Sequence record: PX418213.1 | Direction: 5' to 3' (one strand) | Length of the DNA stretch: 64,000 nt | Source: a phage | In this document: positions 1 through 64,000 of the stretch, in pieces | Numbering within the stretch: position 1 is the stretch's first letter | Layout: each line of letters begins with the position of its first letter | Position numbers and translations under genes: made by a program | The notes under the pieces: model-generated | What the model saw: the letters and a program-made list of their open reading frames with translations, nothing else | Told to the model about the DNA's origin: nothing | Database searches by the model: none

Positions 1-122
1 GTCCAGTGGGTTGGGAGAGAATACTTAGTCTGCTAACCGCCACCCCCGTTACTATTACCATGCTAAATGTTTCACCCTGCAACCATTTTAATTGCAAGGT
101 GAAACAATTTCAACTTTAATTA

Positions 123-899
123 TTACGCGACTTTTAGTTTCTCAATATATTGTTGCGGGCTGCAACTATATTCTGCGCGTTCTTCTTCTGTCATACTTTC
201 CCAACATAGTTTTAAGCGATCGGCTAGGAACTGATAATCATTATCATCCTCGAGCGATTCATCAATAAAGGTTCCGCCTATCAATGCCACGCCGATTGAT
301 AGAATATCATTAACGGCTTGCGCGTCCAACGTTTTAAATCCGTATGATGCCGCCGCTGATAATACACCTTTATGATCATCAATCATTGTAAAATCAGCGT
401 TCGGGTATAGCTGTTTAAATAATCCAAAGTAGTAACTTTTATATACTGCGTCCTTGCTGTGGTATATTTCGCTAACCTTATCAGCTTCAAAATATTTGTG
501 CAGTGTATCGCGGGAAAATACACGGATATTACTATCCCCACGCCCGCGCAAGCCTTGCTTGCGTAGGAAGTAATAATCTGATTTGCTCATCAGGCGAGCG
601 GTACAAATAAGGTTTAAGGTATTTGCGTCATTCATGCATTGGCGCATATATTCAACTAATGGTAATAAGGTGTCTTGCATTATTAAATGATGCTTGCAAG
701 CCTCGTTTTTGTATTTATTTAAATCTAAATTCCCGTCGCTATCAAAGCAAGGCGCTACGCGATGGAATGAGTTAACGATAGTGCCATCAAGATCCCAAAT
801 CATGACGCGGGAAACATGAGGAAAGCTACGGGTAATATTCGTTTTAACTTGATTCATTTTGTTACGTTCTCCATTAAAGGGATGTAGTTTATCCAGCAT
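123..899 (-). CDS. dmp: HAD-family 5'-deoxyribonucleotidase-like phosphatase (T5 dmp-like)
   Basis: 258-aa ORF; HAD motif I (IWDLDGTIVNS) near N-terminus; sits beside A1-like gene as in T5 pre-early region. Confidence 0.6.
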   Translation of the reverse strand: MLDKLHPFNGERNKMNQVKTNITRSFPHVSRVMIWDLDGTIVNSFHRVAPCFDSDGNLDLNKYKNEACKHHLIMQDTLLPLVEYMRQCMNDANTLNLICTARLMSKSDYYFLRKQGLRGRGDSNIRVFSRDTLHKYFEADKVSEIYHSKDAVYKSYYFGLFKQLYPNADFTMIDDHKGVLSAAASYGFKTLDAQAVNDILSIGVALIGGTFIDESLEDDNDYQFLADRLKLCWESMTEEERAEYSCSPQQYIEKLKVA

Positions 900-937
900 T
901 GCCCGCTATCTATCAGCGGGCAATAATAAATCAACTA

Positions 938-1330
938 TTAAAGACCAAAGGCCAGCGCATCAGCGATAAAACTAATATCTTCTCCTGATACGTGGGAACG
1001 AATGCCCGCGCATGTAAATACCTTCGCGCTCATTAGTTGATCATCAAGACAAGCCGGACAAGGCGCGACAACTGCAAACGCTAGGCCGGATTTCACGGCG
1101 TCGATGATAATCGTTTCCTGCTTCACCGTATCAACATAAACGCCTGCGGCCTTGATGTGACTACTTGCGCGGCCTTGCGTATAGGCGAAAGTCGTGATCT
1201 GCAGCGCCTCGTTAAACTCGAGTAAATCATCAACAACGTGACCGGCCTCAACGTGATACCGCTCCCCATTAGAATAAACCAGAACGATTGAGGATTGAGC
1301 GCGATCGAATGGAATATTTTGCTTTTTCAT
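938..1330 (-). CDS. hypothetical pre-early protein
   Basis: 130-aa ORF co-directional between dmp-like and A1-like genes; no recognised motif. Confidence 0.5.
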   Translation of the reverse strand: MKKQNIPFDRAQSSIVLVYSNGERYHVEAGHVVDDLLEFNEALQITTFAYTQGRASSHIKAAGVYVDTVKQETIIIDAVKSGLAFAVVAPCPACLDDQLMSAKVFTCAGIRSHVSGEDISFIADALAFGL

Positions 1331-1397
1331 AGTTATAAAACTCCAATTAATTTAATAAGGGAAATAAGCGAGGTATATACCCCGCTTATAAATTTAA

Positions 1398-3083
1398 TTA
1401 TGCGAAAAACTTACCGTTTTTAAAGTCAATCAAAGTGCGCTGGCCGTTCGCATAGGTAATTAAATGCGTTTGCGTCCAGCTTGACGCGCCAACGTTATAG
1501 CCCATATCTAGGGAACCAGCAACGCCCGCCGTATATACGCCGCCGTAAATGCTGGCGGTGTGAGTGTGCCCCGTGTTTAACTTGCCCAATTTCTTAAACT
1601 GCTTAGGATTGCCACGGCTGCCGTTTATGCCGTTGTGACCGTGTACGCCGCATTCAATGCCTGCAATCTTGAAAGATTGATCAGTCGTTAGGAAAATCGC
1701 GTTAAACTCGCAACCTGCGACGGTACGCAGCGCATAATCTAGCACGTTGAAAGTATCATCCTGCCTTGCAATAGCTGCATAGATAGCGGCATTCAGGCGG
1801 TGATATAATTCCGCGTTTGCTGGATCGTCTTTAATGTTAGCATTGCGATCATCAAGCCAACGGGATAGCGCCAGATCGTGGTTTGATTCCACAATGATTG
1901 TTTGACTAAAATCACGTTCCATTGATTCCAGCACGCGCCCGGTATCGATGAGATCATCCAGAACCTTATCACGTCCGGCTGCATACTGTTTCGCTAGAAA
2001 TACACCAGAAGCGCGGTTATGGTGGTTGCGCGATGTAAAATCATGCACGTCATGCACAAATTGATATTTTGGCTTGAGAATATCCACTAGCCCATAAGTA
2101 TCACCGTGCCCCCATGACGCTGCGGCGCACTCCTCATCAAGTTTTTCGGCGTGTATGTCGCCATATTGCAAGCCTAAAACATGCCCCGACGTTTCAAAGC
2201 ATCCGGTGGGAGTAGCGCAAACGTTCAGATCGTAAAACATGCCGCTTTCGTCCATCGTTTCAAGCTGGCGCACAAAAAACTCACCGTCTTCGTCGAACTC
2301 AACAATCAGCGCACCGAAATTATGCAATGCTTCCGCTTTCTGTCCTGCTTTCTGCTGAATGTAGTTTTTAAGCGTTGCCGTTCCGGTGGAATACATGCGG
2401 CGCACTACTTCACCTTTGAGAGCTGGCACGCTTTCGGCGGTGATTTTAGCGTGACCAATTGCCAGACCTTCCAGATTAAGCGCGGTTGCAGTTTCTGCGA
2501 ATCCAGACAGCGGATAGTCTGCGGTGGGCAAAACATTAATTTCAGCCATGAAAGCGAAACGGCGGTTATTTAAAAACACGTTTTTACTGCAAATATATTT
2601 ATCAAACGCGGAATCATATTTGATTCCGTCTGCGCCTTCCCCATTCTGGAATCCGTTTTTATTATAAATATACTTGCTAACCAGCAAATCAGCGCCGATA
2701 AATTGGGCGTATTGCTCCAACGCGGCTAAAAAGTTTTTATGCGGGAAAGTATTATTTTGAATCGACGTTAGAATAAAGCGTTTACCTTGTTTTACTTCCC
2801 ACTGTTCCACCGTGCTAGAAATAATTCCAGCCGCTTCGGGGCGCTCGTCGTTTTTAATGGCTTTTGCTACTTTCGCCGCTTTTGGTTTCGCTGGTTTATT
2901 TGCTTCCAGCCAATCACAAATCGCGGTGGAGTGTTTTGCAGTATCGTAAACCGCTTTCGAAATATCGTCACAAACTTCCAGCTTGGTGGCGCGCAGACGT
3001 TTACCATAGAAATTAAAGTCAGCGGCCAGCTTCAGGATAACGGTTTGCTTTTCTGCGGAAATAATCATAGTAATAAGCTCCAT
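1398..3083 (-). CDS. A1: A1-like pre-early protein, calcineurin-like metallophosphoesterase
   Basis: 561-aa ORF; phosphoesterase motifs GDIHAE, SNHD, GHTHT; size and position match T5 A1. Confidence 0.6.
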   Translation of the reverse strand: MELITMIISAEKQTVILKLAADFNFYGKRLRATKLEVCDDISKAVYDTAKHSTAICDWLEANKPAKPKAAKVAKAIKNDERPEAAGIISSTVEQWEVKQGKRFILTSIQNNTFPHKNFLAALEQYAQFIGADLLVSKYIYNKNGFQNGEGADGIKYDSAFDKYICSKNVFLNNRRFAFMAEINVLPTADYPLSGFAETATALNLEGLAIGHAKITAESVPALKGEVVRRMYSTGTATLKNYIQQKAGQKAEALHNFGALIVEFDEDGEFFVRQLETMDESGMFYDLNVCATPTGCFETSGHVLGLQYGDIHAEKLDEECAAASWGHGDTYGLVDILKPKYQFVHDVHDFTSRNHHNRASGVFLAKQYAAGRDKVLDDLIDTGRVLESMERDFSQTIIVESNHDLALSRWLDDRNANIKDDPANAELYHRLNAAIYAAIARQDDTFNVLDYALRTVAGCEFNAIFLTTDQSFKIAGIECGVHGHNGINGSRGNPKQFKKLGKLNTGHTHTASIYGGVYTAGVAGSLDMGYNVGASSWTQTHLITYANGQRTLIDFKNGKFFA

Positions 3084-3164
3084 TAAAGGGATAAAAAACG
3101 TTTGTTATTGGCAAATGTTGCCAAATATAACGCCTCCAATAATAGGCGTTATAATTTGCAATAT

Positions 3165-3410
3165 TTAACTAATAGGCATCAGGCTAGAACTAACACCGCA
3201 AACAACGGCGGCAATAAAACAAATCAGGCCCAAACGCTTCGCTAACTTAGATTTGCGTTTAAAATAATACGAATCTAAATCATTTTGAAAATATGCGAAC
3301 AATAACGAGGCCGCCACAATAAATAGGCCTAAAATTAAGGATTCAGTAGGAAAGAAAATCATTTTAATAACTCCAATTAAAGGGAAATTATAGTGGGGAA
3401 TAATCCCCAC
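3165..3410 (-). CDS. small membrane protein
   Basis: 81-aa ORF with two hydrophobic segments. Confidence 0.5.
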   Translation of the reverse strand: MGIIPHYNFPLIGVIKMIFFPTESLILGLFIVAASLLFAYFQNDLDSYYFKRKSKLAKRLGLICFIAAVVCGVSSSLMPIS

Positions 3411-3419
3411 TAATTAAAT

Positions 3420-3827
3420 TTATTCACCTGCGGCTTGTTTTACCTCATCGGCAACGCCTAACAACTGCGCCACGGCGTCCAGCGTTTCCAGCTTCGCGCT
3501 TTCAAGGCTTGCCAGATCATCGGCGTCCTTGATAATGCCGGAATCGATAGCGTGTTTTGCAATTACTCGCACATAGTGAGCTTTACGGATTGAGCTGCCG
3601 CCGCCAACCTTGCGCGGCTTGTCGCTTTTTTGGTAGGCTTTCGCGCTGGTCAATTTCGAACGAACTGACACGGGAGAAGCCGCACCAACTGCTTTCGCGA
3701 TCTCTTTCAAGCCGTCGCTATTTGCGAATTCTAGCCCGTTTTCATTGATTAACTGCTGATACATGGAAACAGCCTGCTGGGTGTTTTCTTCGTTCCAGGA
3801 AAATTTTGCGGCTTTAACGTTAGTCAT
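3420..3827 (-). CDS. hypothetical protein
   Basis: 135-aa ORF, co-directional, tightly packed. Confidence 0.55.
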   Translation of the reverse strand: MTNVKAAKFSWNEENTQQAVSMYQQLINENGLEFANSDGLKEIAKAVGAASPVSVRSKLTSAKAYQKSDKPRKVGGGSSIRKAHYVRVIAKHAIDSGIIKDADDLASLESAKLETLDAVAQLLGVADEVKQAAGE

Positions 3828-3927
3828 GGTAAAAACTCCAATTAATTTAATTTAAGGGATTAAATGATTAACTAATGTTAATCGTTATATGCCCCGAACT
3901 ACTGGGGCATATAAAGTTAACACTAAT

Positions 3928-4179
3928 TTATAAAACGGCTTCCCATTTTTCGTTGCGTTGAACAACCTTTACAACGTCGCCGGATTTAACGCGAACGTTA
4001 TAAATCGGCTTGCCGTTGTTACTGCGCTCATTTTCAGCGTATACCGCGTCGATTGTATCGAACGGCATGAGCGCCGCGCCTTTAATACGTTCGGCTTTTC
4101 CGGTCAATTCATCCGTTTTAGTAACGAAAGGAATAAAAACGGATTGACCAACTTTCGGCGCATTAATAACGTTTTTCAT
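3928..4179 (-). CDS. hypothetical protein
   Basis: 83-aa ORF. Confidence 0.5.
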   Translation of the reverse strand: MKNVINAPKVGQSVFIPFVTKTDELTGKAERIKGAALMPFDTIDAVYAENERSNNGKPIYNVRVKSGDVVKVVQRNEKWEAVL

Positions 4180-4408
4180 GGTATAAACTCCAAGTTATTT
4201 GTGGATTGTTCCGCATTATCTGCTACTTTCTAGCAGACAATAAGAAAAAATCCGCTAGCCATTATAAAATCAATTTAAGGAACTCCACGCGGGCCGCTAT
4301 ATCCCAGTTAGGGGGCGGGATGCATTATGGTAAGCACCGACCGTCAGATTTTATCAAGTTATCGCTCTTATCGAACTGGGTACATCTTAAAGCCTATCGG
4401 CTAGGGTG

Positions 4409-4585
4409 TCAAATAGTTTTTTCGTTTTCTTTTAAGTTAGGATCTTCCCAACTGAATAGCATTTCGCAAAATATTTTCCCATCTTTATGATGGTAAGCTA
4501 TTTCACTTCCGTGGTTAGCACAAAAATTAATCACCGCTTCAGCTTGTTCTACCGTGATATTGTTAGCCGTTTCTTTGATTTTCAT
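4409..4585 (-). CDS. small hypothetical protein (58 aa)
   Basis: hand-translated MKIKETANNITVEQ...; AAGGA RBS 9 nt upstream; below ORF-track length cutoff. Confidence 0.3.
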   Translation of the reverse strand: MKIKETANNITVEQAEAVINFCANHGSEIAYHHKDGKIFCEMLFSWEDPNLKENEKTI

Positions 4586-5010
4586 ATCGTCGATTCCTTA
4601 TAATGTAATAAGTTTACCGCCGATAGGCTTTAAGATATACCCAATTTTTAAAGAGCGCGGCGGTAAACTTCCCGCCGTGTAGTTCGTCATTGCCGCCCTA
4701 CGAGATAAATAATAACAAACAACGAAAAAGGCGCAACCTTATATTTGTAAAGAAATGTAAAGACAAACGCCACCGGACACCGTGCGGCGACCTGGGCGCA
4801 GCGCATTAAAATTAAAAGAAACGGGCGCGCGAATAACACAAAACATAGCAGATAGGCAAGTAATTTTTTCACTTATATTTGCTTTGGGGGTATTGACAAA
4901 ATCTAAAAAGCTCGTGGCAGCGATAAACGACGTGGCCCCTTATGATTGGATGGCCAAAAACTTTATTGCGTTCTGGGGCGTTTTAGGCGCATTCTAGCCT
5001 TGTTGATAAC

Positions 5011-5076
5011 TTATCCACAGAAGCAAAAATGAAATTTTCCTAGTTATCCACTTGACTTTTATTTTCCAGTGGATAA
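5011..5076. promoter_or_regulatory. DnaA-box-like cluster with perfect inverted pair
   Basis: TTATCCACA at 5011-5019; AGTTATCCACT (5042-5052) and AGTGGATAACT (5068-5078) form an 11-bp inverted repeat. Confidence 0.5.
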
Positions 5077-5275
5077 CTACTTATTTTATGAAATAAATTA
5101 ATTGACTTTTATTTGCTAGTATGCATCGGAAAGATAGCAGACTAATAATTGCTAGGATGATGATCATGCTGGTGGATTGTAACGGCCTGAATTATTAGCA
5201 GACTGTTAATCAGGGAAAATCTCATTAGCCAACTAACTATTTCATGATATATAATATACTTATAAATTAATGAGA

Positions 5276-5360
5276 AATAATAACTATAAGAAATCATCAT
5301 CATTATAATAATAACTATAAGAAATCATCATCATTATAATAATAACTATAAGAAACTATC
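5276..5360. repeat. 31-bp tandem repeat, about 2.7 copies
   Basis: unit aataataactataagaaatcatcatcattat repeated head-to-tail. Confidence 0.7.
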
Positions 5361-5365
5361 GGCAT

Positions 5366-5497
5366 AAGTGAGAACCACTATCATTTAAGTTATCCACAAC
5401 GTTATCCACAGCACAAAATAATTTGACACGATAGGCGGCGATATGAGGGCTTTTACACAGACTTATCCACAGGTTATCCTACTGTATAAATATACAG
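5366..5497. repeat. left arm of ~130-bp imperfect inverted repeat with three TTATCCACA boxes
   Basis: reverse complement closely matches 8755-8886 at both ends (gtgagaac...ttatccaca...ctgtataaatatacag). Confidence 0.65.
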
Positions 5498-5786
5498 GGT
5501 AAAAAGGCAGTGTTAACGACTGCAATCAATTTTAGGCGGCCTAAAACGCTTTCTAACGAGCTAAACGCTGCGGGGTAATATTAAAGTAAAGACCCAACAC
5601 GTCGCCCTGATGGCTTCAGTGCGTCGCCCTGGTGGCTTCGCCGTGTTTTGCTCGTTACTACACCGCTGCGCGGTTAGCATAAAATTAGGCGTTAGGCAAG
5701 AAAAATAAAAAAGTAAAATAATCTTTGCCTATGCTAGAAAATTACCTTTATCATTCACTCACCGATTAACGAGAGGGGCCGAACAA

Positions 5787-6773
5787 ATGAGGCTATATAA
5801 ACCAGATAACGCAACCGTCTTAAAAGGTGCGCTGCGTAACCTGCTGGACGGTAGCAGAACAACCAGCATTAAGCATTTTGTTTTCAATATTGAAACTATT
5901 CATCAAAACTTTTTTGATGATTATGATGCTTATAATATGAATAGTTTTCTACCGTTATATAAGCAAGGGGCAACGCTTGTTTTATATAATCAGGATTATC
6001 AATTACTTACTAGTCGGGGGCCGGATACTGATTTCATAATAGTAAAAGGCAACACAGTAAAAGCCTATGATACTGGGGCGGGCCTAGAAGTTTTTTCAAT
6101 AGAAAACTATGAGGCCAATGATAATGATCTTTATGACGTAGAAAATTTTCTCGATTCATTTTGGCGTTATTTATCAGTTGGCTGGAATCGGTCGGATTCT
6201 GATGGGTATCGTTTTGCGGCTATAATGGCCTTTGATGATAACGGTAATTTTTTGCTACCGTCGGAGTTATATAATCGGGTATATGAAGGCGATATTGTTG
6301 ACGCCGGATTTTCTTTCGAAAGGGAAGAAAGTATTGGCAATATAGAAAAACATGTTGTAAATTCTAACACTAAAAACGTTCACACTCAAACTACTGAAAA
6401 CAAAGGAAAAAATACCATGACCAAGATTGCTAACATCGTTGCCGCTAATAAATCCGCCGTTGTAAACGCTGCAAAACTGGAAGCGGGTAAAATTGCACTA
6501 ACTCAAATCACGAAAGTAGCGGCTAAAAAAGCACCGTTCATGATCAGAGGCTATATTGATACGCCGATTGGTCGCGTAGTGATCGCTAACCTGCTGAGTG
6601 TAGCGGTTGACCAGTACGCCCCGAGTAACCAGAAAGCGAAAGCGGTAGCAAGCGCGGCAATGGAAGCGGCTATGTTAGAAATGGTGCAATCTTTTAACAT
6701 CGCTGAGATGATCGATGAAATGGTAAAAGGTATCGATATTTCTACTTTTACCAATAACACCGAAAACGAGTAA
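5787..6773 (+). CDS. hypothetical protein (328 aa)
   Basis: long plus-strand ORF with GAGAGGGG RBS; first gene of inverted-repeat-bounded block. Confidence 0.6.
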   Translation: MRLYKPDNATVLKGALRNLLDGSRTTSIKHFVFNIETIHQNFFDDYDAYNMNSFLPLYKQGATLVLYNQDYQLLTSRGPDTDFIIVKGNTVKAYDTGAGLEVFSIENYEANDNDLYDVENFLDSFWRYLSVGWNRSDSDGYRFAAIMAFDDNGNFLLPSELYNRVYEGDIVDAGFSFEREESIGNIEKHVVNSNTKNVHTQTTENKGKNTMTKIANIVAANKSAVVNAAKLEAGKIALTQITKVAAKKAPFMIRGYIDTPIGRVVIANLLSVAVDQYAPSNQKAKAVASAAMEAAMLEMVQSFNIAEMIDEMVKGIDISTFTNNTENE

Positions 6774-6890
6774 TAAATAATCTAATGTAAAGTTTTGTAA
6801 AGGTCGCCTTTTATGGTGGCCTTTTTTGTTATAATGCCTTTACACCGTTCGAGGACGGTTGAAATTTTCCCAAAATTTTGGAGGCTTAAA

Positions 6891-7121
6891 ATGGTTGCTT
6901 TTTCTTCTGCTAGTCATCTTTTCACTGGAAAAGGCTGGGTATCAAATCGCTGGATCATTCAAGAAATGGTGCAAGAGTACGGCATCGCTAAAACTTATAC
7001 TACCATACAGGCGCTTTATGATAATGATCAGATTGATCAGCAAACGGCGGGCTTTTTACTGGATACCCTGAAGGCGGAGCACTGTACCAAAAAACAAGCG
7101 GCCAAAATTATTTTAATGTAA
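6891..7121 (+). CDS. hypothetical protein
   Basis: ORF 6813..7121 with start moved to ATG 6891 behind GGAGG RBS. Confidence 0.5.
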   Translation: MVAFSSASHLFTGKGWVSNRWIIQEMVQEYGIAKTYTTIQALYDNDQIDQQTAGFLLDTLKAEHCTKKQAAKIILM

Positions 7122-7170
7122 TCAATAACGGGGGATATAATATCCCCCACTAACTAGGGGAGTATTACAA

Positions 7171-7350
7171 ATGGTTATTTTTCGAGCTTTTTTAGCGGGT
7201 ATCTTGGGCGCTATTCTTACTCTTTTTGCTACCGCTTACGGTATCCAAGATTATTGCGGCTTAGTAGTCACAAAACCTATGGTTACTATTGGCGCGGGTA
7301 TCGCTGTATTTTCTTATCTGCTGGGCTGCATGACTAGTAAAGGAGAATAA
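7171..7350 (+). CDS. small membrane protein (59 aa)
   Basis: hand-translated MVIFRAFLAGILGAILTLF...; GGGGAG RBS; hydrophobic. Confidence 0.45.
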   Translation: MVIFRAFLAGILGAILTLFATAYGIQDYCGLVVTKPMVTIGAGIAVFSYLLGCMTSKGE

Positions 7351-7352
7351 AA

Positions 7353-7565
7353 ATGATCCGCAACGTTTCTCTTGCACGTTCGAAAGGCTTTGCGCTGGTG
7401 GATGCTAACACGTTCGAGCGTCCTGATTGTAAAATTGAATATGTAGCACGTAATAAAAATGCCTTTCGTGTTACTGAAAAGAAATTCGACAAGCGCGGCA
7501 ACGTGATCCTTGAAACGGTCAGGCACTTTGCCACCTTTTACGCTGCGTTTCGTGGGGTACTATGA
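7353..7565 (+). CDS. hypothetical protein
   Basis: 70-aa ORF with AAAGGAGAA RBS. Confidence 0.55.
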   Translation: MIRNVSLARSKGFALVDANTFERPDCKIEYVARNKNAFRVTEKKFDKRGNVILETVRHFATFYAAFRGVL

Positions 7566-7693
7566 AAAGCGTTATTGTTGTTCTCCTTGCAATGGCTGGC
7601 GGTTTTATCGCCACCTTATTTAGGAATGACCCCGTTTCGCTGGGGATCTTTATGCTTTTATCTGGATACCTGATCGGGAGGTTATGCAAATGA
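7562..7693 (+). CDS. small membrane protein (43 aa)
   Basis: ATGA start/stop overlap with upstream gene; hydrophobic MKSVIVVLLAMAGGFIATLF. Confidence 0.35.
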   Translation: MKSVIVVLLAMAGGFIATLFRNDPVSLGIFMLLSGYLIGRLCK

Positions 7694-8034
7694 TCATTTA
7701 CGAGGGCAATCGTTTTGTTGCTAACTGCCGCCCGGCATTGTTAGCAAACTATTTAAACCAGCTTTCGCCAGCTTATAAGGGCGTTATTAATATTTATGAG
7801 GGCAAGGCGCATTATAAAATCAATGCGGTCGTTGCCCGTGAACTAGCGTTTCAATTTTTAACCTTCGCATCTTGCGACGTTCAGGTAATGGGTGAGGCAT
7901 TAATCGCAGAAAATGAGGATGATTTTATTAATATTTTTCGCAAGATATGCACCGAGCGCCTGATAATGAAAGGCGCGTATATTCAATCCACGGCTGATAG
8001 TATTGAAACAGCGTTTCGAAAGGTGGCGCAATGA
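7684..8034 (+). CDS. hypothetical protein
   Basis: 116-aa ORF, overlapping-coupled with neighbours. Confidence 0.55.
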   Translation: MQMIIYEGNRFVANCRPALLANYLNQLSPAYKGVINIYEGKAHYKINAVVARELAFQFLTFASCDVQVMGEALIAENEDDFINIFRKICTERLIMKGAYIQSTADSIETAFRKVAQ

Positions 8035-8246
8035 GTGAAATTACTTGGAATATGTTGCTGAAGGTTAAACGGGTAAAATTAACGCAGGATTTATGGGGAG
8101 TAGGTAAAACTGGGGATGTATTCACTGTGTTTAAAGACGCCCATCATAGGTTTATAAGAAGGAATAACAATACCGGTACAGCGTTTTATTTAATTGATTT
8201 AATCAAATTACATGGTGAGGATATTTTCAAACTAGAATATGAGTAA
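8031..8246 (+). CDS. hypothetical protein
   Basis: 71-aa ORF, ATGA overlap with upstream gene. Confidence 0.5.
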   Translation: MSEITWNMLLKVKRVKLTQDLWGVGKTGDVFTVFKDAHHRFIRRNNNTGTAFYLIDLIKLHGEDIFKLEYE

Positions 8247-8301
8247 CTATATAATTTTGGCGTATTGCAATGAGATAGCCAACTAATAACGGAGCGTTAT
8301 T

Positions 8302-8496
8302 ATGAGCAATAAAATTGTTGTAACCAAAACTACTACGATGGTAGACGTTTTTTACGTGCCCAATACGCCGGAGAATCGACAAGCGGTTGAGCGTGGGGAA
8401 TATGATAAAGTGATCTATGATCACGATGGTTATTATCAGTATTTGGTGGATTCATACGGGGAGGAGGAAAAGATCACGCATCAACTACCTGACTAA
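8302..8496 (+). CDS. hypothetical protein
   Basis: 64-aa ORF, last gene of plus-strand block. Confidence 0.5.
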   Translation: MSNKIVVTKTTTMVDVFYVPNTPENRQAVERGEYDKVIYDHDGYYQYLVDSYGEEEKITHQLPD

Positions 8497-8754
8497 TAAT
8501 CACGGGGCGCAACTATCCGGGAGTGCCCCCAATTTTCAAACGATAATCATTCTCATTTGACCGCGCTCGCGATGGTTAGCCTGCTAATGGTTCGGGTGTT
8601 ACGTGTCGCCTTGTGTGATCGTTAGCGTGCTAACTAATTTTCAAGCCTCCTCCAATTTTGCCCTTGTTTTAGTATCTCCACCAAAATAAAACGCGTTAGA
8701 ATGCGTTTGAGAGCGTTTTAGCGGTATATTAGAATTATTCACTACATAGGAATA

Positions 8755-8886
8755 CTGTATATTTATACAGTAGGATAAGCTGTGGATAAGTCTGTTAATA
8801 ACGCCTCAAAATGGCTAGGATTCTGTCAAGTCAAATCGTGCTGTTAATAAGTCTGTGGATAACTTAAATAACAGTGTTTCTCACTT
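8755..8886. repeat. right arm of ~130-bp imperfect inverted repeat with TGTGGATAA boxes
   Basis: ctgtatatttatacagtaggataagctgtggataag ... tgtggataacttaaataacagtgtttctcac mirrors 5366-5497. Confidence 0.65.
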
Positions 8887-8889
8887 CCG

Positions 8890-9125
8890 TTCTTAAATGA
8901 GAATCATTATCATTTGCATTTCACTATCTAACTAATAATCATTCCACTTTTTAAATGAGAATCGTTCCACTTCCTGAATAATTTTCGTTCCACTTTCTAA
9001 ATGATAATCGTTATCATTTGCATTCCTCTTTCTAAATGCGAATCATTCCACTTCTTAAATGAGAATCGTTTCACTTTTTAAATGAGAATTATTATCATTC
9101 TCATTCCGCTTTTTAAATGAGAATG
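8890..9125. repeat. array of about 7 TAAATGAGAAT-type motifs
   Basis: taaatgagaat and variants (taaatgataat, taaatgcgaat) at irregular 23-60 bp spacing in AT-rich DNA. Confidence 0.6.
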
Positions 9126-9148
9126 ATTCTTATTATCATTCGTATTTA

Positions 9149-9170
9149 GCGCAGGGCAATTGCCCTGCGC
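9149..9170. promoter_or_regulatory. perfect 22-bp palindrome GCGCAGGGCAATTGCCCTGCGC
   Basis: exact palindrome between the two repeat arrays. Confidence 0.6.
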
Positions 9171-9174
9171 TTTT

Positions 9175-9397
9175 GTGCAAATCCGACATTGCTCCACGGG
9201 TGTTACGTGCGGGCGTGTATGTGCGAATCCGACAATTTTTGGTAGTGTGCAAATCCGACTCGAAAAATTTTTATAGTGTGCAAATCCGACAATGAATTTT
9301 TCTAGAAACTCCAGCAATCTCGAACTGCGCATCAATCCTGTGGAGTATGTGCAAATCCGACATGGTTTTTCTAGGATTAAGATGTGCGAATCCGACA
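9175..9397. repeat. six direct copies of GTGC(A/G)AATCCGAC, each followed by a T-run
   Basis: copies at 9175, 9221, 9247, 9278, 9349, 9384. Confidence 0.7.
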
Positions 9398-9725
9398 AGA
9401 TTTTTGTGACTTCGATGAGAGGGTGTGTGATTGTGTGAGTTTGAGGAGAAGTTGAGAGAGCGAGTGAAACTTGGGGGAACTGCGAGAGGGGCGCATGTTT
9501 GGTGCAGGGCACCTGATTTGCGGGGATTTTGGGGAAGAGTTGAGAAGATTTGGGTTAATTTGAGATTAGGGGAGATAAAGTAAAATTTTATTAGCAAAAT
9601 GGGGCAAAATAGCTTGACAAGTGAAAATTTCTGTGGCTCTAAAAACTCAGGCAATCATGGGCCTTCGGCCCGAAATAATGCTGCTATTTTCAGGAGATTA
9701 TATGTTCCTAAAAACTTAGGCAATT

Positions 9726-9774
9726 GTGCAAATCCGACCATAAATTTCTAGAAACACAATGTGCGAATCCGACA
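9726..9774. repeat. two further GTGC(A/G)AATCCGAC copies
   Basis: gtgcaaatccgacc at 9726 and gtgcgaatccgaca at 9761. Confidence 0.65.
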
Positions 9775-10284
9775 GTAATTTCTGGAAATGTGTTTTCAAA
9801 AAATGTCCCCTAGAAATAACCGCCCTCCTCATAACCGCCCTGTATTAAACCGCCTAGTATATGTTCCTAGAAACTTAGGAGAACCGCCCACTAGAAGTGT
9901 AGTATCTCGTGAGTATTTCGTGAGAACTCTGGAGTTTCTAGGAAAGTGTTGTGCCACCCTAGCAGATGAGCGGCAACAGGTGTATCATCTTGAATGTAAA
10001 TTATGTGGTCAAAAGTTTTACTTTTATTTTAAATATAAGATCCCCCAGGGTTCTCATATAGAGCTTTGCCCCCGCCAGAAGGTCTCGTGGTGTTTCTAGC
10101 AATTTATATTAAATTACTTATTAACTTGTCCTGTCGCTCCGTATCCTCCGCTACAAGTTAGTAATTTTAAATTACTGAACCACCACACCTTCTGTGTGGC
10201 AACTCTAAATGGTTAATTCTATTAACTCATAGAGTTATGATAACATACATTTAGCTATCTGTCAACGAGAGTTTGTATTTGAGT

Positions 10285-10309
10285 CTCGGTACAGATATTG
10301 TGCACCGAG
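10285..10309. other. stem-loop at boundary of repeat region and early genes
   Basis: CTCGGT (10285-10290) pairs with ACCGAG (10304-10309), 13-nt loop. Confidence 0.4.
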
Positions 10310-10321
10310 ACATGCAGGATC

Positions 10322-11206
10322 TTACAGTAACTCTTGGTATGCTTTTTGATACGCCTCAGTGTCAGTAGGTGTATCTTTTGCTAGTGCAATTAGTTCATCT
10401 GTTATCTGAATATTCGTATTATAACGTGAGTGGAACTCGTTAGGAATTTCTAGGTATCTATTGATGAATGCTGCAGCAAGCGGTGTGACTAAACCAATCT
10501 CTAGAGATAGCTTAACTTGTTTTTCGTAGATTAAATATTGAGAATCAGATGGGGTTGGTGGGGTTACATCAGTTTTCTCCGGTTCTTTTTCTGGAAGCAA
10601 GGGATTATTATATAATGCTTCATCTGGAAGCACAGATTTACGCTCTTTAAATATATAAGTTTCTAGATCCGATGCTTTAGATCCTGAGTATACCGCAAAG
10701 ACGCTAGCTTTACCCTGGGATGCCCTAACTGGTAAATAACTAGTAGGATAGCTTCTTAATGCATCATGGAATGGACTTCCTGAGTACTTGTACGTATCCC
10801 CATAGAGATCATCAATATTCATTCGTTCATCTTCAAAAATGTGAAAAGAGCTAAATGATGGGATAGTAAAGTATTCCATCTGTAATCCATAAACTAAGAA
10901 ACGATGTGCATATGCGCTAATCTTTAAGACTGTGAATGCTTTTTCACCTTCTTTATGGGCGTTGCCTTTTGAAGTAACTTGATAACGTTTACAAAACATC
11001 TCTACTAGACGTTTCTCATTAATACTAAGGGTGGAGTATAGTCGTCCACTTAATCCTATAAGTGCATCGAACATAAATGCTAGTTTATCTTTTTCTTCCT
11101 GAGATAGTTCTGGAAACGGTAATACTTTCGCATTAGGAACATTATTGTTCTCTTTAGGTTTTGTTTTACCAGCATTTTGTCTTAGTTTATCTTTAAAGTT
11201 ATACAT
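10322..11206 (-). CDS. hypothetical protein
   Basis: 294-aa ORF. Confidence 0.6.
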   Translation of the reverse strand: MYNFKDKLRQNAGKTKPKENNNVPNAKVLPFPELSQEEKDKLAFMFDALIGLSGRLYSTLSINEKRLVEMFCKRYQVTSKGNAHKEGEKAFTVLKISAYAHRFLVYGLQMEYFTIPSFSSFHIFEDERMNIDDLYGDTYKYSGSPFHDALRSYPTSYLPVRASQGKASVFAVYSGSKASDLETYIFKERKSVLPDEALYNNPLLPEKEPEKTDVTPPTPSDSQYLIYEKQVKLSLEIGLVTPLAAAFINRYLEIPNEFHSRYNTNIQITDELIALAKDTPTDTEAYQKAYQELL

Positions 11207-11285
11207 TATTATCTCCCATTTTTAAGGTCTGGATGACCTTCTTTTTATTTTAGAGCCTCCGTAGAGGCTCATGTATTAGGAATTA

Positions 11286-11888
11286 TTAATCCTTTTTACT
11301 CTCATTAATAGCAGCTCCCAACGCCTCCATAATAGCATCTTCTAAACTTCCATGTTGACTAGGATTATTAAAATGAATAGTACAAACAGAACTCCTAGAA
11401 ACTCCAGCATCCGCAGGTGCTACGCTTCGCATATCAGATTCAAAAGCTTCTTGAGTATGTTTCAACTGTACAGAAGGGCCGTAATCTTCCCCAAATTTAT
11501 ATGACTGCGTACTACTTACCACACCCCCACAAGGAACATTGTGCATATCCGATGATTTATTCAGCATTGCGATTGTCCCCGACTGCCACGGATCCCGAAT
11601 AGTTACTGGAGTACTAGGGCGGTTCACCTCAGCCTTCACAAGTTTGTACCCTGCATCGATTAATGCGTTAATTAGATTATCAGCTGGGATGCGAGCCTTA
11701 CCAAAAATCTTGCGAGCGTCTTCGAGCTTATCCTCAAGACCTTTACATGCTCTAAGGTCAGTGTGTGCAAAGGTTAGCTTCATAGATTTGAATTGTACAG
11801 TAGCAGTTAAATCTTTAAAGCTATAATCCCATGTATTCAGTTCATGATCTGGTACTACTTGAATAGATTGTTGCGCATTAAAAGTCAT
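11286..11888 (-). CDS. hypothetical protein
   Basis: 200-aa ORF. Confidence 0.6.
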   Translation of the reverse strand: MTFNAQQSIQVVPDHELNTWDYSFKDLTATVQFKSMKLTFAHTDLRACKGLEDKLEDARKIFGKARIPADNLINALIDAGYKLVKAEVNRPSTPVTIRDPWQSGTIAMLNKSSDMHNVPCGGVVSSTQSYKFGEDYGPSVQLKHTQEAFESDMRSVAPADAGVSRSSVCTIHFNNPSQHGSLEDAIMEALGAAINESKKD

Positions 11889-12073
11889 TATTTATTCTCC
11901 AGTTTGTCTAACAGTTTATGGGCTGCGATGTTATATTGTTTAAGTTCACGATTAAGGATTTGGTTCTCACACTTTAGCTCTAGATTCTTATTATTAAGAA
12001 TGTTGCAGATTAGTAGAAGTGCTAGTATTAGTAACAGAGAACCTATGAGCATTAAAAGAAAAAGAGTTTCCAT
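11888..12073 (-). CDS. small membrane / coiled-coil protein
   Basis: 61 aa; N-terminal hydrophobic LMLIGSLLLILALLLI then charged helix. Confidence 0.45.
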   Translation of the reverse strand: METLFLLMLIGSLLLILALLLICNILNNKNLELKCENQILNRELKQYNIAAHKLLDKLENK

Positions 12074-12513
12074 TATTTGATCTCCATTCTTAACTTTGAA
12101 AACTTATTATACCAAACTATATGATTATCGTCAATTACAAATTTATGATAACATGCTGGTACGGTATAAGTTCCATAATCCGTGACACGCTGCACAACCT
12201 TGTGTGCACACAGTCGACAACCATGCCCTTCTAAATGAGATCTAGCAGTTTGCCAATAATACCCTTCATGATCTGGACAATAGATCTCGACTTGCTGTTG
12301 CATTGTTTTGTAATTTACTCGCTCATACCCAAAGAAAGCTCCATGAACTGCAACAGCTTTCTTGATAAATATAAGGTTTAGTGCTTCTTGTTGAAAGTCG
12401 GGATGTAGCTGTTTAATCTTAGTTCTATTAATAGATCCATCCGATTTGATAAACCTGTTTATTGGAAAGTTGTTAGCTTCCTCGATTAGTAATTCATTTA
12501 CTTTTTCTCTCAT
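12073..12513 (-). CDS. hypothetical protein with Cys/His cluster
   Basis: ORF 12073..12615 trimmed to internal Met to avoid overlap; motif CPDHEGYYWQTARSHLEGHGCRLCAH. Confidence 0.45.
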   Translation of the reverse strand: MREKVNELLIEEANNFPINRFIKSDGSINRTKIKQLHPDFQQEALNLIFIKKAVAVHGAFFGYERVNYKTMQQQVEIYCPDHEGYYWQTARSHLEGHGCRLCAHKVVQRVTDYGTYTVPACYHKFVIDDNHIVWYNKFSKLRMEIK

Positions 12514-12514
12514 A

Positions 12515-12739
12515 TTAGATATTCTCACAGCTAAGGTAGAAACATTCGTAAGCATCACCAGTAAACTCTTTATCTTGTAGTATACACTTAGCCTGGTCTT
12601 CTGGTACTCCAGCATCTAATAATTGTTGTTTACTTGGCTTTTCAGCGAATACCTTTACAAAATATTCACCATCCTGATTATACTCATTTATATCTCTAGT
12701 AAGGACATATACTTGCATCTGAAGTTCCTTGAAACACAA
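12515..12739 (-). CDS. hypothetical protein
   Basis: 74-aa ORF. Confidence 0.5.
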   Translation of the reverse strand: MCFKELQMQVYVLTRDINEYNQDGEYFVKVFAEKPSKQQLLDAGVPEDQAKCILQDKEFTGDAYECFYLSCENI

Positions 12740-12772
12740 AAGGCCAGAACAATCAAGTCCTGGCCTCTAGAA

Positions 12773-13144
12773 TTAATGAAGTTGTTTACCACTTCTTAAA
12801 ATAGTGGCCGTTTCCATAAGACCTAGCGTAGCATCACGCTTATTGATCTGTTTACCAAGTTCATCAGTACGTTTACCGATATAAGCATTAATAGCCATAT
12901 TCATAGCTGTAGCGAGATCTTCTTTGGTTATCTCTTCATCATCTAAAGCTAATTTAGCCAAAGAATCGAAAGTACTAGAAAGCCCTATAAGATCAGAAGC
13001 TTCCCCAGCCAAAATAGGATTTATATTATCTATTGTTATTTCTAACATGGAGTTAACAATATTTTCTCCGTCTACTAGACCAGATTCAATATTACTCTCC
13101 CATTCCTTCATCTGCTCCAGCAATGGATTTTTCTTTTCTGTCAT
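12773..13144 (-). CDS. hypothetical protein
   Basis: ORF 12773..13210, start assigned to internal Met (MTEKK); true start ambiguous. Confidence 0.45.
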   Translation of the reverse strand: MTEKKNPLLEQMKEWESNIESGLVDGENIVNSMLEITIDNINPILAGEASDLIGLSSTFDSLAKLALDDEEITKEDLATAMNMAINAYIGKRTDELGKQINKRDATLGLMETATILRSGKQLH

Positions 13145-13553
13145 GGTAGAGGTTTCCTGTGTCAGTTGGTAAGAAGGACGATTGAGCTTTAGGTGGATGT
13201 TGTTTAGCAATCCAGTTAAGAATCAGTACACGACTAGGAACAATATCAGTGTTGTACCAAAAATCATGAACCCATTGACGAGCATCCTCAAACTTACCAA
13301 ATTTATATGCTTTCTTAAATAATTCAAACCCAAAACAATCTGGTGTGAAGTCTACTTCACGATACTGAACTACTTTGGAACCGGTTAGGTCTTGGATCGC
13401 TGCATTAATTTCTGTATGCGAGAATTTTGTTTCGTGAAACTTGTTAAAGAATCGGTAGTTGAAGCGTCCGTTCGTTTCGACAAACAACTGGATGAAGAGA
13501 TCGTTAAATTGGTTATCAAACCAGTAATTCTGTAGTTGTTGTAGTGCTGTCAT
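13092..13553 (-). CDS. hypothetical protein
   Basis: 153-aa ORF. Confidence 0.5.
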   Translation of the reverse strand: MTALQQLQNYWFDNQFNDLFIQLFVETNGRFNYRFFNKFHETKFSHTEINAAIQDLTGSKVVQYREVDFTPDCFGFELFKKAYKFGKFEDARQWVHDFWYNTDIVPSRVLILNWIAKQHPPKAQSSFLPTDTGNLYHDRKEKSIAGADEGMGE

Positions 13554-13750
13554 TTACGAACTCCGTTAATTGCCACGATGATGCCTTCGTACATAAAAGG
13601 AAGTAGTCCAGAAGTGTAGAAGATATTTTCTGTTATTCCTAGATGTCGAAAAAGTATATTAAATAATGCTGTTAGAAATACAATCTGAGGCAGTAATACA
13701 AAATACTCAGTTACAATCTTTGGTGCCTGATAAACAAGACGTTTTATCAT
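13550..13750 (-). CDS. small membrane protein
   Basis: 66 aa, hydrophobic. Confidence 0.45.
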   Translation of the reverse strand: MIKRLVYQAPKIVTEYFVLLPQIVFLTALFNILFRHLGITENIFYTSGLLPFMYEGIIVAINGVRK

Positions 13751-13849
13751 TGTTTTTAAGTCTCCTTATTACTTTGGCCTGCTCCACAATAATAAAAACT
13801 GCAAGCACTAATAGTGCTATTAGCCCAGCAGTAATTGGTACTAAATCAA

Positions 13850-14182
13850 TCATGGGAGACGCCATACGTAATTAGCTGTCTGTAGGATCTTAGGAGTATC
13901 GCCTTGATGCATTACTACAGACTCTGGTGAATAACTGTTAGCTAGTTCTTTACGAATCATCTTACATTCTTTACCAGTATCAATATTTTTAACAATCACT
14001 TTCATATTAAGTGGTGTTAATACAGAAAGTGGTTTCCAGGAATCTTCAATTTCAACTGCTACCTTTTTCTCAATTACTGTGAGAACTTCTAGTGTATCGT
14101 CTGGCATAGTGATATAGTCATTAGTATTCACAAACTGTAATAGATCAAGTAAGGTATTTAATTCATTAAAATTAAGCTTCAT
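13850..14182 (-). CDS. hypothetical protein
   Basis: 110-aa ORF. Confidence 0.5.
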   Translation of the reverse strand: MKLNFNELNTLLDLLQFVNTNDYITMPDDTLEVLTVIEKKVAVEIEDSWKPLSVLTPLNMKVIVKNIDTGKECKMIRKELANSYSPESVVMHQGDTPKILQTANYVWRLP

Positions 14183-14417
14183 CTTTAAGAATATCCTCTA
14201 CCATATCACAAGACTGCTGCAATTCATCAGCAATACGCTTAATATCGGTTTTTGTTACTTTACCAGCTAACATCACTAGTAGCATAGAAAAGATAATAAG
14301 TGGAACTGGAATAACAAATAAAGCTACCTTAACAACATTCTTTGGTGCCCATGTGTGGTATTTAGTAATCAGTACACCAACCACAATTAGATAAAACGCT
14401 AGAATAAACATCATCAT
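14172..14417 (-). CDS. small membrane protein
   Basis: 81 aa, two hydrophobic segments. Confidence 0.5.
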   Translation of the reverse strand: MMMFILAFYLIVVGVLITKYHTWAPKNVVKVALFVIPVPLIIFSMLLVMLAGKVTKTDIKRIADELQQSCDMVEDILKDEA

Positions 14418-14695
14418 CTTTTAATCTCCGTAATTATCTGTGCACGCATTACTTTATTAGGTAATTTTGTATTCCCAGCTATTGCTTCAATATTGTTTAA
14501 TTTTTCTTTTAGAATATCCGAGCGTCTCTGTGCTAGTTCAATATCTTGTTCTTGTTCTACTAGGCGGCAGTGAAGTCCGCTATTAGTAGTAAGCATACTC
14601 TCTATATTTTTTCGCATGCTTACAATACCAATAATCCCACCTATAGCTACTAGTGTCATAAGCACTAGCAATCCAATGAGAATTTCAGTTAACAT
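14414..14695 (-). CDS. membrane-anchored coiled-coil protein
   Basis: 93 aa; N-terminal TM (ILIGLLVLMTLVAIGGIIGIV) then charged helix. Confidence 0.5.
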   Translation of the reverse strand: MLTEILIGLLVLMTLVAIGGIIGIVSMRKNIESMLTTNSGLHCRLVEQEQDIELAQRRSDILKEKLNNIEAIAGNTKLPNKVMRAQIITEIKR

Positions 14696-14717
14696 TAATT
14701 ATATACTCCCTTAGTCC

Positions 14718-15014
14718 TTATTTCTTACCTTTCAGTTGCTTAACTTCACGCTCAAAGCTAGCTGCTCGGCGTTCTGCCACTGCTTGATGCTCCTTAGCAA
14801 AGCGTGCCTCTTGTTTTGCTAAGTTAAAGGCCATAGCGTTCTTGTTAAGAGAATCATACATCTTCTTCATCGCCGGAATAGACATCTTCATGAGCTGACC
14901 CTCAAAACCCTGCATGTCGAGGAGAATTGCTAATACATTGGCCATTTCAGTCTTGGTAAGGTTAGAGGCGTCGAAGTCTTTAGTCATGTTTTTCATTAGA
15001 ATTTCCTCTCTCAT
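14718..15014 (-). CDS. hypothetical protein
   Basis: 98-aa ORF directly downstream of promoter 15029-15057. Confidence 0.55.
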   Translation of the reverse strand: MREEILMKNMTKDFDASNLTKTEMANVLAILLDMQGFEGQLMKMSIPAMKKMYDSLNKNAMAFNLAKQEARFAKEHQAVAERRAASFEREVKQLKGKK

Positions 15015-15028
15015 TAATTTATGAACTT

Positions 15029-15057
15029 ATTATACAGAATTTTAAGGCTTAAAGCAA
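15029..15057 (-). promoter_or_regulatory. T5-type strong sigma70 promoter
   Basis: minus-strand TTGCTT, 17 bp, TATAAT in A/T-rich context. Confidence 0.6.
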
Positions 15058-15074
15058 CTGAATTTTTTAATTAC

Positions 15075-15503
15075 TTACCAATCGTTAACAACGCCGGAGA
15101 ACTCAGAAGCAAAAACTTTTTCAAATTTCTCTGCAATTTCAGGATGATCTTTGCAGATCAGCTCAATACAGGCTTCTGGAGTCATTCCTTCATCTTCAGG
15201 ATCACCGTAGTATTTATTCCAAAGATCATTAGGAATGATGCGTTCAGCTAGGTCTTGGAAATAAACTGCCTGATAACGTGGAGCCTCTTCAGTAAAAAGT
15301 TCTTCGATCTCTTCGTCTGCCTCACCCCTGTAATATGCCATTAATAGGGCATCAGTTGCGTAACATTCCCAAACCATCAAACGTTCAGAGATAGGATTAG
15401 ACTTATCTTGAACGTAAGACTGGAACAAGGTTCGGAAAGTTGCCTTAACTTGTTCAAACTTATCTGCTGCTGCGAAAACTAGAGCTTTGTCAACTTTGTT
15501 CAT
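15075..15503 (-). CDS. hypothetical protein
   Basis: 142-aa ORF downstream of promoter 15534-15562. Confidence 0.55.
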   Translation of the reverse strand: MNKVDKALVFAAADKFEQVKATFRTLFQSYVQDKSNPISERLMVWECYATDALLMAYYRGEADEEIEELFTEEAPRYQAVYFQDLAERIIPNDLWNKYYGDPEDEGMTPEACIELICKDHPEIAEKFEKVFASEFSGVVNDW

Positions 15504-15533
15504 TTTGATTCCTTCTCATCAATTTATAAAGTA

Positions 15534-15562
15534 ATTATACAGAAACTTAAGCATTTTAGCAA
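15534..15562 (-). promoter_or_regulatory. T5-type strong sigma70 promoter
   Basis: TTGCTA, 17 bp, TATAAT. Confidence 0.6.
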
Positions 15563-15670
15563 ATAAAACTTTTAATTAAAATGCCTAATCCCGTGCCAAT
15601 AGCAATACAAATGAGTATAAGTATTGCTATCGCTTGTATGATTCGTTTAATAATAGCCTCAGCTATATAC

Positions 15671-16192
15671 TTAGACATTTAACATCCAGCTAGTTTTATC
15701 ATGCGAAGTGTACTTACCACTCATGATGTCTTCCAGGCGTACTGGTGATTTTGCATACTCGACACAAACGTTAATATAACGAGGATCCCCCATTAGCTCA
15801 AAGTGAGTATGCCCATGTAAGTTCTTCTTACCTCTCAGCTCCCCATGGTGTATTGGGGCATGGGAAAGCCAGAAGTTTTTATACTTAACTAGTGATTGTA
15901 CGTTATCTACAACCCCTATTAAGTCTTTGAAAGATAATCCTTCTCGTTCTAAGTCGTGGTTTCCCAAAACTAACGTAGTTCTAACATTGCCAAAGAGTTT
16001 TTCGAACTTCTCCAAACCATTTCTAGATACAAATGCGTCTCCTAAAATATAGAATAATGTACGCTTATTCTTCACGGATGTAATAGTATCCATAATAAAT
16101 TCGTCATGCTCTTCCATAGTAGAGAAGATTGGTCTGAATTTAGTAATATTTGCATGTCCCAAGTGGAGATCACTCCAAAAGCTAACTTTCAT
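15671..16192 (-). CDS. calcineurin-like metallophosphoesterase
   Basis: motifs DLHLGH, GDAFVSRN, GNHDLE, HGHTHF. Confidence 0.65.
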   Translation of the reverse strand: MKVSFWSDLHLGHANITKFRPIFSTMEEHDEFIMDTITSVKNKRTLFYILGDAFVSRNGLEKFEKLFGNVRTTLVLGNHDLEREGLSFKDLIGVVDNVQSLVKYKNFWLSHAPIHHGELRGKKNLHGHTHFELMGDPRYINVCVEYAKSPVRLEDIMSGKYTSHDKTSWMLNV

Positions 16193-17067
16193 TAAAGAAT
16201 CCTCTGTACACCGCAGCTATTATTTTTATCAGTGGTAAATGTGGTGATTTTGCCAGTTTCATCGTTAACTTGCGCAACCGTCAACTGCCCGTTGAAAACA
16301 CCGCCAGTATCCAGATAAACACGGTTCTGATATAAAACCGGGTAGGGTACTCCAGTATGCCCATGAAATACAAAGTCTACTCCATTAACTGGGGGTACTT
16401 CTACCATGTATTTTTCTTTAAATCCTGCATAACGCTGGAAATATGGGTGTTCCTCACCATTTTTGGATAAGTAGAAGCCTATTTCTTGGATTACATCTCG
16501 ATCCCATAAATATGGTTCAACATGATATTCAGGATGGTCATGGGGGTCTTCCTTAGCTGCTTCTACTTGCGCAATAAGATTATCCCATACTGGGGTTTCT
16601 ACTTCATTACCACATTCTTTGTACGTAAAAGGTACACCACCATGAACAACACCAAATTTCTTACCACGATGTCTAACAGTTAGGAATACTGGCATTTTTT
16701 CAGCCATATCTTCGGCAATACTTTTAATGGTGTCTGCATCCAATTCATTCATGGCCCACATACCACCATTATACATCCAATTAGCCCAATCTCCTGCAAT
16801 CATAAATTGGTCATGATTACCACGGACACTGATAAAACGTGGATTATACAGGAATTTGGCTAAAACTTGTAGATTTTGCGTGCCTCGATCAATTAAGTCA
16901 CCAACACATACTACGCAATCTTTTTTGCTATTATACCCAGCCAATTTCAACGCATCTTCTAGCAAATCATTGCATCCATGAATATCACCGACGAAAAACA
17001 AGTTGGCGTCATCCGGCACTACTAGAGTTTTATGTACATTGAATTCTTTTTTCATAATTATTCCCAA
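16192..17067 (-). CDS. serine/threonine protein phosphatase (PPP family)
   Basis: motifs GDIHGC, GDLIDRG, GNHD. Confidence 0.75.
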   Translation of the reverse strand: MGIIMKKEFNVHKTLVVPDDANLFFVGDIHGCNDLLEDALKLAGYNSKKDCVVCVGDLIDRGTQNLQVLAKFLYNPRFISVRGNHDQFMIAGDWANWMYNGGMWAMNELDADTIKSIAEDMAEKMPVFLTVRHRGKKFGVVHGGVPFTYKECGNEVETPVWDNLIAQVEAAKEDPHDHPEYHVEPYLWDRDVIQEIGFYLSKNGEEHPYFQRYAGFKEKYMVEVPPVNGVDFVFHGHTGVPYPVLYQNRVYLDTGGVFNGQLTVAQVNDETGKITTFTTDKNNSCGVQRIL

Positions 17068-17303
17068 ATAACGGTTAAAATAGTTGTGCCATAATCATTA
17101 GATAGTTGGAGAGTATAACCCTCTTTATAGAGGGCTTTTATAGCTTCATAACTAATTTCATCACGATTAAACTGCACAAAAGAACCCCCAATCCCCACAG
17201 AAGAAACTATTCTCTTTTTAACATACTTATATGGTTTCTTCCTGCTATTAAGGAGTGCAGCTCTATTTATCCTGGCTAAACGTTTTGCTTGTTCCGCTAA
17301 CAT
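17058..17303 (-). CDS. hypothetical protein
   Basis: 81-aa ORF. Confidence 0.45.
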   Translation of the reverse strand: MLAEQAKRLARINRAALLNSRKKPYKYVKKRIVSSVGIGGSFVQFNRDEISYEAIKALYKEGYTLQLSNDYGTTILTVIWE

Positions 17304-17330
17304 TTAATCCTCCAATCAATTTATATAACT

Positions 17331-17359
17331 ATTATACCAAAATTTTTAGCAAAAAGCAA
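17331..17359 (-). promoter_or_regulatory. T5-type strong sigma70 promoter
   Basis: TTGCTT, 17 bp, TATAAT. Confidence 0.55.
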
Positions 17360-17360
17360 G

Positions 17361-17392
17361 TAAAATAAAAGCCTGATCAGCTAAGATCAGGC
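17361..17392 (-). terminator. rho-independent terminator
   Basis: GCCTGATC...GATCAGGC hairpin with U-run on minus strand, after thioredoxin-like gene. Confidence 0.6.
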
Positions 17393-17400
17393 TTTGTTTA

Positions 17401-17691
17401 TTAGTCCTCCGGATTATCATCCAGGAAATTTTTAATAGCTTCGTGCATAGTTTCTTTACGAAGCTGACGTCCAATCAGAATATGATTAGCTTCTACTCGA
17501 CCATTAGGTAAGCGATCCGCCAGAACTACTACGGGAACTTGGCGCACACCAAATTTCTGCATTAATTCTGTATTATCAGTCTCTTTATGGATTTCCAAAT
17601 TATAGTCACTGACTACTTTATCAAATACTGGCTCGAAAAGTTTGCAAGGGTTGCAAGTGGAACCTTTTAATAGATATACTAATTTACTCAT
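17401..17691 (-). CDS. thioredoxin/glutaredoxin-like protein
   Basis: 96 aa; CxxC motif (CNPC) near N-terminus; terminator downstream. Confidence 0.6.
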   Translation of the reverse strand: MSKLVYLLKGSTCNPCKLFEPVFDKVVSDYNLEIHKETDNTELMQKFGVRQVPVVVLADRLPNGRVEANHILIGRQLRKETMHEAIKNFLDDNPED

Positions 17692-18115
17692 AGTTATTAA
17701 TGGCCTCTAAGAAGTTTCTCATGGTTTTTACGGTTGCGGTGCTTAGATCAAGATTTACACCCAAACACTCGGTTAATGCTTCCTGATAAGGAGCCTTCAA
17801 TCTGCCTTCTGGGACTTCTACCTTTTTATACTCTTTATTTTTGACCTTTTTAATCATAGTCTCTAGTACAAGAAGCGGTAATTTAGCACCTTCAATATCA
17901 GTACCCAAAAGTTCAGTTAAAATTTTATTAAGATCAAGACGAGTTAACTTTTTGCCCTTAGACATAGATGCACCTACCTTTGTATCAATAGATTTTTCCG
18001 CTTTCTTTTCGAGCTTTTTGTACTCAGGAGAGTCATGATCACGGAGTGCAATGTTTAGCTCGTAATGTGGTATACGAAAATGTTCCGCCATTTGAGTATA
18101 GAAACGATCAGACAT
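17684..18115 (-). CDS. hypothetical protein
   Basis: 143-aa ORF. Confidence 0.5.
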   Translation of the reverse strand: MSDRFYTQMAEHFRIPHYELNIALRDHDSPEYKKLEKKAEKSIDTKVGASMSKGKKLTRLDLNKILTELLGTDIEGAKLPLLVLETMIKKVKNKEYKKVEVPEGRLKAPYQEALTECLGVNLDLSTATVKTMRNFLEAINNYE

Positions 18116-18190
18116 AATATATACCTCTCTTAACTAATTTATGTATATATTATATAATAACTAGGGCTAAAAGTCAAATACTTTTTTATC

Positions 18191-18607
18191 TTAATCCACT
18201 GCATGTATAAATCTTTTCCTAACTAGATACATAGTTATTGGGTAAATTGAGTACATAAGTATCGGGGAGAAAAGGGTGAAATACGCTGTAACTCCCCCAG
18301 CTAACATCAAAGGTATTAATGCTAGAGTAAGGGCCATAAGAATCATGCCGAATGAAACAGCCAAAGCTATGGATATAGGATTCTCTAGTTCCATCCATAA
18401 CCAACAATATTTCGTATCTCTATGGCAATTGCATTTACAAACGCCGAATGAACCCATAATTATATACTCTAGTCCGTGAATAACCTTTATTAATAAGCTA
18501 TTTCGGGTAGTTAATGCAAGGATAGTAAAGACTATCATTAAAACGAATACTACTAGACTTATTTTCCAGATACCTAGCAGCATCATAGTGAATAGTTCTG
18601 CAAACAT
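18191..18607 (-). CDS. polytopic membrane protein
   Basis: 138 aa, about 4 hydrophobic helices. Confidence 0.5.
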   Translation of the reverse strand: MFAELFTMMLLGIWKISLVVFVLMIVFTILALTTRNSLLIKVIHGLEYIIMGSFGVCKCNCHRDTKYCWLWMELENPISIALAVSFGMILMALTLALIPLMLAGGVTAYFTLFSPILMYSIYPITMYLVRKRFIHAVD

Positions 18608-18684
18608 GGCTTTCTCCTATCTTCAAAAATTATTAAAGCCCCCTTTGCCTAAAAAGGCGGGAATATTCCCGCCTAAGTTATTAA

Positions 18685-19098
18685 TTAAACTAGTTCGACA
18701 TGACCGCCATCATAGGTACCACGTTTTATTTCATCGTGATAATCTCCCGAAGCATTCCAATCAGCACCAAAACGAAGTTTAATGCCTAGTTCTTTACCAG
18801 CTTGTTCAAAAGCCTTTTTAACTGCCCAAAATGCTTCTAAATCATTCCAATCAATTTTGCCATTAATGTATGGAGCAAAATCAAGGGCATCCCCAGTAAT
18901 ATGCTTGCTTTTACTAGGATCTTTTAAAAATGAAGTACCATTAGCAATATTCTGGGCACTTTGTGCTACTGTACGAATACCCTGTACGATCGTGAAATCA
19001 TATGGAGATAATTCTAAAGCTCTACGAGCTACTTTTTGTAGCTCTGGCTTAACGGTAGCTAATTGTTTTTCGCTATTTTTACCAAATTTAAAACTCAT
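18685..19098 (-). CDS. lys: endolysin, L-alanyl-D-glutamate peptidase type (T5 Lys-like)
   Basis: 137-aa ORF matching T5 endolysin in size and sequence character; immediately downstream of holin-like gene. Confidence 0.7.
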   Translation of the reverse strand: MSFKFGKNSEKQLATVKPELQKVARRALELSPYDFTIVQGIRTVAQSAQNIANGTSFLKDPSKSKHITGDALDFAPYINGKIDWNDLEAFWAVKKAFEQAGKELGIKLRFGADWNASGDYHDEIKRGTYDGGHVELV

Positions 19099-19751
19099 AT
19101 TGATCTACCTAAAGATCTCTGTTGTGGGGAACAGAGCTTTGTTAAATACTCGTTAAATTTCTCAGAATCGGCTGCATCTACAGGATTATCTTTCCAAGCA
19201 ATACCAATATATCCAGCATAGATATTGTTTAGATTGAAATACGGACAAGTGTATATATAATTAAAAGTAACGTTCTTAAACGCAGGTATATTTAACCCCA
19301 TGTATTTATTTACTTTTACACTTAAATCCGACGCGTAGTTAAAGCCGTCTAAGTGACGTCTATATAGCTCAGACGTCTTATTTACCGCTTTATCGGCCAA
19401 GTCAGCCCTATCTAATTGCGCATTGCTTTCCCATGCAATAATGTTAGAATAATCATTAATGGCATCGGGTTTATACTTGACTACAAAAACAGCATCCGCA
19501 CCCGTTTGGGAAAAAAGCACCATGCTCTTTTCTCTAGCTACGTTAGGAAAATTACTTATCCTTTGAGTTTGAACATCCTGTAGAACTGCAGACGTGGAGA
19601 AAGTCTTTAAGAACGACATCACCTCACTAGTATTACTAACAAATAAGAAAATAATGACAGCAACTAAGATAGTTAGCAGACGTTTAAGAAGCGATGCTGG
19701 ATCTTTCGCTTCTTGGAGCAGTACCGTTAATAATTGTAAGAACTTTTCCAA
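19095..19751 (-). CDS. holin (T5-type, 218 aa, single TM)
   Basis: N-terminal TM LLTILVAVIIFLFV; ATGA-coupled to endolysin gene. Confidence 0.6.
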   Translation of the reverse strand: MEKFLQLLTVLLQEAKDPASLLKRLLTILVAVIIFLFVSNTSEVMSFLKTFSTSAVLQDVQTQRISNFPNVAREKSMVLFSQTGADAVFVVKYKPDAINDYSNIIAWESNAQLDRADLADKAVNKTSELYRRHLDGFNYASDLSVKVNKYMGLNIPAFKNVTFNYIYTCPYFNLNNIYAGYIGIAWKDNPVDAADSEKFNEYLTKLCSPQQRSLGRSI

Positions 19752-19922
19752 TTGTAACCTCCTCTAACCAGTACCATTATACTAATTTTGGAGGAAAATT
19801 ACAATGTGTTTTTAAAGATCACTTCTGGAGCATAAAATTTTGTCGTTGTCAAGAAGAATTTTACATAAAAGAAAAGCCAGGGTCGTTAAACCCTGGCTTA
19901 AAACTACTTACTCTTCGTTATG

Positions 19923-20507
19923 CTACTCTGACTGAGGTAACTGGGCTTTATTATATTGCTCAGATCGATATTTTGCCAAGATTTCAATACGCTTATGGAT
20001 TTCTTTGCTATCTAGATAGATATTTTTGTTGTCTTTTACCATCTCGTCGATTTCGTCTATTGAGAAGAACGGATAGTAGACATCTAGCATCATATCTTCT
20101 ACGAACTTGTTGTAAGATTCATAGGCTTTCTTGATTTCTTGACCCTTCTCACAGAATCCGCCAGAGAACGTGTGTCCCATTAGCGTAGCATGTGGATGTA
20201 CTACCCACCCATGGCAGGATAAGAAAATTGTGCAGTAAGCAGAAGCACTAGGACCAACCAGATGTCCTATAACTGTTCCACGGCAATTAGCAATTAAGTT
20301 AGATAACTGTGCAGCAGTATCAACATAACCACCAGGGCCATTAATCATCAGATTAATTTCGTCGTCCTCATTTGCTTGCATAAGTACCATTGATAAATCA
20401 CGGTATTCATCCGGCGGACCTAATTCTTCATCAAAGAAAAAGGTATACTCATTAGATTGGCGAATGGAGTGAAACAGGTTAGTCTTTTCTTCTTTTTTAT
20501 TAGTCAT
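19923..20507 (-). CDS. ClpP-like serine protease
   Basis: INGPGGYV and GPSASAYC motifs resembling ClpP oxyanion and Ser regions. Confidence 0.5.
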   Translation of the reverse strand: MTNKKEEKTNLFHSIRQSNEYTFFFDEELGPPDEYRDLSMVLMQANEDDEINLMINGPGGYVDTAAQLSNLIANCRGTVIGHLVGPSASAYCTIFLSCHGWVVHPHATLMGHTFSGGFCEKGQEIKKAYESYNKFVEDMMLDVYYPFFSIDEIDEMVKDNKNIYLDSKEIHKRIEILAKYRSEQYNKAQLPQSE

Positions 20508-20519
20508 AGCGATCCTTGA

Positions 20520-21272
20520 TTATCCAACTAGTGGTTCTAGCTCTAAGTCACAGAAGTTATAAACTTCTAGTTTAAGGTTATTGATACCATCGAATTTATT
20601 AACTAATTCGTGAGTAATATATTTTGCAGGAATACCACTTTCAGATGGATGATCTGATTTAATAGTAAACTTCTGCTCAGCGGGTACTACATTTACTATC
20701 AAAGAATCCATATCTAAATGGTTTGTTTCTCTGAGTAGCTCTCCTTCATTGGGGAATCTAACATCTGTTATTACGGCGACGTCTGGGTCGTCTTTAGCGA
20801 TGGATTGCTCCAGAATTATGAGCCAAATGCGTTCGTGCACCAGCTGTCTTCCTAGCTCTGTCCCTACGAGCTGTAACATTTTTCTCGGAGAAATAAATAA
20901 ACTGTAAAGTCCGTCTTCTTTATTCTCTGAGATAAGTTGTTGAGGATTAAGATATTTTTCCTCAAAAATAGGCCAAACGTACGAGAAGTCTTCAAACTTA
21001 TCGATACCGTACTTAAACCACACATCTCTGGCTCGCTCCAATTGAGATTGTGTGACCGTAAACCATTGGTCAATCTCTTTCCCCCTGCGCTCTCCTAGAA
21101 ACTCTGGAGTTACACCGAGGATTACGGATGCAAGTTCATAAACGGGCTTAGCAAAACTATAACGATGAGAAAAACACGTTGGATACGTGTCATTACACCA
21201 ATCGATAATTAATTTTGCAACGGTATCTTTTCCCGAACCAGCTTCACCATGTAAACCGACTAATACTGACAT
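20520..21272 (-). CDS. dnk: deoxynucleoside monophosphate kinase
   Basis: 250 aa; P-loop GEAGSGKDT at N-terminus. Confidence 0.65.
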   Translation of the reverse strand: MSVLVGLHGEAGSGKDTVAKLIIDWCNDTYPTCFSHRYSFAKPVYELASVILGVTPEFLGERRGKEIDQWFTVTQSQLERARDVWFKYGIDKFEDFSYVWPIFEEKYLNPQQLISENKEDGLYSLFISPRKMLQLVGTELGRQLVHERIWLIILEQSIAKDDPDVAVITDVRFPNEGELLRETNHLDMDSLIVNVVPAEQKFTIKSDHPSESGIPAKYITHELVNKFDGINNLKLEVYNFCDLELEPLVG

Positions 21273-21625
21273 TAATCTTTCCTATTGTTAATTGGTGGAT
21301 AATATACTAAACAACGTTTTTCTTGCAAATCTTGGCGATAGAAGCAAACCATACTTGTCAGTCGTGAAATATACGAATATTCTGCCTCACGGCATTTTGC
21401 CAACATATTCCAATCTTTATATGGTACAACAACTACTACGCCATCTTCCCCATTTGTAGCTAATTTCTTTTCAAACCTAAAGTTAAAGCTACAAGGTTGA
21501 AGTCCTTTAGGCCAGTCTACATGAGCTTGCTTTAACTCATGAGATGGCTCTGGTTTTATTTCTTCTGCACAGCCTGTGATTGTGATTGTGGCTGCGAGCA
21601 GTACTCCAAGTTTCCAGTTAAACAT
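21272..21625 (-). CDS. o-spanin-like outer-membrane lipoprotein
   Basis: signal peptide with lipobox (ITGC); 70-bp overlap with upstream i-spanin-like gene. Confidence 0.55.
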   Translation of the reverse strand: MFNWKLGVLLAATITITGCAEEIKPEPSHELKQAHVDWPKGLQPCSFNFRFEKKLATNGEDGVVVVVPYKDWNMLAKCREAEYSYISRLTSMVCFYRQDLQEKRCLVYYPPINNRKD

Positions 21626-22005
21626 GCTAATCTTTCCTCGAACTCTTTATTCTGCTTTTTAGCAATTAATGTTACCAATCCAGGCTTTGCAGCGATAACA
21701 TCTTGACGACTAAGAGCTTTATCTAGCTGCTTAATCTTTTTGTCTAGATCTGCTTGCGAAATATTATTCATTGTGAAATACTGATTCATTCTAGTCTCAC
21801 GAAGTTCGCTTTCAGCTTTCACCTTATTAAGGGAAGTCTCTAGAGAAGAGATCTTTTTAGTAGCTACTGCAAGATCTCCCGCTAAAGTCTCCACTTTATC
21901 TACTAAGTGATAAGCACCGAACCCGATGCCTATCGCTAGACCTGCTCCCAGGATGTACCACTTACCGTGCCATATTCCTGAAAGAAGTTTTTGTATCAAA
22001 TCCAT
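21556..22005 (-). CDS. i-spanin-like protein
   Basis: N-terminal TM (YILGAGLAIGIGFGAY) followed by coiled-coil-like periplasmic region. Confidence 0.55.
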   Translation of the reverse strand: MDLIQKLLSGIWHGKWYILGAGLAIGIGFGAYHLVDKVETLAGDLAVATKKISSLETSLNKVKAESELRETRMNQYFTMNNISQADLDKKIKQLDKALSRQDVIAAKPGLVTLIAKKQNKEFEERLACLTGNLEYCSQPQSQSQAVQKK

Positions 22006-22660
22006 GCGCTGCTAACCTGTCTTTATCTGATACTTTAATCATATCAGGCTCACCAGTTCCTAGTACACCGAAGATATACTGTTCGAGAACTTGGTGTAAA
22101 CGGTATAAGTTACTTTCAATTTCCTGCCACGGAATACCTGACTGATGGAAACGAATGTTAGTCTGAATCACGAAGTTACGAACATCATCGTTATCGTTCT
22201 TTTTAATACCTTTCACATATGCAATCGGTACACGCAGTTCGGATAAGATACGTTCTGCTTTAGGTTTTGCTTCAGCGAGCAAATCACGCATTGTTTCACG
22301 AACATCTCCACGACTCTTATCCATTAAGTAAGAGCGAGCATGCAATCCCATCTCTTCCATTTTATCGAACATAGTGTCGAGATTAAACGTTTTGAAGCTA
22401 AATGCTGGATGCCAGCAGTACAGCTCGTGTAACCAGTAAACTTCACCTGCAACAAATAGTGGGTTTACAAAGTATTCGAAATCACCACGGAAAGATAGCG
22501 AACCATCACGAAATACCTGGCGAGTATGCACAATGTTCTTTTCTGCATCATCGGTTACTTTAACCAGCAACTCCTCAGTTTTACGTTCCCACACACGATC
22601 TGGGTCGAACAAACTGTTCTGCAAATCATACACATCGGCGAACTTAGAAATAATCCTCAT
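21962..22660 (-). CDS. hypothetical protein
   Basis: 232-aa ORF downstream of promoter 22692-22720. Confidence 0.55.
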   Translation of the reverse strand: MRIISKFADVYDLQNSLFDPDRVWERKTEELLVKVTDDAEKNIVHTRQVFRDGSLSFRGDFEYFVNPLFVAGEVYWLHELYCWHPAFSFKTFNLDTMFDKMEEMGLHARSYLMDKSRGDVRETMRDLLAEAKPKAERILSELRVPIAYVKGIKKNDNDDVRNFVIQTNIRFHQSGIPWQEIESNLYRLHQVLEQYIFGVLGTGEPDMIKVSDKDRLAAHGFDTKTSFRNMAR

Positions 22661-22691
22661 ATTTAATCCTCTTGCCTCAATCTATAAACAT

Positions 22692-22720
22692 ATTATACAA
22701 AAGTTTGGGCATTTAAGCAA
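22692..22720 (-). promoter_or_regulatory. T5-type strong sigma70 promoter
   Basis: TTGCTT, 17 bp, TATAAT. Confidence 0.6.
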
Positions 22721-22730
22721 CTAAAATTTT

Positions 22731-22770
22731 ATTATAAAAATAGCCCAGTCGCAAAAGTGCGGGCTGGGCT
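22731..22770 (-). terminator. rho-independent terminator
   Basis: AGCCCAG...CTGGGCT hairpin with U-run on minus strand. Confidence 0.55.
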
Positions 22771-22814
22771 TTGTCATTATTTGCTTTTGCTAGTAAGTTG
22801 ATTTAGCATCAATC

Positions 22815-23195
22815 TTATGTAATATTAGTTTCTCTAGCTTTACGTAGTACCCCTGCATTTCTCCACAATTTGATGTCAGCAACTGTTTCTTTATACGGGG
22901 CAATGGTAGAACCAATTGGGCCAGCAACTAATAGCCCAAAGAACCCTACAATACGCATATAGAACAAACATTCTTTGGCTGTCATACTACTTACTGCTTT
23001 TTTCTGTCTTTCATCTCTAAACTCATGCTCTTGATTATCAATACGTAGATACTTAACAAACCATTCAGCAGAGTATTCGTCCAAATGTCTAATAATAGCT
23101 ATAGCATATCCAGCACCGATTAAAAACCAAGTTGTAACAAGAATTAGTAATATAGTCATATTATCTCCAGTTAGGGCTAGCAGCCACCTCACCAC
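22815..23195 (-). CDS. membrane protein
   Basis: 126 aa with TM segments. Confidence 0.5.
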   Translation of the reverse strand: MVRWLLALTGDNMTILLILVTTWFLIGAGYAIAIIRHLDEYSAEWFVKYLRIDNQEHEFRDERQKKAVSSMTAKECLFYMRIVGFFGLLVAGPIGSTIAPYKETVADIKLWRNAGVLRKARETNIT

Positions 23196-23269
23196 TTACC
23201 GCACTAAGGGGCACGACTCCCTTATCCGTAACAGTTGCAGGTGACGCAACTCGGTCCTACGCGAGTTCT

Positions 23270-23554
23270 TTAGGTATTCTGCATTTCAGCTTTAAATTTT
23301 TTCATATTACGAGTTTTTCTATAAAAGAAGAATACAGATGCTGGGCCTAGCAGAATATCCACAATAAATATCATAGATCTAGCACATCTGAGTAATGTTT
23401 TATCATCAAGAGGTGGCAGATCTAACGGTCGAGTTTTATGTATAACGTATAATATTACATCTTTATTCTTAGAAATATACAGATCATCAACCAAGCTGTA
23501 AATAGCAACTACAGATCCAATGACGAACCAAAGAGCAAATGGAGAGATAATCAT
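23270..23554 (-). CDS. membrane protein
   Basis: 94 aa hydrophobic. Confidence 0.5.
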   Translation of the reverse strand: MIISPFALWFVIGSVVAIYSLVDDLYISKNKDVILYVIHKTRPLDLPPLDDKTLLRCARSMIFIVDILLGPASVFFFYRKTRNMKKFKAEMQNT

Positions 23555-23847
23555 TTCAGATCCTTTTCATTAATTAGAATATTAGTAAACAGTGGAGTAA
23601 ATCCTAGACTCATAGTGGGTCCAAAGGTTTTCATAGCTATCCATAGCTGCATAGTAATCATCCCATCTTTAATCTCTGGATCTTTATATTCACCAATACG
23701 TTTCTTGGCAAAAGCAACTATGTCTGGGTTATTTTTATTTTCCTGAATATAGTCATGCCAAAATTGGGTATTCTCACTACGTAGGAATGTTAAAACATCC
23801 TTAGTTGCGGGAATCTGCACTGTGCTGTTGATGTTTAGTCTTTTCAC
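23551..23847 (-). CDS. hypothetical protein
   Basis: 98-aa ORF. Confidence 0.5.
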   Translation of the reverse strand: MKRLNINSTVQIPATKDVLTFLRSENTQFWHDYIQENKNNPDIVAFAKKRIGEYKDPEIKDGMITMQLWIAMKTFGPTMSLGFTPLFTNILINEKDLK

Positions 23848-24244
23848 GTTCTTCTCTCCTACGTTTACTTTCTTTCATCATATGAGCTGCTACAACTTCA
23901 TGGTAGTAGTCATTAATGTTACCTTCTGGCAAGAAATGCTTAATAGTCTCTAGCTGACAGATAACTCGATGAAGATGGTTATTTGGTAGACACAATTTTA
24001 TACCTGCAACAAATCCAGAGAAGCCTGGAACACTGAACATGGGTTGGGCCTCTACTCTACCTTCAGAGTTGATATTAAGCTCAATTGAGATACCCATTTT
24101 CATACTATAAAGCTGGCAATATTCTCCGTTACCAGACCTTGACCAAATAGTGAAGTCCTCATCAATTTGATCTTGGATTTCTGTAATTGCAAATTTAATT
24201 CTAGGGTCTAAATTATTCATCTTCACCTTCAAAGTCGCAATCAT
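23801..24244 (-). CDS. hypothetical protein
   Basis: 147-aa ORF. Confidence 0.5.
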   Translation of the reverse strand: MIATLKVKMNNLDPRIKFAITEIQDQIDEDFTIWSRSGNGEYCQLYSMKMGISIELNINSEGRVEAQPMFSVPGFSGFVAGIKLCLPNNHLHRVICQLETIKHFLPEGNINDYYHEVVAAHMMKESKRRREEREKTKHQQHSADSRN

Positions 24245-24578
24245 AACGACAAGTAAAAGAACTGGAGCTATTAGTACGTTGAGTGGTTATTTCACCGCGT
24301 TTGCTAATAGTAACGGCTGGAGTAGAGAAGTTTTTATTAGTATATATTTCTACTTTACCATTACGTTCCTTAATATCACGAACTTTACCATACTCGGTAA
24401 TAATGCCGTTCTGTTGGACTTTAACATTACCATTTTTCATAGAAACTTTGGTAGATGCCAGAGAACCGAAACTAACTGCGGAGATCATCAGTGCAATAAT
24501 AAACTTATTCATCTTCATCCTCCCCACTACAATCACGACATACATCATAATCGTTGAAAGAACGTTCGTGGGCTTCAC
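24213..24578 (-). CDS. secreted protein
   Basis: signal peptide MKMNKFIIALMISAVSFGSLAS; acidic C-terminal tail. Confidence 0.5.
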   Translation of the reverse strand: MKPTNVLSTIMMYVVIVVGRMKMNKFIIALMISAVSFGSLASTKVSMKNGNVKVQQNGIITEYGKVRDIKERNGKVEIYTNKNFSTPAVTISKRGEITTQRTNSSSSFTCRYDCDFEGEDE

Positions 24579-24786
24579 ACCACCAAGAACAAGAATCGCA
24601 GAGAAACATTTCGGTTTTCTCCAGTGCTTGACCTAAAAGATCATCAGCTTCCTCAGCAGTAATCTTCAATCCGCACACATCTGCCACACGTTCTTTAATT
24701 AAACGACCTGCTTCGTGGTAAGACATACAGGTTCCTGCAACATCATGTTCAAGAACATGAACAGCACAGTCTAGACGAGTTTTCAT
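24505..24786 (-). CDS. Cys-rich protein with acidic tail
   Basis: CDSCSWWC...CRDCSGEDEDE. Confidence 0.5.
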   Translation of the reverse strand: MKTRLDCAVHVLEHDVAGTCMSYHEAGRLIKERVADVCGLKITAEEADDLLGQALEKTEMFLCDSCSWWCEAHERSFNDYDVCRDCSGEDEDE

Positions 24787-24816
24787 TTCAAACCTCTCTC
24801 ATCAATTTATAAACAT

Positions 24817-24845
24817 ATTATAGCAAGAAAAGAGAGGTTTAGCAA
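24817..24845 (-). promoter_or_regulatory. T5-type strong sigma70 promoter
   Basis: TTGCTA, 17 bp, TATAAT. Confidence 0.6.
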
Positions 24846-24862
24846 ATGAATTATTTCAGAAT

Positions 24863-25210
24863 TTAGTCATAGCACCACCATAACCCGCGTTTACGCATGT
24901 CATGATCGCGATTATAATCATAATTTTCTGGATCTTTCATCACGCGGTGGAGTTCTTGACGATTCCCTTGACGAACCATTTTATTAGAATGCCACTTAAC
25001 ATTCTTACTAATAGAATTCCAGTTATAACCATCCTTTTTCTCATTACGAATGGTTGCTTCCTTCATTTCTTTTTTGATGTCGTCCCAGGATTTGGCATAA
25101 ATAACACGAATCCAGTAGCCATTTTCTTTGAGGAAAGAAAATTCTTGAGAGAATTGTTCTTTAGACTTCCACCACTGATCACCAGATTGTCTACGATAAG
25201 TACGGCTCAT
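24863..25210 (-). CDS. hypothetical protein
   Basis: 115-aa ORF. Confidence 0.5.
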   Translation of the reverse strand: MSRTYRRQSGDQWWKSKEQFSQEFSFLKENGYWIRVIYAKSWDDIKKEMKEATIRNEKKDGYNWNSISKNVKWHSNKMVRQGNRQELHRVMKDPENYDYNRDHDMRKRGLWWCYD

Positions 25211-25331
25211 ATTACCTCCATTAAGTCTTTTAAATTAACCTAATGTGGATGAATTTTATTATACATATATTATGTACCTTTATACAGAAAAACCCCAGAC
25301 TACTTATTCAATAGCTGGGGTTTGTTATTAA

Positions 25332-25637
25332 TTACAGATCGGGGCGTTCATCTTCGAACGCTACGAAGCCATCAAATTCATCGTTTGAAATACCACCAGT
25401 ATAGGTGGTGTCCGCAATCATCGCTTCCATTTTCCGGATCTCCGAGGTTTTCATGCCTGCTTTACTATTCTTATAATACTTGCGAGGGTTCCCACACATC
25501 CAACAAGAACAGATGCAAGGAGTAGTAGTGATAATACCTAACCGCTTAGGGCTTTCTTCATGTGGAAAGACTGTCCAATACTTCTTGCGGTTGTTCTTCA
25601 CACGTTGCCGGTGATGGCGTCTTAATGCTCGATCCAC
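25332..25637 (-). CDS. basic protein with Cys cluster
   Basis: N-terminal RRHHRQRVKNNRKKY and CICSCWMC; not a canonical CxxxCxxC radical-SAM motif. Confidence 0.5.
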   Translation of the reverse strand: MDRALRRHHRQRVKNNRKKYWTVFPHEESPKRLGIITTTPCICSCWMCGNPRKYYKNSKAGMKTSEIRKMEAMIADTTYTGGISNDEFDGFVAFEDERPDL

Positions 25638-25718
25638 ACATTTCTCCTAAAACTTGGGAGATAAACGGAGTTTGCTCGACTACCTTGCGTAGCTGGGAGA
25701 AATCGTATCCAAACCCCA

Positions 25719-26087
25719 TTACATCGCCTGAGTAAATGTACGACTAATAACGTCGTTCTGTTGTTCACGAGTCAATGCGTTAAATCGAACAGCATAGCCA
25801 GAGACACGGATAGTCAATTGAGGATATTTTTCAGGATGTTTCTGTGCATCCAAAAGCTGATCACGGCTTAACACATTGACATTTAGGTGCTGTCCACCTT
25901 CGATTTGAGGGGCGACTTCCACTTTGACTTCACGGAAGGCTTCGGGATCGAATTGTGGCGTGATACCTTCTAGATCTTCAACTAGAACTTTCTGTTTAAG
26001 TTCACCATTGTCGGAGTATAGCTGAATAATCTGATTTTCATGAACAAGGTTAATTACGCCAGATTTAAGATTTTGATATGCTTTCAT
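25719..26087 (-). CDS. grcA: autonomous glycyl radical cofactor (GrcA/YfiD-like)
   Basis: C-terminal ...[10 protein letters not shown]...[28 protein letters not shown] matches the GrcA/PFL glycyl-radical signature (RVSGY). Confidence 0.75.
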
Positions 26088-26129
26088 TAGATCTCCCCGA
26101 TGTTAGAATTTGGCTCAGCTCTTTATTCT

Positions 26130-26324
26130 TTATACTTTTCCATAGTATACGGAAACTGTCTTACCAGTTTGGTTCATGACATATGCTACTTCATCTTCTT
26201 TTAAAAAGATGGCTTGGTCTACTCCAACTATAGCCAATCTTTTATTTCTAGGATTAAAGCTTACACTTCTGCCTGTATGAATCTGTTCCCCATTCTTGGC
26301 TGACATTATTTTAATTGTTAACAT
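26130..26324 (-). CDS. hypothetical protein
   Basis: 64-aa ORF. Confidence 0.45.
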   Translation of the reverse strand: MLTIKIMSAKNGEQIHTGRSVSFNPRNKRLAIVGVDQAIFLKEDEVAYVMNQTGKTVSVYYGKV

Positions 26325-26361
26325 AGCTGCTCCTAAATTTAGCTATCTCTAGCTCTTTTAA

Positions 26362-26437
26362 TGGTAGTTAGTAGTGGATTTGAACCACTGTAGTCACTCC
26401 GTATGAAGGAGGTGCATAACCGCTCTGCCAACTAACT
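26362..26437 (-). tRNA. tRNA, anticodon CAT (Met or Ile2)
   Basis: T-arm GGTTCAAATCC, acceptor AGTTAGT/ACTAACT, CCA encoded. Confidence 0.6.
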
Positions 26438-26533
26438 GTTATGTTTTACTAGACTAAGTAAGTATTCTTTATACTCTTTAGACCAATTAGCTTTTTTAAA
26501 CTTTCCTGGACGCATAGTCTTAATTCCTAAATT

Positions 26534-26610
26534 TGGTACTCCGGGAGGGATTTAAACCCCCGATCTCTCGGTTATCAGCCGAGTGCTTTAGATCGCTAAG
26601 CTACCGAAGC
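26534..26610 (-). tRNA. tRNA-Ile (GAT)
   Basis: acceptor stem pairs; anticodon arm CTCGG-CTGATAA-CCGAG; CCA encoded. Confidence 0.65.
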
Positions 26611-26611
26611 A

Positions 26612-26839
26612 TTAACATTTTACAGTAGAACGTTTGCCATTTCTAGGTGCACCTGGAAGTCGTGCACGTTCTGCCATTCTTCGCTTAATCTTTGAGATAT
26701 TTTCTAGTGTTTGTTTTTCAAGCTTAATACCTGAAACACTACACCACTGATTACCATCCCATGCGGTAATGATCATAACACCATTACTCATAATCTTTTC
26801 TGTGAAAGTAATTCTCATTATAGCAACTCGTCTAAGCAA
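26612..26839 (-). CDS. hypothetical protein
   Basis: 75-aa ORF abutting tRNA; uncertain. Confidence 0.3.
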   Translation of the reverse strand: MLRRVAIMRITFTEKIMSNGVMIITAWDGNQWCSVSGIKLEKQTLENISKIKRRMAERARLPGAPRNGKRSTVKC

Positions 26840-27111
26840 GAGGTATATTTAAGTTTACCATCTTTATCTACTTTAATTTCGACTTCCGCTCGTGGTACTT
26901 GACGAACTACACCATGAATCATCTTATAGCGAATGCCTTTAGCTGGTTCACGATCTTTTGGAAATACTTGCTTAACCGTTACTACCTTGAAACCCTCACG
27001 CGGTGTTAACACTACTACTTGATCACCTTCTTTGATCTTCCAAGAGCTAGGAAATTCATAGGTATAGCGTTGACCACCAGTTTGGAACACAACAGAAAGA
27101 TAACGTTTCAT
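26818..27111 (-). CDS. hypothetical protein
   Basis: 97-aa ORF downstream of promoter 27142-27170. Confidence 0.5.
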   Translation of the reverse strand: MKRYLSVVFQTGGQRYTYEFPSSWKIKEGDQVVVLTPREGFKVVTVKQVFPKDREPAKGIRYKMIHGVVRQVPRAEVEIKVDKDGKLKYTSCLDELL

Positions 27112-27141
27112 TTGGTTTCCCTCTCATTAATTTATATAAAT

Positions 27142-27170
27142 ATTATAACAATAAATAAGAGAGAAAGCAA
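27142..27170 (-). promoter_or_regulatory. T5-type strong sigma70 promoter
   Basis: TTGCTT, 17 bp, TATAAT. Confidence 0.6.
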
Positions 27171-27178
27171 ATGAATTT

Positions 27179-27346
27179 TTAATAAAGTTTAGTCACTTCA
27201 TAAACTATACTACGAGATTCTTTATTACGTTGTATTAAATTAGCATATGCTTCTTCAGCTTCATTTTTAGTATTAAAGTCTATAACGTGGGAGGTATTAG
27301 CTCTGTTTGATTGGCTATACCAGATAACTACTAGGAGTTTAAACAT
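27179..27346 (-). CDS. small hypothetical protein
   Basis: ORF 27179..27373 trimmed to internal Met with AAGGA RBS so it no longer overlaps the tRNA. Confidence 0.4.
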   Translation of the reverse strand: MFKLLVVIWYSQSNRANTSHVIDFNTKNEAEEAYANLIQRNKESRSIVYEVTKLY

Positions 27347-27360
27347 ACTAATCCTTAAAT

Positions 27361-27447
27361 TGGTGCTGGGCACAGGATTCGAACCTGCAATGGGATTACT
27401 CCTCCTGATTACAAATCAGGTGCATTCAACCATTCTGCCAACCCAGC
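27361..27447 (-). tRNA. tRNA with long extra arm, anticodon TGT (Thr-type) in arm CCTGA-TTTGTAA-TCAGG
   Basis: 87 nt; acceptor GCTGGGT/GCCCAGC; T-arm GCAGG-TTCGAAT-CCTGT; class-II-like length unusual for Thr. Confidence 0.5.
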
Positions 27448-27612
27448 AGAACCCGTTATTTCAACGGGATTTCTTTTTCAATAACAAGAGACTTGTCAGT
27501 CATAACTATCATTGCCATTTGTTGTAGAAATTCAAAGGTGAAGGCTACACGTTCTTCACCAATCTCTACTTCTACACGTTTCTTTTGTTTATCGATCTTG
27601 ACTTTTATGTTA

Positions 27613-27864
27613 TCAGCCATTAGAGAGTACAGTACTGGTAGTTGGCAATACTACAGATGAAGCAACAGTGTTTAAATGCTTTCTCCAGTCTAGGTTAAAT
27701 TGTTTTCGAAACTCTTCATAAGGTTCTTCTGGATAAAAGCTAAAACCCCCTTTCTCATCATTCAGGATAACAGATCCGTCAGTTTGTTCGTATGCTCGGT
27801 ATGTTTCTCCAATAACAATAACTCGTTTATCGGTACTTTTATTACGAAACTCAAAAACGTGCAT
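27613..27864 (-). CDS. hypothetical protein
   Basis: 83-aa ORF. Confidence 0.5.
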   Translation of the reverse strand: MHVFEFRNKSTDKRVIVIGETYRAYEQTDGSVILNDEKGGFSFYPEEPYEEFRKQFNLDWRKHLNTVASSVVLPTTSTVLSNG

Positions 27865-27880
27865 AATGTTTCCTTAAAGT

Positions 27881-27956
27881 TGGAGCGGCTAGAGGGAATC
27901 GAACCCTACTCAGCGAGGCTTGGAAGGCCTGCGACACAACCCATGTGCTTAACCGC
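27881..27956 (-). tRNA. tRNA-Gly (TCC), tentative
   Basis: acceptor GCGGTTA/TAGCCGC; loop CTTCCAA; one mismatch in anticodon stem. Confidence 0.5.
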
Positions 27957-27964
27957 TTATTATT

Positions 27965-28040
27965 TGGCTGGAGAAGGAGGAATCGAACCTACCATTAACG
28001 GAGTCAAAGGCCGTTGTGCTAACCGTTACACTACTCTCCA
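27965..28040 (-). tRNA. tRNA-Gln (TTG)
   Basis: U1-A72 acceptor (TGGAGAG/CTTCTCCA) as in bacterial tRNA-Gln; loop CTTTGAC. Confidence 0.55.
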
Positions 28041-28046
28041 ATTATT

Positions 28047-28122
28047 TGGCTGGAGTGCCTGGGATCGAACCAGGAACCTTCGGAGTCAGAGGCCGACGAT
28101 CTGCCAATTGATCTACACTCCA
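28047..28122 (-). tRNA. tRNA, anticodon CTG (Gln-type), tentative
   Basis: acceptor TGGAGTG/CACTCCA; T-arm CTGGG-TTCGATC-CCAGG; loop CTCTGAC. Confidence 0.5.
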
Positions 28123-28131
28123 AAAATGCTA

Positions 28132-28368
28132 TTAACTAGATGCTGTTTCTACTGGCTGAGACACAGCAGGCTGTTCTAACGTATCTGGTGCTGATACAGA
28201 GAAAAGAGCTTGTAATGCTGCAATATCACGCTCGTAAGTATCAATACGAGTAGTAAGAGTATCTACCATCTGTTTATGGTAGGCTAAGTTATTCTGAGAT
28301 TCATCTCGAAGAGTTTGCAGTTCTGCAAGACGTGTTAACATAATTTCACTAATTAAAGCATTACTCAT
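28132..28368 (-). CDS. coiled-coil protein
   Basis: 78-aa ORF. Confidence 0.5.
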   Translation of the reverse strand: MSNALISEIMLTRLAELQTLRDESQNNLAYHKQMVDTLTTRIDTYERDIAALQALFSVSAPDTLEQPAVSQPVETASS

Positions 28369-28558
28369 TTGTTTCTCCTAAGTTTTCCGGTTCTTCTAAA
28401 CGTTTGCCTTCATGATCTACTCGAATAACTCCGCACCCTTCGCAAATCACAACTGCACCATAACCTTCTTTGACCTCAGCTTCTGTAATCAAACCAGAAA
28501 GATCACCAGTATCTCTGCCCCACATATCAATGGAGCATTGTTTGCAGAAATCAGCCAT
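28361..28558 (-). CDS. hypothetical protein
   Basis: 65-aa ORF. Confidence 0.45.
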   Translation of the reverse strand: MADFCKQCSIDMWGRDTGDLSGLITEAEVKEGYGAVVICEGCGVIRVDHEGKRLEEPENLGETNE

Positions 28559-28583
28559 ATTTTATTTCCTATTTAAGTTAATT

Positions 28584-28660
28584 TGGGGTGGCTAGTGGAA
28601 TTCGAATCCACATAGGCCTGATTCACAATCAGGATCATTAACCAATTATGATATAGCCAC
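28584..28660 (-). tRNA. tRNA-His (GTG)
   Basis: extra 5' G typical of tRNA-His; anticodon arm CTGAT-TGTGAAT-ATCAG. Confidence 0.7.
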
Positions 28661-29029
28661 AATTGAAAACTCGCAGGGTTAGCGAAACCATCCTCAATTA
28701 GCATGTTCTAGAATACTAATCAAGTTATCTCCTATTGCACGCAGCTCAAGACGAGTACGAATTTTCAATTGTGGCGGCTCTCCGAAACTCTTCTACTCTA
28801 GCCTTAGCAGCTTACTCCCGAACGCATGTCGGGAAAGTCTTACTAAGAGTATCAAATAGCACCGTTACACTTTGAGCCATAGGTGTATCAAGAAGCAGAA
28901 GGACTTGAACCTTCACGAGATAGACCATTTATCTCAGCCGCTTTATGAGGTATGTTGCGGGGAGTGGATGTTCCCCATAAACCTTTTAGGCAGCCCCGTC
29001 TACCGATTCCGGCATACTTCAAGATTTTT
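28661..29029 (-). ncRNA. non-coding stretch with isolated T-arm-like hairpin
   Basis: GAAGG-TTCAAGT-CCTTC hairpin near 28898-28914 with no matching acceptor stem; GGGGA..TCCCC hairpin at 28958-28975. Confidence 0.3.
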
Positions 29030-29203
29030 TTATAAACCAGCAGAAGCCTCATTTAGAGCATCAACAATAGCTTCACGTTGGGTCATTCCATACCCGGTGG
29101 AATCTAGGTGTGGCAAATAAGCCATCCATCCCTTATCTGTTTCATGAAGACATGCTTTAAATTTTGTACCATCCTTCATTGTTACAGTAACTGTTTTGCT
29201 CAT
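29030..29203 (-). CDS. small hypothetical protein (57 aa)
   Basis: hand-translated MSKTVTVTMKDGTKFKACLHE...; AAGGAAA RBS. Confidence 0.4.
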   Translation of the reverse strand: MSKTVTVTMKDGTKFKACLHETDKGWMAYLPHLDSTGYGMTQREAIVDALNEASAGL

Positions 29204-29223
29204 AAGATTTCCTTATAGTTAAT

Positions 29224-29313
29224 TGGCAGAAGATAATGGAGTCGAACCATCACCGTATCGCTACAGCGGGCTGGTTTTCAAGACCAGTTACGTACCACTA
29301 CGTCCTATCTTCT
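29224..29313 (-). tRNA. tRNA-Ser (TGA)
   Basis: 90 nt with long variable arm; anticodon arm CTGGT-CTTGAAA-ACCAG. Confidence 0.7.
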
Positions 29314-29326
29314 AGTATTTATTATA

Positions 29327-29674
29327 CTAATAGTCACTCGTACTAGTGAAGTTTTCTACTTTTCCACAAATTTTACAAGTCCTACGATGGTAGTAGGTAA
29401 TTTTTACTTTAGACCAGCCATCGTGATCATTACCTAGGTTTTCTGTTACTCCCCAAGTATGAGAACACTCATTTTCAATTTGCTTAGTAAGAGCGTTATA
29501 GCGAGTATAAAACTCCTCCTGAGCAATAGCAAACTCTTTCTGTAGTTTATCACGAGCAATAATAGCACGTTCCAGATATGTTAAATCTGGCATTCCAGCT
29601 TTTTCAGCAGCATCTATAATCTTATCTTCATCTAAAGATGCTAAAAACTCTAGAGCTTTATCTTTTGCTAACAT
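29327..29674 (-). CDS. hypothetical protein with C-terminal Cys pairs
   Basis: 115-aa ORF; ...CSHTWG...RRTCKICGK. Confidence 0.5.
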   Translation of the reverse strand: MLAKDKALEFLASLDEDKIIDAAEKAGMPDLTYLERAIIARDKLQKEFAIAQEEFYTRYNALTKQIENECSHTWGVTENLGNDHDGWSKVKITYYHRRTCKICGKVENFTSTSDY

Positions 29675-29693
29675 TATTATTACCTCAAGTGTT

Positions 29694-29784
29694 TGGCGGA
29701 AGAGGAGAGATTTGAACTCTCAAGCCGTTTTACCAGTCAGCCACTTTCCAAGCGGTTTTCGTCGCCAATTCGATTTGCTCTTCC
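29694..29784 (-). tRNA. tRNA-Ser (GGA), tentative
   Basis: 91 nt; acceptor GGAAGAG/CTCTTCC; T-arm GAGAG-TTCAAAT-CTCTC; long variable arm. Confidence 0.55.
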
Positions 29785-29804
29785 AATAATAAGATGATGC
29801 CTCT

Positions 29805-29893
29805 ATCACACCAGGCTGTTATGCCTCGCTGGGATTCGAACCCATTAAAACAGCTCAACCGAGATAGTAGGTTTAATTTACTCTGACCATCAA
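29805..29893 (-). ncRNA. degenerate tRNA-like element
   Basis: T-loop GGGTTCGAATCCC at 29831-29843 but no complementary acceptor strand or encoded CCA. Confidence 0.3.
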
Positions 29894-29896
29894 ATT

Positions 29897-29973
29897 TGGT
29901 GCGTGACAAGGGATTCGAACCCTCAAAACCCGACTTCTAAGGACGGTATGTATGCCAATTCCATCAATCACGC
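29897..29973 (-). tRNA. atypical tRNA, anticodon TAG (Leu codon) but class-I length
   Basis: 77 nt; acceptor GCGTGAT/GTCACGC; D-loop GAATTGG (Leu-like); loop CTTAGAA; no long variable arm. Confidence 0.45.
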
Positions 29974-29978
29974 GTATT

Positions 29979-30057
29979 TGGTGGAGAATAACGGAATCGA
30001 ACCGTTCTGATGTCCTCGGTGCAAGCGAGGTGTCCACTCCATGCAGACCCATTCCCC
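29979..30057 (-). tRNA. tRNA-Ala (TGC)
   Basis: G3:U70 pair in acceptor (GGGGAAT/ATTCTCC); anticodon arm CCTCG-CTTGCAC-CGAGG. Confidence 0.7.
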
Positions 30058-30295
30058 AAATTCTTTAGTTTACTAAGGCTATTAGCTCGGCGCAACTACA
30101 GCACCTTCGCTTCGAGCGGAAGGAACTGCGTCATCTCGCAAACCCAATACACTATTCAGTTGCCGCTGAATCTAGTGGACTAATCTAGAACTTCTCCCGA
30201 ATCGTAGGGATCGTGCTTTTTGGCAGCCAGTCCTAGGTCGAGCTAATACCTTAGTGAACTATGATGAGGATTTCTCCTCATCAATTTATATAAAT
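30058..30295 (-). ncRNA. structured leader / candidate ncRNA at 5' end of tRNA transcript
   Basis: no ORF; long-range complement AGGCTATTAGCTCG (30076-30089) with CGAGCTAATACCT (30239-30251); local hairpins. Confidence 0.35.
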
Positions 30296-30324
30296 ATTAT
30301 AACAAGAAATTAAGCATCAAGCAA
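30296..30324 (-). promoter_or_regulatory. T5-type promoter driving tRNA cluster segment
   Basis: TTGCTT, 17 bp, TATAAT; overlaps 3' end of CDS 30317-30685. Confidence 0.55.
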
Positions 30325-30685
30325 GTACATTTTTAGCGATTTCTTGCAGTTCCTTTACATCACGAACGTAAAGGTAATCAGAGCTTCCAGAGTGCATACT
30401 TTGCATAACTACACCTTCATCTGGTGCATTATCCTTCAGAGTAATTCCTAACCAGAACTCGGCAAAACTAGGTGTTATCTCACCTTGACTTGCCTTGAAT
30501 ACATCATATTCTGTAAGTTCTTGACCAGTAGATAATCCCAAATAGACAGAACTAAGATCTATCTCTTTATGAGACTCATAAAACTCCGTTAGATCTTTCT
30601 CCATATCCCAACCATGCTGTAACGCGAACTCCATTGCCACATGACTGAAATAACCTTGAATCTTGCTTGATAATTGCATTTGCAA
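30317..30685 (-). CDS. hypothetical protein
   Basis: 122-aa ORF starting with TTG. Confidence 0.5.
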   Translation of the reverse strand: MQMQLSSKIQGYFSHVAMEFALQHGWDMEKDLTEFYESHKEIDLSSVYLGLSTGQELTEYDVFKASQGEITPSFAEFWLGITLKDNAPDEGVVMQSMHSGSSDYLYVRDVKELQEIAKNVLA

Positions 30686-30704
30686 TTCCTTATTTTGAGT
30701 TAAT

Positions 30705-30778
30705 TGGTACTCGGTGATAGAATCGAACTATCGCAATCGCCGTGTAAAGACGGGGTTCTCCCATTAAACTAACCGAGC
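30705..30778 (-). tRNA. tRNA-Val (TAC), tentative
   Basis: acceptor GCTCGGT/ACCGAGT; T-arm GATAG-TTCGATT-CTATC; loop TTTACAC. Confidence 0.5.
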
Positions 30779-30782
30779 AATT

Positions 30783-30861
30783 TGGTAGATCGCCTGGGAC
30801 TCGAACCCAGAACCTTCCGATTAAAAGTCGGATGCTACTAAACCTATTGAGCTAGCGATCT
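30783..30861 (-). tRNA. tRNA-Lys (TTT)
   Basis: anticodon arm TCCGA-CTTTTAA-TCGGA; acceptor AGATCGC/GCGATCT. Confidence 0.7.
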
Positions 30862-30862
30862 A

Positions 30863-31030
30863 TTAGTAACCATTGTATACTTCTTTAATAGAGTGAATTT
30901 TCAAGTAAGGGTGATTAGTATTAAACTCTGCCATTACTTCATCCCAATTTTTACCGTAATGAGCGAGTAAGGATTTTGATGTATTCTTACCTAAACGTTT
31001 GTCACTTACTACTAATCGAAATACTTTCAT
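30863..31030 (-). CDS. small hypothetical protein (55 aa)
   Basis: hand-translated MKVFRLVVSDKRLGKN...; AGAGGA RBS. Confidence 0.4.
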   Translation of the reverse strand: MKVFRLVVSDKRLGKNTSKSLLAHYGKNWDEVMAEFNTNHPYLKIHSIKEVYNGY

Positions 31031-31050
31031 TTCGAAATCCTCTATTAAAA

Positions 31051-31128
31051 TGGAAGCGGGTGCAGGAATCGAACCTACCTCTTTCTAGCTTATGAGACTA
31101 GTGATCTCTACCAGAGATCTAACCCGCA
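31051..31128 (-). tRNA. tRNA, anticodon CAT (Met/fMet/Ile2)
   Basis: anticodon arm CTAGT-CTCATAA-GCTAG; T-arm GTAGG-TTCGATT-CCTGC; irregular acceptor end. Confidence 0.55.
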
Positions 31129-31134
31129 ATTGTT

Positions 31135-31212
31135 TGGTCTCCGTGGGAGGATTTGAACCCCCGACCCTATCGCCCCAAACGAAACGCTCTGGCCAAACTG
31201 AGCTACACGGAG
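31135..31212 (-). tRNA. tRNA-Pro (TGG)
   Basis: acceptor CTCCGTG/CACGGAG; D-arm GCTCAGTTTGGCCAGAGC; loop TTTGGGG. Confidence 0.6.
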
Positions 31213-31216
31213 AATA

Positions 31217-31375
31217 TTATTTCTTCAACCACAACAAAGATAAGCCCAACATACTAAAGCCGCTAACTAATCCGATACATTTTTCTTCTATAGTAAAAGT
31301 ATCTAGATTAAATGCTGTTATAGCTATTGGCATACACCATAATGCCATAAAAACTTGAGCTATCTTGTGTTTCAT
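31217..31375 (-). CDS. small membrane protein (52 aa)
   Basis: hand-translated MKHKIAQVFMALWCMPIAITAF...; GAAGGAAAG RBS; promoter directly upstream. Confidence 0.4.
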   Translation of the reverse strand: MKHKIAQVFMALWCMPIAITAFNLDTFTIEEKCIGLVSGFSMLGLSLLWLKK

Positions 31376-31407
31376 TTTGCTTTCCTTCTCTTCACTTTAT
31401 AAGATAT

Positions 31408-31436
31408 ATTATACAGAGAATTAAGCAGAATAGCAA
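31408..31436 (-). promoter_or_regulatory. T5-type strong sigma70 promoter
   Basis: TTGCTA, 17 bp, TATAAT. Confidence 0.6.
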
Positions 31437-31439
31437 ATG

Positions 31440-31828
31440 AATTTTTAATAAATTTACTTATTGTGTAGGCCACCTGGAGGCTACCAACCCCACGGCTGAC
31501 AAAGAAGTTTGCGAGACCTCTCTTAAATGCCAGAATAGACCCGCCGATCTATCGGAACCTACATAATAAGTAAACTTTATAGTGTCATTCTAGACAGGAC
31601 TCGAACCTGTTATCACTTGTGCGGACTTACGAGAACCATTCTTTCACTCGAATCGAACGAGCTTCTGCCCTAGCCAAGCTGGTTTCCCCATCAACCACGC
31701 TAGAATGTTTGATTGTTTTCAGTGCAAGAGTCCGAGTCTTGGACACGACCGCTTCGCAAGTACATAGGCAGCTTATCATGAGTCAGCACTTCCGAATTGC
31801 TAGCTCCGTGTTCTGCACTGAAATTTTG
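31440..31828 (-). ncRNA. structured non-coding region with tRNA-like elements
   Basis: no ORF; D-arm-like TGGTT-GATGGGGA-AACCA; two T-arm-like hairpins (CTCG-TTCGATT-CGAG and ACAGG-TTCGAGT-CCTGT); ATTCTAG/CTAGAAT complement about 120 nt apart; separate stem TTCAGTGCA/TGCACTGAA (31719-31727 with 31812-31820). Confidence 0.35.
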
Positions 31829-32176
31829 TTAATTTAATAGTAAAGTACGATCTACTTCACCATTAATTGTTCGGCACTCTTCTGGGATTGCTGGTGTAGC
31901 CTTATATTCCCACCATTCAGAACCGTCGTATTCACCACGTTCTAACCAAGTTCCGTCAGTAAACCATACATTACCATAAAGCAATTGCCCACCGAAACCC
32001 GAGTCATATTTAAAGTCTAGATTATTTAGAAAATCTTCAATATCTTTTTCTGTATAACCTACGGGCAATACCCAAACTTCTTTGTCTCCATAATAACCGA
32101 ATTCTATCTTAATACACTTAACTTCAGAATTAGTATTCTTTAGGGCAAGTAACAACTCTTCTTTAGCATTAATCAT
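31829..32176 (-). CDS. hypothetical protein
   Basis: 115-aa ORF. Confidence 0.5.
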   Translation of the reverse strand: MINAKEELLLALKNTNSEVKCIKIEFGYYGDKEVWVLPVGYTEKDIEDFLNNLDFKYDSGFGGQLLYGNVWFTDGTWLERGEYDGSEWWEYKATPAIPEECRTINGEVDRTLLLN

Positions 32177-32202
32177 AGCATATTTCTCGTGCTAGTTTAA
32201 TT

Positions 32203-32278
32203 TGGTACACCCACTAGGACTTGAACCTAGAACCCTCCGCTTAAGAGGCGGTAGCTCTAACCATTGAGCTATGGATGT
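32203..32278 (-). tRNA. tRNA, anticodon CTT (Lys-type), tentative
   Basis: acceptor ACATCCA/TGGGTGT; D-arm GCTCAATGGTTAGAGC; loop CTCTTAA. Confidence 0.5.
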
Positions 32279-32279
32279 A

Positions 32280-32438
32280 TTAAATTACTTTTTCCAGTTC
32301 ATCAGCTATGGCTTTGATTTTTTCAAAGTTTACATCACTTATAATGATACCTTCCAGTGACAGAGATATTCTAGCATTTTTCATAGCAGATTCTTTTATC
32401 TGCTCTATCTCTTCTGGAGTAAACTCCCTACGTTCCAT
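32280..32438 (-). CDS. small hypothetical protein (52 aa)
   Basis: hand-translated MERREFTPEEIEQIKESAMKNARISL...; AAGGTAGG RBS. Confidence 0.4.
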   Translation of the reverse strand: MERREFTPEEIEQIKESAMKNARISLSLEGIIISDVNFEKIKAIADELEKVI

Positions 32439-32455
32439 AGCTAACCTACCTTATT

Positions 32456-32532
32456 TGGCGCGACCGATGGGATTCGAACCCACATTCCCTCCCGTGACAG
32501 GGGAGTACCATTACCAAGCCAGCCCCGGTCGC
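32456..32532 (-). tRNA. tRNA-Asp (GTC)
   Basis: acceptor GCGACCG/CGGTCGC; anticodon arm CTCCC-CTGTCAC-GGGAG. Confidence 0.75.
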
Positions 32533-32541
32533 ATAATTCAT

Positions 32542-32727
32542 TTACTCAGCTTTGAGTTTTTCAATAGCTGCATTAAGTTCCTTAAGAAACTCTTTTCGTA
32601 CATTAAGACGATTAAGACTTACTAGTATATCATGTTTAAGTTCTTCGATGTATTTCTTCTCAACTTCAATATTGTTGAGAGTGCTATCACGATGAACCTC
32701 TAGCTGCGCAATTACATTCTTGGACAT
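32542..32727 (-). CDS. small coiled-coil protein
   Basis: 61-aa ORF. Confidence 0.4.
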   Translation of the reverse strand: MSKNVIAQLEVHRDSTLNNIEVEKKYIEELKHDILVSLNRLNVRKEFLKELNAAIEKLKAE

Positions 32728-32829
32728 GCTTGTTTCCTCAGTTATTAATGAAAATGGTATCTGTGGCTGAATTCGATGTCAGCAATGATAGCTGGTTGGC
32801 TACCGGTTTACTTAACTCTACACAGAATT

Positions 32830-32912
32830 TGGCGGGCCGTGTAGGATTCGAACCTACGTTGTCTTTCGACATGGATTAACAGTCCACCGCCAAACCGCTT
32901 GGCTAACGACCC
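32830..32912 (-). tRNA. tRNA, anticodon GTT (Asn-type) with 13-nt extra arm
   Basis: 83 nt; acceptor GGGTCGT/ACGGCCC; anticodon arm GTGGA-CTGTTAA-TCCAT; variable GTCGAAAGACAAC. Confidence 0.55.
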
Positions 32913-33064
32913 TAAATTTATATTGCTGACTAGGATTTTCACCTAGACGGAGTTAGCACCGTAGCGTGTAGCGGCATACCTCTCCAAACCGTGCCTCATC
33001 TTTCAATTACGGAGACAGTGTTCCTACGCGTGCCTGAATTGATTTAACAATTCTTTCAGCAAAT

Positions 33065-33140
33065 TGGACGACCGCATGAGATTTGAACTCACATAAAAAG
33101 GATTTGCAATCCTTCGCCTAAGCCATTCAGCCAACGGTCG
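33065..33140 (-). tRNA. tRNA-Cys (GCA)
   Basis: anticodon arm AAGGA-TTGCAAA-TCCTT; acceptor CGACCGT/GCGGTCG. Confidence 0.7.
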
Positions 33141-33188
33141 ATTTATCTTGTTCTGTCATGTTGCTTCTCCAGTTCAATTTATGTAATT

Positions 33189-33217
33189 ATTATACAGAAC
33201 TTTTGGAAACTAAGCAA
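33189..33217 (-). promoter_or_regulatory. T5-type promoter upstream of tRNA-Cys
   Basis: TTGCTT, 17 bp, TATAAT. Confidence 0.6.
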
Positions 33218-33497
33218 CTACATTTTTTAAGAATTTGATGCCTTTCTTTTTCTTCTTATATTTCCACGTTAATGGATTCTGTCGATTATGAACGCTTGAG
33301 ATCTTCGTCTCGTCAAAGTTCTTCAATATCATGTAATCACAAGATAATTGTTCTAGTGGAATGTGATCACCGTCAAAAGCGTATACATAGGGCTGTTGAC
33401 TAGCACGATAATGATAGACTTTGTTAATTCTACGTTTCAGCGACTTATCCGCGCAGTAAATAAAGAAGTTTTCAGGATGCATCAGCAGCTCCTTCAA
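33210..33497 (-). CDS. hypothetical protein
   Basis: 95-aa ORF. Confidence 0.5.
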   Translation of the reverse strand: MKELLMHPENFFIYCADKSLKRRINKVYHYRASQQPYVYAFDGDHIPLEQLSCDYMILKNFDETKISSVHNRQNPLTWKYKKKKKGIKFLKNVVA

Positions 33498-33499
33498 TT

Positions 33500-33574
33500 T
33501 GGTGCACCCTGTTCGTATCGAACGAACCTCTCAAGCTCTTCAGGCAAGCGCTAATCCATCTCAGCTAAAGGTGC
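33500..33574 (-). tRNA. tRNA, anticodon ambiguous (GAA-Phe or CTG)
   Basis: acceptor GCACCTT/AGGGTGC; T-arm GTTCG-TTCGATA-CGAAC; anticodon stem irregular. Confidence 0.45.
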
Positions 33575-33580
33575 AAATTT

Positions 33581-33660
33581 TGGCAAACCTACTAGGACTC
33601 GAACCTAGACCGTACGGTTTTGGAGACCGACATGCTGTCCAGTAACACTCTAGGAATGCA
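33581..33660 (-). ncRNA. tRNA-like element with mismatched acceptor
   Basis: T-arm CTAGG-TTCGAGT-CCTAG, variable hairpin ACCGTACGGT, 3' TAGGTTT-G-CCA; 5' strand pairs at only 5 of 7 positions. Confidence 0.35.
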
Positions 33661-33665
33661 GGAAT

Positions 33666-33742
33666 TGGCGTCCTGTGCGGGGGTCGAACCCGCAAATCCT
33701 ACCTTGAAAGGGTAGTGACTTTACCAGTTTGTCTAACAGGAC
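33666..33742 (-). tRNA. tRNA-Glu (TTC)
   Basis: acceptor GTCCTGT/ACAGGAC; anticodon arm CTACC-CTTTCAA-GGTAG. Confidence 0.75.
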
Positions 33743-33748
33743 TTAAAT

Positions 33749-33835
33749 TGGTGGGGAAAGATGGAGTCGAACCACCCGAGTCGCAATGACAACTGATTTA
33801 CAGTCAGCTCTGCTACCACTTACAGAATATTTCCC
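33749..33835 (-). tRNA. tRNA-Tyr (GTA)
   Basis: long-arm tRNA; acceptor GGGGAAA/TTTCCCC; anticodon arm GCTGA-CTGTAAA-TCAGT. Confidence 0.7.
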
Positions 33836-33967
33836 CATATTTAGAAGTATTCAAAAAATTCTAATTTAAACACTTTTAAATATGTTTCCAAATTAGGTAA
33901 CTATTATACCAAGTTTTAAGGCACTGAGCAAGTCAAATTTTAAAGAACTTGCTCAGTGCTGTATTGG

Positions 33968-34243
33968 TTAGTCGAACTTAGGAGTGACAGTTAAGGAGAA
34001 TGGAAGTTCGAAAACTTCTTCACCCTCATTACTAACAGTAATTACACGACCTTTAAGTTCAGACATTGAAATATCAATATCAGCTTTTGCATCCGGAGCC
34101 ATGCCAGCTTCAACACATTTAGCTTTAATTTCCGGCAGAAGTTCTACATCATAGAAATAAAGCCATTCAATCTCACCTTCCCAGCCTTCCCAGGATTTAC
34201 AGATTGCACTTTCAATACCAGCTGCTATAACACGATTTTGCAT
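33968..34243 (-). CDS. hypothetical protein
   Basis: 91-aa ORF. Confidence 0.5.
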   Translation of the reverse strand: MQNRVIAAGIESAICKSWEGWEGEIEWLYFYDVELLPEIKAKCVEAGMAPDAKADIDISMSELKGRVITVSNEGEEVFELPFSLTVTPKFD

Positions 34244-34273
34244 TCATTAACTCCTTCATCAATTTATATAACT

Positions 34274-34303
34274 ATTATATCAGAAATTTAAAGCAAAAGG
34301 CAA
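34274..34303 (-). promoter_or_regulatory. T5-type sigma70 promoter
   Basis: TTGCCT, 18 bp, TATAAT. Confidence 0.5.
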
Positions 34304-34333
34304 GTACATTTTTAAAAATTCTGTTTGGAGGAG

Positions 34334-34540
34334 CTAAACTCCAGATTCTTCAGCCAAGTCTAGGCTAATAAGAGATATAGCCATAATTGCCGCTCCATGT
34401 TCTTTTTCTCCAGTCTCTTTAGCTAGAGTTATAATGTCAAGAAATTGCTTATGAAAATCTGCAACCTCTTGAGTTATACCTGCCTCAGCAATCATGCCTT
34501 TAAGCATAAAACGTTGTGCAGTAATTTCAGGATTAGCCAT
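34334..34540 (-). CDS. hypothetical protein
   Basis: 68-aa ORF. Confidence 0.45.
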   Translation of the reverse strand: MANPEITAQRFMLKGMIAEAGITQEVADFHKQFLDIITLAKETGEKEHGAAIMAISLISLDLAEESGV

Positions 34541-34700
34541 GTTGTTTCTCCAGTTTCATCTTTAATAGTCTACAAATAAAATCAATGTCTTCATCCGTGC
34601 CTAGATCTCTGTCTTCAAGAGTTGCCTTGAAGTTTTTAGTCAATTCCATGAGGATAACTTCCCTAGAACGACGTGTTGGCGGAGGTGGATGTCTATACAT
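34533..34700 (-). CDS. small hypothetical protein (55 aa)
   Basis: hand-translated MYRHPPPPTRRSREV...; AAGGAAA RBS; stop overlaps next start. Confidence 0.4.
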   Translation of the reverse strand: MYRHPPPPTRRSREVILMELTKNFKATLEDRDLGTDEDIDFICRLLKMKLEKQHG

Positions 34701-34715
34701 CTTATTTCCTTAATT

Positions 34716-34792
34716 TGGTAGGGGTGGTGGGATTCGAACCCACAAAACCTGAATTTTAAGTCCAGTACCTATGCCAATTCGATTACACCCCC
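34716..34792 (-). tRNA. atypical tRNA, anticodon TAA (Leu codon) but class-I length
   Basis: 77 nt; acceptor GGGGGTG/CACCCCT; D-loop GAATTGG; anticodon arm CTGGA-CTTAAAA-TTCAG; no long variable arm. Confidence 0.5.
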
Positions 34793-34893
34793 ATGTAATC
34801 AGTTTATTAGTTGATACATATTATAGCCTAGTGAAAATCCTACTACTAGTCCCACAAACCAACCAATATAATAATCTTTTAGTTTCACAGGTA

Positions 34894-35079
34894 TTATCCT
34901 CTTTCAATATCTAGAGAAATACCACAGTTAGGATTAATACCTGTACCCTTGCAATTTGGGCAAATCCATATATTGCAAAAAGTATCTCCTGCTTCTGCAT
35001 CAGAACTTTCACCAATTCCCCTACACTCAGGGCAGGCGCATTCTTCTAGCTCTTGCTTGAGTTCTTGAAACTTGGACAT
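34894..35079 (-). CDS. small zinc-ribbon-like protein
   Basis: 61 aa; CPECRG...CPNCKG. Confidence 0.5.
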   Translation of the reverse strand: MSKFQELKQELEECACPECRGIGESSDAEAGDTFCNIWICPNCKGTGINPNCGISLDIERG

Positions 35080-35088
35080 ATAGTCTCC

Positions 35089-35277
35089 TTAGTTAATTAC
35101 TTTTGAGGCTTCTAAAGCATTAACGTAGTAAACATCTTCTACATTATACATATAGTCTACTACTTTGTCCATAGCATGGAGTTCGGATGTAGCCTTTACT
35201 AGTCTGTACCCTTGTTTAAACTCGTCCGAACGTTCTCTATCTTGTGCAAATTTAACAGAAACTATGAATAATTCCAT
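35089..35277 (-). CDS. hypothetical protein
   Basis: 62-aa ORF. Confidence 0.45.
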   Translation of the reverse strand: MELFIVSVKFAQDRERSDEFKQGYRLVKATSELHAMDKVVDYMYNVEDVYYVNALEASKVIN

Positions 35278-35296
35278 TAATTGTCCTTATTTAATT

Positions 35297-35374
35297 TGGT
35301 GGCTCCCCGAGGATTCGAACCTACGTACCTTCCGGTTATGAGCCGGGTGCTCATACCATATGAGCTTGAGAACC
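35297..35374 (-). tRNA. tRNA, anticodon CAT (Met/Ile2)
   Basis: acceptor GGTTCTC/GGGAGCC with G-U pairs; loop CTCATAA; T-stem has mismatches. Confidence 0.5.
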
Positions 35375-35380
35375 AAAATC

Positions 35381-35469
35381 TGGCGGAAGAAGTGGGAATC
35401 GAACCCACAAGGCTATATTTCAAACCGACAGATTAGCAATCTGCTGCAATACCGTTATGCTATTCTTCC
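35381..35469 (-). tRNA. tRNA-Ser (GCT)
   Basis: 89 nt long-arm tRNA; acceptor GGAAGAA/TTCTTCC; anticodon arm GCAGA-TTGCTAA-TCTGT. Confidence 0.65.
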
Positions 35470-35484
35470 GAATTTATAAGATAT

Positions 35485-35513
35485 ATTATATTAGAAATTT
35501 AGCTTCATAGCAA
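35485..35513 (-). promoter_or_regulatory. T5-type promoter upstream of tRNA-Ser(GCT)
   Basis: TTGCTA, 17 bp, TATAAT. Confidence 0.6.
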
Positions 35514-36060
35514 GAAAATTTTTCAAGTTTTCGGTAGACATCTCATCCATATCTACGGGAGAAACAAAGCCGTTTAATTTTCTAGCAAATTTTTCACCTG
35601 CAGGGTCATTATCCCCAACAGCTACCAATTTAAAAGGTAGTAATTTCAGTTGCTTTAATAATGCTTTTCCTGGAGAAGAACCCAACATTGCCAGGGCTGG
35701 ATAACCAGCGTTATGTAGCGCCACTGCCTTAAATACAGACTCAGCAATCAATACTACTTTTTCATCTCCATTGAGAGTTTCTAGTCCCCATACACACTGG
35801 GTAGTAGAATAAGTAAAATATTTAGCTTCAAAGGGGCACTTACCATGACCTTTTGGAGCAGAAGGATTATAAGTTTGATAGCCCCTCAACATCCCAGAGA
35901 AGTCATACAACGGGACTGTTAGCCATCCTTCCGGACTTAACCAGCAATGATATTTATCTGTATCAAATCCTCTAGATAAGAGGTGCTGTGTTAGCTCATC
36001 AACATTCATATTTGGTTCCTCTCTCAAATTTATAGATATATTATACTGAGAATTTAGCAT
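35491..36060 (-). CDS. Toprim-domain protein (primase-like fragment)
   Basis: VLIAESVFKAVAL...VAVGDNDPAGEKF resembles DnaG-type Toprim E...DxD motifs; only 189 aa. Confidence 0.55.
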   Translation of the reverse strand: MLNSQYNISINLREEPNMNVDELTQHLLSRGFDTDKYHCWLSPEGWLTVPLYDFSGMLRGYQTYNPSAPKGHGKCPFEAKYFTYSTTQCVWGLETLNGDEKVVLIAESVFKAVALHNAGYPALAMLGSSPGKALLKQLKLLPFKLVAVGDNDPAGEKFARKLNGFVSPVDMDEMSTENLKNFLAMKLNF

Positions 36061-36068
36061 TCAAGCAA
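36040..36068 (-). promoter_or_regulatory. T5-type strong sigma70 promoter
   Basis: TTGCTT, 17 bp, TATAAT. Confidence 0.6.
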
Positions 36069-36184
36069 TCAAATTTTTTAACTTTTTAGAGGAAAATCAT
36101 AGGGCACTTAAGGGTAGCAGATAAGTGGTGAGGACCAAAATTTGTGACCCCACTAAAAATTCAGGGGCAATTTTTAAAGACCCC

Positions 36185-36213
36185 TTGACATTTTCGCTGG
36201 GGTAGTGTAAAGT
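36185..36213 (+). promoter_or_regulatory. sigma70-type promoter for plus-strand three-gene module
   Basis: TTGACA (36185-36190), 17-bp spacer, TAAAGT; AGGAGG RBS before 36266. Confidence 0.4.
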
Positions 36214-36265
36214 ATATGTTATGGATGAGTGATCAAAGAGACACACATTTTCTATATACTAGGAG

Positions 36266-37261
36266 GTGTCAAAAATGACAGAAGAAGTAGCTAAGAGTCC
36301 TGAGACCGTCGCTAGCGTTGCAGCAGAACTGCACCGTCACGAGGAATCAGATAAGAAAAAGTGGGAGAAGGTCAGAGCCTACGAAGAAAAACATCGTGAA
36401 CACGATGATGAAGAAGATGACGATGATGAACATTGTCATAAATATGGAAAACATAAAATGCAAGAACCAGTAAACGTATTTACTAGTGGCTTCCCTGGCC
36501 TACTGGGTGGTTACCCAGCAAACGCAGGTGCTTTCGGTGGTGAAGGTATGGGACTATTCGGAGCTATCCTAATCGGTGCTCTATTAACAGGCGGATTCGG
36601 TGGATTCGGTGGATTCGGTGGACGTGGTATAGTTGGTGAAGGTACCGCAGTTGATGCAGTACTTCAGAACCAAGATACCGCTAGTATTCTAGCAGCTATT
36701 AACACTACTCGTACAGAAGCTAATCAGGGTACTGGGGCTGTTTTAAGCGCAGTTAACAATGGTTTTAGCCAGACATCCCAAAACCAGAGCCGTGATACTC
36801 AGTCTGTACTAACTACGATCTATGGTACAGGTGCTAATCTGTCTAATCAGATCTGCCAGGAAACTCGCAATGTTATTCAGGGTCAGTTCGATCTTTCTCG
36901 CCAGATTGATCAATCTTTCGCAGCTAATCAGATAGCTCGTGCACAAGATAAGTTTGATTCTGCACAGATCGCTTTCCAGCAGACTTTACAAACTAATAAC
37001 CAGTTTGCCGCTGTTCAGGCTCAGATGTGTGCTAACCAGAACTCTCTGGAACGTCAGATCGCTGAATGTTGCTGTGAACTTCAGACTGCGATCGCTGGTG
37101 TAACTACTGCGCGTATCCAGGATGAGTTAGACGCATGTCGCCTACGTGAAGCAATCGCTGCGGGTAGCGGTGCTAACGGTCAGGTAATTAATCAAATCGC
37201 TTTAAGTCTTGGTGCTATCACTCAGACTCTGGCTGGTCTGCAGGCTAAACTGCCGGCTTAA
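36266..37261 (+). CDS. glycine-zipper membrane protein with Q/N-rich coiled-coil-like tail
   Basis: 331 aa; His/acid-rich N-terminus (HREHDDEEDDDDEHCH); GLFGAILIGALLTGGFGGFGGFGG; long Q/N/S/T-rich region with ECCCE. Confidence 0.6.
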   Translation: MSKMTEEVAKSPETVASVAAELHRHEESDKKKWEKVRAYEEKHREHDDEEDDDDEHCHKYGKHKMQEPVNVFTSGFPGLLGGYPANAGAFGGEGMGLFGAILIGALLTGGFGGFGGFGGRGIVGEGTAVDAVLQNQDTASILAAINTTRTEANQGTGAVLSAVNNGFSQTSQNQSRDTQSVLTTIYGTGANLSNQICQETRNVIQGQFDLSRQIDQSFAANQIARAQDKFDSAQIAFQQTLQTNNQFAAVQAQMCANQNSLERQIAECCCELQTAIAGVTTARIQDELDACRLREAIAAGSGANGQVINQIALSLGAITQTLAGLQAKLPA

Positions 37262-37282
37262 TATTAAGGGGAGGAGCCCATT

Positions 37283-37699
37283 ATGAGTAAATATGGTTTT
37301 GTAAATAACGGACTTAATCAAAGTATGGGCTCCCAGCAGCCCGTTCCGGGTCTGGATAACCCCTACTTACAACAGTTGCAACAGCGTTTAGCAGAAGCGC
37401 AACAGATGCAGCAACAACTCCAGCAAAACCCTGGAAGTGTAAGTCCTATGCAAATGATGCAGCAAATGAGCGGGCAGTCGCAAATGTCTCAACAAATGCA
37501 GCAACAGATGCCGCAGCAGCAAGTTCAACAACAAACCCAACAACCGCAGGTTTCTGCGGAAGGACAGGCAGTACTAGCCCTTTTCGAAGACTTCGCAAAG
37601 ACAGAGGATGGGAAACAGCTTGTATCACTTATGGGTAAGTTTAATAGCTTCTGCCAAAGCCAAGTTGCAAAAGCTCAAAATGGTGGTAATAACTCCTAA
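37283..37699 (+). CDS. Gln/Met-rich low-complexity protein
   Basis: 138 aa; central QQLQQRLAEAQQMQQQLQQ...QQMQQQMPQQQVQQQTQQPQ; GGAGG RBS. Confidence 0.55.
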   Translation: MSKYGFVNNGLNQSMGSQQPVPGLDNPYLQQLQQRLAEAQQMQQQLQQNPGSVSPMQMMQQMSGQSQMSQQMQQQMPQQQVQQQTQQPQVSAEGQAVLALFEDFAKTEDGKQLVSLMGKFNSFCQSQVAKAQNGGNNS

Positions 37700-37708
37700 G
37701 GAGAAATT

Positions 37709-37903
37709 ATGTGTTGCAGAAAATCTGTTTCGTGCTGCCCAATGCCTGTAGCACGTTGTTGCTCTCCAGCAATGTTTACGCAAATACCGGCGTTCAATCC
37801 GTTTGCCTTTAAGCCTACTCTTATCCTGCCCCCTAGAGTGGATTTTCAGTCAAGATTGGCCTCCCGTATGGGTGGTTGCTGTACACCGAGAGTGTGGTTC
37901 TAA
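37709..37903 (+). CDS. small Cys-doublet-rich peptide
   Basis: 64 aa with four CC doublets (MCCRKSVSCCPMPVARCC...GGCC); AGGAGA RBS; followed by terminator. Confidence 0.45.
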   Translation: MCCRKSVSCCPMPVARCCSPAMFTQIPAFNPFAFKPTLILPPRVDFQSRLASRMGGCCTPRVWF

Positions 37904-37913
37904 ACCAAAAACA

Positions 37914-37950
37914 AAAGCCCCTGCCGAAAGGTAAGGGGCTTTTTCTTTTG
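37914..37950 (+). terminator. rho-independent terminator
   Basis: AGCCCCT...AGGGGCT hairpin followed by TTTTTCTTTT. Confidence 0.65.
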
Positions 37951-37959
37951 CCTTAAATA

Positions 37960-37994
37960 CAGAAAAGCCCGCGCTCTCGGAGGAAACGCGGGCT
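37960..37994 (-). terminator. rho-independent terminator for SPFH gene
   Basis: GCCCGCG...CGCGGGC hairpin with U-run on minus strand. Confidence 0.6.
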
Positions 37995-38018
37995 TGGTTC
38001 GAAGATTACGTGTAACTA

Positions 38019-38966
38019 TTACTTGTTACGCATATCCATGATCATTTGACCATCGTAGCCAGTACCTACCACAGTCTGAGGTACACCACCTTGATATTTC
38101 TGAGCACGAATCATCTCAACTTCCAGTTGTTTCCAACGAATCATCTCAGGAGTAATAGTACGTTGCAATGCGGCGTTAGCTTCAGCTTCTTTCTTAGCTG
38201 CGTACAGTTTAGCATCTGCGTCACGTTCATTAGCAATAGCTTGGTTGTTGCGAGCTTCACGATCTGCTTCTGCTTGTTTAACCTTCTGCTGTGCTTCTTG
38301 TTCAACACGAGCCAGTTCAGCTTTTGCAGCATTAACTTGCTCTTCACGAACTTTGGTATTCTGTACCTGCTCCATGATTACCGGTGGCAAAGTAATATCC
38401 TGAAGGAACACCTGCTTAACTGTGTAACCATATGGGCGTGCATACTCTTCAACTTCCTGTTGAATTGCAGTTTGCAATTGAGCCTGAATTTTAGCATCAA
38501 ACAAATCTTGTGCTTTAGGTACAGACTTACCAAACTCACGAATAGTAGACAGTAATTTTTCAGTTACATATTTGTCTAACGCTTGATCCTGAGTACCTGC
38601 ATTAATACGGTTAATCGGTGCCTTAGAACCATCAAACTGCAACATAACAGTCAGGTCAACAGTGGATTTAAACTTATCCTGACTAGGAACCTGAAGTTTA
38701 TCTAATTTTAGAGCAATATCTTTTGTACTAAAAGTATCGAAAGAAGCAAAAGGATTTACAATATGAAAGCCGGGTAATACTGGATTAGGGTCTACTTTAC
38801 CCAGGAAAGTCTGGGTTTTAACAGTACCGTCTTGAACAACAGTATAGGAGTTAAGGGCCAGAACTAAACCTACCAAACCAACTGCAGCACCAATACCCCA
38901 ACGTTTGATATTACGCATCAATTTTTGCTCATAAGTCAGTTCTTTAGTGTTTTTAGTAGCAAACAT
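38019..38966 (-). CDS. SPFH/band-7 (prohibitin/HflKC-like) membrane protein
   Basis: 315 aa; N-terminal TM (WGIGAAVGLVGLVLAL); band-7-like core; C-terminal coiled coil. Confidence 0.65.
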   Translation of the reverse strand: MFATKNTKELTYEQKLMRNIKRWGIGAAVGLVGLVLALNSYTVVQDGTVKTQTFLGKVDPNPVLPGFHIVNPFASFDTFSTKDIALKLDKLQVPSQDKFKSTVDLTVMLQFDGSKAPINRINAGTQDQALDKYVTEKLLSTIREFGKSVPKAQDLFDAKIQAQLQTAIQQEVEEYARPYGYTVKQVFLQDITLPPVIMEQVQNTKVREEQVNAAKAELARVEQEAQQKVKQAEADREARNNQAIANERDADAKLYAAKKEAEANAALQRTITPEMIRWKQLEVEMIRAQKYQGGVPQTVVGTGYDGQMIMDMRNK

Positions 38967-39000
38967 ATATTTCCTTTGTTTTAGTTACAGTTAATAAAAT

Positions 39001-39075
39001 TGGCCGAGGTGACAGGATTCGAACCTGCATAAAGGAATTTAGAAGACTCCTGCCTCTCCCTTAGACTACACCCCG
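39001..39075 (-). tRNA. tRNA-Arg (TCT)
   Basis: acceptor CGGGGTG/CACCTCG; anticodon arm GGAGT-CTTCTAA-ATTCC. Confidence 0.7.
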
Positions 39076-39083
39076 AAATTTAG

Positions 39084-39584
39084 TTATTTAATCAGATTAG
39101 CTTGACTTTCCACTGCTTCTGTAGCAGCTTTCTCAGCAATTCTAGCAGCTCGATTTGTCCTAGCTTTAGCAATTATCTTTTTATATTGTTCATCTATTAG
39201 ATCTTCTATCTCGTCATAGAATCTACATTGGTCTAGATAATTTATTGCATCAACATTATAAAGTTTTATATGTAATGCAGAGCTACGACCACCTTTCAAT
39301 GTGCTTTCTAAGATCTGTGGACGATAACGTCTAAGAGTATCTTTTGCCTTTTTAACTTCACCAGTTTCTTCTCCTAATTGGATTAGGTGATAAAGTCGGG
39401 TGTTATCAACGTAGTGCAGTTCAACACTGTGATATTCACCTTCACGAAGATTAAATCCGGTGAGTTTACTCATCTTTTCCTGTGCTTGTTCCAGTGTAAG
39501 CCGCTCCGTAAAATGAACTACGTACAGGATATGAGGACAACACATCTCTTGATGATCAAATATACAAGTAGTTCCTAGATTCAT
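39084..39584 (-). CDS. hypothetical protein
   Basis: 166-aa ORF. Confidence 0.5.
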   Translation of the reverse strand: MNLGTTCIFDHQEMCCPHILYVVHFTERLTLEQAQEKMSKLTGFNLREGEYHSVELHYVDNTRLYHLIQLGEETGEVKKAKDTLRRYRPQILESTLKGGRSSALHIKLYNVDAINYLDQCRFYDEIEDLIDEQYKKIIAKARTNRAARIAEKAATEAVESQANLIK

Positions 39585-39599
39585 AGATATATTTCCTAT

Positions 39600-40396
39600 T
39601 CTAAGTATTTTTAAGAATTCTCATAAAAACTCTTAAAAATACAGACGATACCGGGAGAGTCATAAGTCTCACTCATTAAGTATTTCAAGACAAAATACGG
39701 TAACGTCTATTATTTTCCAGTTTAAGTCAGGGTGACTTAGTGGTTATGTCCTGCGGTATATTGAGGACTCGGTTAGGCTTGGGGTCATGACTTCCCACCT
39801 TTTGCTGCTACTCAACAGGAGTTATCGCGAATTACCTGTGCTATTGTGCACCATTAGTGACATCTCTCATGTCAGCATTTCCCACTTTGTGGATAGCTTG
39901 AAAAACTACTCCGATATGGAGAAAGAACTTCACTATCCTAGAATACCTTCTAAAGTTCTTCTTTAGCCTGGACATAGTTAAATCGTAATAAAACTATTCA
40001 GCAGACTGGTTGGTTAGTCTGGAACCAACTACCGCGTGGTTTAGGCAGTGCGCAACTAACCTCGGAAGCTTTTACGTTAAAAGCACCAGTTATCCAGTTC
40101 TTACCGACCGTAGGATTCGAACCTACATCTTCCACCAGTTACGACTTGATAATACCAATTATACTAGGACGGCAGTGTTACTACATAAGTGATTTCCACA
40201 CCCCACTATTTATAAATTAGAGAAGAGTTTAGGGGAGAGGTTTCAGACGCCTCATTTTACACGTTCTAGCCACTAACCGGGATTGCCGCCCCCTGTGTAC
40301 TAGTTTTACAACTAACCCACCGACTCTATTCAATGCGCTCCGCTTGGGATTCTGCACTCAGCGTAATCGGCTCGCTGTTCCCTAATTTATGAATAT
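39600..40396 (-). ncRNA. about 800-nt non-coding transcribed region with degenerate tRNA-like element
   Basis: no ORF of 60 aa or more; lies between promoter 40397-40425 and gene 39084-39584; T-loop GGTTCGAATCC at 40113-40123 with imperfect acceptor. Confidence 0.3.
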
Positions 40397-40425
40397 ATTA
40401 TACAGAATTTATAAGCATTTAGCAA
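40397..40425 (-). promoter_or_regulatory. T5-type strong sigma70 promoter
   Basis: TTGCTA, 17 bp, TATAAT. Confidence 0.6.
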
Positions 40426-40433
40426 ATAAATTT

Positions 40434-40877
40434 TTAATTAAATTCTCCAGCAATCTGAGCAGCAGTACCACCATCATAACGCCCAGGAAATTCTTCCTTA
40501 ATCGCTTTCATCAGCATACCCTTTGTAATTCCAGGGTTTAGCTTAACTAATTCTGCAAAGTATTTACGAATCTCAGTATCAGATAACTGAGGAGGCAGAT
40601 ACTCCTGCAACCATTTATTTAGAATGTACTCATACTGAGCAGACTGCAAGCTATAACTATCAAGATCTTGACCATGAAGTTTAGCTTTCATCTGGTTAAT
40701 GCTTTTTAGTTGAGCTTTGAGATAAGACACAAATTGTTCAGAAGTGATGAAATCTTTATCAATACGCTGAAGATCCCCAATTATGGTCTGATAGCTTTTA
40801 GCGACTTCTTTATCAGAACCATTAAACTTAGAATCCTGCAAAGCTCTACGCAAAACATCTAAAATATTCTCTTCCAT
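40434..40877 (-). CDS. GatB/YqeY-domain protein
   Basis: 147 aa; C-terminal ...ITKGMLMKAIKEEFPGRYDGGTAAQIAGEF resembles YqeY family. Confidence 0.55.
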   Translation of the reverse strand: MEENILDVLRRALQDSKFNGSDKEVAKSYQTIIGDLQRIDKDFITSEQFVSYLKAQLKSINQMKAKLHGQDLDSYSLQSAQYEYILNKWLQEYLPPQLSDTEIRKYFAELVKLNPGITKGMLMKAIKEEFPGRYDGGTAAQIAGEFN

Positions 40878-41047
40878 TATTTCATTCCTAACGCTTGGTT
40901 AAAAGATTGTTCTGTCATAACTGCTGAGACTTTGGCGAAATCAAACTTTTTAGGGTTCGTAGTGATTTCAGCAACGTTAGAAGTTTTAACAGTTTTCGTA
41001 GTACGAATACCGCGAGTGTTAACACCAATAATTACAACTGATTTCAT
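40877..41047 (-). CDS. small hypothetical protein (56 aa)
   Basis: hand-translated MKSVVIIGVNTRGIRTTK...; GAGGAAG RBS; TAATG overlap with YqeY-like gene. Confidence 0.4.
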   Translation of the reverse strand: MKSVVIIGVNTRGIRTTKTVKTSNVAEITTNPKKFDFAKVSAVMTEQSFNQALGMK

Positions 41048-41078
41048 ATTTCGCTTCCTCTCATTAATTTATGAAAGT

Positions 41079-41107
41079 ATTATACAGAAATTTAAGTAGT
41101 TGAGCAA
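41079..41107 (-). promoter_or_regulatory. T5-type sigma70 promoter
   Basis: TTGCTC, 17 bp, TATAAT. Confidence 0.55.
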
Positions 41108-41115
41108 GTAAATTT

Positions 41116-41565
41116 TTAAGTTTTAGTGACAACAGGTTTATAGAATGTATGTCCCTTAATCTTAGTTGTTTTCTTAAATTTCTTTGTCCAGTAAGGTTTA
41201 TCTTTACCACTATGGAAGTATAGTGCTCCATGTGTAGGATCTTGTGGTAAATCAACGTAGTATATCACTCTAGCTAAATTCTTAGCGGTTTGCCAAGCCT
41301 CATCAGTTTTATCAACTTTTGGTCTCTTAGATACCCAAGAGAACTGGTTAGACTGATATACTACTTTACAGTAGGAATCTGGGAATTTACCGGAGTTTAC
41401 ACGGTTTTTAGTAACATGTGCAATCGCCGTCATTCCCTTTATGCCCTCACCACGACTTTCGAAATAGATATTTTTAGCAATGCAATCTATTTCTTTTGCA
41501 TCGTGCGATGCCTGACTACTAAAGCTGAAGGTAAGGGCAGCTACTAAAAGCAAAGCTGCCTTCAT
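41116..41565 (-). CDS. secreted SleB-like cell-wall hydrolase
   Basis: start moved to Met with AGGAG RBS; signal peptide MKAALLLVAALTFSFSSQA; core ...NIYFESRGE...AIAHVTKNR... Confidence 0.6.
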   Translation of the reverse strand: MKAALLLVAALTFSFSSQASHDAKEIDCIAKNIYFESRGEGIKGMTAIAHVTKNRVNSGKFPDSYCKVVYQSNQFSWVSKRPKVDKTDEAWQTAKNLARVIYYVDLPQDPTHGALYFHSGKDKPYWTKKFKKTTKIKGHTFYKPVVTKT

Positions 41566-41569
41566 TCTT

Positions 41570-41887
41570 TTACTCCTGCCAATCATATTCAACACGATTG
41601 GGATTTTCTTTATACCCTAAGTCAAGCAAATCATTACGCATATTTTGCTTAGCTACTGGGTTCGAGGTTACTAGTACCACTTTCTTTGGTCTCTGCCCAA
41701 ATTCTAAGAGTAAACGAAGAATTTGATAACCTTCCATACCATCTACAGCCAAGTCATTATCCATATAAACGAAATGGCCTGTGGTATCAGTTTTATTCAG
41801 AAACTCTACAGCGGCTTCTGGGGTTCGAATGATAATGTCCATTCCGTGAAGATTACGCACATCATCAATCAAAATATGAAAAGTCAT
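41570..41887 (-). CDS. hypothetical protein, possible receiver-like fold
   Basis: 105-aa ORF; domain call is weak. Confidence 0.45.
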   Translation of the reverse strand: MTFHILIDDVRNLHGMDIIIRTPEAAVEFLNKTDTTGHFVYMDNDLAVDGMEGYQILRLLLEFGQRPKKVVLVTSNPVAKQNMRNDLLDLGYKENPNRVEYDWQE

Positions 41888-41917
41888 AATAGCCTCGTTT
41901 CATCAATTTAAAAATAT

Positions 41918-41946
41918 ATTATACATATAATTTAGTAGATTAGCAA
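41918..41946 (-). promoter_or_regulatory. T5-type strong sigma70 promoter
   Basis: TTGCTA, 17 bp, TATAAT. Confidence 0.6.
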
Positions 41947-42329
41947 ATACATTTTTAAATTGTGAAACTAGTAAACCGATAAACAGCCTAGAGGCGCCAC
42001 AGGCCATATCTTATGAGCCATGTACCTTTGATCTAGGGTTTGAATCATCAACGAATACTTTGCATCTTTTAGCTTTAGAAGTTTAGAAGTTTGAGTTCTT
42101 TAAACTTTTCAGCTTTCATACTTAAATGTTGATCTTTGAAGTTGTGTCGGTAATATCAACGACGCTTTGTTCTTACGTGTCAGCTTAAAAGGCTGGTGTA
42201 ATAAACATAATCTCCAATAGATTATACTTTATAGTATGGTCAGCGGTCCTATTTAACCTCGTATTTCAACCGCTGCTGCGAGGTAAGATGCTTGGGCTTT
42301 CGTCTACCGATTTACTAGCTTTTAAATTA

Positions 42330-42968
42330 TTACTCTACTTCAATGAAGGTAGAGGCGTTAGACTCGGACAGAACAAAGTCAACATTTGTTGCAAAGTCCT
42401 GATATTCCTCGTCATGCTGCTTAATCAGCTTTTCCAGTTCCAGCGGATCAATCAAGAATGGAGTATTCTTGAGTTCCAGCAGGTTGAGCTGCATTTTAAC
42501 TTCATCTTCGGAAGTTTTCTTATCGCGGGTAGCCATGCTATCCTGCAAACGCTCATATTTAGCATCAAACTGTGCTTTCTGCGTATTAAACTTAACCGTA
42601 GCGGCATGGAACTGCTTACGCATATTAGCCAGCAGTTGGGCTTTAAGTTCCATAGAACGCTTAGCTTCAATTGCTTCCGCAACAGTCATCTTACGAGAGC
42701 CAATCTCAACGATTGTTTCCGCATTGCTTTTAATCAGAGCAGATTTGATACGATCACGCTGGGACATCATATCCAGGAGAGATTGGAAATCTGCCTTAAT
42801 ACGAGTAGACAAATCAGCTACTTCGATTGCAGCGCCAACTACAACCTGGTTTTTATCCTTACCTTCGCCAACAGCGATCAGAAGCTGCTGTTCAGTAGCT
42901 TTACGGATTTTAGCTTCCAGAGATTTGATAGTTGCCAGAGCGCGAGTTTTAGAGATACGAGTAGTCAT
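42330..42968 (-). CDS. hypothetical coiled-coil protein
   Basis: 212-aa ORF; overlapping plus-strand ORFs judged spurious. Confidence 0.55.
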   Translation of the reverse strand: MTTRISKTRALATIKSLEAKIRKATEQQLLIAVGEGKDKNQVVVGAAIEVADLSTRIKADFQSLLDMMSQRDRIKSALIKSNAETIVEIGSRKMTVAEAIEAKRSMELKAQLLANMRKQFHAATVKFNTQKAQFDAKYERLQDSMATRDKKTSEDEVKMQLNLLELKNTPFLIDPLELEKLIKQHDEEYQDFATNVDFVLSESNASTFIEVE

Positions 42969-43021
42969 TATTTGCTTCCTTATATGAAGTTTGAGATTTG
43001 AATTTGTTTAAATTTGGTCTA

Positions 43022-43204
43022 TTACAGACCAATTGCCAGCAGAGTGCGCAGAACAGTATCATTACTGTTATCAATTTTAGGATTAGCACGATTTAGCAGA
43101 TCAAAGATCTTCTGGATACCTGATTGACGTTCAGCCATACGACGGATGCCCAGATTACGAGTAGCTTTCTTACCATTTTTACGAACATTTTTAGATACTG
43201 GCAT
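43022..43204 (-). CDS. small basic protein
   Basis: 60-aa ORF downstream of promoter 43245-43273. Confidence 0.4.
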   Translation of the reverse strand: MPVSKNVRKNGKKATRNLGIRRMAERQSGIQKIFDLLNRANPKIDNSNDTVLRTLLAIGL

Positions 43205-43244
43205 ATTTGTTTTCCTTTTATTGTTTTCTCAAATTTATGAGTAT

Positions 43245-43273
43245 ATTATACAGAATTTTGGGGCCGGAAGCAA
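43245..43273 (-). promoter_or_regulatory. T5-type strong sigma70 promoter
   Basis: TTGCTT, 17 bp, TATAAT. Confidence 0.6.
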
Positions 43274-43274
43274 A

Positions 43275-43976
43275 TCAAATTTTCATTTTTTCGATCATAG
43301 CTGCAACACAATAGCTCTCAACTAAGGCATCAAATGCAGGAGCATGCTTAACCGGATAGATCCCATAACGAATGGTGTCCATCTTTTCCATTTTAGCTAT
43401 TGCCCAGCTAATACCTTCGGTCTCTAGAGCTTTATAACTGTATCCAGCTTGCATCCAGAGATTACGAAGAGATCGAACATTGCCCAAATTCCAGAATTTC
43501 CACGGAACTACCTCTTCATTGGTTCCAGCATGGAACGTATTTGCAGAGTAGATAGTCATATCAAACTCTGGGCCATTGCCATAATACAAAGCATTTTCGC
43601 CTAGAGCCAACTCCATAATATTTTGAGCCATAGAGAAGGCAGCATAGTTTGAGCCTAATTTATTAGTGCAATGATGTTTACCATTTTGGAAGGCAATCAG
43701 TTTTGGATTACGTTCCTTCATAGCTTCCATAATGTGGATAGCAGACGGACTATTTTTAGCTTGATCCATCCAGAATGCTAGAGTAGATGCTGTAACTTTG
43801 GCACCAGAATTAAGTTGATCTTGCACATCCAAAGTAACAAATACTAGATCAGGGTCTTTATCAATTCCATGCATAGCCACAAAAGCGAAAGAAGGCATTG
43901 CGATATGAGTAGTACCACAATCTCCTGGAGTTCCTAGAGATTCAATATCTAGCATACCAAATGGTTTTACTTTCAT
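43275..43976 (-). CDS. DEDD-family 3'-5' exonuclease-like protein
   Basis: 233 aa; N-terminal FGMLDIESLG resembles DnaQ-like Exo I motif. Confidence 0.5.
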   Translation of the reverse strand: MKVKPFGMLDIESLGTPGDCGTTHIAMPSFAFVAMHGIDKDPDLVFVTLDVQDQLNSGAKVTASTLAFWMDQAKNSPSAIHIMEAMKERNPKLIAFQNGKHHCTNKLGSNYAAFSMAQNIMELALGENALYYGNGPEFDMTIYSANTFHAGTNEEVVPWKFWNLGNVRSLRNLWMQAGYSYKALETEGISWAIAKMEKMDTIRYGIYPVKHAPAFDALVESYCVAAMIEKMKI

Positions 43977-44004
43977 AACTTATCCTTTATTGTGTAGAAA
44001 ACTA

Positions 44005-44226
44005 TTAAAGAGCTGTCTCTTTAATAGACTCCCACTTCTTGGGGTCTTTAAAACCAGGAAGCATATCCTCACTGACATCCCAGTTCTCTTCCATATAGGG
44101 GTCATCTAAGTCTAACTCATCCACTGCTAAATCCATTACCTCATGACTAGAAAGTCGTGTATAATCCCTAGCTGACTTATGGGTGCTAGCACGGTTAAAA
44201 TCATTCTTTGCTACAAAATTACGCAT
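44005..44226 (-). CDS. hypothetical protein
   Basis: 73-aa ORF. Confidence 0.45.
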   Translation of the reverse strand: MRNFVAKNDFNRASTHKSARDYTRLSSHEVMDLAVDELDLDDPYMEENWDVSEDMLPGFKDPKKWESIKETAL

Positions 44227-44267
44227 AGTTTCTCCAAATAAGAGGGGCTTTCGCCCCCTGATTTAAA

Positions 44268-44483
44268 TCACTTGCCCAGCAGTTTAAGGATATTTTCCAT
44301 AATAGTTTGGGCGGATTTTTCACTCTTGTTGGTTTCAGCCAACTTTAAAGCGAGTTCTTCCTGCTGTTTCTGAATATCAGCTGCGATTTTTTGATCAGCC
44401 TCAATACGAGCTTGAAGCTCATCAGTGATAGTGGTAAAGGAAGCAACGATTTCAGTAACAGAACGTGGTTTCTTAGAGAACAT
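44268..44483 (-). CDS. hypothetical coiled-coil protein
   Basis: 71-aa ORF. Confidence 0.45.
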   Translation of the reverse strand: MFSKKPRSVTEIVASFTTITDELQARIEADQKIAADIQKQQEELALKLAETNKSEKSAQTIMENILKLLGK

Positions 44484-44547
44484 AAAAAATATCCTTGATT
44501 AGTTAGAGAATTAGTCGATTGTAGGGGCTTTCGCCCCTATTTATCTA

Positions 44548-45063
44548 TTACTTCGCTTTACGCTTGCGAGCTGGTTTAGCAGATTTACGAGCAGAATCAC
44601 CCGTGAACTTAATGCCTACACCGTAACACAGAGCACGAACATTATCTTTACTATACTCTACGCCAAAGATATTTGGCTTAACAGAACCAAACTGTCCACG
44701 AGTATCACGCAATACATCTGCTGTTGGTTTACGCTTCTGGTTAACTGCCTTCTCATAGTCTTTCATAGACATACCATTACGAGAGAACAATTCAGCCCCA
44801 GCGTTGAAGCTCAAGGAAACCGGGACAGATTTGTGGCCGTAATTTTCTACATACATAACCATTTTGTAGGATTTACGGGTGGCATTTTTAGCTTTAGGCT
44901 TTTGACGAATCGGAGCCGGGTTATTCAGTGCTTGTGCAGCCTGAGCATCGGTAGGATGCTTACGCAGGTGACGTTCCAGGCGAGCTTTGCGATTAGCCTC
45001 GGTCTGCGGGAAAGTTTTAACTGCCGGAGCTGCTTGAGTTTTTGCGTTTTTCTGCTTAGCCAT
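44548..45063 (-). CDS. basic, probably nucleic-acid-binding protein
   Basis: 171 aa; K/R-rich termini. Confidence 0.5.
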   Translation of the reverse strand: MAKQKNAKTQAAPAVKTFPQTEANRKARLERHLRKHPTDAQAAQALNNPAPIRQKPKAKNATRKSYKMVMYVENYGHKSVPVSLSFNAGAELFSRNGMSMKDYEKAVNQKRKPTADVLRDTRGQFGSVKPNIFGVEYSKDNVRALCYGVGIKFTGDSARKSAKPARKRKAK

Positions 45064-45101
45064 TATTTGTTTTCCTTTTTGTTTATCAATTTATGAAGTA
45101 T

Positions 45102-45130
45102 ATTATACGAGAATTTGAAGCGTTTAGCAA
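45102..45130 (-). promoter_or_regulatory. T5-type strong sigma70 promoter
   Basis: TTGCTA, 17 bp, TATAAT. Confidence 0.6.
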
Positions 45131-45138
45131 ATGAATTT

Positions 45139-45588
45139 TTAATTTATTAACTGTAAGCTTCTTTTAATTTCAGACCTTACCTGCATCAAAAGAACTCCTA
45201 AAGTATTATCCCCGATGCCTCGGCAAACACCCCAATATGTATCTCCCCAGGTATTTCCTTCGATCAAAGTTGCATTTTTTGTTGCTAACAGTTTGTCTCT
45301 CAAATCAGGGATTGCAAACTTTAACCGTAAAAGCTCTAGCATTACATCATCTTTTACCTTATCCCAGTCAGAGCGCAGAGTTAATTTACGTCCTCTACGT
45401 TTGGCAACTCCTGCATTTAGGGAGCGCAGTACATGAGCTACATCATCTTTTTGGTCGGATTTCATAGCCTGAAAAGCATGTTCTACAGTATCAGCATGCC
45501 ATATCTCATTTAGGTATTCGAAAGTAATTGGTGATAAATAAAAGTTAGATAAGAAACTATAAGCACCTTTAAATTCAGTAATCTTCAT
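45139..45588 (-). CDS. NADAR-domain (YbiA-like) protein
   Basis: 149 aa; ...EGNTWGDTYWGVC...GDNTLGVLLMQVR resembles NADAR/DUF1768. Confidence 0.6.
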   Translation of the reverse strand: MKITEFKGAYSFLSNFYLSPITFEYLNEIWHADTVEHAFQAMKSDQKDDVAHVLRSLNAGVAKRRGRKLTLRSDWDKVKDDVMLELLRLKFAIPDLRDKLLATKNATLIEGNTWGDTYWGVCRGIGDNTLGVLLMQVRSEIKRSLQLIN

Positions 45589-45869
45589 TTTTTACGCCCC
45601 GCATCTTTAGCCTCTTCGGCTGTATAGATATACTGATAAGCCCCTTTGGAGTAGGCTGGAGCAGTACACATTTTCTTACGCTCAATCTCTTCTTGGGCTT
45701 TTCTTTCGCGTTCAGCTAATTCTTCATCCAGATAAACTAAACGTTGTTCTGGAGGGGGTGGAAGACGTGTTTCTGGCTCACCAATATTAGCCTTTCTTAT
45801 TTGACGAGGTGATTGTGCACGTTTTCTCAATGGTTTAAATCCTAATGAATTTGAGTTATAAATCCGCAT
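45585..45869 (-). CDS. hypothetical protein
   Basis: 94-aa ORF. Confidence 0.5.
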   Translation of the reverse strand: MRIYNSNSLGFKPLRKRAQSPRQIRKANIGEPETRLPPPPEQRLVYLDEELAERERKAQEEIERKKMCTAPAYSKGAYQYIYTAEEAKDAGRKK

Positions 45870-45896
45870 AAAGCCCTCCTCACTTTCAATACGAAT

Positions 45897-45925
45897 ATTA
45901 TACTAAATTAGAGGGCTTTAAGCAA
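45897..45925 (-). promoter_or_regulatory. T5-type strong sigma70 promoter
   Basis: TTGCTT, 17 bp, TATAAT. Confidence 0.6.
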
Positions 45926-45946
45926 GAGAATTTTTTAATTTATTTA

Positions 45947-46435
45947 TCACATCTCAGCCATTTCAGCTTCAGTAATAACTGTGTTACATAAGGCATCTAC
46001 AGCTTCATTACCACTAATACCAGAATGTCCTTTAACCTTAATAAAGGTAGGGTTAGTATTATGAAAGTTGATATACTGCTGTGTTAATTTAAATGCTTCC
46101 TGCCAAAGTTCTAGATTAAGAGGAACTTCACCATCTGCTTTCTTCCAGCCTTTCCTTTGCCAAGAAAACATCCAACTTTCCATACCATTTTTGCAATAAG
46201 CAGAGTCAGTATAGATAGCAATTGGTCTATTATCTTTTTTAACAGACCAACGTAGAGCTTCTACAATAGCTGTGAGTTCCATCTCATTATTTGTAGTTTT
46301 AGGATTATAACCAGATTTAGAACCTAAACGATCGTCGTTATCATCATAGACAATAAAACCCCAAGCACCTGGACCTGGATTAGACTTACAAGCACCATCT
46401 GTGTAAATGTGGAAAACCGACATTATACCTCCCAA
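45947..46435 (-). CDS. rnhA: ribonuclease H
   Basis: 162 aa; RNase HI motifs YTDGAC, NNEMEL, YTDS, GHSGI.GNE.VD. Confidence 0.8.
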   Translation of the reverse strand: MGGIMSVFHIYTDGACKSNPGPGAWGFIVYDDNDDRLGSKSGYNPKTTNNEMELTAIVEALRWSVKKDNRPIAIYTDSAYCKNGMESWMFSWQRKGWKKADGEVPLNLELWQEAFKLTQQYINFHNTNPTFIKVKGHSGISGNEAVDALCNTVITEAEMAEM

Positions 46436-46704
46436 CTAATTTTAAGACCCATGTCTACAAAGGCGGCTTCTCGGTAGTATTGTGAGAGATGATACCCCTT
46501 ATCCGATAAGGCTTTTAGTACCGATTTAGCCGCTCCTGGCATTTCTCTAGGGTTATATAGCCACCTAGCGTAAGGATTATCTCTAATAATTACTTCTGTA
46601 TTTCCAGACTTAGCAGCTTCTACAATCTTTTCTTCTATAAATTTTAGAAATGCGGGTACTTCTGTTAATCCTGCAAGTTCTTGGGCTTCTTTGGCTGAAA
46701 TCAT
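46423..46704 (-). CDS. hypothetical protein
   Basis: 93-aa ORF. Confidence 0.5.
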   Translation of the reverse strand: MISAKEAQELAGLTEVPAFLKFIEEKIVEAAKSGNTEVIIRDNPYARWLYNPREMPGAAKSVLKALSDKGYHLSQYYREAAFVDMGLKISWEV

Positions 46705-46729
46705 TATATACCTCCAATTTATAAAATAT

Positions 46730-46758
46730 ATTATATTTAAATTTCACTAAATAAGCAA
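46730..46758 (-). promoter_or_regulatory. T5-type strong sigma70 promoter
   Basis: TTGCTT, 17 bp, TATAAT. Confidence 0.6.
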
Positions 46759-46797
46759 ATGAAATTTAAATATAATAGCCCCGAAGGGCTATTTAAA

Positions 46798-47652
46798 TTA
46801 CACAGTGAATGGATATGCAATAGCAGGATGGTGTTTGTAACCACGAACAGTAAAATCATCCTTATTTACCCAGGTCAATACGTCCTCCAGAGTTCGGATA
46901 TTTGGATTGATTTCTAGAGTAGGAGGTGCAAAAGGTTCACGATCGAATTGCTTATGCTCCATCAAAACGTTATACTGATCCTCATAAATATGAAGATTGA
47001 TAATCTTCTGGCGTGCAATTCCTGGTTTAAGGCCTGTAATCTGTGCCATTAATGCTAGAAGCGTATAGCACTGAACCATGTTAAATACTTGGCCTAACAG
47101 GAAGTCATTAGATCTCTGGAAAGAGTTCAGATATAATGTATCTCCCAAAATAGAGAACTGATGAGTGTGCATACATGGACGTAAGCAACCCTTTGAGAAC
47201 TCTCCCGGATTCCAAAATGTTAGAATTTCCCCACGATCATCAATGCCCTTCTTCAGGTTATGATAAATCTTGGCTAGTTGGTCAAACATAAGACCATCGG
47301 AATTAGTCCACTGACGTCCTTGAACACCATAGACTCGTCCCATATCATCCTCACCTTTACGGTATGGATTGTCTAACCAAGCTAAGTTTTCATTTGCATT
47401 AGCATTCCATGTGTTAACACCAATAGCGCGGAATTGTGCTGCTGAATCATACCCGCGTAGATACCCAATCATTTCCATTATTGCTTGTTTTGCAAACGCC
47501 TTACGGGTAGTAATAAGTGGAAATTCACCTGCACCTACGTTAAAAGTAAAGTCTGCGTCAATAATAGTGAGGCAACGAACCCCCGTTCTAGGATTCGTTA
47601 CCCACTGACCTTCTGATAGAATACGTTTTCCAACTTCGATATACTGATCCAT
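46798..47652 (-). CDS. thyA: thymidylate synthase
   Basis: 284 aa; ThyA-like sequence; ATGA-coupled to DHFR gene. Confidence 0.8.
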
Positions 47653-48185
47653 TAATAAGTAACCAATTCCTGTACAAATCGCAGGCTGTTATCACTGTTT
47701 GCGCCAGTTGCGTAAACTAAACGAGTAGATTCATAGTTGTAATCTAGAATCGTATTATCCAGATGTACATCTGCCTCTAGTTTTTGATTACTAAAGATTG
47801 TGGATACGAAAGCACTTTCAATATGTCCATGAATATACATTTCGTACAGTAATGTTGCACCACCTAAAACCACTGTCTGTTGATCTTTTAAGAATGTAGG
47901 TAATGTATCTCCAATCTTTGAAATTGGGGTATAGATACCATGCTTAATATCATCAGGCAGAGGACGATCCGCACGAATAAAGAGGTCAGATTCTCCAATC
48001 ATACGTTGCCGAACAACTTCTGGAAGTGCTAAATAAGTACCCGCACCAATGATGATGTTATCTGGATTCAACACGTCTAGTTGAGAATAGAAAGCATCTA
48101 GTTCTTCTTTGAAGGAACCCCATGGGAGTTTACCTCGGAGGCCGAACTCCCCATTCGGCCCAACTGCATATATTGCTGTAATCAT
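47652..48185 (-). CDS. frd: dihydrofolate reductase
   Basis: 177 aa; N-terminal [25 protein letters not shown] motif. Confidence 0.75.
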
Positions 48186-49327
48186 AAGAAATCTCCAAAT
48201 TCATTACCCAGATCTTTCAAAGTATCCGTAGAGGTCTCAGTTACCTGACCTACACGGTAGGCTGCACCAATCTGGATTTCTTGTGGAGCAGGCTGTAAAG
48301 AGGTGGTATCCAACCAGTTCATGATCCACGGAATAGGGTTTTTGGTGATTACTGGTAAATGACTAGGCCATTCTACACCAATGTGCATAAACGCATTACG
48401 CCCTACAAAATATAGGTACTCTTCTAGAAGTTCTGCATTCAAGCCAATCAGACTACGACCTTTGAAAATGAAGTGGCCCCATTCAATTTCAGTTTTCAGA
48501 GTTTTCAGGAGCTGTGCTGGTGCTTTAGTCACTGCTTCATCTACCAGATCTTTGTCAAATTGCTGAAACATAATCTGGATGATTGCTTTAGACATCTGAG
48601 TGTGTAGAGCTTCATCTTTAGCAATTAATTGTAGGTTTTTAGCAATACCTTGTAGAATATCGTTCTCTGCTAATGCAAAGGTACATGCAAAGGATGCGTA
48701 AAACTGCATTGCTTCCAGACCATAGATCGCAAAATAAGCGTCTAATAGTTTAGCCTGAGTTTCACGTTTAACTTCAGGGAACTCAGTTTCTGGATATGTA
48801 TTGTCTCCACGATGATCGCGTACTGCGATGAAATACTGACCTAACTGGTACAGTTCATCGAATAGTTCAACAGAATCAGCGATGCGTGCGAATGCTTCTT
48901 GGTTTTTGGTTACAGAATCAATAAATTCTGCTGGATCAGTTAGCACATTACGAATAATATTGCTATAAGCACGACTATGCAGATCTTCGAAGTAGCTCCA
49001 CTGCTTGAGCATACCTTCCAATTCTGGACGACTTACAAGCGGCATAATAGCTGCTTCAGGAGCACGACTGATAAAGGAATCAGTTTGAGTCTGCCATGCT
49101 AAGTTCAGGAGTGTAATTTCCTGAATTTCACGTGGGAGATTAGGCCATTGTTTCTTATCTGCTTCCAGACTGATTTCAGTTTCAGTCCAAAATTGAGAGC
49201 GTTGCAGAAGTGCCAGGCGTTCTAGTTCTGGATGTGCTACACGTACATAATCTGCGATACCGAGAGAATCTCCCAGGAAAAGGTCAGCGTTAGTATGATC
49301 CCAATTCAGGTTTAGTAAAGTAGTCAT
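48182..49327 (-). CDS. nrdB: ribonucleotide reductase class Ia small subunit
   Basis: 381 aa with di-iron/tyrosyl-radical motif pattern. Confidence 0.8.
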   Translation of the reverse strand: MTTLLNLNWDHTNADLFLGDSLGIADYVRVAHPELERLALLQRSQFWTETEISLEADKKQWPNLPREIQEITLLNLAWQTQTDSFISRAPEAAIMPLVSRPELEGMLKQWSYFEDLHSRAYSNIIRNVLTDPAEFIDSVTKNQEAFARIADSVELFDELYQLGQYFIAVRDHRGDNTYPETEFPEVKRETQAKLLDAYFAIYGLEAMQFYASFACTFALAENDILQGIAKNLQLIAKDEALHTQMSKAIIQIMFQQFDKDLVDEAVTKAPAQLLKTLKTEIEWGHFIFKGRSLIGLNAELLEEYLYFVGRNAFMHIGVEWPSHLPVITKNPIPWIMNWLDTTSLQPAPQEIQIGAAYRVGQVTETSTDTLKDLGNEFGDFL

Positions 49328-49358
49328 TGATTTTCCTCTTTCTCACTATTTCAGGAAT

Positions 49359-49387
49359 ATTATAGCAAATCTGGTAGCGATTAGCAA
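49359..49387 (-). promoter_or_regulatory. T5-type promoter for nrdB-DHFR-thyA operon
   Basis: TTGCTA, 17 bp, TATAAT upstream of nrdB. Confidence 0.6.
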
Positions 49388-49400
49388 GTAAAATTTCAAA

Positions 49401-49425
49401 GAAAAAGGAGACCCGAAGATCTCCT
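49401..49425 (-). terminator. rho-independent terminator after nrdA
   Basis: GGAGA...TCTCC hairpin with U-run on minus strand. Confidence 0.55.
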
Positions 49426-49433
49426 TGTTTTTA

Positions 49434-51764
49434 TTAAATAGTACAACCACCGGATGCACAACCGGCTGCTTCTTCTCCAGCACCTCCACCATTTGCGGTA
49501 TTGAAGTTAGCATAATACCAAGTTTTCCACCCATACTTAACAGCAGTCATGAAATCACGAACTACTACTGGGCCAGGAATGATTTCATTCTCAAACTTGG
49601 TGTAGTCATAGTACATATTCGTACTGATAGACTGACTGAAGAATTTCTGCATAGTTGCTACCCATTTGATCCACTCGATACGATCTACATCATAAGCCAG
49701 TTTATAGCTCATTAATGTTTCCCAATCGGTTGCACCTGGAGCAATTGCAATTACTTTATTTACTGCACTACCTTTAATAGATACAATCTTACGAGGCGGT
49801 TCGATAGAGTTAGTAACTCCTAGCAGAACAGAAGAACTTTCTCCCGGCATCTGAGCAGTCAGAACAGAGTTACGCATACCATATTTCAGAATATCTGCAC
49901 GTAGAGACTCCCAATCCATTTCTAGACCTACGGATACCAGTTCATCAACAGTTTTCTTGTACGTATCGATTACCAGAATTCCTTTAGATGGTTTAGTACG
50001 ATCAAACCACTCACATGCACCCTGTTCCTTAGCCAGGCGTACAGAGGCTTTATGCAGGAAGTAAGACAGTTTTTCAGCCTCACGGTGAATCCAGTTACGG
50101 GCTTCAATACCTTCGTAAGCCAGACCTTCTGCTGCCATTGCACCTGCTGCATTCATCAGGCCAATACCAACATTACGACGTTTCTTAGCCGTATATTCCA
50201 TAGTTGGGAACGGATAATCCTGAATTTCAATAATTGTATCAACGAATTTCAGGAGGATGTAGCAAGTTTTTTCCCACTCAGCCAGAGACTCCATGCGCCC
50301 AAGTACAACACCACCTAAGTTACACAGAGATACTTCACCAATATCCTCCGGCTTCATTTGATCAAGCTGCTCTTTTGTCTTGTACAGCTCTGTAATGTGA
50401 TGGAACGGGCGCGTAGGCTGAGTAATTTCAACACAAAGGTTTGTCATACGGATCGGATCAAGGAAGTTACCGTGACGATTAGATTCCCCGATGTGATGAG
50501 CATACATACGTCCTGTTTCCATTCGGATACGTAGCCAAGTATCTAGGATTTCTTTTGCAGAGACTTTAGGAGCTGCTGGAACTGTTTTTCCTTCGTGGTC
50601 GATCTTTGTAAGAGATGCCACACGTTTCTCCGCTGCCACGTAGATTTCTTCAAAATTAGCCTCGTCATCACTATAAAACGCTTCATGAACTTCTGGAGCA
50701 TAGAAGTATGACATTAGCGTAATATCTTCGTTTTTAAGATAACGTTTTAACAAAAGATTGTTAAAGCTCAGAGAATAATCCATCTTATCGATTTTATTCT
50801 CATCTGTAGCACGTTGTTGCTTAACCTGCATCAATTGAATGATTTCAGGATCGAAGTATGGATAAGACACTGTAGCAGAACCACCACGAGTTTGCTGAGT
50901 ATTGGCCTTTACTGAGCGGTCAATGTGTCGATAATATGGCAGTTTTCCGGAATGCGGGAATGCCCCATTTCGCACCGGATCAGCAATTGATCGGCTTTCA
51001 AGATGATACCCGATTCCCGCTCTGGCTGCGACCATTTTGAAGACGATGTGCTCGGCGGTGTCGATTGAATCCAACGTGTCAGTGGAATCCACGAGGCAGC
51101 AACTAGCAAATCCACGGTCACTAGAGCGCAGACCAACCAGTGGCGGCGTAGGAACGTTGATTTTGTGGAGTGACATTGCGTTGTAGAGATCGATTGCATC
51201 TAGAATTGTCCAGTTAGGTTGAGATAACATAGCCATTGCCATACCCATGTAGGCAAACTGCGGGGTTTCATAAATTTCACCAGTGGCTATATTACGACGG
51301 GAATACTTATCAAAGAACTGCTTCAGCCCACCACTAGTAAAAAGACGGTCACGATCATGGTCGATAACCTGATTCAGAGCTTCAAATTGCTCATCGGTAA
51401 TCCATGCACTCATGTCTTCCCATGCACCTACGCTAACCATGTGGTCATGGAAGAAGCGTAGAGAAGGTGGTTCGAAGGAATCATAAAGGCGTTTACGCAT
51501 TTGCGCAAGACGTAATTCCTTTGCTGGCACATCATATGCTGGATTATCTTTAATAAGACTTTCAGCAGCTTTAATTAATGCATCCATCAGAGTGTCGGAA
51601 TCTACAACCCCTTTAGGCAGAGTTTTTTGAGCAGCCATAGTAATGGCTGACCAACTTACATCAACTGTTTTGCAACCATACTCTGCCCAACCATTGATTT
51701 TTTCAGGAGCAAAGTCTTCTACAGTACCGTCACGTTTAATTACTTTTTCAATGCGATGGCTCAT
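49434..51764 (-). CDS. nrdA: ribonucleotide reductase class Ia large subunit
   Basis: start moved to ATG 51764 (MSHRIEKVIKRDG, ATP-cone) behind AAGGAAAG RBS; terminator downstream. Confidence 0.8.
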   Translation of the reverse strand: MSHRIEKVIKRDGTVEDFAPEKINGWAEYGCKTVDVSWSAITMAAQKTLPKGVVDSDTLMDALIKAAESLIKDNPAYDVPAKELRLAQMRKRLYDSFEPPSLRFFHDHMVSVGAWEDMSAWITDEQFEALNQVIDHDRDRLFTSGGLKQFFDKYSRRNIATGEIYETPQFAYMGMAMAMLSQPNWTILDAIDLYNAMSLHKINVPTPPLVGLRSSDRGFASCCLVDSTDTLDSIDTAEHIVFKMVAARAGIGYHLESRSIADPVRNGAFPHSGKLPYYRHIDRSVKANTQQTRGGSATVSYPYFDPEIIQLMQVKQQRATDENKIDKMDYSLSFNNLLLKRYLKNEDITLMSYFYAPEVHEAFYSDDEANFEEIYVAAEKRVASLTKIDHEGKTVPAAPKVSAKEILDTWLRIRMETGRMYAHHIGESNRHGNFLDPIRMTNLCVEITQPTRPFHHITELYKTKEQLDQMKPEDIGEVSLCNLGGVVLGRMESLAEWEKTCYILLKFVDTIIEIQDYPFPTMEYTAKKRRNVGIGLMNAAGAMAAEGLAYEGIEARNWIHREAEKLSYFLHKASVRLAKEQGACEWFDRTKPSKGILVIDTYKKTVDELVSVGLEMDWESLRADILKYGMRNSVLTAQMPGESSSVLLGVTNSIEPPRKIVSIKGSAVNKVIAIAPGATDWETLMSYKLAYDVDRIEWIKWVATMQKFFSQSISTNMYYDYTKFENEIIPGPVVVRDFMTAVKYGWKTWYYANFNTANGGGAGEEAAGCASGGCTI

Positions 51765-51906
51765 TTGGCTTTCCTTTTTATAGTTATCAGGATTTAAGGA
51801 ATATTCTACTTTATTATCGGTCATTAGGCAAATAAAATTTTCTGATAGAAAAGGCCCGAGTATTTTCATACCCAGGCCCTGTATATTACCAGTCTAGCTT
51901 TTTAGC

Positions 51907-52128
51907 TTATTCAATTACTTTAGCTCTAGCTACTTCTTTTAATAGAATATCTATGGAGGTGCTCAGCTCATTATAATTGAATGGTTTATTTGGATTTGAG
52001 GTTACAATTTTCCACGCTAGGGTTGTCTTAGGACTTTCTTCCCCTTCCTTACGTGTAATCATATTAGCAGCACTCAGTGAAGTACGATGTATTTTAGTTT
52101 TACGGCTCATATGAACGACGTTTCCCAT
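51907..52128 (-). CDS. hypothetical protein
   Basis: ORF 51907..52197 trimmed to Met with GGAAGG RBS. Confidence 0.45.
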   Translation of the reverse strand: MGNVVHMSRKTKIHRTSLSAANMITRKEGEESPKTTLAWKIVTSNPNKPFNYNELSTSIDILLKEVARAKVIE

Positions 52129-52129
52129 A

Positions 52130-52891
52130 TTACACCTTCCCCATGTCTTTAAAAATATCATAGAATGCTTTAGACTCAACAGAACGAACGTTATCAATCA
52201 ATTCGATCATTGAGAATGGGGCATTTTCGTATTTCTCATAGACTTCCATAAGGAGTGCTAGACCTGAGTCACCTTTAATGTCTTTCTGAGCTATATCTCC
52301 GCAGATAATTAAACGGCAGTCTTGTCCTACACGAGTTAGGAGACAAATCATTGCCTCAACGGAAATATTCTGAGCTTCATCGACAATTACATAGGAGTTG
52401 TTGAAAGTTCTGCCACGAGCATGTTCGATAGCCAAAAATTTAATTTTCTGACGTTCGACATATCCTTTATATGCATGATCGCCAATGGCCCATTTCATAC
52501 CATCAGCTATTGGCTCCAACCAAGGCTCTAGCTTTTCTGCTAGATCACCAGGAAGCATACCAAGAGACTTACCTAGAGGTTCATTAGGACGTACGAGAAT
52601 CACTTGCTCAATATCTGAGTGAATGTCTACGAGTTCCTGAGCTGCAAGAACGGACGGAATAAAGGTTTTACCAGTACCTGGCTCACCGATACCCACAGTC
52701 ACTGTGTTGTTCTTGATCATATTGATATATGATTTTTGCTCGCGGTTTTTACCTACTAGGGATTTAGCAACTGGGTTAGCGTAATCATTAGAAAAATCAG
52801 CCTGAATTACGTTATTCTCATATTTGTTGCCACGCTTTCTTGAACCATTGCGGTTCTCTCTTTTTTGACGTGCTTTTCCCATAAATAACAC
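52130..52891 (-). CDS. phoH: PhoH-like ATPase
   Basis: 253 aa; Walker A GEPGTGKT, Walker B VIVDEAQN. Confidence 0.8.
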   Translation of the reverse strand: MLFMGKARQKRENRNGSRKRGNKYENNVIQADFSNDYANPVAKSLVGKNREQKSYINMIKNNTVTVGIGEPGTGKTFIPSVLAAQELVDIHSDIEQVILVRPNEPLGKSLGMLPGDLAEKLEPWLEPIADGMKWAIGDHAYKGYVERQKIKFLAIEHARGRTFNNSYVIVDEAQNISVEAMICLLTRVGQDCRLIICGDIAQKDIKGDSGLALLMEVYEKYENAPFSMIELIDNVRSVESKAFYDIFKDMGKV

Positions 52892-52955
52892 TCCTATAGT
52901 GTACTTCGCTAACAGAGGATCAACAAAAAGATCTTGTTTATCAACTTACAAATAT

Positions 52956-52984
52956 ATTATACCAATATATACAGTAAAAAGCAA
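52956..52984 (-). promoter_or_regulatory. T5-type promoter for phoH, divergent from nrdD promoter
   Basis: TTGCTT, 17 bp, TATAAT. Confidence 0.6.
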
Positions 52985-53176
52985 CTACAATTTTAAATAA
53001 GCCTATGATATTGCATTTAAATAAAAAATTTGCTTGCTTTTAACGTGAGATGTGTGATAATAGATAATCATTTTATATCGCGTACACGAGTGCGTGATTA
53101 TACAATTTTTAATAGAGATTGACAAATAAAATTTTTTGACTCAGATCATGTTACAGAACTTTATAGTAAAATATTG

Positions 53177-53205
53177 TTGACATCCGCCCTCGAATGAGTT
53201 ATAAT
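53177..53205 (+). promoter_or_regulatory. sigma70-type promoter for nrdD
   Basis: TTGACA, 17-bp spacer, TATAAT; further TTGACA/TTGCTT elements upstream. Confidence 0.6.
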
Positions 53206-53234
53206 AGTAGTCTTAGTTAGAAAAGGAGAGTATA

Positions 53235-55109
53235 ATGAATCGCAATGAAGAACTAAAGTATAAAGAAATGCAGGCGTTAATTAGAAACTGCAAAGAGATT
53301 ATCGAAGGGTCAGCAGATGAAGAGCTGCTGTTTAATAATGCCAATAAACCCTCAGAACGTTTCCCTACACAAAGGGATATGCTTGCAGGTGAATTGAGTA
53401 AGTATCTAATTCTAGAAGAAATGCCAATTCAGATTCGAAATGCTCATATGATTGGGGATATTCATTTCCATGATGCCGATTATGCTGCATTAGGCATGAC
53501 TAACTGTTGTCTGGTAGCTCTGGAAGATATGTTGAAGAATGGTATGAAGGTTGGTAATGCTGAAATTAGCACTCCAAACTCTATCACTACTGCGGCGGCT
53601 ATTACTGCTCAGATTATCACTCAGGTTAGCTCCCATCAGTATGGTGGTACTTCTGTAGATCGCCTTGATGAAGTATTAGCCCCTTATGTTCGTAAATCCT
53701 ATGATAAAAATCATGCGTTTGCAAAACGTTGGACTAAGGATGAAGCCAAAGCATCCGTAATGGCTACGGAGATGACTGAAAAAGAAGTCTATGACGCTTG
53801 TCAGGGTTTAGAATATGAAATCAATACCATGTTCAACTCTAATGGTCAGAGTCCATTTATTACCTTTGGTTTTGGTCTAGGAACTTCTTGGGAAGCACGT
53901 CTAGTACAGAAAGCAATACTGAAAGTACGCATGGATGGTTTAGGTATCAATAAACGTACAGCTATCTTCCCGAAACTGGTATTTGTACTTCGTGATGGTG
54001 TTAACATGAAACCAGGAGATGTTAATTATGACATCAAGAAGTTAGCTATGAAATGTACTGCTGAACGTATGTATCCAGATTATATTAGCTATGACAAGGT
54101 TGTAGAAGTTACTGGAGACTATAAAGTTTCTATGGGCTGCCGTTCATTCCTAGCTGCTACAGAAGATGGTGAAACTGCCGGTCGTAATAACTTAGGTGTT
54201 GTTTCTGTAAACTTGCCTAGAATTGCTATCGAAGCTGAAGGAAATATTGACCTATTCTTTGATTTGCTTGAGCTACGTGTGGATACAGCATTAAAAGCGT
54301 TGGAGTGGAGAGTTGATCGCTTAAAATACATTCAAGCTAAAGCTGCACCCATCCTCTATATGTCAGGAGCCTTTGGGTTACGCTTGGGGCCTGATGAATA
54401 TGTATTCGATCATTTCTATAACCGTGCTTCTGTATCTCTAGGGTATATTGGCTGCCATGAAATGCTACAGTTCATGTTTGGCAAAGATGTAGACACAATG
54501 TCCGAGACCTGCATCAAGTTTGTTCAGCGTGTATTGCAGTACATGCGAGATAGAGTCGATCAGAAGAAGGAAGAGACTAAGTTAGGTTATAGCCTGTATG
54601 CTACACCGTCAGAGTCCCTATGCGATCGTTTTTGTCGTCTAGACCGTGAGTATTTCCCGGAGCATGAAGATATTCTGTCCAAAGGATACTACACTAACTC
54701 TCACCACCTTGATGTGGAACGTAAAGTTGCTCCCAATGTGAAATTTGATTATGAATCTAACTTTACGCCTATTGCCTCTGGTGGGTGTATTTCCTATGTA
54801 GAACTACCGGATATGAAACGATTCCCAGATGCGCTGGAATGGGTTATTAATTATGCTGCTAGTAAGGTTCATTACTTCGGTATTAATACTCCAGTGGATT
54901 CTTGTGGTAAATGTGGATTCTTAGGTGAAACAATAGCATCCGAAGATGGATTTAAGTGCCCTATCTGTGGTAATCATGACCCCGAAACTCTTGAAGTAAC
55001 TCGTCGAGTTTGTGGGTATCTTGGAAATCCGGGTGCTCGTCCATTTAACCCTGGCAAACAGCACGAGGTTATGGGCAGAGTGAAGCATCAGGATATTCGA
55101 GCTAAATAA
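53235..55109 (+). CDS. nrdD: anaerobic ribonucleoside-triphosphate reductase (class III)
   Basis: 624 aa; C-terminal Zn ribbon (CGKCG...CPICG) and glycyl-radical motif RVCGYLG. Confidence 0.85.
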   Translation: MNRNEELKYKEMQALIRNCKEIIEGSADEELLFNNANKPSERFPTQRDMLAGELSKYLILEEMPIQIRNAHMIGDIHFHDADYAALGMTNCCLVALEDMLKNGMKVGNAEISTPNSITTAAAITAQIITQVSSHQYGGTSVDRLDEVLAPYVRKSYDKNHAFAKRWTKDEAKASVMATEMTEKEVYDACQGLEYEINTMFNSNGQSPFITFGFGLGTSWEARLVQKAILKVRMDGLGINKRTAIFPKLVFVLRDGVNMKPGDVNYDIKKLAMKCTAERMYPDYISYDKVVEVTGDYKVSMGCRSFLAATEDGETAGRNNLGVVSVNLPRIAIEAEGNIDLFFDLLELRVDTALKALEWRVDRLKYIQAKAAPILYMSGAFGLRLGPDEYVFDHFYNRASVSLGYIGCHEMLQFMFGKDVDTMSETCIKFVQRVLQYMRDRVDQKKEETKLGYSLYATPSESLCDRFCRLDREYFPEHEDILSKGYYTNSHHLDVERKVAPNVKFDYESNFTPIASGGCISYVELPDMKRFPDALEWVINYAASKVHYFGINTPVDSCGKCGFLGETIASEDGFKCPICGNHDPETLEVTRRVCGYLGNPGARPFNPGKQHEVMGRVKHQDIRAK

Positions 55110-55151
55110 GCTAATCAGCCGGGTTGCTAGTCGACCTGGCTTTTATTTTAT

Positions 55152-55180
55152 TTGCTTTCAGCCAAAAATTTATATATAAT
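55152..55180 (+). promoter_or_regulatory. sigma70-type promoter
   Basis: TTGCTT, 17-bp spacer, TATAAT; near-duplicate of cassette at 62772-62800. Confidence 0.6.
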
Positions 55181-55208
55181 AGATTTATAAATTTGAGAGG
55201 AGAAAGAT

Positions 55209-55589
55209 ATGGAATTAAAGCCCTATATAGTTGAATCTACATGTGGTGGTTTCCATCTGGGTGTGGATGATATTGCTGAGGCTGTCTTTGCTGCCACAGG
55301 TGATTACTCGCACATAGAGGGTGTTGCATACCCTACCATTATTGGCGATTGGGTAGGAACAAATCTAGATGTATCTCCTTATAACCCATATTGCTTGTTT
55401 GATGAAGACAGAGATGAAGTAAAATGTAATCTTGAATTTGTGTATAATAGAGTGTTAAAAGTATACCAACGTAGCCCCAATGGGTACGAAGATATTACTT
55501 GGAGCATTAAACAGTATCTTAAAGATATATACTCTAGTTTTTCTGACGAAGACCTAGAAACAGTTGCAGTGGAGTTTAATAATGACTAA
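55209..55589 (+). CDS. hypothetical protein
   Basis: 126-aa ORF with GAGGAGAAAG RBS. Confidence 0.5.
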   Translation: MELKPYIVESTCGGFHLGVDDIAEAVFAATGDYSHIEGVAYPTIIGDWVGTNLDVSPYNPYCLFDEDRDEVKCNLEFVYNRVLKVYQRSPNGYEDITWSIKQYLKDIYSSFSDEDLETVAVEFNND

Positions 55590-55788
55590 GAATGTGAAAC
55601 ACCTTAAATATCGCTTAATTTACAATGGACGTATGGAAACAGAAGACCTAGCCCAATTAGCTATTAATTCTAATGAGGTTACAGTGCGTGCGCTGGCAAT
55701 TGAAAAGTTGCGTGCCTCTTATGAAAATCGTGTTATGGAACTAGAGGAGAAACTTTATGGCATTCTCGAAGCCGATGCTACCAGATAA
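55564..55788 (+). CDS. hypothetical protein
   Basis: 74-aa ORF. Confidence 0.45.
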   Translation: MQWSLIMTKNVKHLKYRLIYNGRMETEDLAQLAINSNEVTVRALAIEKLRASYENRVMELEEKLYGILEADATR

Positions 55789-55978
55789 TGGTTTAAATGC
55801 CGCTTTGGAAAATGCATTAATGCAGCAGTGGGAAACTGGCTATAAGGATGGTGTTGAATCCTGTGCTACTATGCTAGAAGTTATTGCTAATACCTTAATG
55901 GAGAAAGGCAATAAAGAATTAGCTGAGCTATTAGACAGTATTGGGCAAAACTTCAGAGAACAGGTGAAAAATGCGTAG
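55757..55978 (+). CDS. hypothetical protein
   Basis: 73-aa ORF. Confidence 0.45.
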   Translation: MAFSKPMLPDNGLNAALENALMQQWETGYKDGVESCATMLEVIANTLMEKGNKELAELLDSIGQNFREQVKNA

Positions 55979-56789
55979 ATTAATTATTATTAGCGGTGCA
56001 GGTTTGAGTGTTGAAAGTGGTGTACGAGCTTTTCGTACTGATACTACTAGTGGTAAAGCACTGTGGGATGACTATGATCTAGAAGAAGTATGTAATATTC
56101 ATGCCTTTCGTGGTAATTTTTATCATAAAACCCATATGTTTTACAACAAGCGTCGTGAAGAGCTAAAAACTGTTGAACCCAATCTTGCGCATTTGCGTAT
56201 TGGTGAATGGTATAAACAATATCCAGGTCAAGTAGTAAACTTGACTACCAACGTTGATGACCTTATTGAGCGTGCTGGAGTTCCACATAGTGACATTCTG
56301 CACATTCACGGATATTTAAAAGAGGTTGTTGTAGCTGATAGCTACAATAGTAGCAATAAACGGATTATTGATGTAGGATACAATTCTGTTGATCCAGATG
56401 ATTATAAATGGGTTAAACCTAATGTAATCTTCTTTGGAGAGCATGCTCCTGCATACGCAGAAATGTATAATGTTTTTGATGGTATTACCAGTCAAGATAT
56501 GATCATTGTGGTTGGTTGCTCTAACCAAGTAATTAACTTCTACTGGGAATTATTTCCTGTTCTTAATTTGACTGCTGCGAAACTTATGGTTGTTAACTAT
56601 TATGATAGTGCCCTAGCGGCGGAACCGGGCTATCAAGGTATGACTCGTAGTGAGATGTACCAGCTGGAAGAACGTGGTATCCCTTACTGGAGTAAAGGTG
56701 CAGTAGATGCTTTCAGTGATCCTGATTTTATTGCTCGTGTAGAAGCTCATTTAGAGGGTAGACCTTATGTGTCGAGAAGCAAGAAATAA
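55971..56789 (+). CDS. Sir2-family NAD-binding protein lacking Zn-ribbon cysteines
   Basis: 272 aa; ISGAGLSVESGVRAFR, PNLAHLRIGEW, TTNVDDLIERAG, HIHGYL, KPNVIFFGE match Sir2/CobB blocks; no CxxC pairs. Confidence 0.7.
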   Translation: MRRLIIISGAGLSVESGVRAFRTDTTSGKALWDDYDLEEVCNIHAFRGNFYHKTHMFYNKRREELKTVEPNLAHLRIGEWYKQYPGQVVNLTTNVDDLIERAGVPHSDILHIHGYLKEVVVADSYNSSNKRIIDVGYNSVDPDDYKWVKPNVIFFGEHAPAYAEMYNVFDGITSQDMIIVVGCSNQVINFYWELFPVLNLTAAKLMVVNYYDSALAAEPGYQGMTRSEMYQLEERGIPYWSKGAVDAFSDPDFIARVEAHLEGRPYVSRSKK

Positions 56790-56964
56790 TGAATGGGATA
56801 TTTTTATAACTGAGTCTGGCACTTGGTGTTATAGGTTTGCCTACAGGTTTGCCTACAGGTTTCCTAGTGTAAGAAAACGGTTGGGATACGCATATAAAAT
56901 TATCTATACTATGGATAATATATGGTTATCCTCTGGAGATGAGGAGAAACAGGTATGTCCATAG
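56767..56964 (+). CDS. hypothetical protein
   Basis: 65-aa ORF. Confidence 0.35.
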   Translation: MCREARNNEWDIFITESGTWCYRFAYRFAYRFPSVRKRLGYAYKIIYTMDNIWLSSGDEEKQVCP

Positions 56965-57137
56965 TTAAATCTGTGTATACACATCCAGATGATATATTTG
57001 TATGGGCGGATGGTAGTTGGTGCTATCGCTGTGAGCTGTGGGAAATGGATTATAAATCCGATGACTATGGTGTTATATATGTTGATACGGTTGAGTATGA
57101 TACGTTCTTAGAAAGGAACAGAAATGGAAATAAGTAA
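56955..57137 (+). CDS. hypothetical protein
   Basis: 60-aa ORF. Confidence 0.4.
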   Translation: MSIVKSVYTHPDDIFVWADGSWCYRCELWEMDYKSDDYGVIYVDTVEYDTFLERNRNGNK

Positions 57138-57630
57138 TACTCCAATTATTTTTCTAGACATTGATGGGGTGCTCAATTCGAGCATCTCCCACCATCATGC
57201 ACCTGACGATGAGAAGATTTTCTTTGGAAGTGATTGGGTTTTCAAACCGCTTCTCAAGGCTTTTCAGGACTTTATTCGTCCTTCTCCAATAATGATTGTT
57301 GGAGTATCATCTTGGTTCTCTGTCAGAAATGAGATGGAGAACGTTCGGATTATGACCGGATTAGGTCTTATCGATCGTTTTCTTGGTACAACGGATTTTA
57401 CTGGTGGTGGATTATCTAGGGGTAATTCTGTTCTTCGTTTCGTCGAAAAGCATAAGCTCAAACATTGGTGTGTACTTGATGATGCGGGTGCTATGATGTA
57501 TCAGTATCCAACGGTTATAGTCAACGGTAGAACTGGGATAAATCTTCAAGATTTAAAAGCTGTTAGCTATATGCTAGAATTTAGCCCAGATCTTGAAATG
57601 TGTAAATCCTTACAACAATTTAAGGTGTAA
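57124..57630 (+). CDS. HAD-like hydrolase
   Basis: 168 aa; N-terminal IIFLDIDGVLN (DxDG) and downstream VLDDAG acidic motif. Confidence 0.55.
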   Translation: MEISNTPIIFLDIDGVLNSSISHHHAPDDEKIFFGSDWVFKPLLKAFQDFIRPSPIMIVGVSSWFSVRNEMENVRIMTGLGLIDRFLGTTDFTGGGLSRGNSVLRFVEKHKLKHWCVLDDAGAMMYQYPTVIVNGRTGINLQDLKAVSYMLEFSPDLEMCKSLQQFKV

Positions 57631-57632
57631 AT

Positions 57633-58061
57633 ATGTTCAATAATGTATTCTCTAAAGAAGCTAACCCAATTTTGGTTAACTTTTGGCGTACTCTCCCGGC
57701 TAGCCTGTATAATGAGGCTATTAACTCCTTGAAAATATGGTGTGAGAATAATGAAATCTCCTTTGCTTTTAAAGATGATATTGATGAGGGCCCCTGTATT
57801 GGTTTAACTGTGCAGGTAGAGGATGGTCTTGAAGAGATTGTCGGCTGGAAAGAGTTGGATGAAATGGGCTTAGTTTTTGCGTTAAACTATAAGCTGTTTA
57901 TGCCTAACAAACACCGTATTGCTATTAATTATAAAACCGGTGAATCTCCTGGTTTTCAGGTTAATGAACGTTATGGTTGGTCTTACTCACCAGAAGAAGT
58001 AAATGAGGGGATTCAGAAACTTCGACGTTTCGGGTATATAATCCCAGGTTTAACTGCTTAA
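57633..58061 (+). CDS. hypothetical protein, paralog A
   Basis: 142 aa; shares PCIG, MGL..ALN and IPGL/VPGL blocks with next gene. Confidence 0.5.
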   Translation: MFNNVFSKEANPILVNFWRTLPASLYNEAINSLKIWCENNEISFAFKDDIDEGPCIGLTVQVEDGLEEIVGWKELDEMGLVFALNYKLFMPNKHRIAINYKTGESPGFQVNERYGWSYSPEEVNEGIQKLRRFGYIIPGLTA

Positions 58062-58070
58062 GGAGGCAGA

Positions 58071-58463
58071 ATGGAACAAGTATATTGGCGTCAGATTGAC
58101 CCTAGTTTGGTGAAACGTGCGGAGAAGCTGCTACAACGTTGGTTGGGGGTAAGACAAGCCTCCTTCACTTTTCCGGAACAGCAAATAGATGACCCCTGCA
58201 TTGGTGTTTTCCTGTCTGGATATGCCGGGGAATGGGAATTGGATTGGAATGAATTGTCTGCTATGGGCTTGATTGTTGCCCTAAACTTCTCTATATTCCA
58301 TCCACGTGGTTTGGCCATATGTCGTGTGCCTGATGACGGTTGTTCGCCCCATCTTTTACAGGTGGAAGATGATATTTGGGAGTACACTCCAGATATTCTC
58401 AAAGAGGCTAAAGAACAATTAAACCGTGTTGGGATATATGTTCCGGGATTAAATGATGAATAA
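58071..58463 (+). CDS. hypothetical protein, paralog B
   Basis: 130 aa; same motif blocks as 57633-58061. Confidence 0.5.
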   Translation: MEQVYWRQIDPSLVKRAEKLLQRWLGVRQASFTFPEQQIDDPCIGVFLSGYAGEWELDWNELSAMGLIVALNFSIFHPRGLAICRVPDDGCSPHLLQVEDDIWEYTPDILKEAKEQLNRVGIYVPGLNDE

Positions 58464-58650
58464 GGAATTTTGGAAAATAAAAGGTAAGATTTCTAAGTGG
58501 AATACTACAGGGAAAATTAGTAAGTCTCTAGAGATAGAGATAGCTAGAATGTTTACTGATCCTGATTTTGATATAGGAAAGCTAAGTAAAGTAGATGCTA
58601 AAAAAGTAGATAAGTATATGGAAGAGATTAGAAGTATTTTAAGTGTCTAA
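58453..58650 (+). CDS. hypothetical protein
   Basis: 65-aa ORF. Confidence 0.4.
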   Translation: MMNKEFWKIKGKISKWNTTGKISKSLEIEIARMFTDPDFDIGKLSKVDAKKVDKYMEEIRSILSV

Positions 58651-58657
58651 TCCACAT

Positions 58658-58684
58658 AACCGAGTCATTTTGGCTCGGTTTTAC
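58658..58684 (+). terminator. rho-independent terminator
   Basis: AACCGAG...CTCGGTT hairpin followed by TT. Confidence 0.5.
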
Positions 58685-58726
58685 CCGTACTCAAGACCAA
58701 TGATAGCACCATCCGGAAAATTTTAC

Positions 58727-58755
58727 TTGCAGGATGCCCAAAATCTTGATATAAT
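58727..58755 (+). promoter_or_regulatory. sigma70-type promoter
   Basis: TTGCAG, 17-bp spacer, TATAAT. Confidence 0.5.
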
Positions 58756-58764
58756 ATTTATATT

Positions 58765-59250
58765 GAATTGAGAGACATTAGTAAAAATTGATTTTGCTAA
58801 TTTTTCTTGTTTACAATCCGCGATACGGAACAGTTAGGCTGCCCCATTAAGGGTTGTTTTAACTGTTACGTGTTAGTTTTTAAACAAATAATTAATAGAA
58901 TACTTAGCGATCTACATCCCGTAGGAACCCTGGTAAGGCCTCGAAGCAACCTAGTGTGAGGTGGTTGTGAAGTGAGACGGGAAGAGTGAAAAACTCTGAG
59001 AAGTGATGACGTAAGGTATACTACATCTAGTATGAGCTAGTACATGAAGCATTAGGTGAGCAAATCTGGCTTAGCGGCCATCCTCAAGGATTTGTGCGGT
59101 ATAGTGAAGCGGCAGTGTAGCGTGAAAGGGGAAGTTGCCACCCCCCTTCAGTATTTGCGATTAATTTGTTGAGAAATTGACAGTAACAGTTGTTCTATTC
59201 TTTCTGAATAGTCCTAAAGAAAACTTATTTCATTTCCAACACAGGAGTAT
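58765..59250 (+). ncRNA. candidate purine-rich non-coding RNA / long leader
   Basis: no ORF; downstream of promoter; recurring GTGA(A/G)G units; GGGG..CCCC hairpin near 59128-59148. Confidence 0.3.
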
Positions 59251-59254
59251 TGTT

Positions 59255-62041
59255 GTGTTCTCAATCCTACAAGGTCATGCAGGATTTCATCGCGATTTAG
59301 CCACAGGCAATTGGCGAGAAGTTAAAGCAGAAGACTATCTTTTTGCTAAAAGATTTTCCTCAAAGCATCCTGAAGGTAAACCAGCTTCAATGCCCTTCAA
59401 GTTTGATGTAATTGATGAAGTTGATCCTCAAACCCTAGTAGAAATGCTTCCTCTTATGAGACGTTTAACGTCTGACCCTCATATCGTTGCGGTACGAGGT
59501 CGATGTCTTGCACCTAAAAATAATGTGCGACGTAAGAAGGGCAACTTTAATATATCTAACCCAAGTCATATAATTGCAATGGACGTGGATGGTATTGTAG
59601 ATACAGGTGGTTGTAACAAGTTTGATCTTGTTGGCATGGCTCGACATATTATTAGAATGTTAAATAGTATTAGTGAGGATATGTTTCCTCTTGATGCAGG
59701 GTTTATTGCTCATGCATCGTCTTCGGCTGGACTAAAACCAGGTATCCGAATGCACTTAATACTAGAATCTAATGTTAAAGTAACTCAGGGTCAAATCAAA
59801 TTCTTATTTACATCTATCAACGAAAGTAGTAGACAAAAGTATGGCTTTGATATTGCCGACTTAGCCTATTACTCTTCCGTACAGCTCCATTACTTTGCAG
59901 ATCCGTTATTTATCGATGGTATAGTAGATCCGTTTAAAGCGGAGGGTGCTTCACGTCTGGTATTTGTTAAGGGTTCTAAAGTAAATTTACCCAATAATCT
60001 GGTTGACTATGAAACAACTAGGGGTGAGTTTAAAGAGGAGTTTTACTCTTTACTCGATCAAATTAAAGGTAAAAAAGCTGCCTCTGATAAAGTAGAGGAA
60101 ACTATCAGCGAACTAGAAGAAGCTGAGGATGGAGTGTATCTACGTATCATACCTAAACTCTATCACAGAGCTTTAGAGGATGGTGTTGACTTTGCATGGC
60201 TAGAAAAAGAAATCCGTCCAGCCTTATCAGAGTATATTGCAACTAAAGATAATAGTCGTAATATTCAAGATTACTTTAATAACGGTCGTAAACAGGCTCT
60301 GAAAGCATTTGTTAATAATTCTAAACGTGATATACCGGATGTTTTAAAAGGTATTCCACTTAAAAAACTAGAAACTAATTCTCTAGAAACTGATAACTTC
60401 TTGAAATTAAATACTGTACCACCAGAAGGTTATATGACTTTTGTAAAAGCAAGTCTAGGTACAGGTAAAACTACAGCGGTTGTGCGTTGGTTAGACTCAG
60501 GAGTTATTAAAGGTAATTTCTTAGCAATTACCAATACTAGAGCGCTAGTATCTTCAAATGCTAAGAAATTTAGTGCAGGACAATATGATAAGTCTGTAGA
60601 TATGCTTAATTTTAAGCGTGGTGCTATTGACCGTATGTCCACAACTATTCACTCTTTGCATAAGTTCAAGAGTTTTATTGGTCAAATTGATGCAATCTTT
60701 ATCGATGAATGTGATGCTGTAATGAATGACCTATTATTCGCCCCGGTTGTTAAACAACGTCGTGAATGTATTCAGGTTCTTCGAGACATTCTTGCAACTG
60801 CAAAAATCATTATATTATCTGATGGGGATATTAGTGCAGAAACAATTGAAGCATATGGTTCTTTGATTGAGTTTGATAAACCGGTTGCATTTTATAATCA
60901 TCACCGTAAAATGCTATCAAAAGCTCATGCTTATGAGTTCCCGGATGAATCCAGTATTTGGGTTGCACTTCAGACTTCTCTAGAGATGGGTGAGAAATCT
61001 ATCCTAGTATCTGACTGTGGGCCGGATGAACTGAATGAGAAGGGCATGGCATTACGTCGTAATACGGGTGCGTTAGTTAAGGAAATCCACTCAAACTCTA
61101 CGTCTGATGTAGATATTCGACGTATTCTGGATTACACAACTAATGAGCTAATTGATCAACAAATTGATTGCTTATTATGTAGTCCATCGGTAACAAGTGG
61201 TGTTGACTTTAACTACTTTGATAACGTATTCGTTATTACTAGAACCTCAAACCAAGCGCCAAACATGCGTTTCCAAGCAATCAGGCGCGACCGTGGTGCT
61301 CAGAACATTTATTATTTTATTGATAAATCTACGAGTGGGTTCTCCGCAGGTTCTGAGCAATATAACATTGATGAAGGTTGGCTGGAGTTAGCACAGCAAT
61401 TATACGCACGTCGCAGGGAGCTGGAATCTAGAAACTATACTAGTACTCTACGTTATTACTTGCTTGATCAGGGTGCAACTATTGATATTTTCAGTGAAAG
61501 CTGGGGAAATATCGAAGGTGCAGGAAAAGAGTATACGGAAGAGCGAATCAAAGCTATTTTGTATTCAACTCCTGATTATTGTGCTCCACGCCATGCAGAT
61601 GCGTATGAAGCTAAACTACTTCTTGTTCGCTATTACCATCTTGAGTCTATTAAAGATGTAACAGTTGAGCATGTTGAACAATATATCAAAGATAAACCGA
61701 ATGATCGAGCTGCATTCTTCCATAAGATGCACGAGATGTTCTGGGAAGATATTAAGAAGTGTTCAAATGTCACTATCAAACCCTTTATAGAAGCTCTGAA
61801 AGGTAAGAAGAAAGATTTCTTCCTTAAAACAGGTCAGAGTGCTAACCCAAAATATGCGAGAATGTATCTTGGTATGATGGGTATTGGCAAGGATATGAAC
61901 ACGGAGAATATTGTAGACTGGTACAGAACCTATTGTAAAATCGAGTGTATGCCAATCCCCCTAAAATTCATGACAGAGGAAGAGAAGGCCATGGCAGAAG
62001 AAGTAATGTCCGAACTTGGAGCAACCAATGAAGATACATAA
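59255..62041 (+). CDS. primase-polymerase / helicase-like fusion protein
   Basis: ORF called from TTG 59177; GTG 59255 behind AGGAG RBS preferred; N-terminal IIAMDVDG and IRMHLIL (AEP-like), C-terminal Walker A LGTGKTT and Walker B FIDECD. Confidence 0.55.
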   Translation: MFSILQGHAGFHRDLATGNWREVKAEDYLFAKRFSSKHPEGKPASMPFKFDVIDEVDPQTLVEMLPLMRRLTSDPHIVAVRGRCLAPKNNVRRKKGNFNISNPSHIIAMDVDGIVDTGGCNKFDLVGMARHIIRMLNSISEDMFPLDAGFIAHASSSAGLKPGIRMHLILESNVKVTQGQIKFLFTSINESSRQKYGFDIADLAYYSSVQLHYFADPLFIDGIVDPFKAEGASRLVFVKGSKVNLPNNLVDYETTRGEFKEEFYSLLDQIKGKKAASDKVEETISELEEAEDGVYLRIIPKLYHRALEDGVDFAWLEKEIRPALSEYIATKDNSRNIQDYFNNGRKQALKAFVNNSKRDIPDVLKGIPLKKLETNSLETDNFLKLNTVPPEGYMTFVKASLGTGKTTAVVRWLDSGVIKGNFLAITNTRALVSSNAKKFSAGQYDKSVDMLNFKRGAIDRMSTTIHSLHKFKSFIGQIDAIFIDECDAVMNDLLFAPVVKQRRECIQVLRDILATAKIIILSDGDISAETIEAYGSLIEFDKPVAFYNHHRKMLSKAHAYEFPDESSIWVALQTSLEMGEKSILVSDCGPDELNEKGMALRRNTGALVKEIHSNSTSDVDIRRILDYTTNELIDQQIDCLLCSPSVTSGVDFNYFDNVFVITRTSNQAPNMRFQAIRRDRGAQNIYYFIDKSTSGFSAGSEQYNIDEGWLELAQQLYARRRELESRNYTSTLRYYLLDQGATIDIFSESWGNIEGAGKEYTEERIKAILYSTPDYCAPRHADAYEAKLLLVRYYHLESIKDVTVEHVEQYIKDKPNDRAAFFHKMHEMFWEDIKKCSNVTIKPFIEALKGKKKDFFLKTGQSANPKYARMYLGMMGIGKDMNTENIVDWYRTYCKIECMPIPLKFMTEEEKAMAEEVMSELGATNEDT

Positions 62042-62546
62042 ACCAATGCCTCCTATGGCATTTATCCTGAAAAAGCTTAAGTATGATGAAAGTACTGGGG
62101 ACTTAATTTGGTTATCTGGCCCAAGGAAGGGAAGGGTAGCGGGCTCCAAAATGAAAACTGGGAGACAGTTAGAGTTTACTATAAAGGGAGAGCGGACAGC
62201 TTACTTAGCCCATAGAATAATCTGGTTTATAAAAACAGGCGAAGATCCTGGGGATAAAACTATCGACCACAAAGACGGGGATAACTTAAACAACTTGTGG
62301 GATAATTTACGTAAGGCTACCTACTCCGAAAATGGAAAGAATAAGAAGTGTTCTACTAATTCTACCGGATTCACTGGAGTTGTAAAACGAGGTAATAGGT
62401 ATATGGCCTACGCTTACTGTGATGGAAAGCAGCATATTTTTGGTAGACGAGATACCCCGGAAGAAGCCCATCAGCTATACCTTATGGGAGTTAAAGAACT
62501 GTTTGGTGAATTTAATCCCTCGGAGAGATATGACAGTGAAGAATAA
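62016..62546 (+). CDS. HNH homing endonuclease with AP2-like DNA-binding domain
   Basis: HNH core AHRIIWFIKTGEDPGDKTIDHKDGDNLNNLWDNL; AP2-like GFTGVVKRGNRYMAYAY; overlaps 3' end of upstream gene. Confidence 0.7.
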   Translation: MEQPMKIHKPMPPMAFILKKLKYDESTGDLIWLSGPRKGRVAGSKMKTGRQLEFTIKGERTAYLAHRIIWFIKTGEDPGDKTIDHKDGDNLNNLWDNLRKATYSENGKNKKCSTNSTGFTGVVKRGNRYMAYAYCDGKQHIFGRRDTPEEAHQLYLMGVKELFGEFNPSERYDSEE

Positions 62547-62771
62547 AAAATGGGAAACAAGGAAGTTCCCAGTAAAAGAACGTAAAGTTCCTGCTTACAA
62601 CACTTCGGAAAAGCTATGTAGGGTGGTTCCTGCTAGACTAGCTGGCATCCCTAACATATCCGAGTGGTTACTTAAACAACGGAAAACAAACGTGTCTCTT
62701 CGCATCGGCTTTGAGTTAGATAAAGTCTATGCTGAACTTGCTTCTTTGCTCAAGGAATCGTAAAAATTTAT

Positions 62772-62800
62772 TTGCTTTCAGGAAAATTTTTCTGTATAAT
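62772..62800 (+). promoter_or_regulatory. sigma70-type promoter (duplicate cassette)
   Basis: TTGCTT, 17-bp spacer, TATAAT. Confidence 0.6.
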
Positions 62801-62831
62801 AGATTCATAAATTTGAGAGAGGAGTTTAAAT

Positions 62832-63536
62832 ATGGCTGGTTCTCGCAGAAAGAAACATATCCATGAAATCCCTGATGAAGTCTTTAAAAAGGTTATAGAG
62901 CATCTGGAGAACGGTGGTACTAAGAAAGCAGCATGTGAAATGCTCGGCGTATCATCCAATCCAACTATGGAAAGGATGATTGAGGAGTGGCAAGACCGCC
63001 AGATCCAAGTTGCCGAAATGAAGAAAAAGAAACGCGGCACACTTATTGAAGGCATTGAGTTAGCTAACGTTATTGAGCAGTATTTATCTGGTGATTCTTT
63101 CGAAGAAATTGCCGATCGTAATTACCGCTCTGTAGCAATGGTTAAATCTGTTCTGGAACGATATGGTGCTCTACTTCGTTTGAACGATATTGTAGATCCA
63201 TTGAATCCTCCAATTATTCCTGATGATGCTGTAGCAGAAGAATTTGCAGTTGGTGAGCTTGTTTGGGTTCCTGGATACCAGTGTATTGGTGAAATCAAAA
63301 AAGCAATGGATAATCCTGTTGGTTGCTATCGTGTATGGCTTCTATCAGAAGGCAAACAACAGAACGTCCATTATATGAATTACGAGCTGGCTTCTGTTAA
63401 ACATCTGGAAAAATTAGGGGTTGACGTAAAATCTCTAGGGTACAAGTGGACTCGTGAAGAAGTAATTTCATTAATTAATGAAGCTGTTAAGGCTGCCTTG
63501 AAACTTGATAAAGAAAAAGGAAAACGCCGTGAGTAA
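62832..63536 (+). CDS. hypothetical protein with HTH-like segment
   Basis: 234 aa; GGTKKAACEMLGVSSNPTMERMIEEW. Confidence 0.55.
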   Translation: MAGSRRKKHIHEIPDEVFKKVIEHLENGGTKKAACEMLGVSSNPTMERMIEEWQDRQIQVAEMKKKKRGTLIEGIELANVIEQYLSGDSFEEIADRNYRSVAMVKSVLERYGALLRLNDIVDPLNPPIIPDDAVAEEFAVGELVWVPGYQCIGEIKKAMDNPVGCYRVWLLSEGKQQNVHYMNYELASVKHLEKLGVDVKSLGYKWTREEVISLINEAVKAALKLDKEKGKRRE

Positions 63537-63780
63537 GCTAACAGATTTGCTTAAAGATGGGGAAGTAAAAACTCTGTATCGTAGAAGCTGGGATAATGAT
63601 AATAATGGCTTAGTATTACTAACTCTAGATGCTGACTCAGATGTAGTTACCCAACATACCTGGGTAGCTGGTAATTATCCCTATAGTGAGGTTGTTACGT
63701 TAACAGTATGCGAAGCTATTGCCGACGATTGGGAGGTTGCCAGCATCGATGATATGCTCGCTGTTGGCCTGGTGGAGTAA
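63505..63780 (+). CDS. hypothetical protein
   Basis: 91-aa ORF. Confidence 0.45.
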   Translation: MIKKKENAVSKLTDLLKDGEVKTLYRRSWDNDNNGLVLLTLDADSDVVTQHTWVAGNYPYSEVVTLTVCEAIADDWEVASIDDMLAVGLVE

Positions 63781-63797
63781 CTACAGAAAAATTTCAG

Positions 63798-63826
63798 TTG
63801 CTTAATCCTATAATTCTTGATATAAT
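63798..63826 (+). promoter_or_regulatory. sigma70-type promoter
   Basis: TTGCTT, 17-bp spacer, TATAAT. Confidence 0.55.
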
Positions 63827-63883
63827 ATTCTCATAGTTTGAAAGAACTATTCTGTTTAATTCTTAATTAAGGAAATATAAAAT

Positions 63884-64000
63884 ATGACTACTCCAACTCA
63901 GTGGACTGATGAACTGTTCGAAAAAATGTCTTCCGAATACGTTGCTCGTATGGAGCAATTCCCAGAGGATGAACGTCCGGGTGTTAGCATGGAAATTGTT
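63884..64000 (+). CDS. hypothetical protein (5' partial, runs off window)
   Basis: ATG 63884 behind AAGGAAA RBS; MTTPTQWTDELFEKMSSEYVARMEQ... Confidence 0.4.
   Translation, partial: MTTPTQWTDELFEKMSSEYVARMEQFPEDERPGVSMEIV

What the first reader, a model, noticed from the sequence alone, without database searches (positions are those of the whole stretch)
30058..30295. Structured ~240-nt leader between a promoter and tRNA-Ala
There is no coding capacity. A 13-14-nt long-range complement (30076-30089 with 30239-30251) encloses several local hairpins directly downstream of promoter 30296-30324. This could be a processing substrate or small RNA released from the tRNA precursor.
Basis: seen in the sequence. 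Interest (0 to 1): 0.5.

Follow-up and report, generated by a model that had tools for sequence, protein, structure and literature searches.

The report
Phage T5 stable RNA "RNA 2H" gene
The flagged stretch is the gene for RNA 2H, a 172-nucleotide stable RNA of unknown function already annotated in phage T5, and here it turns out to be a strongly conserved, highly folded RNA found across the wider T5 phage family.

Summary
The window is a T5-like phage tRNA region, with genes on the minus strand. Window 30077-30248 (-) is 96.5% identical over 172/172 nt to the "rna2H / RNA 2H, stable RNA with unknown functions" feature annotated in the T5, BF23 and Salmonella phage 5 records. It lies between early promoter P13b (30296-30324) and tRNA-Ala.

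The annotated RNA ends fall in the middle of this helix, staggered by 2 bp. That is the geometry of an RNase III cut; the enzyme is inferred, not shown.

The released RNA folds as a four-way junction. A covariance model built here found diverged copies in Klebsiella (Sugarlandvirus), Proteus (Novosibvirus), Aeromonas (Shenzhenvirus) and Pectobacterium (My1) phages, all with the same 12 bp + bulge + ~10 bp closing helix. Sixteen of its 22 pairs show compensatory changes.

There is no Rfam match, no bacterial-genome hit and no conserved ORF. Published viable T5 deletions appear to cover the locus, so it looks dispensable in laboratory hosts. Function remains unknown; I infer an accessory, trans-acting, protein-binding RNA. 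The gene is already known; the family breadth and structural model were worked out here.

The parts
30296..30324 (-). Early sigma-70 promoter (P13b of T5/BF23): -35 TTGCTT 30324-30319, 17-nt spacer, -10 TATAAT 30301-30296. Transcription start inferred near 30289.
   Evidence: Sequence reading. Hexamers invariant in 9 phages. Annotated 'promoter P13b' in BF23, phage 5 and T5 st0 and as a T5-consensus promoter in AKFV33. BF23 P13b maps to window 30270-30345 by blastn.
30262..30283 (-). 5' leader hairpin UGAUGAGGAGAAAUCCUCAUCA (9 bp, 4-nt loop). It lies outside the mature RNA, with no U-tract after it on the RNA strand.
   Evidence: Inverted repeat I4, 9/9; MFE. Conserved in most T5-type copies but replaced by a ~94-nt insertion in phage 5 and S114. 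A comparable leader hairpin is present in Pectobacterium phage My1.
30249..30260 (-). 5' strand of the distal 12-bp half of the closing helix (AGUUCACUAAGG). It is removed from the mature RNA; the annotated 5' end is created between G30249 and U30248.
   Evidence: Eight of the 12 distal pairs show compensatory changes across genera.
30077..30248 (-). Mature RNA 2H (172 nt): 5'-UAUUAGCUCG...CGAGCUAAUAGCC-3'.
   Evidence: 172/172 nt aligned at 96.5% identity to the BF23 rna2H feature. Features: NC_042564 4056-4227, AJ604531 4021-4192, AY692264 31811-31982. Covariance model R1 scores 235 bits.
30239..30248 (-). P1 5' strand (UAUUAGCUCG), the proximal 10-bp half of the closing helix. It pairs with 30080-30089.
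   Evidence: G:C to A:U compensatory change in GSW6; extensive covariation across genera.
30185..30236 (-). P2 arm: helix CUAGGACU (30229-30236) / AGUUCUAG (30185-30192). It encloses the A-rich segment GCUGCCAAAAAGCAC (30213-30227) and the variable hairpin P2b, UCCC (30207-30210) / GGGA (30195-30198).
   Evidence: RNAalifold and pair counts. P2b has 2 pairs with double changes and carries a 23-26-nt expansion in Epseptimavirus. P2 is invariant in Markadamsvirinae. The Klebsiella equivalent shows AGAGCC/GGCUCU versus AGAGUC/GACUCU.
30178..30184 (-). Junction J2/3, AUUAGUC; nearly invariant in T5-type copies (one A-to-G variant in AKFV33).
   Evidence: The same heptamer occurs in Aeromonas phage AhP_Mru1, but there it forms one strand of a covarying hairpin.
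30150..30177 (-). P3 hairpin CACUA-GA-UUCAG[CGGCAA]CUGAA-UAGUG.
   Evidence: stem varies only by an A:U to G:U change in two copies within Markadamsvirinae. In other genera the stem differs but the YGGY loop is kept: Klebsiella ACGC[CUGGUAA]GCGU, Proteus GGAU/GGGU[U(U)GGCG]AUCC/ACCC, Aeromonas CUCUG[UUGGCG]CAGAG.
30140..30149 (-). Junction J3/4, UAUUGGGUUU (UAUYGGGUUU in the T5-type consensus).
   Evidence: Related UAUYGUAUUU in Klebsiella phages and UAUAUUGUAGG in Aeromonas phages.
30090..30139 (-). P4 long irregular hairpin. Its base, GCG (30137-30139) / CGC (30090-30092), abuts P1 with no linker.
   Evidence: Seven pairs plus the base pair C:G to U:A show double changes between the Tequintavirus type and the Epseptimavirus/Klebsiella type. 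Independent MFE folds of both types give the same arm.
30067..30089 (-). 3' strand of the closing helix: CGAGCUAAUA (30080-30089, P1), bulged G 30079, CCUUAGUAAACU (30067-30078, distal half). The annotated 3' end lies after C30077.
29979..30057 (-). tRNA-Ala(UGC), the first tRNA of the same transcription unit, 19 nt downstream of the RNA 2H 3' end.
   Evidence: ARAGORN; Rfam tRNA 36.3 bits.

Best explanation
**What it is.** The interval holds the ortholog of phage T5 gene rna2H, which encodes the 172-nt stable RNA 'RNA 2H'.

**How it is made.**
- It is transcribed by host RNA polymerase from the strong early promoter P13b, as the first element of a polycistronic RNA 2H - tRNA-Ala - tRNA-Leu - ... 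precursor.
- Sequences flanking the RNA pair into a 22-bp helix: a 12-bp distal half, one bulged purine on the 3' strand, and a 10-bp proximal half.
- A double-strand cut in the middle releases the RNA with a 10-bp terminal stem and a GCC 3' overhang. The cut falls between G30249 and U30248 on the 5' strand and after C30077 on the 3' strand, staggered by 2 bp.
- I infer host RNase III is the enzyme, as for rRNA precursors.
- The cut leaves a tRNA precursor with a short 5' leader for RNase P.

**What the product looks like.** The mature RNA folds into a four-way junction: P1; a branched P2 arm carrying an A-rich GCCAAAAA segment; a P3 hairpin with a YGGY loop; and a long P4 hairpin stacked directly on P1.

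**What it does.** This is inferred only. It acts in trans as a structured, probably protein-binding, accessory RNA that helps the phage under some conditions but is not needed in laboratory E. coli.

**Shown versus inferred.**
- Shown here: homology, synteny, fold, covariation, distribution, and absence from known RNA families.
- Taken from database annotation: that it is a stable RNA, and where its ends lie.
- Inferred: RNase III as the enzyme, and action in trans.
For: **Identity**
- The closest genomes are T5-like phages.
- The locus matches the BF23 rna2H feature at 96.5% over 172/172 nt.
- rna2H is annotated in BF23, phage 5 and T5 st0 between P13b and tRNA-Ala.

**Structure**
- z = -6.0 for the interval.
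- Two diverged variants fold independently into the same architecture.
- On 33 T5-type sequences, 99.8% of cells pair against 28-44% for slid controls, and 10-11 pairs show double changes.

**Processing helix**
- A 22-bp helix is present.
- Across five phage groups, 97.5% of cells pair and 16 of 22 pairs show double changes. Eight of those lie in the 12-bp distal half that is absent from the mature RNA. Slid controls pair 26-49%.
- The same 12 bp + bulged purine + ~10 bp design is seen in Klebsiella, Proteus, Aeromonas and Pectobacterium phages.
- The annotated ends sit at the helix centre with a 2-bp stagger.

**Strand**
- Promoters lie directly upstream in the T5, Sugarland, AhP_Mru1 and My1 types.
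- The element is co-oriented with the tRNAs.
- Many conserved G-U pairs would be A-C mismatches on the other strand.

**Selection on the body**
- The 5' 108 nt are 94-98% identical between phages whose upstream ORF is 74-85% identical.
- Motifs are shared across genera.

**Accessory role**
- Viable T5 deletions d29191-32442 and d30661-38625 (PMC11464382) appear to cover the T5 locus at 31729-31900.
Against: - No experiment was available here. That the RNA is stable, and where its ends lie, rest on GenBank annotations whose primary papers I could not find in the library.
- RNase III dependence is inferred from geometry only.
- The 3' tail R-C-C next to a stem that stacks on P4 is also what an RNase P substrate looks like.
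- The mature 172-nt RNA alone is only moderately more stable than shuffles (z = -2.25).
- The P2 pairs never vary within Markadamsvirinae apart from one U:A to U:G change, and P3 varies only by an A:U to G:U change, so their support comes from analogous helices in other genera that I aligned by eye.
- Nothing found here points to a specific target or partner, so the trans-acting role is a default inference.
- Deletion mutants grow normally enough to be propagated, so any function is conditional.
- The coordinate system of the published deletions is assumed, not verified, to match AY587007.
Confidence: 0.72

Rival explanations
1. The element works only in cis. It is a processing cassette whose job is to supply a double-strand cleavage site that removes the triphosphorylated leader and starts maturation of the downstream tRNAs. 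On this view the excised 'RNA 2H' is a long-lived by-product with no function of its own.
For: - It sits at the head of a tRNA transcription unit, right after a promoter, in the T5, Klebsiella, Aeromonas and Pectobacterium phage types.
- The best-supported feature is the processing helix itself.
- The locus is dispensable in lab hosts.
Against: - A cleavage site needs only the 22-bp helix, yet the enclosed body is the most conserved sequence in the neighbourhood: 94-98% against 74-85% for the adjacent ORF and 91% for tRNA-Ala.
- The body keeps specific motifs (GCCAARA, YGGY loop) in genera where everything else has diverged.
- In EPS7, phage 3-29 and the Proteus phages it is followed by an ORF, not a tRNA.
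- Other promoters in the same tRNA region (P13a, P11) are annotated without such a cassette immediately downstream.
Confidence: 0.15
2. The RNA is a tRNA-like molecule matured by the tRNA pathway. RNase P makes the 5' end at U30248, and exonucleases trim the 3' end back to an R-C-C tail, possibly completed to RCCA by the CCA-adding enzyme. On this view the distal helix is incidental.
For: - The junction resembles a cloverleaf in topology: 2 nt between P1 and P2, no linker between P4 and P1, and four arms.
- The unpaired purine followed by CC at the 3' end looks like a discriminator base plus CC. It is GCC in T5, Klebsiella and My1, and ACC in Aeromonas.
- Neighbouring T5 RNAs 1, 2 and 3 are annotated as tRNA-like.
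Against: - ARAGORN and the Rfam tRNA, tmRNA and tRNA-like models do not detect it, even at E <= 10.
- I saw no T-arm or canonical T-loop.
- The T5 annotators class it as a 'stable RNA', not 'tRNA-like'.
- The Proteus tail is GCU.
- The 12-bp leader-trailer helix is preserved by 8 compensatory pairs. From general knowledge, RNase P does not need such pairing and is usually hindered by it.
Confidence: 0.1
3. The signal is a DNA-level or protein-coding feature, not an RNA gene. Candidates are a small transposable element with terminal inverted repeats, a protein-binding palindrome, or the antisense small ORFs annotated over it in several genomes.
For: - There are 22-bp terminal inverted repeats at the DNA level.
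- The plus strand folds as well as the minus strand (z = -7.7).
- Antisense 'hypothetical protein' CDSs are annotated over the homologues in Sugarland, SEL21, Stubb and AhP_Mru1.
Against: - There is a single copy per genome at a syntenic position.
- One-sided substitutions in the T5-type helices almost all give G-U pairs, and conserved G-U pairs abound. That fits RNA pairing on the minus strand, not DNA repeats.
- Internal helices covary too.
- Indels of 23-26 nt, and wholesale replacement of P4, rule out a conserved reading frame on either strand.
- The antisense ORFs are not conserved between genera.
- T5 workers annotate a stable RNA.
Confidence: 0.03

Closest known systems
Phage T5 / BF23 / Salmonella phage 5 gene rna2H ('RNA 2H', stable RNA with unknown functions; GenBank AY692264, NC_042564, AJ604531)
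   Same: Orthologous. It is 96.5% identical over the full 172 nt to the BF23 feature, sits in the same position between promoter P13b and tRNA-Ala, and has the same ends when mapped.
   Different: Nothing essential. In this window a 122-aa ORF (30317-30685) lies between tRNA-Val and the promoter; it is absent from T5 and BF23. The downstream tRNA-Ala is also a different sequence type from the BF23 one.
RNase III processing stems of bacterial rRNA precursors and phage T7 early transcripts (from general knowledge)
   Same: Sequences flanking a structured RNA pair into a helix of about two turns. The ends of the released RNA lie within it, staggered by 2 bp with a 3' overhang. The helix is kept by compensatory change.
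   Different: Cleavage by RNase III has not been shown for this RNA. The helix carries a conserved single bulged purine exactly at the cut. The released product is a 172-nt RNA of unknown function, not an rRNA or mRNA.
Phage T4 stable RNAs C and D (species 1 and 2, rnaC/rnaD) in the T4 tRNA cluster (from memory, not tested here)
   Same: Small, stable, non-tRNA RNAs that are encoded inside a lytic phage's tRNA gene cluster, co-transcribed with tRNAs, dispensable, and of unknown function decades after discovery.
   Different: No sequence or model comparison was made here. They are not in the Rfam results, and nothing indicates homology.
tRNA and tRNA-like RNAs (RNase P substrates; T5 RNA1/RNA2/RNA3 annotated as tRNA-like)
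   Same: Four-armed junction with a 2-nt P1-P2 linker and no P4-P1 linker. It has an R-C-C 3' tail, a hairpin loop containing GG, and a location among tRNA genes.
   Different: It is not detected by ARAGORN or any Rfam tRNA-clan model. The arms are much longer, there is no T-arm, P1 is 10 bp, and its leader and trailer are base-paired.

Membership tests
T5-family rna2H (RNA 2H) gene | Sequence homology to the annotated rna2H feature over its full length | tested here: met
   blastn against BF23 rna2H gives 172/172 nt at 96.5%, window 30248-30077. Model R1 scores 235 bits.
T5-family rna2H (RNA 2H) gene | Position directly downstream of early promoter P13b and upstream of tRNA-Ala, on the tRNA strand | tested here: met
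   Promoter 30296-30324, RNA 30077-30248, tRNA-Ala 29979-30057, all on the minus strand. Same order in BF23, phage 5 and T5 st0.
T5-family rna2H (RNA 2H) gene | A discrete stable ~172-nt RNA accumulates in infected cells | not testable with these tools
   Known only from the words 'stable RNA' in the GenBank features. The primary papers were not found in the library.
RNase III substrate | Double-stranded helix of about two turns (>= ~20 bp) | tested here: met
   22 bp plus one bulged nucleotide. 97.5% of cells paired across five phage groups, with 16 of 22 pairs showing compensatory changes.
RNase III substrate | Cuts on both strands staggered to leave a 2-nt 3' overhang | tested here: inconclusive
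   The annotated ends (5' U30248, 3' C30077) are offset by the two G:C pairs 30249-30250 / 30077-30078 plus the bulged G. This is consistent, but the ends come from annotation, not from data I could inspect.
RNase III substrate | Processing abolished in rnc mutants, or reproduced with purified enzyme | not testable with these tools
   Requires an experiment.
tRNA / tRNA-like (RNase P substrate) | Cloverleaf with D- and T-arms detectable by tRNA models | tested here: not met
   ARAGORN finds nothing in 30058-30295. No Rfam tRNA-clan hit at E <= 10 on the T5 type, nor at E <= 5 on the Klebsiella and Proteus types.
tRNA / tRNA-like (RNase P substrate) | Unpaired discriminator plus CCA at the 3' end of a 7-bp acceptor stem | tested here: inconclusive
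   The tail is GCC (T5, Klebsiella, My1), ACC (Aeromonas) or GCU (Proteus). The next templated base is U, and the stem is 9-10 bp.
Any curated Rfam family (riboswitches, ribozymes, 6S, Y RNA/YrlA, tmRNA, phage RNAs) | Covariance-model score at or near the family's gathering threshold | tested here: not met
   No hit at gathering thresholds in the window. Within the interval at E <= 10 there are only snoRNA-model noise hits at about 19-21 bits against thresholds of 44-45. Nothing for the Klebsiella or Proteus homologues.
Intrinsic terminator / attenuator leader | GC-rich hairpin followed by a U-tract on the transcribed strand | tested here: not met
   On the minus strand the leader hairpin (30262-30283) is followed by AUAGUUCAC. 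The only terminator-like call is on the plus strand.
Miniature inverted-repeat transposable element | Multiple dispersed copies with terminal inverted repeats | tested here: not met
   One copy in the 64-kb window and one per homologous locus. No hits in 185,579 bacterial and archaeal genomes or in E. coli genomes. G-U wobble pairs are conserved.

The most novel reading that the evidence does not exclude
RNA 2H could be a family-wide effector RNA of T5-like phages (Demerecviridae). On this reading it is cut out by RNase III and folds so that a GG-containing hairpin loop docks on a GCC/A-rich segment, forming a tRNA-elbow-like module. It would then act as a decoy or hijacker for a host tRNA- or RNA-binding factor. 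Candidates are a tRNA-targeting defence nuclease, a tRNA-modification or processing enzyme, or a ribosome-associated factor. That would be a non-tRNA counterpart to the anti-defence tRNAs encoded next to it. What I saw is compatible with this: conserved motifs, a GGC:GCC to GGU:ACC change between T5 and Klebsiella phages, dispensability in defence-poor lab strains, and placement at the head of tRNA clusters. None of it tests the idea.
Probability: 0.12. Interest if true: 0.75.

Novelty: already known. Interest (0 to 1): 0.42.

Why it matters
The gene itself is not new. T5 workers annotated RNA 2H about two decades ago, and those records still say 'unknown functions'.

What this re-examination adds may be useful:
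- **It is not a T5 oddity.** It is a structured RNA kept across at least six genera of T5-like phages infecting Escherichia, Salmonella, Klebsiella, Proteus, Aeromonas and Pectobacterium.
- **It has a fixed excision helix and a body under strong purifying selection.**
- **It has no Rfam family.**
- **It is mis-annotated.** Several genomes cover it with antisense 'hypothetical protein' calls.

T5's tRNA region has recently been shown to encode counter-defence tRNAs, against PARIS and retron Eco7 (PMC11464382, PMC10644984). A conserved, abundant, dispensable RNA in the same operons is therefore a reasonable candidate for a conditional host-interaction function. The structural model, the predicted RNase III sites and the existing deletion mutants make that directly testable.

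If it is only a processing by-product, the finding is ordinary.

Tried and rejected
- **Rfam.** Searches at gathering and permissive thresholds on the window, and on the Klebsiella and Proteus homologues, found no family.
- **Host origin or host target by similarity.** blastn of the element against 5,426 E. coli genomes gave no match at E <= 10. An exact-core scan of 185,579 bacterial and archaeal genomes gave 0 hits.
- **Metagenome scan with a 20-mer.** This returned ten more T5-type copies and one chance match inside a GC-rich coding region (L032), which I discarded.
- **RNAalifold's 3-bp mini-hairpin in J3/4.** I rejected it in favour of a P4 base GCG/CGC, which covaries to GUG/CAC.
- **The small P2a hairpin (GCU/AGC) of the T5 type.** It is not conserved in Klebsiella phages, so I do not count it as established.
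- **A loop-loop pseudoknot between the P3 loop (GGY) and the GCC of the A-rich segment.** One compensatory change supports it (T5 GGC:GCC; Klebsiella GGU:ACC). One Proteus phage (ACC with GGC) and one metagenome variant (GAC) do not fit. Left as a hypothesis.
- **The ~94-nt insertion that replaces the leader hairpin in phage 5 and S114.** It is not significantly structured (z = -0.55) and is not a second copy of the RNA.
- **Paralogy with the other T5 stable RNAs.** Model R1 finds no second copy in the window.
- **Literature.** Four library searches did not turn up the primary description of RNA 2H or any functional or transcriptomic study of it. The DRT9 paper (PMC12483538) concerns another operon of the region (P11, gp58) and is irrelevant.
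- **IMG/VR scans.** They added few sequences.
Full report
**1. Context**

ARAGORN finds 24 tRNA genes on the minus strand between 26.3 and 39.1 kb of the window; Rfam's tRNA model also lists 24, partly different ones. A 1.15-kb query around the finding matches 740 phage records. The best are T5-like phages: Escherichia phages HASG4 and EASG3 at 98% over the full length, and many Tequintavirus and Epseptimavirus genomes. The window is therefore the tRNA gene region of a T5-like phage (Demerecviridae, Markadamsvirinae).

**2. The observation**

- **The helix.** On the minus strand, 30239-30248 pairs perfectly with 30080-30089, and 30249-30261 pairs 12/13 with 30066-30078. Together they form a ~22-bp helix interrupted only by a bulged G at 30079.
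- **The fold.** The 238-nt interval folds at -87 kcal/mol. Dinucleotide shuffles give -58.9 +/- 4.7, so z = -6.0.
- **The promoter.** It reads TTGCTT (30324-30319), 17 nt, TATAAT (30301-30296). Both hexamers are invariant in nine phages. It is annotated as P13b in the BF23, phage 5 and T5 st0 records. The generic scanner misses it because the T5 -35 consensus TTGCTT matches TTGACA at only three positions.
- **Coding capacity.** No ORF of 60 aa or more overlaps the interval.

**3. What it is**

Three GenBank records annotate the orthologous stretch as misc_RNA 'rna2H', product 'RNA 2H', 172 nt, between promoter P13b and tRNA-Ala. They are the BF23 tRNA gene region (NC_042564), the phage 5 tRNA gene region (AJ604531) and T5 strain st0 (AY692264).

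blastn of the BF23 feature against the window aligns 172/172 nt at 96.5% to 30248-30077 on the minus strand. The window also carries the other annotated T5-family stable RNAs: RNA3, RNA2, RNA IV, RNA1, RNA I and RNA III.

So the finding is a known, annotated, functionally uncharacterised RNA gene. I could not find its primary description, or any functional study, in the paper library.

**4. Anatomy**

Reading 5' to 3' on the minus strand:
- Inferred transcription start near 30289.
- Leader hairpin 30283-30262.
- Distal helix strand AGUUCACUAAGG (30260-30249).
- Mature RNA 30248-30077.
- The rest of the distal helix 3' strand, running to 30067.
- A 9-nt spacer.
- tRNA-Ala from 30057.

The mature RNA folds as a four-way junction:
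- **P1:** 30239-30248 with 30080-30089, 10 bp.
- **Linker:** 2 nt.
- **P2:** CUAGGACU/AGUUCUAG. It encloses the A-rich segment GCUGCCAAAAAGCAC and the variable hairpin P2b.
- **J2/3:** AUUAGUC.
- **P3:** CACUA-GA-UUCAG[CGGCAA]CUGAA-UAGUG.
- **J3/4:** UAUUGGGUUU (UAUYGGGUUU in the consensus).
- **P4:** a long hairpin whose base (GCG/CGC) abuts P1 with no linker.

A Tequintavirus-type copy (the window) and an Epseptimavirus-type copy (PYC03) differ by a 23-nt P2b expansion and a completely different P4 sequence. Folded separately, they give the same architecture.

**5. Covariation within T5-type phages**

I collected 33 distinct sequences from GenBank phages, IMG/VR and metagenomes.
- 99.8% of pair cells are standard pairs. 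With the 3' partner slid by 1-3 columns the figure is 28-44%.
- 10-11 pairs show changes on both sides.
- Support is concentrated in P2b, P4 and one pair of P1.
- The RNAalifold mini-hairpin in J3/4 is better replaced by a P4 base that covaries from GCG/CGC to GUG/CAC.
- P2 and P3 vary only by isolated one-sided changes that keep G-U pairing, so they are neither supported nor contradicted at this level.

*Caveat:* the structure was derived from these sequences, and the alignment was fitted to the model.

**6. The family is wider than annotated**

A covariance model built from the T5-type alignment (R1), run without filters, finds diverged homologues in four further groups.

| Phage (genus or subfamily) | Score | E-value | Setting |
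|---|---|---|---|
| Klebsiella phage Sugarland (Sugarlandvirus) | 65.5 bits | 2e-18 | Directly between a TTGCTA-N17-TATAAT promoter and tRNA-Ala |
| IMG/VR contig L055 (Klebsiella type) | 69.4 bits | 1.3e-19 | Another Klebsiella-type copy |
| Proteus phage VTCCBPA139 (Novosibvirus) | 31.5 bits | 1e-8 | Followed by an ORF; relatives found by blastn |
| Aeromonas phage AhP_Mru1 (Shenzhenvirus) | 31.3 bits | 4e-8 | After a promoter, ahead of the first tRNA of the cluster; relatives found by blastn |
| Pectobacterium phage My1 (Mccorquodalevirinae) | 40.1 bits | 1e-10 | After a TTGCTT-N17-TATAAT promoter and a leader hairpin, ahead of an unannotated tRNA |

Each folds far better than shuffles (z = -3.6 to -7.3).

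All share the same closing design: a 12-bp distal helix, one bulged purine on the 3' strand, then a 9-10-bp proximal helix. On a hand-assembled alignment of the two strands from 11 representatives of five groups, 97.5% of cells pair and 16 of 22 pairs show compensatory changes. Eight of those lie in the distal half. Slid controls pair only 26-49%.

Interior motifs recur across genera:
- A GCCAA(A/G)A segment.
- A hairpin with a YGGY loop: CGGCAA, CUGGUAA, U(U)GGCG or AAUGGCUC.
- A related sequence after that hairpin in the T5, Klebsiella and Aeromonas types: UAGUGUAUYG, GAGUGUAUYG and UAGUAUAUUG respectively.

Helix-level substitution supports arms P2 and P3. Klebsiella phages show AGAGCC/GGCUCU versus AGAGUC/GACUCU. 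Proteus phages show GGAU/AUCC versus GGGU/ACCC.

The interior architecture is not identical in all genera, and I did not resolve a single family-wide fold.

**7. How it is made**

The annotated ends fall at the centre of the 22-bp helix: 12 bp distal and 10 bp proximal. The 5' end lies after G30249 and the 3' end after C30077. The ends are therefore offset by the two G:C pairs next to the bulged G, leaving a 3' overhang.

A two-turn helix cut on both strands with a 2-bp stagger is the signature of RNase III (established enzymology; not tested here). The distal half is discarded, yet it is preserved by compensatory change in five genera. That is hard to explain unless the duplex itself is the processing signal.

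The alternative is RNase P plus 3' trimming. Three things suggest it: the R-C-C tail, the direct P4-P1 junction and the four-armed topology. Three things argue against it: the paired leader and trailer, the lack of any tRNA-model signal, and the GCU tail in Proteus phages.

I put RNase III at about 0.6-0.65 and the tRNA pathway at about 0.1. The remainder is other or combined routes.

**8. Which strand**

The minus strand is the RNA strand, for three reasons.
- Promoters lie immediately upstream in four lineages.
- The element is co-oriented with the tRNAs.
- The helices contain many conserved G-U pairs, and the one-sided substitutions in the T5-type helices almost all produce G-U. These would be A-C mismatches in the complementary RNA.

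Thermodynamic folding alone does not discriminate: the plus strand gives z = -7.7.

**9. What it does**

This is unknown. The evidence only constrains it.
- **The body is under stronger constraint than its neighbours.** The 5' 108 nt are 94-98% identical between phages whose upstream ORF is 74-85% identical and whose tRNA-Ala is 91% identical.
- **It is not tied to a particular downstream gene.** It is followed by tRNA-Ala in most phages and by an ORF in EPS7, 3-29 and the Proteus phages.
- **It looks dispensable in the lab, and it is not the PARIS suppressor.**
  - In T5 (AY587007 sequence) it lies at 31729-31900.
  - The viable deletions T5-123 (d29191-32442) and T5Mos (d30661-38625) cover that position.
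  - Only the fragment 31885-32870, with tRNA-Pro, fMet, Lys and Val, rescued PARIS sensitivity. That fragment overlaps just 16 nt of the RNA (PMC11464382).
  - I assume, but did not verify, that the paper uses the same coordinate system. The positions of the four tRNAs fit.
- **It has no detectable relative elsewhere.** Nothing turned up in Rfam, in E. coli genomes or in 185,579 prokaryotic genomes.

My best inference is an abundant early RNA with a compact tertiary fold that binds a host or phage protein, and that matters only in some hosts or conditions. A purely cis-acting processing role is the main rival, at about 0.15.

**10. Verdict**

The feature is already known as T5 RNA 2H, so novelty is low.

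Moderate interest remains for four reasons. It is an orphan structured RNA of a model phage. Here it is shown to be conserved, with a fixed excision helix, in every Demerecviridae group where I looked. It is absent from Rfam. It is repeatedly mis-annotated as antisense ORFs.

Noticed in passing
window 28662-32827 (-): The other stable RNA genes annotated in the BF23/T5 tRNA region are all present in the window: rnaIII 28662-28767, rnaI 28772-28878, rna1 28886-29023, rnaIV 31462-31564, rna2 31584-31707 and rna3 32755-32827 (86-100% identity to the BF23 features). None has an Rfam family apart from tRNA-model noise. Their functions are also annotated as unknown.
   Followed up: partly
window 29694-29784 (-): This stretch is 100% identical to BF23 'tRNAS2' (tRNA-Ser, 91 nt), yet ARAGORN does not call it and the Rfam tRNA model misses it at gathering threshold. 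The only hit is a 19.7-bit tRNA-Sec match. The T5 record AY587007 flags the equivalent as a pseudo-tRNA.
   Followed up: partly
window 29820-29890 (-): Between tRNA-Leu and tRNAS2 there is a sequence with a perfect T-arm (GGGTTCGAATCCC) and a 3' acceptor-like strand, but I saw no matching 5' half. It looks like a tRNA remnant. ARAGORN and Rfam do not call it. T5 has an HNH endonuclease gene at about this position.
   Followed up: no
window 35300-35374 and 40102-40173 (-); 29224-29313 and 29979-30057 (-): The two tRNA finders disagree. Rfam reports tRNAs at 35300-35374 and 40102-40173 that ARAGORN does not list. ARAGORN's tRNA-Ser 29224-29313 and tRNA-Ala 29979-30057 are missing from the whole-window Rfam gathering list, although tRNA-Ala scores 36.3 bits when a short stretch is searched.
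   Followed up: no
L002:2546-2656 (Salmonella phage 5) and L008 (phage S114): In these two phages a ~94-nt insertion replaces the leader hairpin between promoter P13b and the distal helix of RNA 2H. It is not significantly structured (z = -0.55) and does not match model R1. Its origin is unknown.
   Followed up: partly
L042:1258-1446, L045:127-312, L047:151-294, L029:4806-5082: Homologues of RNA 2H in Klebsiella phages Sugarland and SEL21, Proteus phage Stubb and Aeromonas phage AhP_Mru1 are overlapped by antisense 'hypothetical protein' CDS annotations. These are probably spurious gene calls over a structured RNA.
   Followed up: partly
L026 (T5 AY587007, record 31400-32600): The tRNA features of this T5 record are shifted by 68 nt relative to where ARAGORN finds the genes in the same sequence. 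For example, tRNA-Ala is annotated at 31567-31641 but found at 31635-31709.
   Followed up: yes
window 30317-30685 (-): A 122-aa ORF lies between tRNA-Val and the RNA 2H promoter, and its stop codon lies inside the -35 region. It is present in AKFV33 (orf063), EPS7 and the Epseptimavirus phages but absent from T5 and BF23, where tRNA-Val directly precedes the promoter. A related 354-nt ORF is annotated in Pectobacterium phage My1 (My1_064).
   Followed up: no
window 29979-30057 (-); L001:2768-2841; L004:677-835; L008:793-945: Two different tRNA-Ala(UGC) sequence types follow RNA 2H. The window type begins GGGGAAUGGGUCUGC...; the BF23/T5 type begins GGGGAUAUAGUUUAAUGG.... Phages atrejo and S114 each carry two tRNA-Ala genes in tandem.
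   Followed up: no
L057:5280-5365 (-) (Pectobacterium phage My1, record ~29279-29364): Immediately downstream of the My1 RNA 2H homologue there is a tRNA-like sequence (GGGGUUAUGCUGG...GAGUUCGAGUCUCCCUAGCCCCACCA) that is not annotated in the record.
   Followed up: no
L043:2190-2330 (Proteus phage VTCCBPA139): The ~140 nt upstream of the Proteus RNA 2H homologue are unusually GC-rich for the region. They end in a terminator-like hairpin (GUGGG...CCCAC followed by CUUUAAUU). This could be another structured RNA or the end of a transcription unit.
   Followed up: no

What the first reader, a model, noticed from the sequence alone, without database searches (positions are those of the whole stretch)
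31440..31828. About 390-nt non-coding region with tRNA-like parts that do not form a canonical tRNA
On the minus strand there is a D-arm-like hairpin, two T-arm-like hairpins and a 7-nt acceptor-like complement (ATTCTAG/CTAGAAT) separated by ~120 nt, too far for a normal tRNA. A separate 9-bp stem (TTCAGTGCA at 31719-31727 with TGCACTGAA at 31812-31820) encloses an ~85-nt hairpin-rich domain. Candidates: a tRNA interrupted by an intervening sequence, a tRNA-derived regulatory RNA, or a processing scaffold.
Basis: seen in the sequence. Interest (0 to 1): 0.6.

Follow-up and report, generated by a model that had tools for sequence, protein, structure and literature searches.

The report
Known phage T5 tRNA-like stable RNAs
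The stretch holds three small structured RNAs from the tRNA-gene region of a T5-like phage; two are already annotated in phage T5 (the tRNA-like RNA2, and RNAIV) with unknown function, so it is real but not new.

Summary
The window is a T5-like phage (Demerecviridae), and 31440-31828 lies in its tRNA-gene cluster on the minus strand.

It is three tandem RNA modules, not one RNA:
- A (31708-31827): a spacer with a 10-bp terminal stem, not annotated in T5.
- B (31583-31707): the ortholog (96% identical) of T5 RNA2, annotated 'tRNA-like stable RNA with unknown functions'.
- C (31462-31564): the ortholog (98%) of T5 RNAIV. The P13a-like early promoter follows it.

RNA2 is a cloverleaf supported by covariation (25 of 34 pairs compensated, 0/500 shuffles). 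Its anticodon loop is replaced by a 55-nt arm capped with a second T-loop. That arm carries the nearly invariant sequence GAAUGGUUC-N-CGUAA.

I found the same RNA in Klebsiella, Pantoea, Yersinia and Enterobacter T5-likes, in T4-like Acinetobacter phage 133, and in uncultured large phages. It always lies among tRNA genes. No Rfam family matches it.

It is not an intron-containing tRNA, a tmRNA or a coding region. Function is unknown. My best inference is a non-decoding tRNA-body mimic, matured by the tRNA-processing enzymes, that acts in trans. The region is dispensable in laboratory T5.

Novelty: already known. Interest: modest.

The parts
31708..31827 (-). Module A: a conserved structured spacer between the stop codon of the upstream ORF (31829-32176) and RNA2. 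A 10-bp terminal stem (31814-31823 with 31717-31726) encloses 87 nt of hairpins and is followed by ACA. Not annotated in T5.
   Evidence: Inverted repeat. MFE fold (z = -1.7). 99.2% identical to T5. Present full-length at 92.6% identity or more in 220 phage records, with no distant relatives. The few substitutions fall mostly in predicted loops, but some break predicted pairs. No covariation test is possible.
31583..31707 (-). RNA2 ortholog: a 125-nt tRNA-like RNA. It runs from C(-1), through a cloverleaf with an extended arm, to the 3' tail GACA.
   Evidence: 96% identical over the full length to the T5 misc_RNA rna2 (T5s06). Covariance model R1 scores it 152 bits, against 29 bits or less for genuine tRNAs in the same search. 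Covariation.
31700..31706 (-). RNA2 acceptor stem, 5' strand AUUCUAG. It pairs with 31587-31593. The C at 31707 and the G at 31586 add an eighth pair.
   Evidence: All 7 pairs show compensatory changes across homologs; 96% of cells are paired.
31680..31697 (-). RNA2 D-arm: UGGUU-GAUGGGGA-AACCA.
   Evidence: All 5 pairs are compensated; 98% of cells are paired. The arm is lost in the T4-like versions.
31615..31679 (-). RNA2 'anticodon' stem (31675-31679 with 31615-31619) enclosing the 55-nt module (31620-31674) that replaces the anticodon loop. The module contains GGGY:RUCC, a 2-3 bp helix, a UAA bulge, an invariant loop and the T' hairpin.
   Evidence: The stem has 5 of 5 pairs compensated. 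GGGY:RUCC covaries C-G to U-A. The N of CNCGUAA covaries with the third base after GGGY as A-U, U-A, G-C and C-G.
31646..31662 (-). T' hairpin: a second T-arm, GCUCG-UUCGAUU-CGAGU.
   Evidence: Stem variants GCUCG, UACGG, GUUGG, GAUGG, UAUGG and CUCGG keep the four inner pairs fully compensated. The outermost pair is mismatched in three lineages. The loop UUCRAUU is invariant.
31627..31645 (-). Nearly invariant single-stranded core GAAAGAAUGGUUC-N-CGUAA.
   Evidence: AAUGG and C-N-CGUAA are identical in every T5-like, T4-like and metagenomic member found; the leading GAAAG and the GGUU spacing vary in the Klebsiella-type group.
31594..31610 (-). RNA2 T-arm: ACAGG-UUCGAGU-CCUGU, directly followed by the acceptor 3' strand at 31587-31593.
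   Evidence: 3 of 5 pairs are compensated; 97% of cells are paired.
31462..31564 (-). RNAIV ortholog (103 nt). It is the inner part of a 128-nt hairpin domain (31450-31577) with a 20-bp basal duplex and three inner hairpins.
   Evidence: 98% identical to the T5 misc_RNA rnaIV (T5s05). z = -5.3. RNAalifold predicts 45 pairs, 9 with compensatory changes. Inverted repeat I1.
31408..31436 (-). Sigma-70 early promoter for the downstream small ORF (31217-31375) and the tRNA-Pro and tRNA-Met genes: TTGCTA, 17 nt, TATAAT. Equivalent to T5 P13a.
   Evidence: Promoter scan, 10 of 12 matches. T5 annotates promoter P13a at the homologous place.

Best explanation
The 390-nt stretch is a row of three separately folded non-coding RNA modules in the tRNA-gene region of a T5-like phage, read on the minus strand.

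Shown:
- Modules B and C are orthologs of the annotated T5 stable RNAs RNA2 and RNAIV.
- Module A is a very conserved structured spacer that T5 does not annotate.
- RNA2 has a tRNA acceptor stem, D-arm, 'anticodon' stem and T-arm.
- Its anticodon loop is replaced by a 55-nt arm. From the stem outward the arm is: GGGY:RUCC, a UAA bulge, a 2-3 bp helix, an invariant loop GAAAGAAUGGUUC, and a second T-arm.
- It therefore has no anticodon and cannot decode.

Inferred:
- The modules are transcribed with the neighbouring tRNAs from upstream early promoters.
- They are cut out by the host tRNA-processing machinery. RNase P would cut at the 5' end of RNA2. An RNase III-type cut in the 20-bp duplex would release RNAIV.
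- The tRNA frame gives RNA2 its processing signals and stability.
- The invariant arm is the working part. It most likely forms a second tRNA-elbow-like surface, with the GG of the loop docking on the second T-loop.
- RNA2 would then act in trans as a tRNA-body mimic that binds or titrates a tRNA-binding host or phage factor. It would help only in some hosts.
- Module A, left at the 3' end of the upstream mRNA after RNase P cleavage, may simply protect that mRNA from 3' exonucleases.
For: Identity:
- 426-482 T5-like phage records match the stretch.
- T5 RefSeq annotates rnaIV and rna2 at the homologous place, followed by promoter P13a. The BF23 and phage 5 records do the same.
- All T5 stable RNAs map to the window.

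Structure:
- Model R1 separates 25 homologs (58-152 bits) from true tRNAs (30 bits or less).
- 93.5% of cells are paired and 25 of 34 pairs are compensated. 0 of 500 shuffles reach this; slid controls give 31-45%.
- The four inner pairs of the T' stem are fully compensated across six stem variants.
- All four Watson-Crick combinations occur at the N position.

Selection on a trans-acting part:
- AAUGG and C-N-CGUAA are invariant from T5-likes to T4-like Acinetobacter phage 133 and uncultured 164-170 kb phages. The helices around them have changed sequence.

tRNA context:
- Every member lies inside a tRNA cluster.

Processing:
- The T5 RNA2 ends are C(-1) and GACA, flush with the acceptor stem.
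- The T5 RNAIV ends lie opposite each other inside the 20-bp duplex.

Dispensability:
- T5Mos, with deletion 30661-38625, is viable (PMC11464382).
Against: - No expression or end-mapping data were available for this phage. 'Stable RNA' rests on the depositors' annotation of T5, BF23 and phage 5.
- No binding partner or target is known.
- No similarity to any E. coli sequence was found, and no paper in the library gives a function.
- The docking of GG on the second T-loop is not testable by covariation, because both sides are invariant.
- The 3' CCA is encoded in only some members: Pantoea, Klebsiella and Enterobacter. T5-likes have ACA. The 3' end biology is therefore not uniform.
- Folding energy of RNA2 alone is not better than shuffles (z = -0.9).
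- Module A has no covariation support at all.
Confidence: 0.55

Rival explanations
1. Processing punctuation only. RNA2, RNAIV and module A are structured spacers. Their only role is in cis: they give RNase P, RNase III and RNase E defined cutting sites in the long early transcripts and cap the neighbouring mRNAs and tRNAs against exonucleases. The stable fragments are by-products.
For: - The modules sit between tRNAs, small ORFs and promoters, and are shuffled as cassettes among relatives.
- Every T5 stable RNA has a terminal stem with a short 3' tail, as an RNase P or exonuclease stop would.
- The region is dispensable.
- Module A and RNAIV are found only in close relatives.
Against: - A pure punctuation element needs only the acceptor and T-arm helix.
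- In RNA2 the unpaired nucleotides of the inner arm are the invariant part across Demerecviridae and T4-like phages, while the helices drift.
- Genuine tRNAs next door already provide RNase P sites.
Confidence: 0.25
2. RNA2 enters the translation apparatus as a tmRNA-like or otherwise chargeable RNA. It is aminoacylated at its 3' end and used on the ribosome or by an aminoacyl-transferase.
For: - It has an acceptor stem, a T-arm and, in some members, an encoded NCCA end.
- As in the tRNA-like domain of tmRNA, the anticodon arm is replaced by a long helix.
- The T4-like versions have lost the D-stem.
Against: - ARAGORN finds no tmRNA and Rfam finds none.
- No reading frame is conserved, because indels shift it between lineages.
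- There is no G3:U70 pair.
- T5-likes end in ACA, although every genuine tRNA of this phage encodes CCA.
- Acceptor-stem sequences differ completely between lineages, so there is no conserved identity set.
Confidence: 0.05
3. RNA2 is a tRNA gene interrupted by an intervening sequence that is removed to give a working tRNA.
For: It has cloverleaf arms with an insert exactly at the anticodon loop.
Against: - T5 annotates the full 125-nt form as the stable RNA.
- The flanks of the insert cannot form a 7-nt anticodon loop with U33.
- The insert is only 55 nt and matches no intron family.
- The insert is more conserved than the 'exons'.
- No self-splicing or bulge-helix-bulge features are present.
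Confidence: 0.03
4. The stretch encodes small proteins, as many GenBank records annotate ('hypothetical protein', 'excisionase').
For: Mechanical ORFs of 72 aa (plus strand) and 50 aa (minus strand) exist. Annotations in many records cover the match.
Against: - No PHROG or Pfam match.
- One-nucleotide indels in close relatives break the frames.
- The substitution pattern is compensatory base-pairing, not codon-like.
- The ORFs straddle modules that occur separately in other phages.
Confidence: 0.02

Closest known systems
Phage T5 RNA2 (rna2, T5s06) and RNAIV (rnaIV, T5s05), also annotated in the BF23 and Salmonella phage 5 tRNA-region records
   Same: Same genes. RNA2 is 96% and RNAIV 98% identical over the full length. 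The order is the same: ORF, spacer, RNA2, RNAIV, promoter P13a, small ORF, tRNA-Pro, tRNA-fMet.
   Different: Nothing essential. The records give only 'stable RNA with unknown functions'. They annotate no structure and leave the 120-nt module A upstream of RNA2 unannotated.
Phage T4 species 1 and species 2 RNAs (rnaC, rnaD)
   Same: They are small stable RNAs of unknown function inside a phage tRNA cluster. The 3' part of rnaC has a tRNA-like acceptor stem, a T-arm and a UACA tail, like the GACA tail of RNA2.
   Different: No detectable homology to the conserved arm. Model R1 gives 15.9 bits, through the tRNA-like part only. The true relatives of RNA2 in T4-like phages are unannotated RNAs such as the one between tRNA-Gly and tRNA-Cys of Acinetobacter phage 133.
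tRNA-like domain of tmRNA
   Same: It has an acceptor stem and a T-arm, with the anticodon arm replaced by a long helix. The D-stem is dispensable in some members.
   Different: RNA2 is 125 nt, not about 360. It has no tag reading frame, no pseudoknots and no G3:U70. ARAGORN and Rfam do not detect it.
Bacterial and phage Y-RNA-like tRNA mimics (YrlA); recalled from my own knowledge
   Same: They are non-coding RNAs that copy the T-arm and D-arm elbow of tRNA without decoding.
   Different: As I recall, in YrlA the acceptor and anticodon side is replaced by a Ro-binding stem. RNA2 keeps a full acceptor stem and carries a second T-loop. No Rfam family of any kind matches RNA2.
Engineered 'tRNA scaffold' for recombinant RNA expression; recalled from my own knowledge
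   Same: A foreign structured RNA replaces the anticodon loop. The tRNA frame gives RNase P processing and stability in E. coli.
   Different: That system is man-made. RNA2 would be a natural example of the same principle, which is an inference.

Membership tests
T5 RNA2 (annotated stable RNA) | Full-length sequence orthology to T5 rna2 | tested here: met
   125 of 125 nt aligned at 96.0% identity. The window copy scores 152 bits with model R1.
T5 RNA2 (annotated stable RNA) | Same genomic position: between the tRNA-Asp-side ORF and promoter P13a, tRNA-Pro and tRNA-fMet | tested here: met
   973 nt are colinear with T5 at 88.5% identity. Feature order matches.
T5 RNA2 (annotated stable RNA) | Accumulates as a discrete stable ~125-nt transcript in infected cells | not testable with these tools
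   Only the depositors' note in the T5, BF23 and phage 5 records.
T5 RNAIV (annotated stable RNA) | Full-length sequence orthology and position just upstream of P13a | tested here: met
   103 of 103 nt aligned at 98.1% identity. The promoter lies 26 nt downstream.
Canonical tRNA (Rfam RF00005) | Acceptor stem, D-arm and T-arm with a T-loop UUCRANY and GG in the D-loop | tested here: met
   The helices are supported by covariation. The sequence shows UUCGAGU and GAUGGGGA.
Canonical tRNA (Rfam RF00005) | 7-nt anticodon loop with U33 closing a 5-bp anticodon stem; total length about 70-95 nt | tested here: not met
   The stem closes on a 55-nt structured module. Total length is 125 nt.
Canonical tRNA (Rfam RF00005) | Detected by tRNA finders or reaches the Rfam gathering score | tested here: not met
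   ARAGORN makes no call. There is no RF00005 match even at E up to 10.
tmRNA | Tag-peptide reading frame, pseudoknots, G3:U70, detection by ARAGORN or Rfam | tested here: not met
   Pair 3:70 is U-A or U-G. No frame is conserved.
Group I intron in a tRNA anticodon loop | Match to an intron model, and flanks that restore an anticodon loop | tested here: not met
   No Rfam intron match. The insert is only 55 nt. The flanks lack U33 and an anticodon.
T4 rnaC / rnaD | Sequence or structure homology to the T4 RNAs | tested here: not met
   Model R1 on the T4 region, filters off: 15.9 bits for rnaC through the tRNA-like part only, and nothing for rnaD.

The most novel reading that the evidence does not exclude
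RNA2 is the founding member of an unrecognised, widespread family of phage RNAs that has no Rfam family. It occurs in Demerecviridae, in some T4-like Straboviridae and in uncultured large phages. A tRNA frame displays a rigid arm with a second T-loop 'elbow' and the invariant GAAUGGUUC-N-CGUAA core. The RNA acts in trans as a tRNA-body mimic that sequesters a tRNA-binding factor. The factor could be a tRNA-targeting defence nuclease or toxin that reads the tRNA body rather than the anticodon, or a processing or modification enzyme. RNA2 would then be an RNA-based counter-defence or takeover factor.
Probability: 0.2. Interest if true: 0.7.

Novelty: already known. Interest (0 to 1): 0.33.

Why it matters
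[quoted passage not shown] Phage tRNA clusters are now known to counter tRNA-cleaving defences such as PARIS and retron Eco7.

This analysis does not discover the RNAs, but it narrows the question in three ways:
- RNA2 has a defined fold backed by covariation.
- RNA2 cannot decode.
- Its invariant 55-nt arm is shared by T5-like and T4-like phages.

These points name the nucleotides to mutate and the molecule to use as bait.

There is also a practical side. Many deposited T5-like genomes annotate 'hypothetical protein' or 'excisionase' over these RNAs, and these look like mis-annotations. A covariance model such as R1 would correct them.

Tried and rejected
- Rfam at gathering and at E up to 10, on the window copy and on the Acinetobacter and Klebsiella copies: nothing beyond chance.
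- ARAGORN: no tRNA or tmRNA here.
- Similarity of the conserved arm to E. coli genomes, looking for a host homolog or antisense target: no match.
- Literature: seven full-text searches found no paper on the function of T5 RNA2 or RNAIV. The Glukhov 2018 paper on T5 deletion mutants is not held.
- Anticodon-stem-loop mimic (CUCGUAA resembles a tRNA-Thr CGU loop): rejected. The 'U33' position is U, A, C or G in different lineages and base-pairs with the 5' side of the arm.
- A 4-bp AGAA:UUCU helix from the MFE fold of the T5 type: it is not kept in other lineages. Only the 2-3 bp register with the UAA bulge is conserved.
- Coding potential of the overlapping ORFs: rejected.
- Homology to T4 rnaC or rnaD: not detectable.
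- A parent tRNA for RNA2: no tRNA of this phage resembles its arms more than any other.
- Covariation for module A: impossible, because 220 copies are 92.6-100% identical.
- The RNAalifold interior of RNA2 was discarded. MAFFT shifted the T' hairpin by one column between lineages. The T' stem was re-scored by anchoring on the loop.

Full report
**What the window is.** The 481 bases around the finding match 426 phage records by megablast. Nearly all are T5-like Salmonella and Escherichia phages, and the best matches are 99% identical or more. The stretch lies in a dense cluster of 24 minus-strand tRNA genes separated by very small ORFs. It is colinear with the tRNA-gene region of phage T5: 973 nt at 88.5% identity.

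**Checking the observation.**
- The inverted-repeat scan gives three pairs:
  - CATTCTAG/CTAGAATG at 31586-31593 and 31700-31707, with 106 nt between the arms.
  - TTTCAGTGCA/TGCACTGAAA at 31717-31726 and 31814-31823, with 87 nt between.
- A 20-nt pair, 90% complementary, at 31450-31469 and 31558-31577.
These are small errors.
- Neither ARAGORN nor Rfam finds a tRNA, tmRNA or any other family here. This holds at gathering thresholds and at E up to 10.
- Thermodynamics alone is weak. The whole 391 nt folds only about 2 sd better than shuffles on either strand.
- Per module, z = -1.7 for A, -0.9 for B and -5.3 for C. The case for real structure therefore rests on comparison with relatives.

**It is already annotated in T5.**
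- A more sensitive BLAST showed that the T5 RefSeq record NC_005859 carries features under the match. These are rnaIV (T5s05, 103 nt, 'stable RNA with unknown functions') and rna2 (T5s06, 125 nt, 'tRNA-like stable RNA with unknown functions'). Promoter P13a follows them.
- The BF23 and Salmonella phage 5 tRNA-region records, which carry the same style of annotation, annotate the same two RNAs.
- The other T5 record, AY587007, annotates only a promoter there.
- Mapping all T5 stable RNAs onto the window gives:
  - RNA2 = 31583-31707, 96.0% identical.
  - RNAIV = 31462-31564, 98.1% identical.
  - The unannotated 120 nt between RNA2 and the upstream ORF = 31708-31827, 99.2% identical.
- A sigma-70 promoter (TTGCTA, 17 nt, TATAAT) lies at 31436-31408 on the minus strand. 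This corresponds to P13a.
- The finding is therefore three tandem modules plus a promoter, not one RNA. In BF23 a tRNA-Gly sits between RNA2 and RNAIV. In phage 5 an ORF does. Many Epseptimaviruses lack module A or have a tRNA-Gly inserted.

**RNA2 (module B): the family.**
- Pattern scans of viral, metagenome and genome collections, plus BLAST hits, gave about 25 distinct homologs.
- They come from:
  - Tequintavirus and Epseptimavirus.
  - Pantoea phage AAS21.
  - Klebsiella Sugarlandvirus-type phages.
  - Yersinia phiR2-01.
  - Enterobacter KKP_3711.
  - T4-like Acinetobacter phage 133, in the unannotated gap between tRNA-Gly and tRNA-Cys.
  - A 169,947-bp isolate contig and contigs of 164-167 kb.
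  - A soil metagenome contig.
- Every copy lies among tRNA genes.
- A covariance model (R1) scores these at 58-152 bits, while genuine tRNAs score 30 bits or less. The low but full-length tRNA hits confirm that the frame is tRNA-like.

**RNA2: the fold.**
- On the model-based alignment of 23 distinct sequences, 93.5% of cells are standard pairs and 25 of 34 pairs show compensatory double changes.
- No shuffle out of 500 reaches any of the five measures. Sliding the partners by 1-3 columns drops pairing to 31-45% (without the small helix).
- Support per helix:
  - Acceptor stem: 7 of 7 pairs compensated.
  - D-stem: 5 of 5.
  - 'Anticodon' stem: 5 of 5.
  - T-stem: 3 of 5.
- The anticodon loop is replaced by 55 nt. 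Anchoring on the loop sequence shows a second T-arm. Its stem appears as GCUCG, UACGG, GUUGG, GAUGG, UAUGG or CUCGG. The four inner pairs are fully compensated, the outermost pair is mismatched in three lineages, and the loop UUCRAUU is constant.
- GGGY pairs with RUCC, with Y:R covarying C-G to U-A.
- The one 'free' base in the conserved CNCGUAA pairs with the third base after GGGY. The pair is A-U in T5-likes, U-A in three T4-like copies, G-C in one contig and C-G in another. UAA is therefore a 3-nt bulge.
- The arm is thus a nearly continuous helix ending in a T-loop. It is interrupted by an asymmetric loop carrying GAAAGAAUGGUUC.
- AAUGG and C-N-CGUAA are identical in all lineages, although the surrounding helices have changed sequence. 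The leading GAAAG and the GGUU spacing vary in the Klebsiella-type group.
- I infer, but cannot test, that the invariant GG docks on the second T-loop as G18-G19 do in tRNA. That would give a second 'elbow'.

**What RNA2 is not.**
- Not an intron-containing tRNA:
  - The 125-nt form is what T5 annotates as the stable RNA.
  - The insert flanks cannot form an anticodon loop.
  - The insert is the best conserved part.
  - No intron model matches.
- Not a tmRNA:
  - No tag frame survives the indels between lineages.
  - Pair 3:70 is U-A or U-G.
  - The finders are negative.
- Not obviously chargeable. Every genuine tRNA of this phage ends in an encoded CCA, but RNA2 ends in GACA here and in T5. 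CCA is encoded only in the Pantoea, Klebsiella and Enterobacter versions. Acceptor sequences share no identity set.
- Not coding. The 72-aa and 50-aa ORFs have no PHROG or Pfam match, and single-base indels in close relatives break them.
- Not detectably related to T4 rnaC or rnaD. R1 gives 15.9 bits through the tRNA-like 3' part of rnaC only. No particular tRNA of the phage looks like its parent. The arm has no similar or complementary sequence in E. coli genomes.

**RNAIV (module C).**
- This is a 128-nt domain with a 20-bp basal duplex and three inner hairpins.
- It folds 5.3 sd better than shuffles.
- RNAalifold on 12 variants keeps 45 pairs, 9 of them with compensatory changes.
- The mature ends annotated in T5 (AUGUAGG...CCUACACA) lie opposite each other inside the duplex. 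This is what a staggered RNase III-type cut would leave. That is an inference.

**Module A.**
- It has a 10-bp terminal stem followed by ACA, which is the same plan as the other T5 stable RNAs.
- It is found full-length in 220 phage records at 92.6-100% identity and nowhere else.
- It is better conserved between this phage and T5 than RNA2 or RNAIV.
- The few substitutions fall mostly in predicted loops, but some break MFE-predicted pairs. There is no covariation to test.
- It starts right after the stop codon of the upstream ORF. In Epseptimaviruses it starts right after a tRNA-like RNA ending in CCA. It ends at the RNase P site of RNA2.
- A role as a 3' cap of the upstream transcript is plausible but unproven.

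**Mechanism and confidence.**
- Shown: identity with T5 RNA2 and RNAIV; the fold of RNA2; the lack of an anticodon; deep conservation of the arm; tRNA-cluster context.
- Inferred: co-transcription with tRNAs; maturation by RNase P and RNase III; a trans-acting role of the arm as a tRNA-body mimic.
- The region is dispensable in the laboratory. [quoted passage not shown] This fits an accessory, host-dependent role. It fits pure processing punctuation equally well, and that is the main rival.
- I give 0.55 to the overall statement. Its identity part I regard as near-certain, and I give about 0.3 to the mimic function specifically.

**Comparison and novelty.**
- The closest known things are the T5 RNAs themselves.
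- By analogy, the closest are T4 rnaC and rnaD, still 'of yet unknown functions' (PMC9697503); the tRNA-like domain of tmRNA; and, from my own knowledge, YrlA-type tRNA mimics and the engineered tRNA scaffold.
- The feature is already known. What this analysis adds is the fold backed by covariation, the family range beyond T5-likes, the absence of an Rfam family, and the conserved unannotated module A.
- Interest is modest.

Noticed in passing
window 28662-28767, 28772-28878, 28886-29023, 30077-30248, 32755-32827, 39602-40229 (all minus strand): The other T5 'stable RNAs of unknown function' are all present in this phage. RNAIII is 100% identical, RNAI 91%, RNA1 86%, RNA2H 98%, RNA3 100% and RNAX 92-96%. 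None has an Rfam family.
   Followed up: partly
window 28886-29023 (RNA1 ortholog); L038 4502-4645: T5 RNA1 contains UUGAGAUAAAUGGUCUAUCUCGUGA. This resembles the Klebsiella-type RNA2 arm (GGGUUGAGAU...AAAUGGUCUCGUAA) with the second T-arm deleted. RNA1 and RNA2 may be distant paralogs.
   Followed up: no
L005 1165-1250 (Salmonella phage PRF-SP13), also L057 and L058: In Epseptimaviruses the ORF upstream of module A is replaced by a ~90-nt tRNA-like RNA. It has a GGGGUCU...AGACUCC acceptor stem followed by ACCA, and a GGGAG/CUCCC arm with an 11-nt loop. One record calls it tRNA-Arg.
   Followed up: no
window 29694-29784 (-), 35297-35374 (-), 40102-40173 (-): tRNA-like sequences that ARAGORN does not call. 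The first is a 91-nt match to model R1 (20 bits). The other two reach the Rfam tRNA gathering score (40.3 and 35.5 bits). The last lies inside the RNAX region, where T5 annotates a pseudo-tRNA.
   Followed up: no
window 27361-27447 (-): tRNA-Thr(UGU) is 87 nt here, with an extra ~12 nt in the variable region. It is 75 nt in T5.
   Followed up: no
GenBank records H1-H30: Many deposited T5-like genomes annotate one to three 'hypothetical proteins', or an 'excisionase', across RNA2, RNAIV and module A. Given the RNA evidence these look like mis-annotations. Enterobacter phage KKP_3711 calls the 5' part of RNA2 'tRNA-Arg(ccg)'.
   Followed up: partly
L006 1407-1501 (T4 rnaC): The 3' two-thirds of T4 species 1 RNA aligns to the tRNA-like frame of model R1. 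It has a CGGAACG/CGUUUCG acceptor stem, a T-arm and a UACA tail. This echoes the GACA tail of T5 RNA2 and the AACA tail of the 164-kb contig L039.
   Followed up: no
window 30249-30704: Between RNA2H and tRNA-Val this phage carries about 350 nt more than T5, including a 122-aa ORF (30317-30685, minus strand) absent from T5 at that place.
   Followed up: no

What the first reader, a model, noticed from the sequence alone, without database searches (positions are those of the whole stretch)
35491..36060. Stand-alone Toprim-domain mini-protein inside the tRNA cluster
The 189-aa protein carries a Toprim-like E...DxD signature without the other parts of a DnaG-type primase. It may be a nicking enzyme, a primase remnant or a nuclease.
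Basis: partly seen in the sequence, partly recalled or inferred. Interest (0 to 1): 0.45.

Follow-up and report, generated by a model that had tools for sequence, protein, structure and literature searches.

The report
Known anti-retron gene rad of T5-like phages
This small gene is the already described "Rad" protein of T5-like phages, a cut-down relative of the DNA primase core that lets the phage escape bacterial retron defences; it is real and functional but not a new discovery.

Summary
The ORF is real and the Toprim call holds (Pfam Toprim_2 above its curated cut-off). It is not new. The window is a T5-like phage. The protein is 97% identical to T5.076 and 98% identical to ORF75 of phage SP15. 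ORF75 was named Rad (retron anti-defence) in a 2023 preprint and shown in Nat Commun 2024 to let the phage evade retrons Eco2 and Eco7.

- The true start is most likely ATG 36009 (172 aa, not 189). The 17 extra codons lie inside the early promoter and are broken or replaced in related phages.
- It is neither a remnant nor the T5 nickase. E90, D135 and D153 are nearly invariant across 175 relatives, and BF23 lacks the gene but still carries nicks.

The phage group has a separate complete primase (T5.121).

Most likely mechanism: metal-dependent cleavage of retron non-coding RNA. This is inferred and has not been shown biochemically.

Side observation: relatives are repeatedly fused or adjacent to CCA-adding enzymes.

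The parts
35491..36009 (-). rad coding sequence (172 aa plus stop): DnaG-core-like N-terminal subdomain (about residues 1-80) followed by a Toprim domain (about 83-165)
36010..36060 (-). The 17 extra codons of the 189-aa reading. Most likely the non-coding 5' leader and promoter -10 region, not protein.
   Evidence: The sequence shows TATAAT at 36045..36040 and an RBS at 36025..36017. T5 annotates promoter P15a over the equivalent stretch and starts T5.076 at the downstream ATG. The frame is broken or the sequence replaced in L015, L026, L022, L023, L028 and L034.
36040..36068 (-). Early sigma-70 promoter (equivalent of T5 P15a): TTGCTT, 17 nt, TATAAT, preceded by an A-rich stretch
   Evidence: Read from the sequence. 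Position matches the T5 annotation of P15a. The consensus scan missed it because TTGCTT matches only 3 of 6 positions of TTGACA.
36017..36025 (-). Ribosome-binding site GAGAGAGGA, 7 nt before ATG 36009
   Evidence: Read from the sequence. Conserved in T5-like loci; a GGAG or GGGG motif is present even where the upstream region differs.
35740..35742 (-). Codon of E90, the Toprim catalytic glutamate (aligns with E265 of E. coli DnaG)
   Evidence: 175 of 175 family members have E here. hhalign to DnaG has probability 93.7%.
35605..35613 (-). Codons of D133-N134-D135, the Toprim DxD motif (aligns with D309/D311 of DnaG)
   Evidence: D135 is kept in 167 of 175 members and D133 in 153 of 175. Alignment. 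D135H lowers anti-retron activity in the preprint.
35551..35553 (-). Codon of D153, the third acidic cluster of the Toprim site (VDMDE)
   Evidence: 170 of 175 members have D here.
35485..35513 (-). Promoter-like site overlapping the 3' end of rad (equivalent of T5 P15b). It drives the downstream tRNA-Ser(GCU) at 35381..35469.
   Evidence: Scan match of 10 of 12 positions. T5 annotation of P15b. tRNA.

Best explanation
This is the rad gene of a T5-like phage, the orthologue of T5.076 and of phage SP15 ORF75 ('Rad', retron anti-defence). It is transcribed from its own early promoter inside the tRNA-rich accessory region. It encodes a 172-aa protein that evolved from the RNA-polymerase core of a DnaG-type primase, keeping the N-terminal subdomain and the Toprim domain but losing the zinc ribbon and the helicase-binding domain. 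It is dispensable for replication, which is served by a separate complete primase, and it acts as a counter-defence factor that disarms several retrons. The most likely mechanism uses the intact Toprim metal site (E90, D133, D135, D153) to cut the structured retron non-coding RNA (msr-msd), or its RNA-DNA product, so that msDNA is not made and the retron cannot sense the phage or fire. Shown: the identity, the fold, the conservation of the site, and (from the literature) the anti-retron phenotype and the lower ncRNA and msDNA levels. Inferred: that Rad itself is the nuclease, and that RNA is its substrate.
Against: No in vitro nuclease activity has been reported. The peer-reviewed paper says the authors could not determine how ORF75 inhibits the retron. 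The preprint's figure legend says single mutants, including D135H, only 'slightly reduced' activity, which is weak for a catalytic aspartate. Loss of msDNA triggers rather than silences some retrons according to later structural papers (abstracts), so lowering msDNA is not self-evidently protective. T5 carrying ORF75 does not evade the FORC 82 retron. The closest folds are polymerases, not nucleases.
Confidence: 0.62

Rival explanations
1. Non-catalytic inhibitor or decoy. Rad uses the nucleic-acid-binding groove of the DnaG core to bind the retron ncRNA, the msDNA or the RT-ncRNA complex. This blocks reverse transcription or assembly, and the fall in ncRNA is secondary because unprotected RNA is turned over by host RNases.
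For: Single active-site mutant D135H is described as only slightly reducing activity. The mechanism is declared undetermined in the 2024 paper. The PADLOC library's only match is an RT-associated DnaG-like defence protein (E=5.5e-7), which hints at possible mimicry of a defence component.
Against: E90, D135 and D153 are conserved at 95-100% across 175 relatives of only 27-41% identity, which is hard to explain without catalysis. The DnaG template-tracking arginines R199 and R201 and R221 are not kept. The protein is near neutral (pI 6.4).
Confidence: 0.15
2. RNA-end processing or tRNA-repair enzyme. The family's primary job is to cut or trim structured RNA ends (tRNA-like substrates) in cooperation with CCA-adding/HD enzymes. 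Retron ncRNA, whose 5' and 3' ends pair into a stem, is one susceptible substrate among others.
For: Three fusions with a PolyA_pol head domain, in both domain orders; two of them, P0068 and P0160, also carry an HD domain, and P0078 does not. Adjacent or overlapping genes in Vibrio phage F99, Shewanella phage 1/4, L044 and L051. tRNA genes within 2 kb in 10 of 55 non-T5 viral loci, plus all T5-like loci.
Against: CCA-enzyme neighbours occur in only 2 of 55 sampled loci, and most loci have no tRNA nearby. All 24 tRNA genes of this window already encode CCA. Phages deleted for the region grow normally on hosts without retrons. Rad alone from a plasmid is reported to lower retron RNA without other phage factors.
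Confidence: 0.12
3. Auxiliary primase. A zinc-ribbon-less DnaG core makes RNA primers (or template-independent oligoribonucleotides) for replication or recombination, perhaps with a helicase or a zinc-finger partner supplied in trans.
For: The best structural matches are primase cores. All Toprim acidic residues are present. In Jersey-like siphophages the homologue overlaps the stop of a helicase gene inside the replication module. Public annotations call it 'DNA primase'.
Against: No zinc ribbon and no helicase-binding domain. NCBIfam dnaG scores 14 bits against a cut-off of 284. DnaG residues R199, R201 and R221 are replaced, and motif III (K-x-x-N-x-P) is degenerate in the T5 clade. A complete primase exists in T5, and a separate helicase-primase exists in the Jersey-like phage, where the neighbouring helicase is SNF2-type, not DnaB-type. 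The gene is dispensable. The nearby 61-aa CxxC protein is absent from T5.
Confidence: 0.07
4. Site-specific DNA nickase that makes the single-strand interruptions of T5 virion DNA, or else a decaying primase fragment with no function.
Against: BF23 has a deletion that removes this gene yet carries the specific nicks (PMC10644984). The family has 1392 clusters at 50% identity with near-invariant motifs, and the model is confidently folded, so it is not a remnant.
Confidence: 0.02

Closest known systems
Rad / ORF75 of Escherichia phage SP15 and T5.076 (ORF071 in AY587007) of phage T5
   Same: 98% and 97% amino-acid identity, the same genomic position and promoter, and the same residues that were mutated experimentally.
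   Different: Nothing of substance: 3 substitutions against SP15 ORF75, two of them in the probably untranslated 17-codon extension. I place the start at the T5.076 start (172 aa) rather than at the 189-aa start used for SP15.
RNA-polymerase domain of DnaG-type primases (E. coli DnaG, Aquifex DnaG, T7 gp4 primase fragment, Twinkle)
   Different: There is no CHC2 zinc ribbon, no first ~80 residues of the bacterial core, and no helicase-binding C-terminal domain. DnaG R199, R201 and R221 are not conserved. The family has its own invariants: H9, R13, Q45, Y47, [RK]63-Y64 and H99. It is not required for replication.
T5.121 (pri), the replicative primase of T5-like phages
   Same: Same phage group and the same superfamily (Toprim_2 match in both).
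   Different: T5.121 has a zinc ribbon and a DnaG_N domain and lies next to the DnaB-like D6 helicase. It is only 23% identical over 132 residues, E=0.058, so Rad is not a recent duplicate.
RNase M5 and small stand-alone Toprim proteins (PDB 6tg6, 2i5r)
   Different: Only the 87-89 residues of the Toprim half align. RNase M5 has its Toprim domain at the N-terminus and a different C-terminal domain. There is no sequence-profile match.
MG010-type DnaG-like proteins (NCBIfam TIGR00646)
   Same: These are short primase-like proteins. The profile matches weakly over residues 22-148 (E=2.9e-4).
   Different: The score of 20 bits is far below the family cut-off of 261, so Rad is not a member. That MG010 is a truncated DnaG paralogue lacking the zinc finger is my recollection, not something tested here.

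Membership tests
Rad (retron anti-defence; SP15 ORF75 / T5.076) | Sequence orthology to the experimentally studied protein | tested here: met
   186 of 189 identical to SP15 ORF75; 166 of 172 identical to T5.076.
Rad (retron anti-defence; SP15 ORF75 / T5.076) | Conserved position in the tRNA-rich accessory region, directly upstream of tRNA-Ser(GCU) and divergent from the T5.077 homologue | tested here: met
Rad (retron anti-defence; SP15 ORF75 / T5.076) | Presence of the residues whose mutation lowers activity (R13, P33, I88, D135, E156) | tested here: met
   All five are present at those positions of the 172-aa form. R13 and D135 are kept in at least 95% of the family.
Rad (retron anti-defence; SP15 ORF75 / T5.076) | Inhibition of retron defence and lowering of ncRNA and msDNA | not testable with these tools
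   Taken from the literature only.
Toprim domain (Pfam Toprim_2, PF13155) | Profile score above the curated cut-off, and the E ... DxD acidic motifs on the Toprim fold | tested here: met
   24.7 bits against a cut-off of 22.1. E90 and D133-x-D135 align with DnaG E265 and D309/D311. The fold matches Toprim structures.
DnaG-type DNA primase | CHC2 zinc ribbon for template recognition | tested here: not met
   No Zn_ribbon_DnaG match, whereas T5.121 has one. The protein begins inside the polymerase core.
DnaG-type DNA primase | RNA-polymerase core (N-terminal subdomain plus Toprim) | tested here: met
DnaG-type DNA primase | Basic residues for template tracking and NTP binding (E. coli R199, R201, R221, K229) | tested here: not met
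   hhalign puts S25, E27 and Y47 at R199, R201 and R221. The K-x-x-N-x-P motif is degenerate in the T5 clade (G54-H-G-K-C-P). The mapping rests on a sequence-profile alignment, not on a superposed structure.
DnaG-type DNA primase | Helicase-interaction domain or fused helicase, and a place in the replication module | tested here: not met
   The protein ends about 20 residues after the Toprim domain. The gene lies in the tRNA region, while pri (T5.121) lies next to the D6 helicase. NCBIfam dnaG scores 14.3 bits against 283.6.
RNase M5 | N-terminal Toprim domain followed by the RNase M5 C-terminal domain | tested here: not met
OLD / AriB / GajA-type Toprim nucleases | Toprim nuclease fused to or partnered with an ABC-type ATPase | tested here: not met
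   The only PADLOC match is an RT-associated DnaG-like model, with no OLD, PARIS or Gabija model. There is no ATPase gene beside it.

The most novel reading that the evidence does not exclude
The Rad family may not be a dedicated retron-RNA nuclease. It may be a widespread phage class of primase-core-derived enzymes that act on structured RNA ends, working with tRNA repair (CCA-adding/HD enzymes, to which it is repeatedly fused). Alternatively, it may act by a primase-like reaction on msDNA rather than by hydrolysis. Retron inhibition would then be one outcome of a broader RNA-directed counter-defence activity. Neither the preprint nor the papers I read mention the CCA-enzyme fusions.
Probability: 0.2. 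Interest if true: 0.6.

Novelty: already known. Interest (0 to 1): 0.28.

Why it matters
The gene matters because it was reported as the first phage-encoded inhibitor acting on a range of retrons, and its biochemical mechanism was still unresolved in the latest paper I could find that addresses it (2024). As a genome-scan finding it adds no new entity. This analysis adds four things: a corrected start codon; the recognition that the protein is a nearly whole DnaG polymerase core with an intact metal site but altered substrate-binding residues; evidence from BF23 that it is not the T5 nickase; and the recurrent link of the family to CCA-adding enzymes, which points experimenters towards RNA substrates.

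Tried and rejected
- **Recent duplicate of the phage's own primase:** rejected. Rad is 23% identical to T5.121 over 132 residues, E=0.058.
- **Trans zinc-finger partner:** the 61-aa CxxC protein at 34894..35079 gives only weak, sub-threshold zinc-ribbon and DnaJ-type matches, and T5 has no equivalent gene. Dropped.
- **Mapping of T7 gp4 catalytic lysines:** hhalign against T7 gp4 gave probability 1%, so no residue mapping to T7 was attempted. The E. coli DnaG mapping was used instead.
- **Profile search of PDB sequences:** it reached only the Toprim part of DnaG, at E about 1e-3. The fold search was needed to see the N-terminal subdomain.
- **Sole primase of Jersey-like phages:** rejected. Phage Henuyfy11N also has a 752-aa helicase-primase, and the adjacent helicase is SNF2-type.
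- **General rule that the family sits in tRNA clusters or next to CCA enzymes:** true only for a minority, 10 of 55 and 2 of 55 non-T5 loci.
- **Need for CCA addition in this phage:** rejected. All 24 tRNA genes encode CCA.
- **Literature searches for a later mechanistic paper on Rad/ORF75:** none found beyond the 2023 preprint, the 2024 Nat Commun paper and a 2025 negative result on the FORC 82 retron.
- **Promoter scan:** it missed the rad promoter because its -35 hexamer is TTGCTT. The assignment rests on the sequence and on the T5 annotation.

Full report
**What the window is.** The 3 kb around the finding is 96-99% identical to more than a hundred T5-like phages of Salmonella and Escherichia (Demerecviridae, Tequintavirus and relatives). 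The best match is Salmonella phage PS3-1 at 98.6%. The window holds 24 tRNA genes, all on the minus strand: 23 between 26362 and 35469, and tRNA-Arg at 39001. This is the tRNA-rich early region of the T5 genome map.

**The observation.** An ORF of 189 codons lies at 35491..36060 on the minus strand.
- Pfam Toprim_2 matches at E=3e-5 with 24.7 bits, above the curated cut-off of 22.1. Toprim and Toprim_4 match below their cut-offs.
- PHROG 849, annotated 'DNA primase', matches at E=5.9e-62 over profile positions 141-337 of 435, the middle of a longer primase profile.

**Start codon.** On the gene strand the sequence reads TTGCTT (36068..36063), 17 nt, TATAAT (36045..36040), then GAGAGAGGA (36025..36017), 7 nt, ATG (36009).
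- The ATG at 36060 lies between the two promoter hexamers.
- In T5 the equivalent gene, T5.076, is annotated from the downstream ATG (172 aa), and promoter P15a is annotated over the stretch that the 189-aa reading would translate.
- Among 22 distinct upstream sequences of T5-like loci, two carry 2-nt indels that break the extension (L015, L026). Four have a completely different upstream sequence, a hairpin followed by a -10 box (L022, L023, L028, L034). All keep the MxVDEL start and a Shine-Dalgarno motif.
- Most homologues in the two protein searches are 165-200 aa.

The protein is therefore most likely 172 aa (35491..36009). The residue numbers used for mutants in the Rad preprint (R13, P33, I88, D135, E156) fit this form exactly, although that text gives the length as 189 aa.

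**Identity.** The protein is 97% identical to T5.076 and 98% identical to E0157_075, which is ORF75 of Escherichia phage SP15.
[quoted passage not shown] It also states that BF23 has lost the gene through a ~4 kb deletion (PMC10644984).
- The preprint of Azam et al. (10.1101/2023.03.15.532788) identifies ORF75 of SP15 as the determinant that rescues deletion phages from retrons Ec67, Ec78 and Ec83.
- The same preprint reports that homologues from other phages, including Proteus phage Privateer, also protect, and that Ec48 and Se72 are inhibited.
- It further reports that msDNA and msr-msd RNA fall while RT and effector transcripts do not, and that mutating conserved residues lowers activity.
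- The peer-reviewed version (Nat Commun 2024, PMC11555353) keeps the genetic result for retrons Eco2 and Eco7. [quoted passage not shown]
- A 2025 study found that T5 carrying ORF75 does not evade the FORC 82 retron (PMC12475279).

I found no later mechanistic paper. The entity and its biological role are therefore already known, and the chemistry is not.

**Anatomy.** An AlphaFold2 model built on 42 homologues has mean pLDDT 93.6 and pTM 0.89.

The protein is thus a nearly complete DnaG-type RNA-polymerase core of the compact size seen in T7, not a lone Toprim domain.
- hhalign against E. coli DnaG (probability 93.7%) aligns Rad 27-143 with DnaG 201-318.
- It places E90 on E265 and D133/D135 on D309/D311. 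The VDMDE segment (D153, D155) follows, where DnaG has its third acidic cluster; that last equivalence rests on my knowledge of DnaG, not on a superposition.
- The zinc ribbon and the helicase-binding domain are missing. T5.121, the annotated replication primase next to the DnaB-like D6 helicase, has zinc ribbon, DnaG_N and Toprim. It is only 23% identical to Rad.

**Conservation.** A profile search of 1.84 billion representatives found 1392 clusters at E<=1e-3 and 257 at E<=1e-30. Most are stand-alone proteins of 165-200 aa. In an alignment of 175 such proteins, 27-41% identical to Rad apart from the closest relatives, the following hold:
- At least 95% conserved: L10, R13, G43, Y47, Y64, G75, E90, G91 (S in the T5 clade), F93, D135 and D153.
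- Conserved in 87-93%: H9, Q45, H99 and D133.
- Position 63 is always R or K.

The metal-binding site is therefore under strong selection, which argues for catalysis. By the hhalign mapping, however, DnaG residues R199, R201 and R221 correspond to S25, E27 and the invariant Y47. The DnaG motif K-x-x-N-x-P is recognisable in the family consensus (K-R-x-N-D-P) but degenerate in the T5 clade. That these DnaG residues serve template tracking and NTP binding is established knowledge of DnaG that I recall, not something tested here. The pattern suggests a primase fold whose chemistry is kept but whose substrate has changed.

**Genomic contexts elsewhere.**
- tblastn finds the protein in 481 phage records: T5-like phages; ~41-45 kb siphophages of Salmonella and Escherichia; Erwinia and Klebsiella/Serratia jumbo phages; and Proteus, Vibrio, Shewanella and Agrobacterium phages.
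- In the Jersey-like phage Henuyfy11N the homologue overlaps the stop codon of an SNF2-type helicase gene. That phage also has a separate 752-aa helicase-primase.
- In Vibrio phage F99 and Shewanella phage 1/4 the homologue directly follows, or overlaps, a CCA-adding enzyme with an HD domain.
- Among 55 non-T5 viral contigs, 10 have tRNA genes within 2 kb (up to 15 tRNAs in the locus) and 2 have an adjacent CCA enzyme.
- Other frequent neighbours look like metallophosphoesterases, a nicotinamide phosphoribosyltransferase-like protein and an ATP-dependent ligase-like protein. I judged this from their sequences only and did not scan them.
- Among 20 longer representatives, the Rad module is fused to PolyA_pol-type nucleotidyltransferases (three cases, both orders), Mom-family domains (two), Arr-type ADP-ribosyltransferase domains (two, one also with a GNAT domain), a HAD hydrolase, a cytidylyltransferase-like domain, a DUF3268 zinc-finger domain and a ParB_N domain.

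This is the company of accessory, conflict-related genes rather than of replisomes. The CCA-enzyme link points to RNA.

**Mechanism.**
- What is shown: orthology to Rad; an intact and conserved Toprim metal site on a DnaG-core fold; absence of the primase's template-recognition and helicase-coupling parts; dispensability; and, from the literature, the anti-retron phenotype with reduced ncRNA and msDNA.
- What I infer: the protein is a metal-dependent phosphodiesterase acting on the structured retron ncRNA or its RNA-DNA product. Because it recognises structure rather than sequence, it affects several retrons.
- RNase M5 is the precedent that a Toprim site can cleave structured RNA.
- My confidence is about 0.97 for identity and role, about 0.45-0.5 for the nuclease mechanism, and 0.62 for the combined statement.

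The main rival is a non-catalytic binder, favoured by the mild effect reported for D135H and disfavoured by the invariance of the acidic residues. A broader RNA-end or tRNA-repair function and a residual primase-like activity remain possible. The DNA-nickase idea is contradicted by BF23, which lacks the gene but has the nicks. One unresolved difficulty applies to any model that lowers msDNA: in several retrons, loss or damage of msDNA is the activating signal (abstracts). The order of events therefore needs experimental work.

**Verdict.** Novelty is 'already known'. Interest as a scan finding is low to moderate. The open mechanism and the CCA-enzyme fusions are the only parts that could lead somewhere new.

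Noticed in passing
P0068, P0160, P0078 (proteins); L007:2724-4558; L008:2703-4591; L044:4392-6525; L051:6001-8310: Rad-family modules are fused, in both domain orders, or directly adjacent to CCA-adding tRNA nucleotidyltransferases, most of which also carry an HD domain. None of the Rad papers I read mentions this link.
   Followed up: partly
window 33968-34243 (-) and 34334-34540 (-); tRNA-Tyr 33749-33835 (-): The 91-aa and 68-aa ORFs are 95% and 75% identical to SP15 ORF71 and ORF72. The preprint implicates these in evasion of retron Ec83, though its text and figure legend disagree on the ORF numbers. The adjacent tRNA-Tyr is the counterpart of the tRNA-Tyr that, in SP15, rescues the phage from retron Eco7. 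The whole 33.7-36.1 kb stretch is the published anti-defence / tRNA-rich island.
   Followed up: partly
window 34894-35079 (-) and 35089-35277 (-): A 61-aa CxxC...CxxC protein, annotated elsewhere as 'antitermination protein Q' or 'DnaJ-like', gives only sub-threshold zinc-ribbon matches. It and a 62-aa ORF lie between tRNA-Leu and tRNA-Ser. T5 has the homing endonuclease hegA at this place instead, so the island varies between close relatives.
   Followed up: partly
L090:2311-3041 (Erwinia phage pEa_SNUABM_17) and 56 other Erwinia phage records: In Erwinia jumbo phages the Rad homologue is found by tblastn as two pieces and is annotated as two separate ORFs of 97 and 122 aa. This suggests a frameshifted or naturally split gene. 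Whether it is functional, or read through by recoding, was not examined.
   Followed up: partly
window 36266-37261 (+) and 37283-37699 (+): Divergently transcribed from rad are a 331-aa Gly- and Gln-rich protein with a CCCELQ motif (T5.077 homologue) and a 138-aa protein with long Gln-rich runs (T5.078 homologue). Neither has a meaningful Pfam match, and their function is unknown.
   Followed up: no
window 26362-39075: All 24 tRNA genes encode their 3' CCA, and in 23 of 24 the CCA is followed by an A/T-rich run such as AAT, ATT or TTT. The phage tRNAs therefore do not depend on CCA addition for first maturation.
   Followed up: yes
window 35491-36009 (protein), residues 84-145: The only PADLOC match is a model named 'RTasDnaG-like' of the DRT (defence-associated reverse transcriptase) class, at E=5.5e-7. 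A DnaG-like module thus also occurs on the defence side in association with reverse transcriptases. Whether this reflects mimicry or only shared Toprim ancestry was not examined.
   Followed up: no
L022, L023, L028, L034 (positions about 5880-6000): In a subset of T5-like phages the rad promoter region is replaced by a GC-rich hairpin (AAGCCCGCG...CGCGGGCTTTTCT) followed by TATAAT. This suggests a different upstream neighbour and read-through or terminator-proximal expression.
   Followed up: no
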